A stretch of DNA of 64,000 bases from positions 1,116,001-1,180,000 of the forward strand of contig NC_090599.1 of assembly GCF_000497125.1 (NCBI RefSeq), written 5' to 3'. Shown here in pieces: positions 1-64,000 of the stretch (within the stretch, counting starts at the first letter, position 1; each line of letters starts with the position of its first letter). The stretch is from Spironucleus salmonicida (Eukaryota). The notes beneath the pieces were generated by a model. That model saw only the letters and a list, made by a program, of their open reading frames with translations, was not told the origin of the DNA and ran no database searches. The position numbers and the translations under genes were made by a program.

Positions 1-624
1 TTGAAAAATAACATGTTTTGAGGATTTGCCAGCAATAAATGCGAATAATTAGTCATTAGATTTTACTGGTAAAATTGACAATATTTAACCTATGTTGAGA
101 TTAAGTGAAAATAATGGCTGGCGGTTAGTTCCATTATACCCACTACCAATCAAATAAACCTCGAAAAATGAATTTGTATACCCTACTAATAAAAATGGAA
201 ATAATATCTATACTGCTTAAACTCTGCTCTATGATTATATAATGTATTTTTAAAGGTTCTTATTATAAAAATGTGGATATAGAAAATGATAGTCAATAAC
301 TTTATCTTCAAACATATGTATAAGAATATTACCGAATACTAGGAATATTTACTGTTCAAATGTTAATATTACAGGTAATTTTCTCTAAAATTGGATAAGT
401 CTGGTAAGTGTATTATAAATAAATCCTCTTGGCATAAAGCTTCTTGTAAAATAAGCAAACTATTTAAAGGACTTGAACTATAATTAATTAATAAATATTT
501 ATTAATTACTTGTTAAAAGTATTAAGCTATCTTAATCCCCAAAAACTTGAATTAATTTATTACAGTCTGCAATTTTTTACCCTACTTCAAACTCTTTTGT
601 AAGTTTAAACAGCTAGTTATTCAT
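1..624 (-). CDS. hypothetical protein, runs off the left edge
   Basis: Code-6 frame with no TGA from ATG 624 (MNNQLFKLTKEFEVG...) to position 1; the frame is also open up to ATG 923, so the start is uncertain. Confidence 0.45.
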
Positions 625-1143
625 ATATATAAATTATTAACTTTTAGTTAAAAATGGTTAACCATTAAGTTAAACTTCAATTGTATCCATTGACATAATA
701 GAATTTTAAAGTCCTATCTAAACCTAATTTACACAATTCCATGATGAAACTTCATACTATTTGCCTGTAAATTTTATTTATTTCTATTCAATAGGTTTTA
801 ACTATAGTAAATAATCATTATTTTTTACCAATTAAGTTTTTGGCATAATTTTAACTTATTTTCCATAAATAACAAATGGTGTTTCAAACTATTCAACTAC
901 TTATTATACTTTAAAGATGACATTTTTATGATTATTTCTTAGATATCCTCCTTTAAAGATAGGGAATTAAATTCGATTTTTAGCAAACATTTTAATTATC
1001 ATCCTTAATAATATATAATATTTTATTTTATTAATAAGATGTTAATATTCAATATAGTTATAATTATGTATAGTAATCAAATAACTTTTACTATAAATAA
1101 TTTTATATGATGCTCTGTAAATAAAGTAAAAATATATTTCACA

Positions 1144-1410
1144 TCAAATTTGTATATTAGTCATAAAATCTATATCAAAAGATACATCCGCTTCAGAATA
1201 GTTAAACTATAGTCTGTGGACTTTCTTAAATGGCTAAAAATCAAATAAACCAGGATCTTCTCTTTTTAGCTTGTAGTATGCATTTCTTATTTATGTCTCT
1301 GACAAATTTTTGAATACATTAATTTTAATATCTTTGAAATTTGTTTAATATATTTTAACTGCATTTGCAAGTTCTTCAATTTTATCGAAACTCCAAATTT
1401 CTTTTGGCAT
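1144..1410 (-). CDS. small single-repeat Myb/SANT domain protein (88 aa)
   Basis: MPKEIWSFDKIEELANAVKIYQTNFKDIKINVFKNLSETQIRNAYYKL fits Myb repeat spacing (W..L..AV..Y..NF..I...F...S..Q.RN.Y). Confidence 0.8.
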
Positions 1411-1958
1411 TATTGATGAGAAAGATTTTTAAAACATCTATGATATTATGTTATAAATAAATAAATATTTTGTGGTTTTAACATCTATAGATCTTTACTC
1501 TAACAGTTTATATTATTATAAATATAATGGTTTATTCTTGTCAGAAACTGAAAAGTAGAAACCACAAACAATAACATATTTATATTATTAATATTATTCT
1601 GAGTTTCAACGATATCTTCAAAATTTGCTTGTAATAGAATTGGTTTAATTACTATTAATAGATTTTATTAATATATTAACTTTATTTTTGTAATATACAA
1701 TGAATAAATTAACTATAAATATATAAAGCTGTCTTTATCTACTGCGAAATATATATTTCAGCGAAAAAAATCACATGAATACCATGCGGTGGCTCGGGGC
1801 GAAGACGTGACCCGAAAGTGGCAGGAGTGTCTGGGCTAGGTACCCACTGCCGATGGCCAAGTACCCCAATAGTGTCGCCGCACGTTGGAGTGGACCACGC
1901 AGTGTACACTCCGCGGCTCACATTGGTATGCCCACCATTTCGCAGAAAAGACAAAAGT

Positions 1959-2029
1959 TGCACCGTCCGGGAATCGAACCCAGACCACGTGCATGGCAAG
2001 CACATATTCTACCACTAGACCAACGGCGC
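1959..2029 (-). tRNA. tRNA-Gly(GCC), copy 1
   Basis: GCGCCGTTGGTCTAGTGGTAGAATATGTGCTTGCCATGCACGTGGTCTGGGTTCGATTCCCGGACGGTGCA: 71-nt cloverleaf, TTCGA T-loop, GCC anticodon, followed by TTTT runs (Pol III terminator-like). Confidence 0.96.
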
Positions 2030-2066
2030 ATGGATGGATCGTTAATTAATAGTCACTGCTATGTGT

Positions 2067-2242
2067 TAGTTGCTGTTACGCGGAGCCCGAGGCCACCACG
2101 GCTTCTTTCCAGGTAGGACTCTGGGTGCTATCTGGCTTATCTGCCACCAGGTCTGGACACGACATCAAAGTACGCTACTCACTAACACATCGCCTCCGCG
2201 TGGAAGCGCCCATGGCACACTCCGCGGGGCTCCTGTTAACTA
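2067..2242 (+). ncRNA. candidate structured RNA B (recurs in every unit)
   Basis: Closing stem GGAGCCC(2082-88)/GGGCTCC(2227-33); hairpins GAGGCC/GGCTTC, CCAG/CTGG, ATCTGG/CCAGGT, CCGCG/CGCGG. Confidence 0.4.
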
Positions 2243-2334
2243 CTTTCTCCCATCGGTATCTGGAGGGCTGGTATGTTCGTCTCGACCAGCAGCTTTGCTT
2301 GTAGGAATCTGGAGGCCTTCATTACGTTGGACAT
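2179..2334 (-). CDS. possible 51-aa ORF in the array unit
   Basis: CTCCACTTTGAAAA-ATG start context like other genes here; MSNVMKASRFLQAKLLVETNIPALQIPMGESSQQEPRGVCHGRFHAEAMCQ; ends TAG-TGA (AGTGA); partly antisense to candidate RNA B. Confidence 0.3.
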
Positions 2335-2446
2335 TTTTCAAAGTGGAGAAGCATGGAACCTACCTTAATTACACTACTACTCACCTTTTGTATTCTAACT
2401 TTCTAAATTTAGAATCTTGCTCACCGTATTATAGTATTCGTAGTAT

Positions 2447-2644
2447 TAGCCGTCTGCAGAAACTCCTAGTTTAAGCTGGTGAGGAAAGCGAGTTATGCAC
2501 TCATCCGGCGCTGCCTTTATGCGCTGGAATGCTAAAATGCCGGATGATGGGCTACTACGGTGGTATGGGCCATCCTACGCAGCATCAAGGTCGGAAGCAT
2601 GATGCCCGTCCCGACCTCCCTCACCAAACACTGGCTTCGGCTGA
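2447..2644 (+). ncRNA. candidate structured RNA C (recurs in every unit)
   Basis: Stem TGGTGAGG(2477-84)/CCTCACCA(2619-26); long hairpin 2502-2531; c(UACG)g at 2555-60 and c(UUCG)g at 2635-40; GGTCGG/CCGACC stem. Confidence 0.5.
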
Positions 2645-2683
2645 ATATCGCTATTATATATTGGCGAATGGAACCGCCAAAGA

Positions 2684-3046
2684 ATGGGCGAGGTCCGCTT
2701 GTTTTCCGAGTAGGAGCAGGCCCTCCTCATCAAGGCCGCCACGCACTACGGCTCAAACTTTGCGAAGATGAGACATCTTTTCCCAGGATACTCTGCCATG
2801 GATCTGCAGTAAAAGCTAGCCGGCATCTACCGGCAGAGCTCCCCGAAAACGCTCACAACCGATTCTAAGTTTAGCAGGCGCACTGAGAGGCGGACTTAGA
2901 TAGTGAATCGCGCCAGAAGTGCGGTAGTTTTCCTTGATCCTGACAGATTAGCAGCGGCCAAGGCAGGTATTCTCTCCACTCTCCAGGGAGACGCAACCTT
3001 GGATTTGCACGCCGATGCTTGTACGGAAGACAAGAAATCATTATGA
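2684..3046 (+). CDS. Myb-like DNA-binding protein (120 aa), copy 1
   Basis: Code 6: MGEVRLFSEQEQALLIKAATHYGSNFAKMRHLFPGYSAMDLQQKLAGIYRQ...KKSL-TGA; one Myb repeat; AT-rich TATTATATATT upstream. Confidence 0.75.
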
Positions 3047-3071
3047 TCTCTATGGAGTAATACTAATCGGC

Positions 3072-3443
3072 TCACATCAGAAAGTCATCAAATAGATTTT
3101 GGTATCCAAAGGAGGATACCTCCTAGCATAAGTCGAGCACCTCGGCAACGGGATGCACCTACGTCCCCTCACCTCTATAGTTATTTGAGTGGCGATGGAA
3201 TGTTTTGTAAAAGTACTATGCGGCCCCGTAGTTGGAAATCTGGTGCTGGCTGGCGCGATTGTACGCCTTTGCTACTTTTACCATGAAGCAGTGAGACCGA
3301 TCCACCAGCCGTGCCTTAAGCATGTTCTAGTACATGACCACCGCATGGGCAGGGCTAATGATGTTATATGCATACTCTGCCATTACAGACTAGAATGCCC
3401 GGTAGTACGTCTTGTCCTTCTCGAAGTTCTTAGGTCTAAACAT
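3072..3443 (-). CDS. hypothetical, possibly SANT/Myb-like helical protein (123 aa), copy 1
   Basis: Code 6: MFRPKNFEKDKTYYRAFQSVMAEYAYNIISPAHAVVMYQNML...FMVKVAKAY...AAQYFYKTFHRH...QNLFDDFLM-TGA; resembles diplomonad divergent SANT-like proteins (inference). Confidence 0.6.
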
Positions 3444-3633
3444 TTACGAAAAGGAGAGCTTGTGGGGAGGCAAAACTTTGGATAACTTGACGAGGTCAAA
3501 CCGGAAAGCAGCCGCATAGTGGATAATATATAGTGAACGCCATATATTTAGACAAGATAATCACAGCGATCGGGATAGAATTTTGTTTGGAATTTTGTTT
3601 GGCCATAAGGGAAACATTAATATTATATAAATA

Positions 3634-3795
3634 GCAAGTGGTGGCTCGGGGCGAAGACGTGACCCGAAAGTGGCAGGAGTGTCTGGGCTAGGTACCCACT
3701 GCCGATGGCCAAGTACCCCAATAGTGTCGCCGCACGTTGGAGTGGACCACGCAGTGTACACTCCGCGGCTCACATTGGTATGCCCACCATTTCGC
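3634..3795 (+). ncRNA. candidate structured RNA A (complete in units 2-7; 5'-clipped in unit 1)
   Basis: Closing stem AAGTGGTGG/CCACCATTT plus three arms: TCGGG/CCCGA; GGCAG/CTGCC with TGGG/CCCA; CCAAT/ATTGG-GCCGC/GCGGC-GGAGTG/CACTCC. Starts right after AATATTATATAAATA. Confidence 0.55.
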
Positions 3796-3810
3796 AGAAA
3801 AGACAAAAGT

Positions 3811-3881
3811 TGCACCGTCCGGGAATCGAACCCAGACCACGTGCATGGCAAGCACATATTCTACCACTAGACCAACGGCGC
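3811..3881 (-). tRNA. tRNA-Gly(GCC), copy 2
   Basis: Same sequence as copy 1, +1852. Confidence 0.95.
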
Positions 3882-4535
3882 ATGGATGGATCGTTAATTA
3901 ATAGTCACTGCTATGTGTTAGTTGCTGTTACGCGGAGCCCGAGGCCACCCCGGCTTCTTTCCAGGTAGGACTCTGGGTGCTATCTGGCTTATCTGCCACC
4001 AGGTCTGGACACGACATCAAAGTACGCTACTCACTAACACATCGCCTCCGCGTGGAAGCGCCCATGGCACACTCCGCGGGGCTCCTGTTAACTACTTTCT
4101 CCCATCGGTATCTGGAGGGCTGGTATGTTCGTCTCGACCAGCAGCTTTGCTTGTAGGAATCTGGAGGCCTTCATTACGTTGGACATTTTTCAAAGTGGAG
4201 AAGCATGGAACCTACCTTAATTACACTACTACTCACCTTTTGTATTCTAACTTTCTAAATTTAGAATCTTGCTCACCGTATTATAGTATTCGTAGTATTA
4301 GCCGTCTGCAGAAACTCCTAGTTTAAGCTGGTGAGGAAAGCGAGTTATGCACTCATCCGGCGCTGCCTTTATGCGCTGGAATGCTAAAATGCCGGATGAT
4401 GGGCTACTACGGTGGTATGGGCCATCCTACGCAGCATCAAGGTCGGAAGCATGATGCCCGTCCCGACCTCCCTCACCAAGCACTGGCTTCGGCTGAATAT
4501 CGCTATTATATATTGGCGAATGGAACCGCCAAAGA

Positions 4536-4898
4536 ATGGGCGAGGTCCGCTTGTTTTCCGAGTAGGAGCAGGCCCTCCTCATCAAGGCCGCCACGCACTA
4601 CGGCTCAAACTTTGCGAAGATGAGACATCTTTTCCCAGGATACTCTGCCATGGATCTGCAGTAAAAGCTAGCCGGCATCTACCGGCAGAGCTCCCCGAAA
4701 ACGCTCACAACCGATTCTAAGTTTAGCAGGCGCACTGAGAGGCGGACTTAGATAGTGAATCGCGCCAGAAGTGCGGTAGTTTTCCTTGATCCTGACAGAT
4801 TAGCAGCGGCCAAGGCAGGTATTCTCTCCGCTCTCCAGGGAGACGCAACCTTGGATTTGCACACCGATGCTTGTACGGAAGACAAGAAATCATTATGA
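4536..4898 (+). CDS. Myb-like protein, copy 2
   Basis: Array copy of 2684-3046. Confidence 0.72.
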
Positions 4899-4923
4899 TC
4901 TCTATGGAGTAATACTAATCGGC

Positions 4924-5295
4924 TCACATCAGAAAGTCATCAAATAGATTTTGGTATCCAAAGGAGGATACCTCCTAGCATAAGTCGAGCACCTCGGCAA
5001 CGGGATGCACCTACGTCCCCTCACCTCTATAGTTATTTGAGTGGCGATGGAATGTTTTGTAAAAGTACTATGCGGCCCCGTAGTTGGAAATCTGGTGCTG
5101 GCTGGCGCGATTGTACGCCTTTGCTACTTTTACCATGAAGCAGTGAGACCGATCCACCAGCCGTGCCTTAAGCATGTTCTAGTACATGACCACCGCATGG
5201 GCAGGGCTAATGATGTTATATGCATACTCTGCCATTACAGACTAGAATGCCCGGTAGTACGTCTTGTCCTTCTCGAAGTTCTTAGGTCTAAACAT
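4924..5295 (-). CDS. SANT-like hypothetical, copy 2
   Basis: Array copy of 3072-3443. Confidence 0.58.
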
Positions 5296-5662
5296 TTACG
5301 AAAAGGAGAGCTTGTGGGGAGGCAAAACTTTGGATAACTTGACGAGGTCAAACCGGAAAGCAGCCGCATAGTGGATAATATATAGTGAACGCCATATATT
5401 TAGACAAGATAATCACAGCGATCGGGATAGAATTTTGTTTGGAATTTTGTTTGGCCATAAGGGAAACATTAATATTATATAAATAGCAAGTGGTGGCTCG
5501 GGGCGAAGACGTGACCCGAAAGTGGCAGGAGTGTCTGGGCTAGGTACCCACTGCCGATGGCCAAGTACCCCAATAGTGTCGCCGCACGTTGGAGTGGACC
5601 ACGCAGTGTACACTCCGCGGCTCACATTGGTATGCCCACCATTTCGCAGAAAAGACAAAAGT

Positions 5663-5733
5663 TGCACCGTCCGGGAATCGAACCCAGACCACGTGCATGG
5701 CAAGCACATATTCTACCACTAGACCAACGGCGC
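5663..5733 (-). tRNA. tRNA-Gly(GCC), copy 3
   Basis: Same sequence as copy 1. Confidence 0.95.
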
Positions 5734-6387
5734 ATGGATGGATCGTTAATTAATAGTCACTGCTATGTGTTAGTTGCTGTTACGCGGAGCCCGAGGCCAC
5801 CACGGCTTCTTTCCAGGTAGGACTCTGGGTGCTATCTGGCTTATCTGCCACCAGGTCTGGACACGACATCAAAGTACGCTACTCACTAACACATCGCCTC
5901 CGCGTGGAAGCGCCCATGGCACACTCCGCGGGGCTCCTGTTAACTACTTTCTCCCATCGGTATCTGGAGGGCTGGTATGTTCGTCTCGACCAGCAGCTTT
6001 GCTTGTAGGAATCTGGAGGCCTTCATTACGTTGGACATTTTTCAAAGTGGAGAAGCATGGAACCTACCTTAATTACACTACTACTCACCTTTTGTATTCT
6101 AACTTTCTAAATTTAGAATCTTGCTCACCGTATTATAGTATTCGTAGTATTAGCCGTCTGCAGAAACTCCTAGTTTAAGCTGGTGAGGAAAGCGAGTTAT
6201 GCACTCATCCGGCGCTGCCTTTATGCGCTGGAATGCTAAAATGCCGGATGATGGGCTACTACGGTGGTATGGGCCATCCTACGCAGCATCAAGGTCGGAA
6301 GCATGATGCCCGTCCCGACCTCCCTCACCAAACACTGGCTTCGGCTGAATATCGCTATTATATATTGGCGAATGGAACCGCCAAAGA

Positions 6388-6750
6388 ATGGGCGAGGTCC
6401 GCTTGTTTTCCGAGTAGGAGCAGGCCCTCCTCATCAAGGCCGCCACGCACTACGGCTCAAACTTTGCGAAGATGAGACATCTTTTCCCAGGATACTCTGC
6501 CATGGATCTGCAGTAAAAGCTAGCCGGCATCTACCGGCAGAGCTCCCCGAAAACGCTCACAACCGATTCTAAGTTTAGCAGGCGCACTGAGAGGCGGACT
6601 TAGATAGTGAATCGCGCCAGAAGTGCGGTAGTTTTCCTTGATCCTGACAGATTAGCAGCGGCCAAGGCAGGTATTCTCTCCGCTCTCCAGGGAGACGCAA
6701 CCTTGGATTTGCACACCGATGCTTGTACGGAAGACAAGAAATCATTATGA
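6388..6750 (+). CDS. Myb-like protein, copy 3
   Basis: Array copy. Confidence 0.72.
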
Positions 6751-6775
6751 TCTCTATGGAGTAATACTAATCGGC

Positions 6776-7147
6776 TCACATCAGAAAGTCATCAAATAGA
6801 TTTTGGTATCCAAAGGAGGATACCTCCTAGCATAAGTCGAGCACCTCGGCAACGGGATGCACCTACGTCCCCTCACCTCTATAGTTATTTGAGTGGCGAT
6901 GGAATGTTTTGTAAAAGTACTATGCGGCCCCGTAGTTGGAAATCTGGTGCTGGCTGGCGCGATTGTACGCCTTTGCTACTTTTACCATGAAGCAGTGAGA
7001 CCGATCCACCAGCCGTGCCTTAAGCATGTTCTAGTACATGACCACCGCATGGGCAGGGCTAATGATGTTATATGCATACTCTGCCATTACAGACTAGAAT
7101 GCCCGGTAGTACGTCTTGTCCTTCTCGAAGTTCTTAGGTCTAAACAT
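6776..7147 (-). CDS. SANT-like hypothetical, copy 3
   Basis: Array copy. Confidence 0.58.
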
Positions 7148-7514
7148 TTACGAAAAGGAGAGCTTGTGGGGAGGCAAAACTTTGGATAACTTGACGAGGT
7201 CAAACCGGAAAGCAGCCGCATAGTGGATAATATATAGTGAACGCCATATATTTAGACAAGATAATCACAGCGATCGGGATAGAATTTTGTTTGGAATTTT
7301 GTTTGGCCATAAGGGAAACATTAATATTATATAAATAGCAAGTGGTGGCTCGGGGCGAAGACGTGACCCGAAAGTGGCAGGAGTGTCTGGGCTAGGTACC
7401 CACTGCCGATGGCCAAGTACCCCAATAGTGTCGCCGCACGTTGGAGTGGACCACGCAGTGTACACTCCGCGGCTCACATTGGTATGCCCACCATTTCGCA
7501 GAAAAGACAAAAGT

Positions 7515-7585
7515 TGCACCGTCCGGGAATCGAACCCAGACCACGTGCATGGCAAGCACATATTCTACCACTAGACCAACGGCGC
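7515..7585 (-). tRNA. tRNA-Gly(GCC), copy 4
   Basis: Same sequence as copy 1. Confidence 0.95.
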
Positions 7586-8239
7586 ATGGATGGATCGTTA
7601 ATTAATAGTCACTGCTATGTGTTAGTTGCTGTTACGCGGAGCCCGAGGCCACCCCGGCTTCTTTCCAGGTAGGACTCTGGGTGCTATCTGGCTTATCTGC
7701 CACCAGGTCTGGACACGACATCAAAGTACGCTACTCACTAACACATCGCCTCCGCGTGGAAGCGCCCATGGCACACTCCGCGGGGCTCCTGTTAACTACT
7801 TTCTCCCATCGGTATCTGGAGGGCTGGTATGTTCGTCTCGACCAGCAGCTTTGCTTGTAGGAATCTGGAGGCCTTCATTACGTTGGACATTTTTCAAAGT
7901 GGAGAAGCATGGAACCTACCCTAATTACACTACTACTCACCTTTTGTATTCTAACTTTCTAAATTTAGAATCTTGCTCACCGTATTATAGTATTCGTAGT
8001 ATTAGCCGTCTGCAGAAACTCCTAGTTTAAGCTGGTGAGGAAAGCGAGTTATGCACTCATCCGGCGCTGCCTTTATGCGCTGGAATGCTAAAATGCCGGA
8101 TGATGGGCTACTACGGTGGTATGGGCCATCCTACGCAGCATCAAGGTCGGAAGCATGATGCCCGTCCCGACCTCCCTCACCAAACACTGGCTTCGGCTGA
8201 ATATCGCTATTATATATTGGCGAATGGAACCGCCAAAGA

Positions 8240-8602
8240 ATGGGCGAGGTCCGCTTGTTTTCCGAGTAGGAGCAGGCCCTCCTCATCAAGGCCGCCACGC
8301 ACTACGGCTCAAACTTTGCGAAGATGAGACATCTTTTCCCAGGATACTCTGCCATGGATCTGCAGTAAAAGCTAGCCGGCATCTACCGGCAGAGCTCCCC
8401 GAAAACGCTCACAACCGATTCTAAGTTTAGCAGGCGCACTGAGAGGCGGACTTAGATAGTGAATCGCGCCAGAAGTGCGGTAGTTTTCCTTGATCCTGAC
8501 AGATTAGCAGCGGCCAAGGCAGGTATTCTCTCCGCTCTCCAGGGAGACGCAACCTTGGATTTGCACACCGATGCTTGTACGGAAGACAAGAAATCATTAT
8601 GA
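8240..8602 (+). CDS. Myb-like protein, copy 4
   Basis: Array copy. Confidence 0.72.
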
Positions 8603-8627
8603 TCTCTATGGAGTAATACTAATCGGC

Positions 8628-8999
8628 TCACATCAGAAAGTCATCAAATAGATTTTGGTATCCAAAGGAGGATACCTCCTAGCATAAGTCGAGCACCTCG
8701 GCAACGGGATGCACCTACGTCCCCTCACCTCTATAGTTATTTGAGTGGCGATGGAATGTTTTGTAAAAGTACTATGCGGCCCCGTAGTTGGAAATCTGGT
8801 GCTGGCTGGCGCGATTGTACGCCTTTGCTACTTTTACCATGAAGCAGTGAGACCGATCCACCAGCCGTGCCTTAAGCATGTTCTAGTACATGACCACCGC
8901 ATGGGCAGGGCTAATGATGTTATATGCATACTCTGCCATTACAGACTAGAATGCCCGGTAGTACGTCTTGTCCTTCTCGAAGTTCTTAGGTCTAAACAT
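8628..8999 (-). CDS. SANT-like hypothetical, copy 4
   Basis: Array copy. Confidence 0.58.
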
Positions 9000-9366
9000 T
9001 TACGAAAAGGAGAGCTTGTGGGGAGGCAAAACTTTGGATAACTTGACGAGGTCAAACCGGAAAGCAGCCGCATAGTGGATAATATATAGTGAACGCCATA
9101 TATTTAGACAAGATAATCACAGCGATCGGGATAGAATTTTGTTTGGAATTTTGTTTGGCCATAAGGGAAACATTAATATTATATAAATAGCAAGTGGTGG
9201 CTCGGGGCGAAGACGTGACCCGAAAGTGGCAGGAGTGTCTGGGCTAGGTACCCACTGCCGATGGCCAAGTACCCCAATAGTGTCGCCGCACGTTGGAGTG
9301 GACCACGCAGTGTACACTCCGCGGCTCACATTGGTATGCCCACCATTTCGCAGAAAAGACAAAAGT

Positions 9367-9437
9367 TGCACCGTCCGGGAATCGAACCCAGACCACGTGC
9401 ATGGCAAGCACATATTCTACCACTAGACCAACGGCGC
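9367..9437 (-). tRNA. tRNA-Gly(GCC), copy 5
   Basis: Same sequence as copy 1. Confidence 0.95.
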
Positions 9438-10091
9438 ATGGATGGATCGTTAATTAATAGTCACTGCTATGTGTTAGTTGCTGTTACGCGGAGCCCGAGG
9501 CCACCCCGGCTTCTTTCCAGGTAGGACTCTGGGTGCTATCTGGCTTATCTGCCACCAGGTCTGGACACGACATCAAAGTACGCTACTCACTAACACATCG
9601 CCTCCGCGTGGAAGCGCCCATGGCACACTCCGCGGGGCTCCTGTTAACTACTTTCTCCCATCGGTATCTGGAGGGCTGGTATGTTCGTCTCGACCAGCAG
9701 CTTTGCTTGTAGGAATCTGGAGGCCTTCATTACGTTGGACATTTTTCAAAGTGGAGAAGCATGGAACCTACCTTAATTACACTACTACTCACCTTTTGTA
9801 TTCTAACTTTCTAAATTTAGAATCTTGCTCACCGTATTATAGTATTCGTAGTATTAGCCGTCTGCAGAAACTCCTAGTTTAAGCTGGTGAGGAAAGCGAG
9901 TTATGCACTCATCCGGCGCTGCCTTTATGCGCTGGAATGCTAAAATGCCGGATGATGGGCTACTACGGTGGTATGGGCCATCCTACGCAGCATCAAGGTC
10001 GGAAGCATGATGCCCGTCCCGACCTCCCTCACCAAACACTGGCTTCGGCTGAATATCGCTATTATATATTGGCGAATGGAACCGCCAAAGA

Positions 10092-10454
10092 ATGGGCGAG
10101 GTCCGCTTGTTTTCCGAGTAGGAGCAGGCCCTCCTCATCAAGGCCGCCACGCACTACGGCTCAAACTTTGCGAAGATGAGACATCTTTTCCCAGGATACT
10201 CTGCCATGGATCTGCAGTAAAAGCTAGCCGGCATCTACCGGCAGAGCTCCCCGAAAACGCTCACAACCGATTCTAAGTTTAGCAGGCGCACTGAGAGGCG
10301 GACTTAGATAGTGAATCGCGCCAGAAGTGCGGTAGTTTTCCTTGATCCTGACAGATTAGCAGCGGCCAAGGCAGGTATTCTCTCCGCTCTCCAGGGAGAC
10401 GCAACCTTGGATTTGCACACCGATGCTTGTACGGAAGACAAGAAATCATTATGA
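10092..10454 (+). CDS. Myb-like protein, copy 5
   Basis: Array copy. Confidence 0.72.
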
Positions 10455-10479
10455 TCTCTATGGAGTAATACTAATCGGC

Positions 10480-10851
10480 TCACATCAGAAAGTCATCAAA
10501 TAGATTTTGGTATCCAAAGGAGGATACCTCCTAGCATAAGTCGAGCACCTCGGCAACGGGATGCACCTACGTCCCCTCACCTCTATAGTTATTTGAGTGG
10601 CGATGGAATGTTTTGTAAAAGTACTATGCGGCCCCGTAGTTGGAAATCTGGTGCTGGCTGGCGCGATTGTACGCCTTTGCTACTTTTACCATGAAGCAGT
10701 GAGACCGATCCACCAGCCGTGCCTTAAGCATGTTCTAGTACATGACCACCGCATGGGCAGGGCTAATGATGTTATATGCATACTCTGCCATTACAGACTA
10801 GAATGCCCGGTAGTACGTCTTGTCCTTCTCGAAGTTCTTAGGTCTAAACAT
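10480..10851 (-). CDS. SANT-like hypothetical, copy 5
   Basis: Array copy. Confidence 0.58.
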
Positions 10852-11218
10852 TTACGAAAAGGAGAGCTTGTGGGGAGGCAAAACTTTGGATAACTTGACG
10901 AGGTCAAACCGGAAAGCAGCCGCATAGTGGATAATATATAGTGAACGCCATATATTTAGACAAGATAATCACAGCGATCGGGATAGAATTTTGTTTGGAA
11001 TTTTGTTTGGCCATAAGGGAAACATTAATATTATATAAATAGCAAGTGGTGGCTCGGGGCGAAGACGTGACCCGAAAGTGGCAGGAGTGTCTGGGCTAGG
11101 TACCCACTGCCGATGGCCAAGTACCCCAATAGTGTCGCCGCACGTTGGAGTGGACCACGCAGTGTACACTCCGCGGCTCACATTGGTATGCCCACCATTT
11201 CGCAGAAAAGACAAAAGT

Positions 11219-11289
11219 TGCACCGTCCGGGAATCGAACCCAGACCACGTGCATGGCAAGCACATATTCTACCACTAGACCAACGGCGC
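11219..11289 (-). tRNA. tRNA-Gly(GCC), copy 6
   Basis: Same sequence as copy 1. Confidence 0.95.
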
Positions 11290-11943
11290 ATGGATGGATC
11301 GTTAATTAATAGTCACTGCTATGTGTTAGTTGCTGTTACGCGGAGCCCGAGGCCACCACGGCTTCTTTCCAGGTAGGACTCTGGGTGCTATCTGGCTTAT
11401 CTGCCACCAGGTCTGGACACGACATCAAAGTACGCTACTCACTAACACATCGCCTCCGCGTGGAAGCGCCCATGGCACACTCCGCGGGGCTCCTGTTAAC
11501 TACTTTCTCCCATCGGTATCTGGAGGGCTGGTATGTTCGTCTCGACCAGCAGCTTTGCTTGTAGGAATCTGGAGGCCTTCATTACGTTGGACATTTTTCA
11601 AAGTGGAGAAGCATGGAACCTACCCTAATTACACTACTACTCACCTTTTGTATTCTAACTTTCTAAATTTAGAATCTTGCTCACCGTATTATAGTATTCG
11701 TAGTATTAGCCGTCTGCAGAAACTCCTAGTTTAAGCTGGTGAGGAAAGCGAGTTATGCACTCATCCGGCGCTGCCTTTATGCGCTGGAATGCTAAAATGC
11801 CGGATGATGGGCTACTACGGTGGTATGGGCCATCCTACGCAGCATCAAGGTCGGAAGCATGATGCCCGTCCCGACCTCCCTCACCAAGCACTGGCTTCGG
11901 CTGAATATCGCTATTATATATTGGCGAATGGAACCGCCAAAGA

Positions 11944-12306
11944 ATGGGCGAGGTCCGCTTGTTTTCCGAGTAGGAGCAGGCCCTCCTCATCAAGGCCGCC
12001 ACGCACTACGGCTCAAACTTTGCGAAGATGAGACATCTTTTCCCAGGATACTCTGCCATGGATCTGCAGTAAAAGCTAGCCGGCATCTACCGGCAGAGCT
12101 CCCCGAAAACGCTCACAACCGATTCTAAGTTTAGCAGGCGCACTGAGAGGCGGACTTAGATAGTGAATCGCGCCAGAAGTGCGGTAGTTTTCCTTGATCC
12201 TGACAGATTAGCAGCGGCCAAGGCAGGTATTCTCTCCACTCTCCAGGGAGACGCAACCTTGGATTTGCACGCCGATGCTTGTACGGAAGACAAGAAATCA
12301 TTATGA
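11944..12306 (+). CDS. Myb-like protein, copy 6
   Basis: Array copy. Confidence 0.72.
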
Positions 12307-12331
12307 TCTCTATGGAGTAATACTAATCGGC

Positions 12332-12703
12332 TCACATCAGAAAGTCATCAAATAGATTTTGGTATCCAAAGGAGGATACCTCCTAGCATAAGTCGAGCAC
12401 CTCGGCAACGGGATGCACCTACGTCCCCTCACCTCTATAGTTATTTGAGTGGCGATGGAATGTTTTGTAAAAGTACTATGCGGCCCCGTAGTTGGAAATC
12501 TGGTGCTGGCTGGCGCGATTGTACGCCTTTGCTACTTTTACCATGAAGCAGTGAGACCGATCCACCAGCCGTGCCTTAAGCATGTTCTAGTACATGACCA
12601 CCGCATGGGCAGGGCTAATGATGTTATATGCATACTCTGCCATTACAGACTAGAATGCCCGGTAGTACGTCTTGTCCTTCTCGAAGTTCTTAGGTCTAAA
12701 CAT
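12332..12703 (-). CDS. SANT-like hypothetical, copy 6
   Basis: Array copy. Confidence 0.58.
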
Positions 12704-13070
12704 TTACGAAAAGGAGAGCTTGTGGGGAGGCAAAACTTTGGATAACTTGACGAGGTCAAACCGGAAAGCAGCCGCATAGTGGATAATATATAGTGAACGC
12801 CATATATTTAGACAAGATAATCACAGCGATCGGGATAGAATTTTGTTTGGAATTTTGTTTGGCCATAAGGGAAACATTAATATTATATAAATAGCAAGTG
12901 GTGGCTCGGGGCGAAGACGTGACCCGAAAGTGGCAGGAGTGTCTGGGCTAGGTACCCACTGCCGATGGCCAAGTACCCCAATAGTGTCGCCGCACGTTGG
13001 AGTGGACCACGCAGTGTACACTCCGCGGCTCACATTGGTATGCCCACCATTTCGCAGAAAAGACAAAAGT

Positions 13071-13141
13071 TGCACCGTCCGGGAATCGAACCCAGACCAC
13101 GTGCATGGCAAGCACATATTCTACCACTAGACCAACGGCGC
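13071..13141 (-). tRNA. tRNA-Gly(GCC), copy 7
   Basis: Same sequence as copy 1. Confidence 0.95.
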
Positions 13142-13795
13142 ATGGATGGATCGTTAATTAATAGTCACTGCTATGTGTTAGTTGCTGTTACGCGGAGCCC
13201 GAGGCCACCACGGCTTCTTTCCAGGTAGGACTCTGGGTGCTATCTGGCTTATCTGCCACCAGGTCTGGACACGACATCAAAGTACGCTACTCACTAACAC
13301 ATCGCCTCCGCGTGGAAGCGCCCATGGCACACTCCGCGGGGCTCCTGTTAACTACTTTCTCCCATCGGTATCTGGAGGGCTGGTATGTTCGTCTCGACCA
13401 GCAGCTTTGCTTGTAGGAATCTGGAGGCCTTCATTACGTTGGACATTTTTCAAAGTGGAGAAGCATGGAACCTACCCTAATTACACTACTACTCACCTTT
13501 TGTATTCTAACTTTCTAAATTTAGAATCTTGCTCACCGTATTATAGTATTCGTAGTATTAGCCGTCTGCAGAAACTCCTAGTTTAAGCTGGTGAGGAAAG
13601 CGAGTTATGCACTCATCCGGCGCTGCCTTTATGCGCTGGAATGCTAAAATGCCGGATGATGGGCTACTACGGTGGTATGGGCCATCCTACGCAGCATCAA
13701 GGTCGGAAGCATGATGCCCGTCCCGACCTCCCTCACCAAGCACTGGCTTCGGCTGAATATCGCTATTATATATTGGCGAATGGAACCGCCAAAGA

Positions 13796-13894
13796 ATGGG
13801 CGAGGTCCGCTTGTTTTCCGAGTAGGAGCAGGCCCTCCTCATCAAGGCCGCCACGCACTACGGCTCAAACTTTGCGAAGATGAGACATCTTTTC
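13796..13894 (+). pseudogene. truncated seventh Myb-like copy at the array edge
   Basis: Matches the Myb ORF to ...KMRHLF, then switches to AT-rich flank. Confidence 0.7.
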
Positions 13895-14116
13895 GATACT
13901 CTACTTTTCTATTAATATATGAAATGAAATTTAATTTCTTTGATAGTTTTATCTTTTTATAATAAATATTCAAAATTATATGAAACTGTGAAATAACTGT
14001 TAAAGACAAAGTATTTAGTGTATTGTTTGTAAATATATATTACTATTGAGTATTTTATAATTTTCGATACTATCTGATAATGTAATAATAATACTAAATA
14101 AATATATAATATGAAA

Positions 14117-14812
14117 ATGGGATGTTCTACATAAATAAAAGTATAACCAGCTATAGCTTAAACTAAGCGGTCAATAAATAATGATTATATATATGATGTA
14201 GTAATTATTGGAGGTGGGTACAGTGGTCTCGCTGCTGCAATTTATACAGGGCGTGCTAGCCTAAATCCTTTAGTATTTTGTGGTAAATCAGAAACAGTAT
14301 AACCTTTACAAACTTAGGCCATTTAGGATTATCCTGGATTTTTATCTATTGACCGTTCAACTCTAATTCAAAATTAAAAGGAGCAAGCATTGACATGCGG
14401 AGCAAAATTAATGTTTGAAGATGTTTAATCTATAGATTCATAACAATATCCATTTGTTATTTTTCATGACGGTAAGCAAAGTAAAACTAATTCTATAATA
14501 ATGGCCACTGGATTATTATTAACTAATAATGGAATTGATTTTGTTTAATAGTCCACTGACTAAAAAAATGAAAACTGCAATAAAAGTGATACTCACGTAG
14601 TATTTAAATATCCATAAACTAAAATTTTGGATGGTATAGTGACAATGGAACGTGGTTATATATCACTCAATCATAATAACCAAATGACTTCCAAAGCTGG
14701 TATATTTGCTGCTGGTGCATGTTGTGATCCTAAATATCATCTTCCTGTAATATCTGCAGCAAGTGGAGCTAAAGCAGCGTTAGACTGTGAGAGATGGTTA
14801 GCATAAAAGTGA
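14117..14812 (+). CDS. thioredoxin-reductase-like protein, FAD-binding domain only, MGCS N-terminus
   Basis: [49 protein letters not shown]...[15 protein letters not shown]; central NADPH/CxxC domain absent; alternative in-frame ATG at 14111. Confidence 0.85.
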
Positions 14813-14818
14813 TATTAT

Positions 14819-15274
14819 TCAAAATCGTCCCGTTTTAAATTATAAAGGACTTGATTTCAATTTTTTTATTAATGAATTTGGAGAAATTTATTTAGTTTAT
14901 CTCTAATTTAACTATGATAAAGTAATTTGTACTTGTTACGGTGTATAATTAGTGGCCCTGAATGGCTTATGTTGCTTTAGAGAAAATACAGCCGGTTAAA
15001 GTTTTGGAGCTTTCAATTTTTCTAAATTTTTATAGGAAAGTTCCCTTAAATCTATATGACGATCCTACTAATTTAAAGCAGCCCGAGCGCATGCCAAATG
15101 TGTTTATAGTGAAATAGACTATGATTTTCCGAAGAAAACTTCCTAAAATGTTATAGGCTAAGGCATCACTTCCTCAATATACGTAGGATGTACAAAATCT
15201 ATATTAAGCCTAGGGTTTTGGTTCTTAGAAGGTGACATTAGTCCACTTTTGGTAACTTTATAAACATTGCTCAT
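14819..15274 (-). CDS. hypothetical protein (151 aa)
   Basis: Intact code-6 ORF MSNVYKVTKSGLMSPSKNQNPRLNIDF...KTGRF-TGA. Confidence 0.65.
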
Positions 15275-16503
15275 TCCCTTTCTAGTATAAAATTAATATT
15301 AATACTAGTGTCTAAAAATATTTTTTTAATTATAATATTTATTATTCTTTCCATTAATTTTACAATCATTTTACTGATTTTAGCTAAAATTCATAAAATC
15401 ACATCATTTTTTACATAATTCGTCCCGACCAACAATCACTTTGCCTTAAGATCGATACCATTCCTCAGCCTCCTTACTACATCCTAAAGTTTGCGCTCCC
15501 TGACTTCCAGTTGTATAATCCGCTCCTTTGCAGCTTTCAGTTCCTCCTCTACACATTACAATTTGCTACGACTTTGATCCTTTGTTTTTTTCTATTTCTG
15601 CAATTTTGATACCTCACGGTTCAATTCCCAGTTGGATTATTTTTATAATGCCAGCTCTAGCTTTAATTTGTGAATCTATGCCTCTAAAGAATTATTTTCA
15701 AGAATTGACATAACGGGTTATTTTTAAGGAGGATTTTAATGTTCAGGAGCAAGATTTTGGCGAGTCCTAAATACCTCGGTGTGAAAATTTGGGGCAATTT
15801 TCAAGTTCTCAGGATCAGGAGTGGAACCTGGTGGTGAATGATTTTATAGAGAAATTGAAAAATCGTCTTAAGCGAGGCTATATTTTTTGGCAATTTGATC
15901 GATAATTGCGTTAGAGTGCGCTATTTTCCGATCTATTGTGAACTCATTAATTGATTTTTACGTTTCAGCTGGAATGTTGTTTTCATAGGTAATTGGACCA
16001 GTTTGTACCATATCTGGAATCTGATGTTATGAGTGTGATTATGATGAGAAATTAATATTAGATGCAGCTTTTACAGGTTAGTTATAAAGGTTGAGGTATC
16101 TGTCGAGTAAATCATTGATTTTTGTGTATTGAAGTTCCATTATGAAGCGGAAAACTTTGAAAATATATTTTCTTTATTAAGTGACAATAACATATAATAA
16201 CTGCATAAATTTTATGTATAACTATTTTTTAACCCAAAAATCTTATAAACCTTACAATTTATATGATTTTTAATAAGTACGTTTAAATATCAACGCAGAA
16301 TTTAACCCAGTTATTTGAGCAGTAAGCATATTTATTGGATTATAAATATTATATAGTAAATAATAAAAAATTAGTTTTTTGACATGGTAACCTGAAAATA
16401 AATATTCTGTAAATATATAAATATTAGATATTTTAACAAATCAAATATTTAATATTTAAATATTATATATAAATAAAGTAAGTAATAATTCACTTCATAA
16501 GTA

Positions 16504-17250
16504 ATGTCAACGCCACCTTCAGCAAGTGCTTCATTAAGATAGTCTTCTCGTTTTCCGGATATTGATCACAATCCTAAATATTAAGATTTATAACCTGTAG
16601 ACTAAAAAGTATTTTACTAGGAATAGTAGCAAAAAAGGTTGCTGGAAAATAGAGTTAAATATTTGGAAATGCAATTATCTAAATCTAAATTAAACTTAGT
16701 TAAATCGTAAAAGGACTCTGCTGAAAATGAAGTTCGAATGGCATCAACATAAATGGAGACTGAATTAAAAACCATCCATAGATTGTAGGCGGAAAAAGGG
16801 TTATTAGAGCGTACAAAAAGAACAAAATAAGTATATGAAGAGAACAAAAAGGTTTATGATTCATACGATAGGTCGAAACGTTCTAAATCCCAAGCTGCTG
16901 ACGAAACTCGTTCTGTAATAAGAAATGAATTAGACAGGAAAAAACAGCACCAATAAGCCGAAATTGATCGCAAGCAAAGATTGCATGATGCCACAAAAGT
17001 AGGAAATATGAATGCTAGCCAGGCTGTAGAACAATTTAAGACCGATAAAGCTTCCTGGGCTAGAGCCAAAGAAGCAGAACTTTGGACCTAAAGAAGTGCG
17101 CAGCTTTCTTCGGATCAATCTGCTATTGAGTAGCTCAAAAGAAAAGAAGAAGAGCTTTTAAGAAAAATCCAGCAGGGAAGCCAGCCAAATACACCTAAAA
17201 GTGGTTCTGGTGCATCAGGGACGTTTTCCCGTAGCCAACTGAGAGACTGA
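16504..17250 (+). CDS. coiled-coil hypothetical protein (248 aa)
   Basis: Code-6 ORF MSTPPSASASLRQSSRFPDIDHNPKY...SRSQLRD-TGA, rich in K/E/Q. Confidence 0.75.
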
Positions 17251-19157
17251 GCGATGAAATTATTTCATAAAAACTCACTACAAAAATTCGTCAAACTATG
17301 CCATCCGCTGACTCATTCAACGAGCTTTCCACTACCATGGCTATCTTTTTTCGACCTGCGGACCACGCGATAGCCCCCAAAATTGCAAAAACGAGGCCTG
17401 AAATGCAGCAGCAGACATAGACAACCTGATGAATTTGGTGCGCAAAACCACTGAAATACCCCGCCAAGTTCGAGATCAACAGCGCAAAGTAAACCAGGCT
17501 GGAGCTGTTAGTCACGGTGCTAAGGATAAAACTTAGACTTATCATGCCACTGGCGCTGAAATTGGCCAAAAAGAACGCCGCTTGGACGATTTTTTCCGTA
17601 GAAAAAACCGATAAAAGGAGCGAAATTACAGAGAAAATTTGAAAAACAGCGAAAGAAACAGGGACTGAAAATAGAAAAATAGATGATACAAGGCCAAATA
17701 GCAGTGCAAGTGTGAAAATAAGCTAGTCTTGAGAAAATTTGAAGAAGGTTGATGTGAGAAGATTCTTGCCAAAGCAGGAGAACGAGATTGAGAGAGTAAG
17801 GAAAATTGTAGTTTTTGACTTAAAATTAAAGGATTGCTTTTGGAAAACAACTGGTTCCGATTTTGGGTTAAAAATTAAATAGGTTACAACAATCATAAAA
17901 TTCAATCCATATAGAGTGTATTTCGTTAAGTAAGAGAGATAAAAAAGAGTAGTACTAAATCCAAAGCCAAACGAAATTATGACACCAAATGACTTAAAAT
18001 TTCCATATAAGTAGAATAACGATGAATAAATTAAAGCATTTCCAGAGCCAATAGAAATACACGAAATATATCCACAAGGGTGAAGTTATGGAAATTAAGC
18101 AAAAATAAGACCTACTTCAAGTAAAAATACGCCCACTAATAAGGTTATCTTAATTTATAGTTTAGCAATTATGTAGTCTAATGTGTAGAAATTAAGTATC
18201 AATCCAGCAATTGAAAATGATAAAGATGCAGTAGCAAATGAATAAGGAGGAAAATTCATATTTTATTCCAGTAGTGAAAAGCCAAATAACTCTCCTGTAG
18301 AGAAAACTGAAAACAAAAACAGACAAATATGTTAACCCACCGTGTTCATTTTTTATCGAGGAAAGATTGTACAATTGTATATCAAAATAATATATATAAA
18401 TATATAATGGCAAAACTAGTTAATATAAAGTATAAAATTTTGTTGTGATAATTTTTAATTAATATAAATTTAATTAAGATTAATGGTTCTATTTGAGTAA
18501 AATACAAATTTTCTAGAGTCAAATAGCAAATTTTAATTCTCTAAAACTTTTACTTAGACATTTTCAAATTACTTTGCATTAATGTTTAATTTAACGGTAA
18601 ATTATCATAGAAAATTACTATTTCGTGCCTTTCTATAATACTCGAATATCTATAAAATCATAAGTATCATTGTTCACACCAAAAATATACCACAATCATT
18701 ACTAAGTAAATTATATTAATATTTCTTTTATTTATAGATATCTGATAATATACACAATATTATTAAATAATTAAGTCTTATCAATCACAAATCTGTTTTG
18801 CAGTTTTAAAATAATAATTAATAATTTAATTACCATGCTTATATCCTTATGTATATTATATTTTAGGTCTACATATGTTAAATTAAAATTTACGAACTTT
18901 TTGCATCTTTCAATATTATTAATACTATATATATATATATATAAATCAAAACTCAAACCTAAATGTATCAAAATTATTTCCACTTCGTCATCTAATTACA
19001 TATTAATAATAAACCATAGCAAAAAATTACAATATTATTCTAATATTATTGTATAATAGTTCTTATTATATATTTTTTGAGTACAAAATTAAAAAGTTAA
19101 AAACGGTATATTAACTGATATATTTTAAGATATAATATTATATAAATAATTGCATAA

Positions 19158-19406
19158 ATGAAAAACAACTCTACTCTAAGTTTCTCTTCAAACTACCGCT
19201 TTTTACGTGCAAGAGAGCTATCAAAAATGGCCAGAATAGGGCTTAATGCTCAAAAAATGGAAGTAGAAAAACAGATTCAATTTGAATTAGAAATAGATAA
19301 AATCAAAGCCGAGAGCGATGAAAAATCACGTCAAGGAAAGCTTCTAAAGCATAAGCTATGGGTCAAAGAGCAATTTATTAAGAGGCGATAGAATACTGTT
19401 TAGTGA
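19158..19406 (+). CDS. hypothetical protein (82 aa)
   Basis: MKNNSTLSFSSNYRFLRARELSKM...KRRQNTVQ-TGA (AGTGA end). Confidence 0.6.
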
Positions 19407-19638
19407 TAGAATAAATTTATAAATGGGTTTAAGACTACACTTTAAATAAATATCATCATCTCTGAAATTACCACAAAGTTATCAAATTATCAGTTTCAAA
19501 CGGAATTATTATATAATAAAAACATTTAATAAAACTTCCCCACTCATTTTTCAAGTGCACTAATTTTTAAATTCCGCCAAGCAACTTACTAAAATATCCT
19601 GATCCTGAGCCTCATTTTCTTAACTCCGTTTCTAGTAC

Positions 19639-20577
19639 TCAGATAATGGCTTCTGTGCCAAATCTGCCCCGCTTTTCCTTGTCGTGGTACGTTTTTTGTA
19701 ACGCTAGAATCTCTTTACTGCTTAGCCCGAACAGTGCCTCTAGCTCGAAGTCCCTGCCGCTCTCCCGGGGTATAAATTCTTCCGAAAACCTCTAGAATCT
19801 GCCCTAGATTCGGGGGTAGCTAACGGGTTCAAAATCACTGATTTCGACGTACTGCGGCGGCTTTTTGTACTTGTTTACCACCGACTCCAGCTGGAACGGG
19901 GTCTTCTTGATGAAATTCCGGCGAAATCCGTCGATTTTCGCACCGTCGAGCAGCGATTCTGGGCCAATCTGCTTGAGGGTCAGCTCCTGGAATTCTGCGG
20001 TGTTCAAGTACGCCGGAATAGTTACTGCCACCTCCGGCGAAATTTGCGGCGTTGCCGGTTCCACCTAGCGCTTTCTAGCCCTCTGGGACTTGCAGTAGGT
20101 CGTCTTCTAGCGCCCTTGGGAGTATATCCCGCCCTTTGCGGTCATGTCCAAAACGCCAAGCTGCTCCACGAACTGACTCTCTTTGAACGCTTTCAGCCTC
20201 TTCAGCTCGCGCGCAATATGGAATAGCTGGCTAGATTGGGGTTTCGCTGCTTATATCAGAAGCTTGCTGGTAATGATGTAGGAGCAAATTGCGTGCTAGT
20301 TTTACGCGTATTTGGCGAGATCCGTGCTGACCGGAATTTCTTCATATGCAGATTCGTAGTTTTCGTGTTTTTCAATGGCCTTCAAGAGGCCTAGCAAAGT
20401 GCTAAGAACTTGTGGAGTTTCCTCTAGAAAGGAACAAATTTAAGCAGCAGCTCTTAAGCTTATAGCTGAGCTATCATCTAGTTCTGCTAAAATCTAAGTG
20501 TATAGTGCAGTATTCTATCTATGGACCAGGGCTGGTTAGTTCGTGAGGTCATTTATTTCCGCAGCCGAGAGGAGCAT
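19639..20577 (-). CDS. hypothetical protein (312 aa)
   Basis: Code-6 ORF MLLSAAEINDLTNQPALVHRQ... includes track ORF 19804-20064. Confidence 0.7.
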
Positions 20578-21691
20578 TTTCACAAACTTATTTTTCGTCT
20601 AATTATTAATATATTATATATTAAAAATATAGTATGAGAAAATTAAAATACTTATTTTTAATTCGAATAAGATTCTAGCTCAACGCCTTTTATTGTTTAA
20701 CTCTTAAATAAAATGTTTTACATCAATTTATTGGTATTTGGGAATGAATTTTTATATTTTTACTTTATGTTTCAGCATGCGTAATATTTTTCAAGAAAAC
20801 TTAAATCCATATTAGAATTATAATAATATATTATAAATGAATAATCATTATAAATAATAAATTTTAGCCAATTTGTTGTTATATTATTAGTAAATGGAAT
20901 TTTAGTTTAACATACCAATAGTTATTGTATAAATAAACTTTATTGATAATAAATAATGATAACTTAGGCATATTTTAGTAATATTAACAAAATATAACCT
21001 GCATAACATATTTATGTGCTAATTATGAACCTTTGCTTGATTATTTTCAATTTAGTTTACCTTCTTATGAGTGTACATTGTCGTTATTACTCTATAATAT
21101 CTAGTAATATATATATATACATACTTCTTAAACTTTCATTAAGAAGTTATTAATTATTATATTTAGTATCTTTATCAGAGGTTAATACATCGGAAAAGTA
21201 TCTGCTCAGCTGAAAATATAGATAAGCATAAGGATTTGGTTTAATACAGTAGAATAGTTTGTATTATAATTTATAGATAATTGAAATATTTTAGAAAGTT
21301 TTTTGATTTTATTAATAGTTTATGGTACTATAAATTTTATCCTAAATACGGTTATATTGATAAAATTCTAAATAGATTTAAATATTAATAATTCAATGCT
21401 AAAAACGAAATTATTAGTAAATTACTTTATGTTAATATAAGATTTAAGCAATTTTTAACTTTGCTAGCACTGAATAAATGAGATATCAACTTAAGTAGGT
21501 TTTATTTGCGCAGACTTATTATAATCATATAATCTTTTATATTATTAGTTTACAGAAACATAGCATTATTACTTGAATGTATTTACTCAGATATTTCAAA
21601 TCATTAAATAAACTTTTACTCATTTTCATTCATATTATGTATTCTTTAATTACAAAATCACTGCTTTCAGTTGAGTAGGTCTACTGTTATA

Positions 21692-24600
21692 TCATACTCC
21701 CATGTTGTGTTGGAATGAGAGATGCTTAGGGCGTTTGATATAGTAAAATATGATACCAGCTATACTGATTAGTATAACTAATACTGCAAATAGCATTCCA
21801 CACAGATTTATTATGAGTAGAATATTATTTTCCGGTTCTTATTTGGTAACACAAATTACTTAAATTATCTCAAAACCATCTGCACAAATCTTGCATTCAT
21901 TTTCATCATTGAATTTCCACCCATATATACAGACTTTGCATTATGCATTATCGCATTATATACAGTTGACCATACTGTTACAATTGCACTCAAAATTTGT
22001 ATCACATGCTTCGCATGCCATTTTTGTCCCACACTAAAGTCCTATCTCGCAATCTATGCTGGAATAACACCTATATTTGCATTTTCTATCCATTAGCACT
22101 GTTTCTGGTATACATGCACCACATTAATCTCCTTTGCATTTAATTCAGGAGTCGTATTAATTTCCATCACAGTTACATAGAAACCCAGAAGATATGTAAA
22201 CACATGAACTGCAAGTTGGAATACTAATGCAGGAAAAACCAGAAATACACTATGATGAATCAGGGATCTCAGTGCAAGTTCCTGAGAATCCCAGCAGAGC
22301 AAGAATACATTCTCCATTAATCATTATTACTCCATCTATACAGAGTTCACAACGTGTATTATCAGCATTGCAGCTTTAACAATAATATGCACTGCCACAA
22401 TTGCATTGGGTGTTTATGGATGGGCATGTTTATATCTCATTTAGTCCGCTACAGTATTTACCTGGTGGGATATTTATCGTGCAAATAGGGGCTGAACATG
22501 AATTTTTATCATCTGGCCCGTATCCAGAAATACAGTTCGAGCAAGTTCCTGCGCTATTACATGAAAGACAATTTATAGTAACTCCACAATTGCATATAAT
22601 ATTGATTTAACCACATAAATCGCATTTTTTGGTTTCTAGATCATAAAATTAATTTATAGGGGAGTCTGATGTAACTTTACAACTATATTTAGGTTCACAA
22701 AACCCATTTATGGATAGGAATTCATCCAAACACGTATGACAACTATCATTAAAATCTGAACAGGTCTGGAAATTTTTTGCTTTACCACAATTGCATTAGG
22801 TATGAGTTAATGTTGTACATATCTTGCATAATTTTTCTCTAGAATCACAGTAGAAATTTGTAAAACATGGATTTGTTGCATCACATATGTCTATAACACA
22901 TTCACCATCGTGTAAATAATAACTAGAAAGACAAATATTACACTTATCAGCATCGCAAAGCATGCAGTTTGGCTGTTATTTCTTATTACAATGACATTAT
23001 TTTCCGATAATTATCTGGTAACAAGGCTAATAAGAGTCTCCAAAGCTTCCCAAGCATACTTCATTGTGAGTACAGCGTGTTGACATATTATTAACGTCAC
23101 AAATATTTTTTGTGGAGCTTGTAATTTTATCACACTAAAGTGTGCTCTCATTGAATTTAAAACTGTATAAATAGCTAGCATAGGTTCCAGATAGTTCTCC
23201 ACAGGTTTTACAGTTTTAACCTCCTTAGCAGTTGCATTCACTTTCTATACTTACGGAGCATAATTAACAATTATCTCCAGCTGATGATCCTGGTAGGCAT
23301 TGGTTGTGATTAAAACACTGTTTAGAACCTAATTTGGCATCACATATATTTTCGACGCAGGTGTTCTTGTACAGCTTAAAACCAGGTAGGCAGGGTTGAC
23401 ATTTTTATTATGAACAGAGCATACAGTTAAGAATATCTATAGCATTTCAGTGGAACTACTAACCTGGCTGTATCTGGTCGCAAGTTGTACATGTTGTACC
23501 CGAGGTTCCATTGCAGTAGTAATTGTTCATACATAAGGCTGAGCTGGTATTTTAATCGCAAATATTAGACGATTAAATACAATTGTTACGGCTATCTAGT
23601 TAATACCCTTTTATGCAAGATCCGCATGTGTTTTGCTGTTTTCCGCAAGTTTAGCAGAAATCTGCGCCACACGAGCAATAATTTTGAGAAACAGCAGTAC
23701 AGTCAATACACTAAACTACATCTCTGGATCCAGGATGACAGTACGTATAAAATGCACAGCTATTTGACGATGCTCCGGAAATACAATTATTCTAATAAAC
23801 TTAATATCCCGAAATACATTTTATGCAACCCGTAGCAGAACACTATATGCATTATGGCTATAAAATTCCTCCACAATTGCAAGATTCACCTTCTTTTATG
23901 GCACTGCAAGACTAGCAAGCACTTCCAAAAGTTCCTCGACAAAAATTTCCATATGTACACATCATAGATTCGTTTAAAAAGTCACAAATATTTTCTTTTA
24001 CTTCATATTGTTAGTTTGTATCAGAGAAATAATATCCGATAATGCATTTTTAACACGAATTAGAATTAATTTCACATCGTAAGCAATTGGAAAATATATC
24101 ACATTAGCATTATTCTATCTAATCTTTACATAATTAACATTCCTAATGGCTTGTAAAATCTGAGATACAATAATGATTATATTAACAATTATCGGTAGAT
24201 ATCATAGCACCACATGTATTTAACAAGTATCTACCCTTAAGATTTAAGTAACCTGGGAGGCATTTGTTACATAGGTCCCCATTCCATTCCATACAATTGT
24301 CTATTAATTAATAATCACAATTACATTATTATACGCGTTTTATGGAAGTTCAAGGCTGACAAGTTGAACCAATTAGGCCTTAACATGTAAACGAATCGTA
24401 ACACTTATTGGAATTTCCATCTACACCACATATATTATCAATTTCTATACATTCACCTAACGAGTTTTTAGTAGTACTAGTAATGCACCTGGTGCATTTC
24501 TATTTAATTATATCGCAAGTTTAACAATGTTCCTTTTAAAAACACTCACAAGGTATTAGTTAGGAGGAGGCTGGCATAAATTAAGATAAACCATTCGTTT

Positions 24601-25558
24601 CATTGCAATAATAATTTACTCTGCAAGTAATTAAACCATCCATACAAAAATTTCTCCTACAAGTTACTTTTACTGAATTTCTATGCAAAAAATATCCATA
24701 TCTACACTCCTCATATTCGCCTGACGATGAACATTTTATAAAATTTTAATACTCTTTATTCTTACCACATTAGCATATTCGATTAATACTAATATTATCA
24801 CAACTCCTACATAATTTATCAGCATTACAATAAAATGAAGGATTACAAATTTATGTTGCTGAATTTTAGCAAAATCCAGGTGATAAACAAGAACCTGATG
24901 AACGTGAAAATTCTTATAGACATGTATAACACTAATTAGTTAATGTACTGCATTGAGCACAGTTAGGGAACATATATCCATTGTATTGGCATTCTGCATA
25001 TTATCCATTAGGGGTTGCACAACTAATACCTCTCAATGAAGATGGGTAGCAGTAAGTACATTCCTTACATTTATTGCTCATGCAACTCCCGAAGTCGTTT
25101 GTATTACTGCATATCCCATTAATAAGATGCAAACTAGGAATACATTATGCAAAGAAAGGACCTTTACACGCCATACATCCTGAATAATATTTTCCTCCAC
25201 AATTACATTTTTCTAACACCGATATTGAGTTACACTATTCACACTTTCCTGCACTTCTTGCGGAACAATAGTATGTATCTGGGCAATTTTCATCATTTAC
25301 GTTGCAATTTGACTAAATTTATTCGCAAGATTTACCTTTTAGAATATAACCTTTTATACATTTATTGCACTCTATGCCATTACATCTGGCACAGTTTAAA
25401 CGTATATTATCCGCACAATTACAATAATATCCAATAGGCTGATTTTCATGGCATGCTTTACATACGGTATCATCCTTATTTTTTAATCCTGGACAGTAAG
25501 AGTTAAATTCACATTCATTGGTAGTTAGATATAATGCACAGGTCCCTTCTTTGTTCAT
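21692..25558 (-). pseudogene. large cysteine-rich membrane protein (CXC/CXXC repeats, C-terminal TM), disrupted
   Basis: MNKEGTCALYLTTNECEFNSYCPG...; ends ...LFAVLVILISIAGIIFYYIKRPKHLSFQHNMGV; frameshift near 25220; in-frame TGA at 24350-52 and 23447-49. Confidence 0.8.
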
Positions 25559-25783
25559 TTTGAAAATGATCAAATATAATTGAATCCTGTTTACTATATT
25601 ATTTATGTTTTATATTTTACAAAACTATCTCTAAATAATACAAATATATTCCATAAAAGTTAAAAAAATATTACTTTTTAAAGGTTACTAGTATTATAAA
25701 TATTATATAATTAATCAACAAAATTTGTTTATTAAAAAATTCACAACGGAATTAATACCAATTCATCATACTATTCTCTAAAA

Positions 25784-28700
25784 ATGTCAGGATTCTATGA
25801 TGAAACCCTGTCAAATAAATCCTGCGCTATGTCACAATCATGTATATCCGATATAGTCAATAGTAATTGTGTAGCGTGCTCTTTCGTTAATAGTGGCAGG
25901 TTTTGTAAATGCCGACATGGTGATGAATAAAACTCCCGTAATTGCAGTATAAACGGATGTTAATGGTGTGTTGCTATGTACACGCAAAACTCTGAAAATC
26001 ACTGTGTAACTAATTTCGCATCCACATATTAAGAAATTTGTGCGAACGGTTTTCGTCCTAAAGAAGGTATTAGAGAGCTCACAGTTTGTATTCGCTGTGG
26101 TTGGGGAGAAAAGTTACGCTGAAAATGCAGAAGAATACCCAACTGCACTTATTGCACCGATTCGGGTATTGAATGCTTGCAGTGCATGAAAGGCTTCTCT
26201 CTTGACCAAGGTAACTGCATTGCGAATACTAATATTTATGATTAGCATGGAAACTCATCGACGTGTCACACGGGTTTCTTCTGCGATAGTAATTCTGGAA
26301 ATTTATGCACTAGTTGCAGCAAAATTACTCATAATAAGACGTATAAGTGCACGGAGAATTTGATCAAAAATTGTATTCAATGTGACAGCTAAAAATCATA
26401 TTGCGTAAAGTGCATCGAAGGTTACGAGTTAGTATTCGATCATTGTGTGAAGAGGAGATGTGGTTTTTTTTAAACACTCAAAACTGCGCTTATGGCTTTT
26501 ATTGTAAAGAAAACTCATAATAAAATGCTGTTTGCGTTAAATGTGATGGAAAATAAGAATGATATTGTGGCAATGTTAAAGGATGCTATACTTGTGGACT
26601 CAGGGAACATACATGTGCTTCTTGTCTACCAGGTCTATATTTGAAAAGCTATTTATGTGTTAAGGCCGTAATATTTGTGGATAAGATTTTGATTCTTCAA
26701 ATTGCACCACAGGATTTTACTGTTAAAAAGCATTTGGCGAAGCTTGCGAGTCTTGCTAAAATATTAATTAAAATAAAGCTTGTAGATGCGGCATAAATTT
26801 TATTTCAAATTGTGCAGAATACTTGGATAACAAATGTATAAGATGTCGATAAGGACTATAATTGGTTAATGATATATGTTTGTCAAATACTTGTACTGCT
26901 AGTTCTAGCTCGGCATAATGTGCAATAAATAGCTATTGTCCACTAGCACCGACTGGATCCAAGGTTATATGCTAATAATGTTATAAAGATTCTCCTGTAT
27001 CATGCAGCTGTGGTACTGCCTAAAACTGTGCTACATGTAACTCATCTAATAATACATGTTTCTTATGCATTAAAGGGTTTAAATTAGTATCTGGGAAATG
27101 TGTACGAAAATAAAATATTTGCGATATAGAAAATTTATCTACACAATGTAAATCAGGTCATTTCTGTAATGGTTCGTTTTCAGATTTATGTAGTTCTTGT
27201 GATAACATAAGTATAGATTTGTATTGTAACTACAATGGAAACCTTCTTTAGTAGTGTAAATAATGCTATAATAATATTTACAGCGAATATCTATAGGGAT
27301 ATACTCCAATAAATAGAAAATGTATGTTAAATGTATGTGACTAATCTCTATCTAACGAAAAATGCATTAATGGTTATATTTGTGTTTCTAGGAGTAATCC
27401 TAATGATTCATGCTAACAATGCATAGAATCTCAAATTGTATCATGCAAATGTGGTACTGCTATTCACTGCGCTACTTGCGGGAGATCCTCAAATACATGT
27501 AAAAAATGCGTACCAGGGCTTGAAATAATTACTTAGACCCAATCTTGCGGTGAAAAACAAGTAGGTGATAATATTTGTGACGAAAATCTAACATCAAACA
27601 GTAGCTATACCAATTATTTTTGTAACGCAAAATAAAGAGAAAAATGCACACCATGTTCCAACCTTCCGGAAGGCAAAGCTTGTAAATGCTTAAACAAATT
27701 ACTAATAAACTGCAGGTATTGTAGTGATAGTTAATGCACAATATGTATTTTTGGAATCTGCTAACCAAACACATGTGGCTCCAAATACCTATCAGGATTT
27801 TATTGCCCTGATGGTGGATCTAAATAGACGGCATGCCGGACATGTTCCTTAGACAATCATGATCCATGCGTATGTAGGTAAGCAACGAACTGTCAATCGT
27901 GCACAAATCTGAAAAACTAGTGCTACACATGCATTGAAAAGTTTGTGCTTATTAATGGGCTTTGCTTATTGCCACCAAACTGCGACGTCCTACACATGTG
28001 CCCAATTGGCTAGCTTTGCAGCGAACTCAAGTGCAGGCCGTGTTTCGACTAGTAGATCACATGCTCCTGCGGTGACGCCGTGAATTGCCAGAACTGCGGA
28101 CAGCAGGGCGCGTGCCTGCACTGCATCAATGGCTGGCTGCAGGATATGAACGGGAACTGCAAAATTCCTATCTGTACGATGCCGATGCACCGAGACTAGT
28201 ACTGCGCTGCGCCAGAATCCCCACAGCCGTGTTCTTCAAACCCACTTGTGATCAACACAATGCAACACAAGTGTAATTGTGGCATCACAGAGCCAGGAGA
28301 TGCTGTGGTGGGCTGTGCAAACTGTGAGCTGATCAAGGACGCCTGCAAGCAGTGCATGAAGGAGCATACACTGATGGGCGGGATATGCATTTTCACTCCT
28401 GCAGGTTACAAGGGCAGCTGCGACGACACCGGGAGCTCGAGATGGTGCGCGGAGGGGCTTGGGTGCAAGAATTACGGATAGTGCGTAGACTGTATATAGC
28501 TCAGGCTTGATATGGAGTGCAAATGCTAAGATGATGTTAGGCAGGTCAATTGTGCGGTATGCGACGGTAAAAGCTGCAAAATATGCGTTGATGGCGCTGT
28601 TTTGATGGACAAATAGTGTAGGCGAAGTTGCGATACAAATATGGAATGCGAATAGGTTGAAATGTGTTTTAATAATTTATGCATACCTTGCGATGGTACA

Positions 28701-29027
28701 CTAACATGTAAATGCGGCATAAGCGAGAACTGCAAAAGGTGTAGTGCTGATAATAGGTGTAGTAGCTGTATGAATGGTTATATTTAGGATCCAAATCAGT
28801 CTTGTGCTGATTGTGCTGTCGGGTATTCTTAACTTAGTATATTTCCTTCAATCTGTTAGATTATAAATCCGGAAGACAAAACTCTTAGTACTCTTGATAT
28901 AGTTGGGTTAGTATTTGCTGGACTGATCATAATTTTAACAGTTTGTCTTATAGTATACTAATACTTGGCTAAACCTAAAAAATATTATCAGTAGCATAAT
29001 CTTAAGGCACTTTAAAACAATTAATGA
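25784..29027 (+). pseudogene. large cysteine-rich membrane protein, 5' part disrupted
   Basis: C.CG...NC..C repeats; TM IVGLVFAGLIIILTVCLIVY; in-frame TGA at 26120 and 26560; frameshifts near 26470 and 26665; Cys-to-Tyr changes. Confidence 0.8.
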
Positions 29028-30094
29028 GCCAATTAATTTAATAGCGTTAATATCAATTTTATTAGTGTAAAATTCTTTTTGGTAGATAATTCAAAATATA
29101 GACTACTATTGATCTATATGAAAAATTATTATAAATATAATTATTTTTTCGAGCAATTATAGTAGTAAATAATGTATAATATTAGTTTTCTGCTAATTTT
29201 ATCAATGATATTCTATTTTAAATTTCATATATATAAATATACTAATAAAATTTTGTTATAATACAGTAATAAAACGAAGTACAGATGCTTAATCTTTTAA
29301 TTATTATAGCTATTTAAAGTAGTATTGATAATCAATTAAGCGATTATTAAAAAAGGTTCTATTACAGTCAATAATAGCAGGTAATATGCGATTATATTGT
29401 TTTACTTTTTTATGAAGAGAAAATTGAAGCTAATAAATAAAATTAATGAGATTAAATGCAAATATTAAACTATAACCATAAACTTTTATTAAAAACACAT
29501 AAGTTGTAAAATAGATTCTAGTATCCTTAATTACTAAGAGTATATTAGTAATTTCGTATTATTCGGTACATCTTATTAATTAGTATTATTTAATATGATA
29601 CTAAAATTATATATTATTATAACTTGACGACAAAGTATTTTTATGAGTAATTTTGCTAAGTTTATATAAAAAATAATAAAATGATATTTTTTATTTTCAT
29701 TATTAAAGTGTATTCACTATAAAATCCAGAAATTTGCATTCAATTGCTAACTAAACAGTGATAAGAAATAAATTTGCCATTGAATTTTTATTAAATGCAT
29801 GTCATTTTAGTATAACTATATTATATATGCACATTTAAAATGCTAGTGTAATAATATTAATAGATTATATTACTAAAGTAGATATTTTTGAGAATATTGA
29901 TGAATATAGTTCAGAATAAATTGAATTATAGAATAATATTTAGAAAAATTGCACTCTATTAATATTAACATAAAGCAGAATCTAAAAATAATTATTAATA
30001 GATTTATCTATAATCAATTGTAGCATAAAATTCATATTATTTTTAATGAAATTAATTGTTAAATATAATTTACAAAAATAAATCTTCATTAAAA

Positions 30095-30922
30095 ATGACA
30101 AGAGAAACCAAATGTACGTAAGGGGAAAATTCTTGCCCAGCAAATACATTTTGCTAAATATATAACTCAAAAGATGTAAATTGTATCTCTTGTATAAGCG
30201 GTATAATAGGAAATAGTAATGGCTGTAACTGCTTGGATAGTGCTATGATGTTACATTGCTAATTGTGTTAAGATGGAAAATGCATCTAATGTAGTAAAGG
30301 TTATTAAATAAAAAATGATCAGTGTGCTATGTAATAAACATTACCTATTTATTACAAAAATTAGAATAAACCACCAATTACATGTGAGACAAACAAATAT
30401 TGTAGATAATATAACGCTGGATATTGTGATTTAACCATTAATTAATGTGTACCTTGCTAATCTGGCTGCAACACTTGTACATCTGCCACTTTTTGTGCTA
30501 CTTGTGATTTTTAATTTCATTCTACTGTAACAACTATAGATGGAAGATGCACTACATAGTGTGATTATTTAGAAGTGGGGTAATATTGTAAAGAAGGAAT
30601 ACCAACAGTTTGTGACAATAATGCAACTTCAGAATGTAATTGTGGGAATGCTCCAAATTGTGCCACTTGTAATTAAGATAATAGTTCATGTGGTACATGT
30701 TTACCTAATTTTATTATTAATCATTATGGTAGATGCGTAACTTGCGTTTAAGGTTATGAAAAAGTAAGTGAAATGTGTATTAAAATAGAGACTACTCTAG
30801 ATATCCCATCCGGTAACAAAATAAGTGGAAGTGTAATAACAGGTGTTATTATTGGGATTTTATCGGTAATTTTATTAGAAGGATGTATTATTTACTTTTT
30901 CATAAAGAAAACAAAGAAGTGA
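30095..30922 (+). CDS. cysteine-rich membrane protein, CRMP1-like (275 aa)
   Basis: CXC/CXXC repeats, TM (VITGVIIGILSVILLEGCIIYFFI), C-terminal KKTKK matching the [KR][KR]x[KR][KR] tail of Spironucleus CRMP1. Confidence 0.88.
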
Positions 30923-31477
30923 TAGAATATTAACACTACTAGCAGAGCATGAATAAGACACATAAAATTATAATAATGCAATATTATATGATAAGACTAA
31001 TACATGTTTTTTCAATCTAAATAGTGTTTAATATCAATTTTATAATATAAACTATCTCTTTTGGTAATACAATTCACTAATTATTTTTTATTAGGAAATA
31101 TTCTACTTTAAATAATATAAACGTGCTAATCTAAAATAGTTATTTTTATTAACTAAGTAAAATACATTACTTCTTTATAAAAATATATTTAATTTAATTA
31201 AACGTGTAAATAATAGAATTTGAGATTAGCTTCTATTAATATACAGTTAAATACGGACTTTCAATTATACCAATATACAATTTATACTAATTGATTAATT
31301 TAATAAAAACTTGTATTATAGTAATTAGTTCATTATGAATAACATAATTATTGATCGATTTATTACTATATTTTAAATCTGCTTCTATCATTTATACATA
31401 TCATTTTTTAAAATTGTTATTAATAATATTATATATTAAATATTATAGTTTAATACTTTCTCCTCAAACCTCTAAAA

Positions 31478-32230
31478 ATGTCCTCTTACGACTCTGACTG
31501 TGGTATGTTTGGCCCAGACGGAAATGTCTACTAGATTGATTACGCAAATAAAGCAATAGAATTACATGGCCTGGGCATAGCTCTCAACCTCTAAAATACC
31601 ACAGTTTTTTCTGTTTTATGCAAAAAAACTTCCCCACTCGAAATACCCTGTTCAACCCGTTATTTCTAACTCACAGATGATGTTTACGCTTGTGTAGTAG
31701 GGTCTTTGCCAGATGGCCGTGCAGCTCTTGAAACTTTATCAAACTCTCTCAATCAATTCACTACTTATAACGATATTTCCCCTCCAATTTCATTTATTAC
31801 AGACACACTTTCCTCAATTTTCGAACGTTTCACCCATTATTCTCAGGCCCGCCCGTATGGATGCTCAATTTTTGTCTCCAATGGAGTTGAACTATATTCT
31901 GTCGTACCTTCAGGTGAAATATTTGCTAATTATGCATGTGTAGCTGGATAGAAATGGTAAAATGCACGTGTAGAGGTAGAAAAGTTGATGGGCGAAGAAG
32001 CTTCCACTGTTGACCGTTATGGCCACTTGAAAAGAAGTAAAAACGAGGGAGGCAAGCTGAAAAAAATGACCGAAAAGGAGGGAGTGGAAAAGGCATAAGA
32101 AGTTATAAAAGTGGTCATTGAAGATATTGATAATTTGATGTATATCGAAAGTTTGGTTGTTAGGAGTGGTAGAGAGAGTTAAAAATCAATTTTAGAGCTT
32201 GAGACTGTTGGTGGTAGTGTTGTAGAGTGA
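31478..32230 (+). CDS. PSMA3: 20S proteasome alpha subunit, probably alpha7
   Basis: MSSYDSDCGMFGPDGNVYQIDYANKAIE alpha N-terminal motif; GLLPDGR; ARPYGCS; QNARVEVEKL. Confidence 0.88.
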
Positions 32231-32838
32231 TGTCGGTTTTTTAATTCCAAAAAAATAAATATATGATTTTATAAACATATGTCAGTGTTTGTGATTGTAT
32301 AAGTGCCCAATAATCTAAATTACTTTACATGGTTGATTGGTATCTAGTAGTAGTTAGAATAATAGTTAGGTATAATAATATAATAGTATGTATTTTGTAA
32401 TACACTTCCTGAAAAATAATATTAACAAATTATATAAATATAACGGATATACAAACATTTTGCATAACCCATAAGTATTTTTTCAATAATTTTTTCTACT
32501 TATACAAGGTTATAATTTATATAATATTAAATGCTTGGATTCATGTGTCAGGGTATCGTAATGTTTAAATATTAATAACCACTAATAATATCATAATATA
32601 ATTCTTTTATTGGTTTTTATTTGAAATTTATATTTATAATAATAAAAATAACATTGTTAAATAACGCTCAAAATCTAAAGAACAAACTGTAGATATTTTC
32701 ACATTAGATGATTTTTATAATAGAATATAACATTATTCTTCACAAACCACAAATTAAATATATTTATTTTTAGTATGCCTTTAATATTATATAATATTTA
32801 ATATTTTGATTTAAAAGAATTTTTTACATATCCGCAAA

Positions 32839-33828
32839 ATGGGAGCTGGTTCTACTACTAGTAAATGTGATAAATGTGGTCATAGCATTAAAATTGAAAA
32901 ACAGTCTGAAGTTTTTGTAGTCCCCAGCGATAAATTCTCTAAGGCTGCTGAGCGTATTTACTTAGCATGTAAGGGAGCTGGTACTGATGAAGCAGCTATC
33001 ATCTCAGTTATGACTACTTTTAAGTCTGATGAGAGAGCTAAAGTATGCACTGCTTTTGAAAAAATCTATAGCAAGAACATGATTGATGTTCTCAAAAAAG
33101 ATTTATCTGGTAACTTTTAAAATCTTGCTGTTGAAATGTTCACTGGTGAAAAATATACTAAATGGGCTGAGTTCATCCAGGCTACTATCAAAGGTGCAGG
33201 TACTGACGAGAAGCGTTTAATCCCTCTCGTTTTCTTGATGACCGACGAAGACCAGGTTAAGGTCTAGTCTGAGTTCAAGAGACTTTACAAAGAGGATATG
33301 GTTGAGAAGATCGTAGCTGATATCGGTAGTGCAGACTGGTGCCAGTTAATCAAAGGTTGGATTAAGGCCAAGAGTACTGGTAATGCTGATGCTGAAGGTT
33401 TAGCTGACGAGCTTTTCGAAGCTGCCAAGGGTGCCGGTACTGATGAGGAGACTTTCATGATTGTTCTCTGCAAATGTACCCCCGCTTTATATGTTGAAGT
33501 ATGCAAGGTATTTGCTACCAAGTATAACAAGACCCTCGGTGACGTCATCGAGAAGGAAATGTCCGGTAAAAACGAGCATACCTTCTTGCTTGCCCACTAC
33601 ACCTTGCTTGACAGAAGACAAGCAATTGCTTATTAACTTAAGAAAGCACTTAAAGGAGCTGGTACTGACGATAAGAGCCTTGTCCACCTTACAATCTTAT
33701 TCTCAGACCTCGTTAAGGGCGGTGTCCTCCAGTAGGCTTATTCCTAATTTGGTGATATCGCTAAAGATATCAAGGGAGATCTCTCTGGCAACTATGAGAA
33801 AGCTATTTTAGCTTTCTGGGGCCTGTGA
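32839..33828 (+). CDS. annexin (329 aa) with MGAGS myristoylation-type N-terminus
   Basis: Four KGAGTD(E/D) annexin repeats, DLSGNF, EMSGK, DLSGNYEKAILA; in-frame TAA/TAG read as Gln. Confidence 0.95.
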
Positions 33829-34496
33829 TTCCAAATTTAGTTTTATTTATTTATACTACATTGCTAATTTTATATGATAAATTTAGACTCATTTAAAAGT
33901 AAATATAAGCATTGATATTACTTACTATAATAAGGTTTACTATCCAAACTCTCAACACCTTATGTATTGTAGAAAATAGAAGCATTTAATAAATCTAAAG
34001 TAATAATATAAATTGATTTTTAGAAATTTTATGTATAAAAACATGAAAAACATATTAGTTTAAAAAAGTTTATTATTTTTAGTCAATTATTTGAAAATAA
34101 CAATAACTATTGAATTAAGCGCACTAGTAATATCAAATAATTTATTATTAATAACTTGATTTAATATTATTTTATGTTTTTCGTCAAAAAGAATTAGAAT
34201 TATGTTTCGGATAAATAAATATGTAGTTTCTTGATAAGATACACGCTAATAACCAGATAGTTTTATTTAAAAATAAATATATTTAAAAATAACCAACTCA
34301 TTATATTAATCTATTTTCTAATCTTATTTATATTTTAAGTTTGAAAATATTTAACTACAAAGATAAATATTGAAAAACAAGCGTTATAGTGATACTTATT
34401 TATAATTTTAAAACTTAATATGTTGTAAATATTATATAATAATAATTTTCTAAAATATAGATGTAAGATTATTTTAGTCTGCTGCGTGATAATATA

Positions 34497-35043
34497 ATTC
34501 ACCAAATTTAGTGTTACAGAGTTCACAGGTGATGCCAGGTTTTGTCAGTTTAAGGCATATGTTACAGGAGAAGAATTCGGTCTTCTCGCGAGGCAGTTCG
34601 TGGTCCTCATTGTCGTCGTGACAGAGTCTGCACGGGTAAATTTTCTTGCAGTCGAAGCATTGCTTACTGCAGTTTCGTAGGTAGTGCGTGCAGCCGGTCG
34701 AGGTGGACAGGTAGTTCCTGGCGTAAATAGTTTCGGATGGTGCCAGGGCAGATAGCCGGGGGTTTTCGAGGAGTTTGCTGTAGTTGAGCTAGTTTTGGTA
34801 GTCTGTTAGCTCTGGGTCGTAGTGCGAGACAGGCAGGTGTCTGTAGGTTAGCAGCAGCTCCTCGCGCTGCTGCTTTTCGCGCTCGGGAGAGAGGACCTGG
34901 TAGACGAAATCTTTAAGTACTATGTGGTCCTCCTCGATGTCCGGATCGGAGCACCCGGGCTTCAGCTTGAACACAAACCTGCGCACGATTTCGTTTTTGA
35001 AAGACATTTTAGAACGGTTGGCGAAAAGCAATCGGAAGTTCAT
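34497..35043 (-). CDS. CHY zinc-finger protein, apparently truncated after the CHY domain (3' end uncertain)
   Basis: GCTHYLRNCSKQCFDCKKIYPCRLCHDDNEDHELPREKTEFFSCNICLKLTKPGITCELCNTKFGE, then an abrupt switch to AT-rich sequence. Confidence 0.75.
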
Positions 35044-35065
35044 ATTATACGGCAAGCATCATATG

Positions 35066-35773
35066 TCAAAAATCGATCGCATTCTGATGATTGGTATGAG
35101 CGCGGCGGGCCTTGGAGCAGATGCTGGCCAGCTTGCTTGATCGGCTGGGTGGCAATTTGTTGCATTCTGCATTCTGATGGCGTATCGTTGGAATGTTAAT
35201 CTCGGCATTTTCAGAGTGCGGCCTCAGCGCTAGATCTGTCGTTGCCATCATGGAGCTGGAACGCACGCGCGGGCTGTTAAGCATGCGCACCGATAGGTCC
35301 TTCTGCTGTCTGGCGGAAACCGAGTAGGTGCTAGCCTTGGTCGGTATTTCTATCGTCATGGGCGCGGTGTTAAAGCCAGAGAACATAATGTCCTGCTTTT
35401 TGTTTTTGGGGGACTGCACTCTGTTGACAAGCGCATATATCCTGGAGTTGAGGCATACGCTGGTTTTGCTTTTGGTCGGGGACCGGCCTTTGTAAATCCT
35501 GTCCAGGGTGCGCATCCTCTGCTGCGTTTCTGCCCGGACGAAGGCGTCAAAAATGCAATCATCGACTATCTTCGCGCAGATGGCGATGTGCTAGTTGTAC
35601 AATGGGGTGATAAGGCCCATCTCTGCGTCGATTTGCTACACTAACTCCTCGCACGCCACGGCGCACCTACGTTACAGTATCTCCTGCTGCTCGAGGGTGT
35701 AGGACTGGTTGTTCGACAGGAGCTGAATGAACACCGTGGAGTCGGAGCTGTCCACTAGCGATACGAATGACAT
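35066..35773 (-). CDS. hypothetical protein (235 aa)
   Basis: Code 6 extends track ORF 35066-35515 to MSFVSLVDSSDSTVFIQLL... Confidence 0.7.
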
Positions 35774-35977
35774 TTTGTAAATTTTATAATTCTAATTTCG
35801 GCAATATTACTATTTGGCTTCAGATTATCACTTTGAGCCATTCGAGAGTTTTGTTCCCAAAATGTTCGATTTGGGTCCAGGATCATCTCGCAGTGCAGAC
35901 CCATGATGGTGGTGTAACCCGGTAGGCGATGGTCCACGCATCAGGCTTGATACCCGTGGCATAATCCACCCAGACCC

Positions 35978-36322
35978 ATGTCGGTCCACGCCGGATATTT
36001 GTAGTATTGTATTCCACTATACGCTCCCAAAGAAATGCTCGGCCTGAACGACGCGGGGGCGCGCTGCGTTCCCTAGCTGCTGCGCCAGATCCGCCTCGCC
36101 TCCCCGGCCCAGGACCCCGTCGTGCACCGCAACTTCCTCCGCCAGCAGGCACGCCCGTTCCCCACCAGCAGCCTGCGCGTGAGGATCACCTGCCAGAAGA
36201 CCGCCGCCAAGAAGCTGCTCGCGCGCGTGGCCGACCTCGCCGAGCGCTCCCACCAGATCGACCTGAAGGTGAAGCGCATGATCCAGCGGCTGGACTTCCT
36301 GGTCGGTATCAACGAGCTGTGA
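35978..36322 (+). CDS. hypothetical protein (GC-rich; start 35978 or 36035)
   Basis: MLGLNDAGARCVPQLLRQIRLASPAQDPVVHRNFLRQ...GINEL-TGA; strong G/C bias at third positions in this frame. Confidence 0.6.
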
Positions 36323-36331
36323 CCGCTCCGA

Positions 36332-37234
36332 ATGCAGCTGTACCGGCGCCTCCGCTTGCCCCGACTCCAGGGCAGCCGCACCCCCTGCACCCCGGCCGGG
36401 GACCAGAACCACCTGCTGCGGCTCTCGGACCTCTTCGCCTCCGCCTCACCCTTCGCGGCCCAGTACCTCCCGCAGGTGCAGGCCCTCGCCGCGGACTTCG
36501 GCATCCCCTACGCGCCGCTGCAGCTCCAGGTGGTCACCAACGCCTTCTCCGGCGACCCCGAGGTGCTGCTGCTCCTGGACGTGCGGCGCGTGGCGGCGGT
36601 CCTGCAGCGCACGATGGAGCACCACGCCGCCGCGGCCCAGTTCGGCTGCCAGCTGGCGCGCACGGTGCAGCACGACCCCCCGGGGGCGCCCCTGCGTGGT
36701 GCCGCGGGACAGCTGCTGGACCACCTCTGCGGCTGCGCCTTCTGGGGCCAGGGCCCGCGCACCCCCGCATCCTACCTCGCCTGGGGCCTGCGCTACCTGG
36801 GCCACCACAGCGCGCCGGGCGTGCGGCTGCTGGCGGGCTTGCTGCAGGACCCGGACGCCCAGCAGATGGCGGCGGAGGGCCTCGTGGCCGCTGCGGGCGC
36901 GGACCCCTCCCTGCTCCCGGAGCTCCTGACCTGCCTGCCCGTGTCCCACGCCAGCTGCGACGCCGTGCTGCAGGTGGCGGAGGAGCTGGCCTTCGCGCCG
37001 GACATGGCCGCCTTCTTCGTCGCCCGGTGCGGCGAGATGGTCCCCCTCTGCGCATCCTTCGAGCGGCGTGCGGCCTTCCTGGACTGCCTGCGGGCCTGCA
37101 TCGCACACCTGTCCGCCGAGGACTACCTGGACCTGGGCGGGTGCCTGACGGGCCTGCTGGCAGCCTGGGACGACGAGGACCTGCGCGAGCGGATGGACCT
37201 CATGGGCGAGGACTTCGGGGTACATCTATTTTGA
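36332..37234 (+). CDS. hypothetical alpha-helical protein (300 aa), very GC-rich
   Basis: Only overlapping frame with normal amino-acid composition and G/C-ending codons. Confidence 0.7.
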   Translation: MQLYRRLRLPRLQGSRTPCTPAGDQNHLLRLSDLFASASPFAAQYLPQVQALAADFGIPYAPLQLQVVTNAFSGDPEVLLLLDVRRVAAVLQRTMEHHAAAAQFGCQLARTVQHDPPGAPLRGAAGQLLDHLCGCAFWGQGPRTPASYLAWGLRYLGHHSAPGVRLLAGLLQDPDAQQMAAEGLVAAAGADPSLLPELLTCLPVSHASCDAVLQVAEELAFAPDMAAFFVARCGEMVPLCASFERRAAFLDCLRACIAHLSAEDYLDLGGCLTGLLAAWDDEDLRERMDLMGEDFGVHLF

Positions 37235-37896
37235 GTGATCGCATTATCTAAGTACTTACTGCAATGCGCATTCTAGCCGAATTAGTTAATTTATATTGTA
37301 CTAAGTGAGCAAAAGTAATTTGACTGATTTAATAGTTTAATGCTAATTCGAGCTGTGGTTCCCTAAAAAAAGCTGCAAGTCTGTTAATTTTTTACATACA
37401 TCGCAGAGATAAACTTTTCGGTGTTAGTTTTATTTCTGTAAGAAATTCACTGGCTCTAATTTTGAGATTATTAATTTAAAATTAAAGTTATTAAAATCGA
37501 AAATGATATTTATCGACGATCTTTTAGGAATTTTCGCGAAGCTAATACCGATTTGAATCCTAGCTTCAATACCCTATTTTAACCTAAAGGAAACTGCTTT
37601 CTTAAGGGTAAAGTCCAGATTTTCTAAAAGTTGCATTTTGAATTCAGCTTTTCGCTCCGATTTTTCTTATAGACAGAAGTTTATATTTTCCCCTATTAAG
37701 CAGCCCGCAAATCCGAAAATCTCTACTAATTACATCCAATTAATTGAAAATTTAACTCTCCGCTCCACCCTAAATTTCACAAACTCCACACATTATTATA
37801 CATTAATTACAACAATTTACGAAATTCCCTTATTTTTCTTTTCTTTCCACTCCACAATTTTTAACTACCATTATTATATACCCAATTGACATCCCA

Positions 37897-39147
37897 TCAC
37901 TTTTCGCCCTTCCTCTCTCTGTCATCCCTCCTGACAATCTCAACCTTGTCTACGTAAGCCCATTCGGCCCCACAAACGACCAATTCGGCCAAAACAGCCT
38001 CAATTTTGCTTTTAACGACCTCAAGTTGCTTCATTTTCTGCTCTTCGCCGCCCTCGCAAAGCTGTTTTTTGAGCGCAATTTTCGACTCCAAATCGGCAAA
38101 ATCGTTAAAGTTGAAGCCCGCATCCGCGAAAACGGCGATTCCGCTATAGTCGAAAAACGCGGTTTTCTTGCTCTCCTGGCGCTGCCTTTTGGCGCTCGAA
38201 ACGACCACTTTCTGGGCGCTCATTTGCGCGATTTCGAGCTGCGAATCGATCCACGAAATGAGTTTTTGCTTCGGCATTTCGTCGCTTTCGATTCTCGACG
38301 CGAAATCGATTTTCTCGATTTCGTATTTTCCGAATTTTTCGCTGAATTTGACATTCAATTCCACGAGTTTTTTGTTTATCGGAAGGCAATTTTTCCTGAT
38401 TTCCTGCGTTTCCTTGTAGGCCTCATCGTGCAGTTTCTTGATTTCGTCGAATTGAGTCGCCTGGGCTTTGAAGGCGTCAAAAAGCTGCTGGTGAACGATT
38501 TTGAGCTTGTCGATTTCTGCGTATTTTTGCTTAATTTCGGCGTATAAGACGTCAGTTTCCTGCTTAATAAGCGAATTCTCTTCTCTTTCTTTTTTGATCA
38601 GTTCGAATTCCGTGTTCATGGTATTCCGAAGGTCTTTTCTGGTTATTAAAAGGTCCTTTTTCTCGCTGTTTAGGAGCTTGTAGGAGGTTCTGGCGGCTTC
38701 TACCTGCTCTTCGTCGATGTCTGGGAGCTGAATTTGGATTTTCTCGAGAGCTGTGATTTTGGTCCTTAGGGTGCCTTCTTCTTGCTTCGTATGCCTTTCG
38801 TGGGCGAAAATGTACTCTAATGAAGAAATTTAGGTCTAAATAGCTTCTCTGGAAGGCTTGATATGGCCTAAAACTTTTTTCAGCTCGTCGAGTTTCGGGT
38901 TCTAGAAAATTAGCTGGAAAGCGTCTTGCTGCTTCTAAATAGTGTCGATTTTGGCGTTTAATTCAGCTAACTTGGTCTTATTCTCTTGCATACTATTTTT
39001 AGAGCCGGAATCAGTTGATGAAGCCTATTTTGACTTCAAAACTTAGATTTGGTCTAAAATTTGTTTCTATTATTTTTAAACTTTCTGCTGCTCAGCTTTT
39101 ACGGCGTCAAAGCTGGGACGGGGAGGAAGTGCAGGAATGGCTGACAT
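37897..39147 (-). CDS. coiled-coil protein, Bfr1/proton-pump-interactor-like (416 aa)
   Basis: MSAIPALPPRPSFD...; SREAIQTQISSLEYIFAHERHTKQEEGTLRTKITALEK resembles the Bfr1/PPI core motif (from memory); joins track ORF 37897-38619. Confidence 0.65.
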
Positions 39148-39477
39148 TATTTAAGAGGAGTGGAATGAAAATAAATTGATAAAATATGCTTTATAGTATA
39201 TAATAACGCAAATTTTGATTGTAAAGGAAAGTAGAATCATACGATTGATTTAGATTAGTAAAAATTTAAGAAAAAAGTATTTCATATTATTTATAAAATA
39301 AGTAAATTAGTATAAACATTTTTGAAGAACAATAATGTTGATAATTAATTTAAAAGTAGATTATATACTTAATGATCAAATAAAATTACGACGATTAATT
39401 CATTATAAGCAAAATTGAAATTATTAGGTAAAAGTATGGTTCGTGAAATAAAAAGTAATTACACCCATAATAATTAC

Positions 39478-40035
39478 TCATCTCAGTATTGTATTTAAAA
39501 ATTCATTTACTAACCCTTTTTCTTAGGTTAATAAAACTTTAAATTTATTTGTATTTTAAACAATTATATCGCTAAAATAAAACCATAAGAAGGAAAATTC
39601 TTAATAGTTTTACCGTCCCTAGGAATTTTCTAGTTAGCTGTATAGAATATCCTATTTAGCCTGTTAATTAGACTCTAGTTTATCAATAAGGTCCATAGAA
39701 ATAAGAGGGTAAATATCGTTTAAGACAAACTATCTATCTTCCAACAAAATATAAGATTCGGTAAAATTGGTTGGGTTGTAAAGTTATTAAATTATTGCAT
39801 CTTTAAGGACTTTTTTATCGCTAAAGTATGTTATAATTATTAGGTCCGACGGATGATAAATCTGTGACTTAATAACTTAATTAAACGATTTGTTAAATTA
39901 ACTTTCAAAACTAGATTTCATGGTGATAAGATTTATATGGTCGTGATTATTTATAATGTTGATAAGTTTCTTCTCATCAATTTTTGTATTCATCATAGTT
40001 GCAAATAAATAGTATGATTATAGAATAAGGTTCAT
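39478..40035 (-). CDS. hypothetical protein (185 aa)
   Basis: Intact code-6 ORF MNLILQSYYLFATMMNTKIDEKK...NTILR-TGA. Confidence 0.6.
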
Positions 40036-40589
40036 ATTTTAATGATATTAATATTTATATTATATAATAACTCTAAGCTTTTGGTTTATAATATCCGGAA
40101 ACTCACTAAGTATGAGAGTTTATTTTTAGAATCAAATAAATAAATTACTTTAAATAAATGATTCGTAACAAGATTCTAGTTTTTCTAATAGTTTCAGTTG
40201 ATGCCGTATACTTTAGAACATATATTTTATACTCAACAATAATCTCAATACATATAACAATATAACTGATTATTTTATTCTTTATAAAATGTCTTAAGTT
40301 CGGTTATCAAAATTTATGTCTAGGAAATTCAAAGTAGAGCACCCTATTTTAATTATAGACACGAATACAGATAATATAGTTTCCTATGATAAAGTTTTAA
40401 CTCCTAAAGCTAGCTTAAAAAGGTTCATTTTTAAGAAAGCAGATAGAGCCATTAACGATGAATAATGACTGACAAGGGTAAATGTCATACTATTAAGTGA
40501 TTTTATAGTTATATTGACATTATAGTCTATTCTAACGCAGATTGGTAATTATGGATAATAATTATTTTCCTTTTCTTTTCCTTTTCATA

Positions 40590-41111
40590 ATGCTAATTTA
40601 GTTCACTTCAACTCACCAAATTAATCTATAGGCTAATCTGCTTAACATTCCGTTTAAAGAAGCAGTTGAGATTTCTTTACGATAATAATTTACAGGAAGG
40701 TAGCTTGATAAACAGGGAATTTGTGTTGCAATATCAAAAGTAATTTCATATACTTAACCAAAAATCTTATAAAATATGGGTAATTTATCACTTGAAGCTA
40801 CATTTGAAGCTATAGTTTTTAGGCCTTTCCGTGGTGAGCGTATTTGGGCACAGGTAGAGTAATAAAATTTAAGTCAAATATAACTTTCGACCCCATTTGG
40901 CTCGGTGGTTGTTGCTAGATTAAACTTATTTGAGGGAAGCGAATTTGATGGTTAAGAGTGGATCTGGAGATTTTAAGGAGTAGAAAATTATATTCAAAAT
41001 GGTAATACATGTTTTGTTAGAGTTATTGATGTAAAGGTAAATGGTGAAGGTATTGAAATTTAGGCTAGCATGGATGAACCCGGCCTTGGGGATCTTAGAT
41101 GGTGGAGATGA
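40590..41111 (+). CDS. POLR3H: RNA polymerase III subunit RPC25/RPC8
   Basis: GICVAI, FEAIVFRPFRGE, EWIWRF, ASMDEPGLGDLRWW C-terminus. Confidence 0.9.
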
Positions 41112-41284
41112 GTGAATTATATTTTAATTCATATTTGCCTATAAAATACATTTAATATTATATTTTATTGTTTCTTTTTTAAATTTTCTGTTTTTATAAT
41201 AATATATTAATGTGATAAAGTATAATTTATATTCTGTCATTACCTATTTAATAAACTGTCATTACCCAAAAATTGTGTTTATAA

Positions 41285-42637
41285 ATGGCGAAGTGCAAAT
41301 CTGTTAAGGCTTAAAAAGACTAAGTCATACGTCCTACTGCTAAGTCAGGGGGAGATACAAGAAATACAAGAATGATCCTAATGATGGTTATGGTTGTAGG
41401 ATATATGTTTGCAGAGCTTATTGTTGGTATTTATGGTAATTCACTCACATTGGTAGGAGATGCATTCCATATGATTTCTGATGCATCCGCTCTTGTTATT
41501 GGATATATATCCATAAAAATTGGTAAAAGAAAAGCTAGTGGAGAGTATACATTCGGATACTAAAGATATGAGATTCTTGGAGCTTTCTTTAATGCTAGTT
41601 TCTTAGTTTCAACTGCATTCTTTTTACTCACTGAAATAATTCAGAAATTTATAACTCCAACACCAATAAGCGATGTTGACTTAGTTCTTTATGTTGCTAT
41701 TGGTGGTTTAGTCGTTAATATTGTAGGAATGTTCTTATTTGGTCATAATCATGGAGGACACAGTCACGGTCACGATCATTCTCACGGCCATTCTCACGGT
41801 CATTCTCATGGTCATGATCATGAACACGATCACGAGAGTCATGAGGAATGTGATGAACATGAGACCATTCATGACCATCATGAACATGATGAAGATCAAT
41901 GTAATAAAGAGAATCTCTTAGGCTGCGATAATAATTATGAAAAAGAATCCCATGATCATGAAGAAGAACATGATCATTGTTGCTAACATGATCATGCTGA
42001 AGTTACAGTAGAATCTGGTACGATATAAGTTTCTAATGAAATAGAACATAAGGTGAATCATAGTGATAAGCTCTAAGAATAGAAAAAGACGAAAAAGGTT
42101 GATATGGCCATGCATGGGGTTTTCCTTCATGTATTGGGCGATTTTATTGGCTCGATAATAGTTATTATTGCCGCATTATCCTAAAAGTTTGGGGCTCATC
42201 TTCCTGGCATCTCATATATTGATCCTAGCTGCTCATTAATCATGGTAGGTATTTTGGTAAATTCATCAATACCATTATTACGGGATTCTGGTAAGATACT
42301 TCTTCTACATTCATAAGTCGATTCAATAATGTTGAAATAACAAATATTAACAGTTAAGCACGTAGCGGGTGTTCATGAGGTTCACTCTTGGGCATTTACT
42401 CCTGAAAAATAAGTTGGCCATGTTCATATAGTAATGCGTAAAAGTATGCTAGATTAATATGAGACGGTTGTATCGGATGTCAAGGAAGTATTCCATAAAC
42501 ATGATATTCATAATACTACAGTGGCTGTTGAGTTTGTTGATGATAATGAGAAGGATCTTGATGCATGTTTCGTTAAATAAGGTTGCAAAGCATTCACTGG
42601 TATGTGCTGTGAAGACTAAATACAAAAAATATAGTGA
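41285..42637 (+). CDS. CDF/ZnT zinc transporter with His-rich loop (450 aa)
   Basis: SLTLVGDAFHMISD, YTFGYQRYEILGAFFN, (HG/HS/HD)n loop, MHGVFLHVLGDFIGS, VHEVHSW. Confidence 0.95.
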
Positions 42638-42650
42638 TTGATTTGGTCAT

Positions 42651-43073
42651 TCAAAACTATTTATTTTCTAATGCACTAACAAGAAATTTAAAGTCTTAGT
42701 AATTAATTTTCTTAGTCTTGCCCAATAAGCAGTAAATCTCCATTTCGCTTAGTTTCACATTGAAAAAATTAAATAACATGTTACTAACCAGAGGTATGTT
42801 AAGTGAATTATTGCCTTTCTGATCTAACGCTTTAAACAAAAATTCATCTCTATCTTAATATTAATGTAGTTCGCTAAACGATTTAAATTCTTTCTTTTCG
42901 AGAAAACCACTATTATCTAAATCGAATGCCATTAAAATCTAATCTATGGTGAACCCGAATCTAGCTGATAATTCTTACGCATAAGGTTCTAGTTCTAACA
43001 TTGATATTTTACCGTCTTTATTATCATCTATCTTTTTCATGTCAAGAGTTTATACACCTGCACTACAGCCCAT
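42651..43073 (-). CDS. EF-hand protein with MGCS N-terminus (140 aa)
   Basis: DDNKDGKISMLE and DLDNSGFLEKKE calcium-binding loops. Confidence 0.88.
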
Positions 43074-43309
43074 TTAAGTAAAAAAATATGAATAACTTTA
43101 TATATAAACTTATTAATATGTTCATTTAAACTGATTTCACAATAAATATATTAATACGCTTTTGAGTCATAAATTACCAAAGCGAAAAACTTTAATCTAA
43201 TTATACAATTAAGACATCTAAACTCCCAACCACCGTCTATATTCAATAAATAAATTCCAACAAGTGAACATTTTATACCAAATAAATCGTACTTACAGAA
43301 ACAGCGAAA

Positions 43310-43600
43310 ATGCTGAATTCCTTTCTGTGGGGACTCATTTTGGTAGTCTGGGCGGCGCTTGCACTGCATATCTGCGCTGTATTCGCTTCCTCGCGTCAGT
43401 TTCTCAACGAATTCAGCTACCGAAAGCGTACGAATCTGCTGATCCAAATGGCGCGAGAGAGGCAGACCACGCTGAGGATTGCACAGCGCGCGTTGAGGTG
43501 CGAGAACACCTGCGACATAATTCAGCGAAACATCGTAATTTTGGGCCAAAACCAAAAGGCCCTGGCAGCGAACGCCCGGAAACGGGCATTTTTGGAGTGA
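43310..43600 (+). CDS. small hypothetical protein with N-terminal hydrophobic segment (96 aa)
   Basis: MLNSFLWGLILVVWAALALHICAVFA...; ends GAG-TGA. Confidence 0.55.
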   Translation: MLNSFLWGLILVVWAALALHICAVFASSRQFLNEFSYRKRTNLLIQMARERQTTLRIAQRALRCENTCDIIQRNIVILGQNQKALAANARKRAFLE

Positions 43601-43668
43601 ATTTTTAGCGCGTTCAATTTTGGACGAAATCCGACTTGCGCATTCAAAATTCAATTCAAATTTGACTT

Positions 43669-44655
43669 TCACTTCCTCTGCCACATTCCTCCCAAATCTG
43701 CCTGCAACTCGTTCTGCATCTCTCGCAAATCCCACTCCTCGATGCTGCTGATCTGCAGCTCGAGATCGTTCCGGGCGTTGATCTGGGCGATGCAGAACGC
43801 GCCGCTTTCGACGATCTTCCCGGTCACGAGAAATGCATTTTCAGTGATTTTTTCGTTCCGGAAAACGAAGTTTTCGCTCCTTTTGAAGAGGAATTTTTTT
43901 CCGGAAGGAGCGAAAGTTTTAAGGTCGTTCAAGTACGTGGAAAGGAGGTCGAATTAAATATTTTTTACGCGGCTCAGAATTGCTTGCCAGACCAGGAATG
44001 CGAGCAGCTCAACGTTGAGGAGTTGCAGGTCGAGCACGAGCGCGACGGTGGAGAGGCAGAAGTTAAGCCGCTGGCGATCGGTTTTCTCGACGAAGCTTGC
44101 GACTTCCAGCGCATTTTGGCCGAAGTTCGGCACCGAAATGCAGGCTTCTGGGCGATAGTTTCGGAGCAAGTTTGCGAAGTCCAGACCGACCTGGAAAGCG
44201 CCCTCGAGCCCGAATGCTGTGGAGGTCGCCACGCCGACGTGCATCTCACGCGCGGAAACGCGTGAAAATACTAGGGTAACCTGGAAACTCAGAGATTTGA
44301 AGATAATTTCGGCGGATCTGTGTGCAAAGGCTGACAGATATTCCGTTGAGGGCACTTCAACGGGCTGGGGAGGTGTTTTCGAGAAAACTAGAACCCCTGC
44401 AGTCAACTTCGACTGTAGCGGGCGGTTTAGTCTGATCAACTGGTTAAAGGTGTCTAGGATGCGCTAGAACGATTCATGGGTCGTGAAAACTGTCAGAATG
44501 AAGTGAAATGGAGTTTTAGCCACGAGCGGTTTAGGAGGTTTGTAGAGAAAGTAGCGTTATGGGGAGTACGAGCGATTCGTGGCTGGATGGGTTGCAGGTT
44601 TTTTGATGCCAGAAGCGTTTTTGAGAATAAATGAGGGAAGCGCTGTAAGTGGCAT
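43669..44655 (-). CDS. hypothetical protein (328 aa)
   Basis: Code 6 joins track ORFs 43954-44439 and 43669-43932 with start MPLTALPSFILKN. Confidence 0.7.
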
Positions 44656-45531
44656 TTTAAAATATTATATAATATATACTACATATTTCATTAATTTTGT
44701 TTTCTCTGTAGAATACCTCAAATTATTTCGTCCGACTTGTAATTTCTAAGTTAGCTGATATTATTTTTTCTATATAAGGTTTCAATTAACTCAACTCGCT
44801 GGTGTTGATAATGATAATATTCTTCTAGCCGTTATGTGAATTTATTATCAACAATACATTCTTCTTCTAACATTTCAGGAGTCTTTAAAATCGATTTACA
44901 TTTTTTATAACATGTTTACTTCTTAATAATGTACAGATTTTATTCCTTCTACGAATACTGAAATGCCTTATGGTATATGAAAAATAATATTATTTATTTC
45001 AGTTGTTCCTTCTTGTAGGCAACAATATCTATTACTTTAATTGGTTTTGCAAGAAAACTATTAATGTAAGCTTAAAGGTCATACTTTATCTATGATTTCT
45101 TAAGAATTTTCCAAAAGTTATATATATTTGTATCACATACCAAGTTTTAATAAATTGTATTTAGATGATTTTCTTTGTCTTCATATTAAAAACTTGAAGT
45201 AAAATTACAATTATTGTTATAATCAGAATTGTTTTACTTACATTAAAATACACCGGATAAATTGTCAATTTTATCATAGTTTTAGAACTTTTCCAAAACC
45301 TTCTGCGATTATGTGCCATTAGATTTTTTTACTAGCTACCCTTACTTAATTGAGTTATTACAATATATATATAAGAGTGCAAATTAAGCTTGACATTGCC
45401 AATAACTTGTTTTTAATAATGTTATTGAATCGCTTACGGGAACGCTAGCTATTTAATTTGTACTCTTTTCATTTATACCAAAAATACAACAAACATATAG
45501 AAATATAATACTATTTTATAGCAATAAAATA

Positions 45532-46275
45532 ATGTCAGACGATCTGAAAACGCAAGGTAATGAAGCCCTTAAACAGGGCCGTATTTACGACTCCATATAG
45601 CTATATTCTGAAGCAATATAAATAGACCCATCTAATCATATTATATTTTCTAATCGATCTAATGCCTATTACTAAGATAAAAATTTCGCATTTGCCTTAA
45701 AAGACGCAACGGAGACAATTACCTTAGCTTCCAAATTTGAAAAAGGATACATACGTGCTTATGATGCATTGGTTGCCTTAAATAGATTTCCTGAAGGAGT
45801 AAAGCAAATAAAAACAGGGTTGACCGCCATCCCAAGTGGACCAATTTTGACATAAAAATACCAGGAATTCTAGAAGTTTATAATACCAAATCTGACTTCT
45901 ATTCAGCTTATTACTAACCCAGTACCGTTTGTAAAAAACGTCCCAACAGTAATAGAATGCTTTGCTACTTGGTGTGGGCCCTGCAAATAGATGATTCCCC
46001 ATTTAGCAAAGTTCCAAGACACTTATAATAATAGGATAAACTTGATCAGTGTTTCTTCTGAACCTACCGGAAAACTGGAAGGGTTTCTGAAGGGAAATCC
46101 CGAAATGAAGCTGTACAACGTTGGATTTGACGGAAGCGGGGTGGTTTAGCATATTATGGGTCTCCAGGGGGTATAGGGCATTCCACATTGTTTTGTTTAC
46201 GATAAAGATGGAACCCAAATATTCAGCGGCCATCCCAGCCAGCTGGATCAGTTTGTCTGCAGTTTAGGAATCTGA
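45532..46275 (+). CDS. TPR (STI1-like) plus thioredoxin-fold fusion (247 aa)
   Basis: LKTQGNEALKQG...YSEAIQIDPSNHIIFSNRSNAY...KGYIR; FATWCGPCKQMIPHL; GIPHCFVYDKDG..SGHP. Confidence 0.9.
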
Positions 46276-46336
46276 AGCATTTAAAATTCAATTATTATAT
46301 AATAATTATAATTATATTATTTTCCTACTTCATTTA

Positions 46337-48439
46337 ATGTTTTATTCTTTGTCTGCCAAACTAACAGCTAAACGTGATCCAACATACCTGTAATTATCAT
46401 TAGAGCAGAAATAGGTGTATGATATGGTAGTTTTTGAGCGTAAATCTGTATTTTTCACCGGTCAGGCGGGATCTGGTAAATCTTTCCTCATCCGAGCGAT
46501 AATTCAGGGTCTGTAACGACTTTTGCTACCAGAACAGCTGGCTGTGACTGCAATGACAGGAATTGCTGCCGTAAATATCGCAGGGTAAACGCTGCACTCC
46601 CTATTTGCATCACCTCTAAATTTTGACACGGAGGACCCCGAGACGAATGTGTAAAAACAGTTAAAAATGGCACTCGTGCGCCCTCCGCTGCGCGAGCGGT
46701 TGAATGCGTTACAGACTATCCTGATTGACGAAGTTTCGATGCTCCAGGGATCAGTTTTCGACACCCTGGAGCTGCTTCTCCGGAAGGTAAAAAGATCGAG
46801 CAAATTCTTCGGGGATGTGTAATTGGTACTCTGTGGTGACTTCATGCAACTACCACCAATAAAAAAGTAGGGCCGGCCGAAGTTGCTGTTCGAGAGCAGC
46901 TACTTCTCAAAAATTATGTGCGTCAAGCTAACTGTTCAATTCAGATAGCAAGACGACCAGCTTATCAACATGCTGAACAAGATCCGAAACGGTTAGGTTG
47001 ACGACCAGGTTAAAAATTTGATTTTATCGCGTAAGAAAACCGAACAGGAGATCAACAGGGACGAGGAGAGCAAATTAAAATTTTCATATGGTTAGTGGAA
47101 ATAGAACATTGAAAACATGAAATAATTTATTTTAAATTCAGAGTAGCAAAGTCTTAAAATGGGATTTTTTAAGAAGCTTGAGCTTCTTCATCAGACTAAA
47201 AATGCTGAAATTCAGATCAGGCAGGCAAAGTATGTACCGCCAGTTTTTCCTATAAGGTTGTATGCTTACAAAACGCAGGTCGAATAATTTAACATATCTA
47301 GGCTTAATTCTCAGAAAAGGTAAGTTTTCACAGTTAATGCGTTAGATGAAGGTATAACTGATAAGATAGAAAAGCCAGAGGCATAAATCTTATTCTCAAT
47401 TGGAGCATAAGTCATGTTAACAAAAAATATAGATGTTACTGCTGGGCTGTGTAATGGATCAGTTGGTATAATAGTGGAGATCAAATCTAAAACTGAAAGT
47501 TAGATACTAAATGTGATATTAGATGAAGTTGAAGTATTCGTAAAATTTAGTTCTTCTACTGTTCCAATAAAAAGTATTGATACAGAACAGATAGGCTCTA
47601 ATGGAAAAGATAGAGTTGGCCTACGTAAATAACTTCCGTTATAGTTATCTTATGCAATATCTATCCACAAATCATAAGGTTTAACTTTAGATGCGGCTGT
47701 TATGGATTTAAAGAATTGCTTTGAAAATGGGTAAGTTTATGTGGCTCTTAGTAGAATAAGATCATTAGAAGGTTTGGTGGTGACTGGAATTAATTTTGAT
47801 AAAATAACAGCTGATTAAAGCAGTATGGTATTCTGCGAAGAAGTTAAAAGTATTGAAGAGTTAGGTTTATTTCCGTCAGGAAATAACCTAATATAGTCAT
47901 TTACAATCGAGTCAGATATTTAACTTACTAAAGAGTACGATTCTATACCAAAGTCAGTAGATTTACGTGTTAAAAGCCCACACAACATTAAAAAATCACC
48001 TACCTTAGAATTACCATTGTTCTCCTTAGCAGCCTCCAGTCCTATTTAAAACGAATTAACATCAGAATAGGCATCACCTTCGTTTCCTGTTCATTAGTAA
48101 GATTTATAAACATATATATAACAAAAGTCATAACAAATATGCACATAATCGCCTAGCTTGAAAAGAGGTAAACTAACAATAAAACCAAAAAATACTGAAG
48201 TAGTTTTCATAAAAGCAGCTGATGTGGTCGATATTAGTGATTCTGATAATCTGGTAGAACCAGTATAGAAATTATAATCACCTACTATAGAATCTTAGCC
48301 AAAATTAACATAAGAAGATGTCCCTATTATTCCTATTCTCCAAGATATAAATATGGAAAGTAATGCTATTCATGAGGAACCTGAAAAATAAACACCTAAG
48401 AATTTCTTTGATTTTGAATATTATTTAAAATTTTTGTGA
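46337..48439 (+). CDS. PIF1: PIF1-family 5'-3' DNA helicase (700 aa)
   Basis: TGQAGSGKS, TAMTGIAA, TLHS, IDEVSM, GDFMQLPP, GAQVMLTKN..LCNGSVG, QLPLQLSYAISIHKSQGLTLD, GQVYVALSR. Confidence 0.95.
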
Positions 48440-48495
48440 AAGAAGTTGCTAGATTTCCTACAAGTTTAAGTGATAAGTTTTTCCCGCTCCAAAAA

Positions 48496-49866
48496 ATGAA
48501 ACATATTCGTATATTTCTTAGAAAACCTAAACGGCTAGTTCCATTTACTCCAAAATACAATGGAACAATCCCTAGTTCTGAAAAATTATAATAGTAATCA
48601 ACTATTCTTACTAGATCAACGCCTAAAACCCCAGTCATAAAAAAACCAGTCGAGGTCCCAACCCCTGCTCCTGCAAAAACATATCCTTATAAGCATACAT
48701 ATTTCTTTACCTAGGCATCACTTTGTCAGCGCTCCCTTATTAATTCGCTCGTTACTTCCATGGCATCTTTAGATCCTACAGTTACGGTTTCACCTCTCAT
48801 GCGTACAAAGCTTTCTGATTACTAGTATGCTCAATTTTTCATCAAATTCTAGGTACCTGAGTTATATTTTGCTGATTTGGGACCTTACTTAGAAGGAAAA
48901 TTTATCACAAAAATTCATATTGTTTATCGAGCAAATGCTATTGGCCTCCATAAAGAGCTTATTCACAACTGCAATTATTTTATAGCACGAAATAGGTTGA
49001 CAGCATCATCACTACCTGAAGCCTATCTCCATTTTACATAAACTGCTGTTATATTTGGTGGAAACGTTGCAGACCAGACTGCCAGTTAATATTCTCCTAA
49101 TGGGCCGTTTCTTGGGGTAGCAGTTTGTGCAGGAATTACTAAACTCTTTTGTTTACTAGGGCGTATGCTTGGTCTTAATGTTATAGGGACTGTAGGCAAT
49201 ACGAAATCTGGTGAGTTCCACGCCTGGAATTTATTACAGCTTGGCAAAGGATGGTATCACGCTGATTTTACTTGGTGCTTAACGGACAGTTTTCCAAGGT
49301 ATTTCTAGATTAGTGATACAGAACTAGGGCATGTGAGTTTACATATTTTACCTAAATGTATTAATAAAGAGAAAAGTTATCTTGCAACACACAAAATGGT
49401 ATCTGAGCGTCCTGATGAGGTAGTTAAGTGTTTTGAAAGATAGTACTTAAATGGGCGTGTATGTATATAAAATACTTAACTTGCTAATAAGGATGTAATA
49501 AAAATTATTGAGGATGGGTTAGAGATCTTTAATCGGAGACTTCGACGTAAATATTAATTGGGGAATAAAGATTTGAGAGTCGTAGGATAGACAAGTTTAG
49601 ACGTATTTACTGATGGTAATTATGTGTGCTTGTAATCAGCAGGACGGGTCAACCCTTAAAAAATTCACCTTATATATATCCTAGGAGACAAATCTGGTAT
49701 CGTTTCTATTTCTGAAAAGTTAGTAATTAAGCAACTTCTAGGTGGTAAACACGAATTTCGTGTGGAGCTTAACTGTTTGAACGCATAAAGAGCGGAAACA
49801 CAGTTTTGGTTTTGCGGGAAATGCTCCTAATCTCATCATACGAGACTAAGCGTTATATTTTCATGA
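48496..49866 (+). CDS. transglutaminase-like superfamily protein (may extend further if the T-run near 49805 is an error)
   Basis: Cys-His-Asp triad motifs AVCAGI, HAWNLLQLGKGWYHADFTW. Confidence 0.85.
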
Positions 49867-51047
49867 GCGAATTGAAGGTAGTAAATAATAGAATCAATTT
49901 CTGCCTCAAATAAGACCGCAACATCGCAATAGCTCCCACAGCGAGTCGGCTTTCACGGGGTGGAACATTCCTCATGAAAACGACGGTTGCTAGACTCAAA
50001 TCATAACTAAAATAACGCTTATAGGTAAATATAGTCTAATAATGGGAGTATTGTATTATTAAAGTAGAGTGAGTATAAATTCACTTGGAGTCAGATTTAT
50101 CGGCCGAATTTATTGTTAGCACTCTCTAGTTGCTTTTTATTATACTCATATTTCGTTCGATCTTCTCATAAAAGCGTTCATATGCCGTAGTTCTCTTTAT
50201 GAGGTCATGTGCGACAATTTTTTAATTATTAAGTTTAAACAAAATGTCTATCCATTTTTAACAATGAGGAGGTTTCAGGAACTGCATAGTTGATTATATG
50301 ACACATAGTAGAGGAATTGATATTGCTATCTATAATACTAGAATAAGAAGTTATAATGGTGTTCTTGCCATTTTATGGAAGAATTTTTTAATTTTTATCA
50401 TTGTGTATGGGTAAGTAACAACTACATTTCCTAAACTGAAAACAAATAATTTATTTTTAGATTAAATTATCGCATGCACATCTATATATATTAAAATTAT
50501 TTTAACCATAAATTTCAAATTATGAAACTGACACAAAATTTTATTCAAGATTAATATTTATTAAAAAAATATATCTATTGTTGATTATTATGAAAAATAT
50601 ATTTCTTAGTTTCAATTTATTTTGTTAGAAATAATTAAACGCCTTATGTACTTTAATTATTAGTTATTAATTAATATTCAAAACTAGGTTGTAAGTTTGA
50701 AATACCTAGTTATAGTATAGTACCCGATCTACTAAAAATTATAACAATAATTATTCGTAAATATAATTTGATATATTTAAAAATAATATATTTATATAAT
50801 AAACTATAAAACTGGCTTTAAGTAATATAGTGTGCTTCTGCCTTATTTTAATTCATAAAGAAGTTTTATAGTGATTGTTATTCGAATCTGTTGTCAAATT
50901 TTAGTAATATAACTATTATTTACATTTATAAACGATTTATTCTTGTATATATTTAATCTAGTAATTTAATGGTTCTGCTATCTTGAATTAGTAAAGACGT
51001 CTATATTATAATTTAATATTTTTACCATCCAGTTACTAACCCTATAA

Positions 51048-52515
51048 ATGTTAATCTGCTTATTTTAAAATATAATTACTGATCCATTTGCAGAAATGTA
51101 GTCAAAACCCTGTTTTTAAGGAATTTTAGATAAAATAATCAACTTTTGCCCAGAATTTTCTCCACACTCTGCTGTACACTAGATTTTAGCGTTACAGCTT
51201 ACAAATTGTTATAGGGTGAGTGCTGGATTATATAAACTTAATTGTGCAGATGCGCTAAATGTCGATTCACCTAATTAAAAATCTGTCAAAAATTGTTTAA
51301 AATAACTTGGAAATGATGAAATTGGAACACTTTTAGGATTATACGCATAAATAAATTGATAGAATCTAAGATGGGTGCTTTTATTTGACTATTAATAATT
51401 TTAACTAAAAAGCAGCAGTTGTTAGTAGGAATTTATTGAATTCTTCAATAAATTCTGTTAACTAACTTGATATCATGGGGTAGAAATTAGGATAGAATAT
51501 TGAAGTCAGTACGGAGTTGTAAAGCTAATTTTAAGCTCTTTCTGTCCTTTATAAGTTCATGAAAAGGAGTAAATTAGTGCTTTTAAAGAGTAGTAAAAAC
51601 AGCTTAAAATATAGCAAATTATCTACAAACTCATAAAAAATACTACGATAATTTCTGATAATTTTCAGACATAAGCATAAAAGTCGAATGTTATTTAAAA
51701 CAATATATTTAGAGTATGAAATAGCTGGGAATTAGTGTAGAGAATTTAGATTTTAATGTTGAAAGTATGGAAAAATCTTCAAAAAATATTGTAAAAGGAC
51801 TAAACTAGTCAAACAAGATTATATCAGAGCAACTAGAGAAAGTAATTAATATTGATGCTAATCTCATTAAGGTGGAAATTTATCCCAAAAATCAATTGAA
51901 GCTTAATAGATACATATAAACTAATAGACGACAATTAGCAGAAAGTATCATTCGAAGTAACTAAAATTAATGCAGAAATATCCTAAATACTTAAAAACTT
52001 AGATAATATAAATTACATAACAAAAGTCTATATTTCAATCCTTCCAGTATAATCTGGTTTATAAGCTTTCATATTGGCGTTTATCTCTCCTTTATTATGT
52101 CATATGCTTTTTAGTATGGATTTTAGCCTATTCGCCGTATTGCTATGTTATTTTAGGAATTGAAATCAGCATTGTAAATTTCTCTAAGCTAGTATCACAC
52201 ATGTTGTTTTGCAATATTTATGTACCAATATTGTAAAGTTCAACAAACTAAAGTTATTAAGCTAGGCAGAAGTGATCTTTACAGAGCAGGAGTTACAACA
52301 TTTATGCATTTTTAAAAGGTTCAAACGAATAATAATGCATGTATTAACCAAATTAGTAGCATTTCTTATCTAATCCGTTTATAGAGATTTTATTCGCTAA
52401 AATAGAAGTTGTGGAGTATTTAAGAGGCAAAAGTGGATAAATATGTGAGTACGCCATAAAGACATATCAAGCATAGTATTAGCCAAATCAAACTATGAGA
52501 GCGTCAAATAAGTGA
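51048..52515 (+). pseudogene. GEX1/KAR5/Brambleberry-like nuclear-fusion protein candidate, frameshifted as assembled (end approximate)
   Basis: PCFQGILDKIINFC...ILALQLTNCYRVSAGLYKLNC...VKNCLKQL...[shift]IDRIQDGCFYL, then coiled coil and C-terminal hydrophobic segments. Confidence 0.6.
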
Positions 52516-52801
52516 ATTCGAGTTTATTTCTGCAGTTTTTATCTGATATTGTCCATCAGTAAACCAATCTATCTTGCATACATTATCATTCACATTACAA
52601 CCAAGCCAATCAAGTAATTCTAAACATGGAACCTCATAATTAAGTGAAATTAAGCACCTACGTCACAAATAAACTGTCTTTTCAACTCCAACGTGCCTAC
52701 ATACCAATTTTCCGCCTTAAATAAAAAACCAATATTATCATTTTTACAAATAAATTATAATTATTATATATTATATATAATATATTTTCACTAAAGTACT
52801 G

Positions 52802-55800
52802 GTTATAATTATATAGGTCCGACGGATGATAAATCTGTGACTTAATTACTTAATTAAACGATTTGTTAAATTAACTTTTCAAAACTAGATTTCATGGTGA
52901 TAAGATTTATATGGTCGTGATTATTTATAATGTTGATAAGTTTCTTCTCATCAATTTTTATTCATCATAGTTGCAAAATAAATAGTTGATATAGAATAAG
53001 GTTCATATTTTATGATATTAATATTTATATTATATAATAACTCTAAGCTTTTGGTTTATAAATATCCGGAAAATCCACTAAGTATGAGAGTTTATTTTTA
53101 GAATCAAATAAATAAATTACTTTAAATAAATGATTCGTAACAAGATTCTAGTTTTTCTAATAGTTTCAGTTTGATGCCGTATACTTTAGAACATATATTT
53201 TATACTTAACAATAATCTCAATACATATAACAATATAACTGATTATTTTATCTTTATAAATGTCTTAAGTTCGGTTATCAAAATTTATGTCTAGGAAATT
53301 CAAAGTAGAGCACCCTATTTTAATTATAGACACGAATACAGATAATAAGTTTCCTATGATAAAGTTTTAACTCCTAAAGCTAGCTTAAAAAGGTTCATTT
53401 TTAAGAAAGGCAGATAGAGCCATTAACGATGAATAATGACTGACAAGGGTAAATGTCATACTATTAAGTGATTTTATAGTATATTTGACATTATGTCTAT
53501 TCTAACGCAGATTGTAATTATGGATAATAATTATTTCCTTTTTCTTTCCTTTTCATAATGCTAATTTAGTTCACTTCAACTCACCAATTAATCATAGGCT
53601 AATCTGCTTAACATCCGTTTAAGAAGCAGTTGAGATTTCTTTACGATAATAATTATCAGGAAGGTAGTTGATAAACAGGAATTTGTGTTGCAATATCAAA
53701 AGTAATTTCATATACTTAACCAAAATCTTTAAAATATGGGTAATTTATCACTTGAAGCTACATTTGAAGCTATAGTTTTAGGCCTTTCCGTGGTGAGCGT
53801 ATTTGGGCACAGGTAGAGTAATAAAATTTAAGTCAAATATAACTTTCGACCCCATTGGCTCGGTGGTTGTTGCTAGATTAAACTTATTTGAGGGAAGCGA
53901 ATTTGATGGTTAAGAGTGGATCTGGAGATTTTAAGGAGTAGAAAAATTATATTCAAAAATGTGAATTACATGTTTGTTAGAGTTATTGATGTAAGGTAAA
54001 TGGTGAAGGTATTGAATTTAGGCTAGCATGGATGAACCCGGCCTTGGGATCTTAGATGGTGGAGATGGTGAATTATATTTTAATTCATATTTGCTATAAA
54101 ATACATTAATATTATATTTTATTGTTTCTTTTTTAATTTCTGTTTTATAATATATATATTAATTGTGATAAAGTATATTATATTCTGTCATTACCTATTT
54201 AATAAACTGCATTTACCCAAAAATTGTGTTTATAAATGGCGAAGTTGCAAATCTGTTAAGGCTTAAAAAGACTAAGTCATACTCCTACTGCTAAGTCAGG
54301 GGAGATACAAGATACAAGAATGATCCTAATGATGGTTATGGTTGTAGGATATATGTTTGCAGAGCTTTATTGTTGGTATTTATTGGTAATCACTCACATT
54401 GGTAGGAGATGCATTCCATATGATTTCTGATGCATTCCGCTCTTGTTATTGGATATATATCCATAAAAATTGGTAAAAGAAAAGCTAGTGGAGAGTATAC
54501 ATTCGGATACTAAAGATTGAGATTCTTGGAGCTTTCTTTATGCTAGTTTCTTAGTTTCAACTGCATTCTTTTTACTCACTGAAATAATTCAGAAATTATA
54601 TAACTCCAACACCAATAAGCGATGTTGACTTAGTCTTTATGTTGCTATTGGTGGTTTAGTCGTATAATATTGTAGGAATGTTTCTTATTTGGTCATAATC
54701 ATCGGAGGACACAGTCACGGTCACGATCATTCTCACGGCCATTCTCACGGTCATTCTCATGGTCATTGATCATGAACACGATCACGAGAGTCATGGAGAA
54801 TGTATGAACATGAGACCATTCATGACCATCATGAACATGATGAAGATCAATGTATAAAGAGAATCTCTTAGGCTGCGATAATAATATGAAAAAGAATCCC
54901 TGATCATGAAGAAGAACATGATCATTGTTGCTAACATGATCATGCTTGAAGTTACAGTAGAATCTGGTACGATATAAGTTTCTAATGAAATAGAACATAA
55001 GGTGAATCATAGTGATAAGCTCTAAGAATAGAAAAAGACGAAAAAGGTTGATATGGCATAGCATGGGTTTTCCTTCATGTATTGGCGATTTTATTGGCTC
55101 GATTAATAGTTATTATTGCCGCATTATCCTAAAAGTTTGGCTCATCTTCCTGGCATCTATATATTGATCCTAGCTGCTCATTAATCATGGTAGGTATTTT
55201 GGTAAATTCATCAATACCATTATTACGGGATTCTGGTAAGATACTTCTTCTACATTCATAAGTCGATTCAATAATGTTGAAATAACAAATATTAACAGTT
55301 AAGCACGTAGCGGGTGTTCATGAGGTTCACTCTTGGGCATTTACTCCTGAAAAAATAAGTTGGCCATGTTCATATAGTAATGCGTAAAAGTATGCTAGAT
55401 TAATATGAGACGGTTGTATCGGATGTCAAGGAAGTATTCCATAAACATGATATTCATAATACTACAGTGGCTGTTGAGTTTGTTGATGTGATAATGAGAA
55501 GGATCTTGATGCATGTTTCGTTAAATAAGGTTGCAAGCATTCACTGGTATGTGCTGTGAAGACTAATACAAAAAAATTAGTGATTGATTTGGTCATTCAA
55601 AAACTATTTATTTTCTAATGCACTAACAAGAAATTTAAAGATCTTAGTAATTAATTTTCTTAGTCTTGCCCAATAAGCAGTAAATCTCCATTTCGCTTAG
55701 TTCACATTGAAAAAATTAAATAACAGTACTAACCAGAGGTATGTTAAGTGAATTATTGCCTTTCTGATCTAACGCTTTAAAACAAAAATTCATCTCTATA

Positions 55801-58800
55801 CTTAATATTAATGTATCGCTAAACGATTTAATTCTTCTTTTCGAGGAAAACCACATTATCTAATCGAATGCCATTAAAATCTAATCTATGGTGAACCCGA
55901 ATCTAGCTGATAATTCTTACGCATAAGGTTTCTAGTTCTAACATTGATATTTTACCGTCTTTATTATCATCTATCTTTTTTCATGTCAAGAGTTTATACA
56001 CCTGCACTACAGCCCATTTAAGTAAAAAAATATGAATAACTTATATATAAACTTATTAATATGTTCATTTAAACTGATTTCAACAATAAATATATTAATA
56101 CGCTTTTGAGTCATAAATTACCAAAGCGAAAACTTTAATCTAATTATACAATTAAGACATCTAAACTCCCAACACCGTCTATATTCAATAAATAAATTCC
56201 AACAAGTGAACATTTTATACCAAATAAATCGTACTTACAGAGAAACAGCGAAAAATGCTGAATTCCTTTCTGTGGGGACTCATTTTGGTAGTCTGGGCGG
56301 CGCTTTGCACTGCATATCTGCGCTGTATTCGCTTCCTCGCGTCAGTTTCTCAACGAATTCAGCTACCGAAAGCGTACGAATCTGCTGATCCAATGGCGCG
56401 AGAGAGGCAGACCACGCTTGAGGATTGCACAGCGCGCGTTGAGGTGCGAGAACACCGCGACATAATTCAGCGAAACATCTAATTTTGGGCCAAAACCAAA
56501 AGGCCCTGGCAGCGAACGCCCGGAAACGGGCATTTTTGGAGTGAATTTTTTAGCGCGTTCAATTTTGGACGAAATCCGACTTGCGCATTCAAAATTCAAT
56601 TCAAATTTGACTTTCACTTCCTCTGCCACATTCCTCCCAAATCTGCCTGCAACCGTTCTGCATCTCTCGCAATCCACTCCTCGATGCTGCTGATCTGCAA
56701 GTCGAGATCGTTCCGGCGTTGATCTGGGCGATGCAGAACGCGCCGCTTTCGACGATCTTCCGGTCACGAGAAATGCATTTTCAGTGATTTTTTCGTTCGG
56801 AAAACGAAGTTTTCGCTCTTTTGAAGAGGAATTTTTTTCCGGAAGGAGCGAAATTTTAAGGTCGTTCAAGTACGTGGAAAGGAGGTCGAATTAAATATTT
56901 TTACGCGGCTAGAATTGCTTGCCAGACCAGGAATGCGAGCAGCTTCAACGTTGAGGAGTTGCAGGTCGAGCACGAGCGCGACGGTGGAGAGGCAGAAGTT
57001 AAGCCGCTGGCCGATCGGTTTTTCTCGCTGAAGCTTGCGACTCCAGCGCATTTTGGGCCGAAGTTCGCACCGAAATGCAGGCTTCTGGGCGATAGTTCGG
57101 AGCAAGTTTGCGAAGTCCAGACCGACCTGGAAAGCGCCCTCGAGCCCGAATGCTTGGAGGTCGCCACGCCGACGTGCATCTCACGCGCGGAAACGCGTGA
57201 AATTACTAGGGTAACCTGGAAACTCAGAGATTTGAAGATAATTTCGGCGGATCTGTGTGCAAAGGCTGACAATATTCCGTTGAGGCACTTCAACGGGCTG
57301 GGGAGGTGTTTTCGAGAAAACTAGAACCCCTGCAGTCAACTTCGACTGTAGCGGGGCGGTTTAGTCTGATCAACTGGTTAAAGGTGTCTAGGATGCGCTA
57401 TGAACGATTCATGGGTCGTGAAAACTGTCAGAAGAAGTGAATGGAGTTTAGCCACGAGCGGTTTAGAGGTTTGTAGAGAAAGTAGCGTTATGGGAGTACG
57501 AGCGATTCGTGGCTGGATGGGTTGCAGGTTTTTGATGCCAGAAGCGTTTTTGAGAATAAATGAGGGAAGCGCTGTAAGTGGCATTTAAAATATTATATAT
57601 ATATACTACATATTCATTAATTTTTGTTTTCTCTGTAGAATACCTCAATTATTTCGGCGACTTGTAATTTCTAAGTTAGTGATATTATTTTTTCTATATA
57701 AGGTTTCAATTAACTCAACTCGCTGGTGTTGATAATGATAATATTCTTCTAGCCGTTATGTGAATTTATTATCAACAATACATTTCTTCTTCAACATTTC
57801 AGGAGTCTTTAAAATCGATTTACATTTTTTATAACATGTTTACTTCTTAATAATTGTACAGATTTTATTCCTTCTACGAATACTGAAATGCCTTATGGTA
57901 TATGAAAATAATATTATTTATTTCAGTTGTTCCTTCTTGTAGGCAACAATATCTATTACTTTAATTGGTTTTTGCAAGAAAACTATTAATGTAAGCTTAA
58001 GGTCATACTTTATCTATGATTTCTTAAGAATTTTCCAAAAGTTATATATATTGTATCACATACCAAGTTTTAATAAATTGTATTTAGATTGATTTTCTTT
58101 GTCTTCATATTAAAAACTTGAAGTAAAATTACAATTATTGTTATAAATCAGAATTGTTTTACTTACATTAAAATACACCGGATAAATTGTCAATTTTATC
58201 ATAGTTTTAGAAACTTTTCCAAAACCTTCTGCGATTATTGCCATTAGATTTTTTTACTAGCTACCCTTACTTAATTGAGTTATTACAATATATATATAAG
58301 AGTGCAAATTAAGCTTGACATTGCCAATAACTTGTTTTTAATAATGTTATTGAATCGCTTACGGGAACGCTAGCTATTTAATTTGTACTCTTTTCATTTT
58401 ACCAAAAATACAACAAACATATAGAAAATATAATACTATTTTATAGCAATAAATAATGTCAGACGATCTGAAAACGCAAGGTAATGAAGCCCTTAAACAG
58501 GGCCGTATTTACGACTCCATATAGCTATATTCTGAAGCAATATAAATAGACCCATCTAATCAATATATTTTTCTAATCGATCTAATGCCTATTACTAAGA
58601 TAAAAATTTCGCATTTGCCTTAAAAGACGCAACGGAGACAATTACCTTAGCTTCCAAATTTGAAAAAGGATACATACGTGCTTATGATGCATTGGTTGCC
58701 TTTAAATAGATTCCTGAAGGAGTAAAGCAAATAAAAACAGGGTTGACCGCCATCCCAAGTGGACCAATTTTGACATAAAAAACCAGGAATTCTAGAAGTT

Positions 58801-61800
58801 TTATAATACCAAATCTGACTTCTATTCAGCTTATTACTAACCCAGTACCGTTTGTAAAAAAGTCCCAACAGTAATAGAATGCTTTGCTACTTGGTGTGGG
58901 CCTGCAAATAGATGATTCCCCATTTAGCAAAGTTCCAAGACACTTATAATAATAGGATAAACTTGATCAGTGTTTCTTTGAACCTACCGGAAAACTGGAA
59001 GGGTTCTGAAGGGAAATCCCGAAATTGAGCTGTACAACGTTGGATTTGACGGAAGCGGGGTGGTTTAGCATATTATGGGTCTCCAGGGGGTATAGGGCAT
59101 TCCACATTGTTTTGTTTACGATAAAGATGGAACCCAAATATTCGCGCCATCCCAGCCAGCTGATCAGTTTGTCTGCAGTTTAGGAATCTGAAGCATTTAA
59201 AATTCAATTTATTATAATATTATAATTATATTATTTTCCTACTTCATTTAATGTTTTATTCTTTGTCTGCCAAACTAACAGCTAAACGTGATCCAACATA
59301 CCTGTAATTATCATTAGAGCAGAAATAGGTGTATGATATGGTAGTTTTTGAGCGTAAATCTGTATTTTTCACCGGTCAGGCGGATCTGGTAAATCTTTCC
59401 TCATCCGAGCAGTAATTCAGGGTCTGTAACGACTTTTGCTACCAGAACAGCTGGCTGTGACTGCAATGACAGGAATGCTGCCTAAATATCGCAGGGTAAA
59501 CGCTGCACTCCTATTTGCATCACCTCTAAATTTTGACACGGAGGACCCCGAGACGAATGTGTAAAAACAGTTAAAAATGGCACTCGTGCGCCTCCGCTGC
59601 GCGAGCGGTTGAATGCGTTACAGACTATCCTGATTGACGAAGTTTCGATGCTCCAGGATCAGTTTTCGACACCTGAGCTGCTTCTCCGGAAGGTAAAAAG
59701 ATCGAGCAAATTCTTCGGAGTGTAATTGGTACTCTGTGGTGACTTCATGCCAACTACCACCAATAAAAAAAGTAGGGCCGGCCGAAGTTGCTGTTCGAGA
59801 GCAGCTACTTCTCAAAATTATGTGCGTCAAGCTAACTGTTCAATTCAGATAGCAGAACGACCAGGCTTATCAACATGCGAACAAGATCCGAAACGGTTAG
59901 GTTGACGACCAGGTTAAAAATTTGATTTTATCGCGCTAAGAAAACCGAACAGGAGATCAACAGGGACGAGGAGAAGCAATATTAAAATTTTCATATGGTT
60001 AGTGGAAATAGAACATTGAAAACATGAAATAATTATTTAAATTCAGAGTAGCAAAGTTTAAAATGGGATTTTTTAAGAAGCTTGAGCTTCTTCATCAGAC
60101 TAAAAATGCGAAATTCAGATCAGCAGGCAAAGTATTGTACCGCCAGTTTTTTCCTATAAGGTTGTATGCTTACAAAACGCAGGTCGAATAATTTAACATA
60201 TCTAGGCTTAATTCTCAGAAAAGGTAAGTTTTCACAGTTAATGCGTTAGATGAAGGTTATAATGATAAGATAGAAAAGCCAGAGCATAAATCTTATTCTC
60301 AATTGGAGCATAAGTCATGTTAACAAAAAATATAGATGTTACTGCTGGGCTGTGTAATGGATCAGTTGGTATAATAGTGGAGATCAAATCTAAAACTGAA
60401 AGTTAGATACTAAATGTGATATTAGATGAAGTTGAAGTATTTCGTAAATTTAGTTCTTCTACTGTTTCCAATAAAAAGTATTTGATACAGAACAGATAGC
60501 TCTAATGGAAAAGATAGAGTTGGCCTACGTAAAATAACTTCCGTTATAGTTATTCTTATGCAATATCTATCCACAAATCATAAGGTTTAACTTTAGATGC
60601 GGCTGTTATGGATTTAAAGAATTGTCTTGAAATGGGTAAGTTTATTGTGCTCTTAGTAGAATAAGATCATTAAAGGTTTGGTGGTGACTGGAATTAATTT
60701 TGATAAATAACAGCTGATTAAAGCAGTATGGTATTCTGCGAAGAAGTTAAAAGTATTGAAGAGTTAGTTTATTTCCGTCAGGAAATAACCTAATATAGTC
60801 ATTTACAATCGAGTCAGATATTTAATTACTAAAGAGTACGATTCTATACCCAAAGTCAGTAGATTTACGTGTTAAAAGCCCACACAACATTAAAAAATCA
60901 CCTACCTAGAATACCATTGTTCTCCTTAGCAGCCTCCAGTCCTATTTAAAACGAATTAACATCAGAATAGGCATCACCTTCGTTTCCTGTTCATTAGTAA
61001 GATTATATAAACATATATATAACAAAAGTCATAACAAATATGCACATAATCGCCTAGCTTGAAAGAGGTAAACTAAACAATAAAACCAAAAAATACTGAA
61101 GTAGTTTTTCATAAAAGCAGCTGATGTGGTCGATATTAGTGATTCTGATAATCTGGTAGAACCAGTATAGAAATTATAATCACCTACTATAGAATCTTAG
61201 CCAAAATTAACATAAGAAGATGTCCCTATTATTCCTATTTCTCCAAGATATAAATATGGAAAGTAATGCTATTCATGAGGAACCTGAAAAATTAAACACC
61301 TAAGAATTTCTTTGATTTTGAATATTATTTAAAATTTTGTGAAAGAAGTTGCTAGTTTCCTACAAGTTTAAGTGATAAGTTTTTCCCGCTCCAAAAATGA
61401 AACATTATCGATATTTCTTAGAAAACCTAAACGGCTAGTTCCATTTACTCCAAAATACAATGGAACAATCCCTAGTTCTGAAAAATTATAATAGTAATCA
61501 ACTATTCTTACTAGATCAACGCCTAAAACCCAGTCATAAAAAAACCAGTCGAGGTCCCAACCCCTGCTCCTGCAAAAAACATCCTTATAAGCATACATAT
61601 TTCTTTACCTAGGCATCACTTGTCAGCGCTCCCTTATTAATTCGCTCGTTACTTCCATGGCATCTTTAGATCCTACAGTTACGTTTCACCTCTCATGCGT
61701 ACAAAGCTTTCTGATTACTAGTATGCTCAATTTTCATCAAATTCTAGGTACCTGAGTTATATTTTGCTGATTTGGGACCTTACTTAGAAGGGAAAATTTA

Positions 61801-63191
61801 TCACAAAAATTCTATTGTTTATCGAGCAAATGCTATTGGCCTCCATAAAGAGGCTTATCACAACTGCAATTATTTTATAGCACGAAATAGGTTGACAGCA
61901 TCATCACTACCTGAAGCCTATCTCCATTTTACATAAACTGCTGTTATATTGGTGGAAACGTTGCAGACCAGACTGCCAGTTAATATTCTCCTAATGGGCC
62001 GTTTCTTGGGGTAGCAGTTTGTGCAGGAATTACTAAACTCTTTTGTTTACTAGCGTATGCTTGGTCTTAATGTTATAGGGACTGTAGGCAATACGAAAAT
62101 CTGGTGAGTTCCACGCCTGGAATTTATTACAGCTTGGCAAAGGATGGATCACGCTGATGATTTACTTGGTGCTTAACGGACAGTTTTCCAAGGTATTTCT
62201 AGATTAGTGATACACGAACTAGGGCATGTGAGTTTACATATTTACCTAAATGTATTAATAAGAGAAAAGTTATCTTGCAACACACAAAATGGTATCTGAA
62301 GCGTCCTGATGAGTAGTTAAGTGTTTTGAAAGATAGTATTAAATGGGCGTGTATGTATATAAAATACTTAACTTGCTAATAAGGATGTAATAAAAATTAT
62401 TGAGGATGGGTTTAGAGATCTTTATATCGGAGACTTCGACGTAAATATTAATTGGGGAATAAAGATTGAGAGTCGTAGGATAGAAAAGTTTAGACGTATT
62501 TACTGATGGTAATTATGTGTGCTTGTAATCAGCAGGACGGGTCAACCCTTAAAAAATTCACCTTATATATATCCTAGGAGACAAATCTGGTATCGTTTCT
62601 ATTCTGAAAAAGTTAGTAATTAAGCAACTTCTAGGTGGTAAACACGAATTTCGTGTGGAGCTTAACTGTTTGAACGCATAAAGAGCGGAAACACAGTTTG
62701 GTTTTGCGGGAAATGCTCCTAATCTCATCATACGAGACTAAGCTATATATTTCATGAGCGAATTGAAGTAGTAAATAAAATAGAATCAATTTCTTGCTCA
62801 AATAAGACCGCCAACATCGCAATAGCTCCCACAGCGAGTCGGCTTTCACGGGTGGAACTTCCTCATGAAAACGACGGTTGCTAGACTCAAATCATAACTA
62901 AAATAACGCTTATAGTAAATATAGTCTAATATATGGGAGTATTGTATTATTAAAGTAGAGTGAGTATAATTCACTTGGAGTCAGATTTATCGGCCGAATT
63001 TATTGTTAGCACTCTCTAGTTGCTTTTTATTATTACTCATATTTCGTTCGATCTTCTCATAAAAGCGTTCATATGCCGTAGTTCTCTTTATGAGTCATGT
63101 GCGACAATTTTTTAATTATTAAGTTTAAACAAAATGTCTATCCATTTTTAAAATTTCCTGCATAGTTGATTTATATGACACATAGTAGAGG
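52802..63191 (+). repeat. second copy of 39830-50313 with many 1-nt indels; broken RPC25 (~53558-54070), ZnT (~54236-55583), EF-hand (~55597-56017), TPR-Trx (~58456-59191), PIF1 (~59251-61342) and transglutaminase-like (~61397-62760) copies
   Basis: Colinear near-identity by eye; differences are mostly single-base indels. Confidence 0.95.
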
Positions 63192-64000
63192 TAATTCGAG
63201 CTGTGGTTCCCTAAAAAAAGCTGCAAGTCTGTTAATTTTTTACATACATCGCAGAGATAAACTTTTCGGTGTTAGTTTTATTTCTGTAAGAAATTCACTG
63301 GCTCTAATTTTGAGATTATTAATTTAAAATTAAAGTTATTAAAATCGAAAATGATATTTATCGACGATCTTTTAGGAATTTTCGCGAAGCTAATACCGAT
63401 TTGAATCCTAGCTTCAATACCCTATTTTAACCTAAAGGAAACTGCTTTCTTAAGGGTAAAGTCCAGATTTTCTAAAAGTTGCATTTTGAATTCAGCTTTT
63501 CGCTCCGATTTTTCTTATAGACAGAAGTTTATATTTTCCCCTATTAAGCAGCCCGCAAATCCGAAAATCTCTACTAATTACATCCAATTAATTGAAAATT
63601 TAACTCTCCGCTCCACCCTAAATTTCACAACTCCACACATTATTATACATTAATTACAACAATTTACGAAATTCCCTTATTTTTCTTTTCTTTCCACTCC
63701 ACAATTTTTAACTACCATTATTATATACCCAATTGACATCCATCACTTTTCGCCCTTCCTCTCTCTGTCATCCCTCCTGACAATCTCAACCTTGTCTACG
63801 TAAGCCCATTCGGGCCCCACAAACGACCAATTCGGCCAAAACAGCCTCAATTTTGCTTTTAAACGACCTCAAGTTGCTTCATTTTCTGCTCTTCGCCGCC
63901 CTCGCAAAGCTGTTTTTTGAGCGCAATTTTCGACTCCAAATCGGCAAAATCGTTAAAGTTGAAGCCCGCATCCGCGAAAACGGCGATTCCGCTATAGTCG
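63192..64000 (+). repeat. second copy of 37344-38152, including the 3' end of the Bfr1-like gene; runs off the right edge
   Basis: TAATTCGAGCTGTGGTTCCC... occurs at both 37344 and 63192. Confidence 0.95.

Follow-up and report, generated by a model that had tools for sequence, protein, structure and literature searches.

The window (the whole 64,000-nucleotide stretch of Spironucleus salmonicida DNA that was analysed) carries on its forward strand a frameshifted copy of SS50377_24249, a code-6 gene attributed here to the GEX1/KAR5 family; the copy lies within a duplicated block, and the intact gene lies beyond the window. The features of the locus, in window coordinates, are:

37344–52792, no strand: first copy of a 15.45-kb block (A-B-C), which recurs at window coordinates 63192–78674
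51048–52515, + strand: frameshifted copy of the GEX1/KAR5-family gene SS50377_24249 (code 6)
51048–51080, + strand: short hydrophobic N-terminus, a putative divergent signal peptide (aa 1–11; mean hydropathy of aa 2–11, 1.87)
51111–51378, + strand: Cys-rich domain (C22/C34/C54/C66/C83/C110), interrupted by the first frameshift in the window copy
51391–52029, + strand: long helical, coiled-coil-like region (aa about 115–330; predicted helix, heptad signal)
52058–52404, + strand: three hydrophobic segments (aa 341–359, 369–401 and 442–460 of the intact protein; Kyte-Doolittle), scrambled by frameshifts in the window copy
52511–52515, + strand: AGTGA, the stop codon overlapping a putative polyadenylation signal (motif as in PMC3916229)
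52793–63191, no strand: B′, a low-accuracy copy of B and probable gap-fill sequence
63192–64000, no strand: start of the second full block copy, which bears the intact gene further on

The window copy opens with an ATG at 51048, immediately preceded by AAA, and closes with a TGA at 52513–52515, both as an earlier note on this DNA had placed them. The AAA-ATG context is an initiator-like pattern known for S. salmonicida, for which PMC3916229 describes this pattern together with weak or divergent signal peptides and the AGTGA stop-plus-polyadenylation motif. The first code-6 frame reads MLICLF..., continues through C22-x11-C34, LALQLTNC54, C66 and C83, and stops after 103 aa; the GCFYL element (C110) is found in the next frame, past a first shift caused by one extra A at about 51349–51353. 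The coiled coil and hydrophobic segments described in the same note are recovered as helical and hydrophobic pieces in frames that alternate up to the terminal TGA. Relative to the intact copy the window gene contains 28 indel columns (27 bases missing, 1 extra), 24 of which adjoin an identical base. Introns and programmed frameshifts are ruled out as the source of the shifts; the intact copy can be read without them, and the known introns of the species number four (PMC9509377). The 103-aa truncated product (51048–51359) is a protein entry in NCBI, UniRef and nr; it is also the representative of the 90% cluster for the intact gene, so the full-length protein is hidden from length-limited searches.

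A DNA search of the genome with the window gene returns two matches, the window itself and a 98% copy 25.85 kb downstream. The latter, on contig C4 at 1192898–1194391, is a single open code-6 frame of 497 codons, while the other two + frames hold 6 and 13 TGA stops; an entry with exactly its protein sequence carries the public name 'hypothetical protein SS50377_24249 [Spironucleus salmonicida]'. The open frame, together with the diplomonad relatives that the protein finds (E 1.6e-14 to 2e-9, below), shows that the pattern exceeds chance. When SS50377_24249 and its Hexamita ortholog are searched as proteins against the genome, these two loci alone are returned. Of the 31-mers of the intact copy, 739 of 1,771 are missing from the window, and a fraction of 1.00 of its 173 sampled words is present in four DNA runs (from one study, possibly the assembly's own source); the intact spelling therefore occurs in the reads, a result that says nothing on the absence of the broken spelling.

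The region is laid out as X-A-B-C-B′-A-B-C-Y. The low-accuracy duplicated segment said to adjoin the gene is real in the assembly: B′ (matched over 52785–63196) is a 96.9% copy of 39814–50318 (B, 39823–50314), with 296 indel columns and 36 substitutions between them. The two A-B-C copies (15.45 kb) differ by 42 indel columns and by 0 substitutions; in 38 of these columns the window copy lacks a base, 38 adjoin an identical base, and 28 fall within the GEX1-family gene. Counted per 500 bp toward the junction, the indels run 1, 7 and 20 in the last 1.5 kb of the block, which holds the gene, and a small cluster of 5 lies at the block's other end. From the junction strings, flank C before B′ (50315–52792) and flank A after it (63192–65669) measure 2,478 bp each, give or take 2 bases of microhomology. 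The assembly is described in PMC9509377 as contigs stitched by optical map, with gaps filled by PBJelly.

The earlier suggestion that the shifts may be errors is supported by the existence of an intact copy and by errors distributed as at the end of a contig; the window copy is very likely an assembly artefact, a second copy written from a poorly polished contig end. In this reading, gap filling would have bridged two contig ends that in fact overlapped, and would have written in the stretch now found between the equal-sized flanks. It is improbable that the tandem block is instead real and the window copy a true pseudogene, decaying through homopolymer slippage beside an intact paralog. Duplications are common in this assembly (they make up 19.2% of it, and its authors verified the two largest by read depth; PMC9509377) and NCBI carries the truncated product as a protein; however, the gene holds its 28 indels without any substitution, there are none across 15.45 kb, and a real block is further opposed by the error gradient toward the junction, the equal 2,478-bp flanks and the 3%, mostly indel, divergence of the insert between them. 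With the artefact as the preferred reading, about 26 kb of the chromosome is probably false duplication, and broken gene copies from it are already in public protein databases.

Other genes of the region are affected as well. B′ (52793–63191) contains broken copies of the cation-efflux (intact at 41285–42637), TPR-thioredoxin, PIF1 and transglutaminase-like genes, the longest PIF1 frame being 261 codons in B′ vs 776; these broken genes likely raise the assembly's totals of genes and of pseudogenes. The transglutaminase-like gene at 48418–49866 has a one-base loss at 49795, and runs to 482 codons in the window vs 500 in the downstream copy. Elsewhere in the window, a tandem array at 1775–13894 comprises about 6.5 units of 1,852 bp that are 99.7–99.8% identical, with a GC content of about 49% vs about 30% around it. 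The gene at 33067–33851, which we take to be annexin-like from its repeat motif, is 91.5% like window coordinates 79870–80654, and a GC-rich 2.7-kb stretch (34493–37221) is 99.3% like 82771–85499, with an inverted partial copy near 90.5–91.7 kb.

In the protein encoded by the intact copy, the six Cys (C22, C34, C54, C66, C83 and C110) are conserved without exception in an alignment of 5 diplomonad sequences, as are A48, L49, T52, Y55, Q102, R105 and D108; the Cys spacing is 12-20-12-17-27, vs 12-23-14-11-25 in Kar5. AlphaFold, run with 5 sequences, yields a model of low overall quality (mean pLDDT 50.6), which was used for secondary structure only; it gives a helical Cys domain (pLDDT about 61–84 per 10-residue block), a continuous helix over 94–337 at low confidence, and an ill-defined C-terminus. 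The heptad-period amplitude is 3.8–6.7 in the helical region vs 0.8–1.6 inside the Cys domain. By simple hydropathy, three hydrophobic segments are seen where the earlier note called for a membrane-segment prediction, with 19-residue Kyte-Doolittle peaks of 1.86, 1.80/1.42 and 2.01 at aa 341–359, 369–401 and 442–460. The hydrophobic start is present in all four full-length orthologs examined and is very short; signal peptides of S. salmonicida are divergent. A sequence search of the PDB with SS50377_24249 gives 0 matches, and Foldseek against the PDB gives 0 at E<=0.001, returning generic coiled coils only.

According to PMC4291462, the defining features of the GEX1/KAR5/Brambleberry family are a signal peptide, a domain with six Cys, one coiled coil or two, and two to three membrane segments at the C-terminus; plant GEX1 has three such segments (PMC10609895). 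In a phmmer search of 1.84 billion representative proteins, 5 matches reach E<=0.001. They are the 103-aa product of the window itself, an unnamed 256-aa protein (1.6e-14), Giardia muris GMRT_20199 (1.4e-10), an unnamed 686-aa protein (8.8e-10) and Hexamita inflata CAL5990827.1 (2e-9). GMRT_20199 is one of five G. muris identifiers in the Gex1/KAR5 row of PMC8516963 Supplementary Data 2 (2021), beside 20508, 20520, 23984 and 24442 and G. intestinalis GL50803_5536; GMRT_20199 and three members of its cluster stand in that row, a listing itself computational, in which S. salmonicida and Trepomonas are blank. H. inflata has four orthologs on two contigs, carrying no gene name.

Language-model look-alikes in Atlas were sought with two Cys domains, one from the G. 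muris and one from the H. inflata ortholog, and the top three clusters are the same for both: a Tht1-bearing cluster (29% of members), 'Tht1-like nuclear fusion protein' and, at rank 3, 'protein brambleberry'. The best scores for the two queries are 0.89, and 0.92 with 172 shared features, so that one is below 0.9; the two orthologs are only about 20–30% alike. The Tht1 profile proposed as a check does not match SS50377_24249: the Pfam Tht1 model (PF04163, a fungal model) has no match at E<=10 in this protein or in any of four relatives, among them the G. muris protein published as Gex1, and a PF04163 search of the S. salmonicida genome is blank, which is not proof of absence. Pfam on the window fragments and the intact protein returns coiled-coil noise only; a word-based homolog search with SS50377_24249 finds none at E<=0.01 among 7104 candidates, a Cys-domain profile returns only its own 4 inputs among 7999 scored, and a search with a region of one further sequence returns only itself among 168. 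These sequence searches return no yeast, plant, fish or other animal member and so give no direct link to one; the family call is reached by way of the published Giardia Gex1 listing and the Atlas leads.

The match to the published G. muris Gex1, the six invariant Cys with Kar5-like spacing and the Atlas look-alikes support the GEX1/KAR5 call made in the earlier note, and SS50377_24249 is in all likelihood a member of the GEX1/KAR5/Brambleberry family. It is very improbable that the protein has no kinship with GEX1 and resembles it by convergence, being a coiled-coil membrane protein with Cys that is specific to diplomonads; in favor of this reading, the searches that were run give no Pfam, PDB or out-of-diplomonad sequence match, but the G. 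muris ortholog is published as Gex1 (PMC8516963), two orthologs so unlike each other reach the same top three Atlas clusters, and Cys number, spacing and full domain order are as in the family. As a whole, with family membership and the artefactual window copy taken together, the sequence evidence indicates that S. salmonicida probably has one functional GEX1/KAR5/Brambleberry ortholog, SS50377_24249.

The closest known counterpart is Giardia Gex1. GMRT_20199 is 28% identical to the S. salmonicida protein in the database search and 24% over 394 columns pairwise; the two have in common all six Cys, the LxLTxCY and QxxRxxDxCxYL motifs, the length class and the domain order, but the gene is single in S. 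salmonicida, which uses code 6, while G. muris has five. Kar5p and Tht1 likewise feature a six-Cys domain with similar Cys gaps, coiled coils and C-terminal membrane segments, and they begin with a signal peptide, which in SS50377_24249 (497 aa) is putative; the latter differs in its missing PF04163 match, in having three predicted hydrophobic segments vs two, and in a Cys domain that begins directly after the putative signal peptide. Plant GEX1 shares the Cys-rich domain, the coiled coils and the number of membrane segments, three also being predicted in SS50377_24249, and the likeness to Brambleberry lies in the rank-3 Atlas cluster of both orthologs. Unlike the organisms in which GEX1 (plants, Chlamydomonas, Plasmodium) and Brambleberry are known, S. 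salmonicida has no known gametes, and HAP2 is not detected in it.

Earlier publications already describe the GEX1 family and report it from metamonads, Giardia among them. In the literature searched, the sole study that combines GEX1 and Spironucleus is PMC8516963, with its blank entry, although the supplements of Ning 2013 and Speijer 2015 may list the gene; the gene identifiers are not mentioned in the literature searched, and the main text of the H. inflata genome paper contains neither 'gex1' nor 'meiosis'. The blank for S. salmonicida and Trepomonas in the 2021 inventory reads as a branch loss, yet S. salmonicida and H. inflata carry the gene under 'hypothetical' names. The sequence evidence thus supports a new GEX1/KAR5 member that fills the reported gap in the Spironucleus-Hexamita branch; it is not evidence of sex. 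The relevance to cryptic sex suggested in the earlier note is overstated, as Gex1 was already known in Giardia and other metamonads and its presence alone is no proof of sex.

By analogy with its family, SS50377_24249 is likely to act in nuclear-envelope fusion. The N-terminal signal would direct entry into the ER and nuclear envelope, the disulfide-bonded Cys domain and long helix would occupy the luminal space that separates the two nuclear membranes, and the anchor would be formed by two or three membrane segments near the C-terminus; the protein would collect where two nuclei touch and couple outer- to inner-membrane fusion. Its most likely use, at roughly an even chance, is within-cell nuclear fusion in the cyst stage, where the two resident nuclei of the binucleate cell may fuse during encystation, like Giardia diplomixis, with Spo11, Dmc1 and Hop2. 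In the Giardia cyst the two nuclei fuse and exchange DNA, a process termed diplomixis (PMC8700996). Expression of GL50803_5536, which is tied to SS50377_24249 through the published PMC8516963 table only, is given as FPKM 10, 8, 5, 40 and 38 in the trophozoite, at 90 min, 7 h and 22 h, and in the cyst (PMC4807828); a second data set gives log2FC of 0.69 at 14 h, +1.0 at 21 h, +1.97 in cysts and 0 after excystation, over a trophozoite baseline of log2 CPM about 6 (PMC8700996). This rise parallels that of Dmc1A/Rad51 GL50803_13104 and Spo11; genes rising in Giardia number 598 at 21 h and 1786 of 4963 (36%) in cysts. The roughly 4-fold rise of Giardia Gex1 in late encystation and cysts fits within-cell nuclear fusion, as modest to weak evidence.

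The same expression data bear on a vegetative role, in which the ortholog would have been redeployed to nuclear-envelope remodelling (mitosis, or keeping and resealing the two nuclei). The trophozoite baseline of Giardia Gex1 is clear, and Brambleberry fuses karyomeres in fish embryos, a non-sexual mitotic fusion (PMC4291462); a role of this kind is nonetheless unlikely, as both data sets show the late-encystation rise in step with Dmc1A/Rad51 GL50803_13104 and Spo11. Retention of the ortholog for true, unseen sex (cell fusion, karyogamy and meiosis) rather than within-cell fusion appears doubtful. The family acts in zygote karyogamy in yeast, plants, Chlamydomonas and Plasmodium (PMC4291462, PMC10609895), several copies are kept in free-living H. 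inflata and in G. muris, and the PMC8516963 table lists Spo11, Dmc1 and Hop2 for S. salmonicida, with no listed Hap2 or Mnd1. Against this, the gamete fusogen Hap2 is blank in all five diplomonad columns of that table, and a PF10699 (HAP2) search of the S. salmonicida genome is blank, which is not proof of absence; the Hap2 absence is weak because Gex1 had escaped this table too, and Tht1 the search tool. Metamonada are also described as having no observed sexual stage (PMC8516963).

Within-cell fusion in the cyst remains the favored use. Cyst-wall genes are present in S. salmonicida, though cysts could not be induced. It can be proposed tentatively that both diplomonad subfamilies (that of Giardia, and that of Spironucleus and Hexamita) lost HAP2 but retained GEX1 because GEX1 is the diplomixis fusogen. 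If true, diplomixis would be ancestral to diplomonads and its membrane-fusion factor would be named for the first time; a cyst stage in which nuclei fuse, so far unseen, would also be indicated for S. salmonicida. Together with the late-encystation rise of the Giardia copy, the gene puts a name to a candidate nuclear-fusion factor of diplomonad cysts, one that is present in two transfectable species, S. salmonicida and Giardia.
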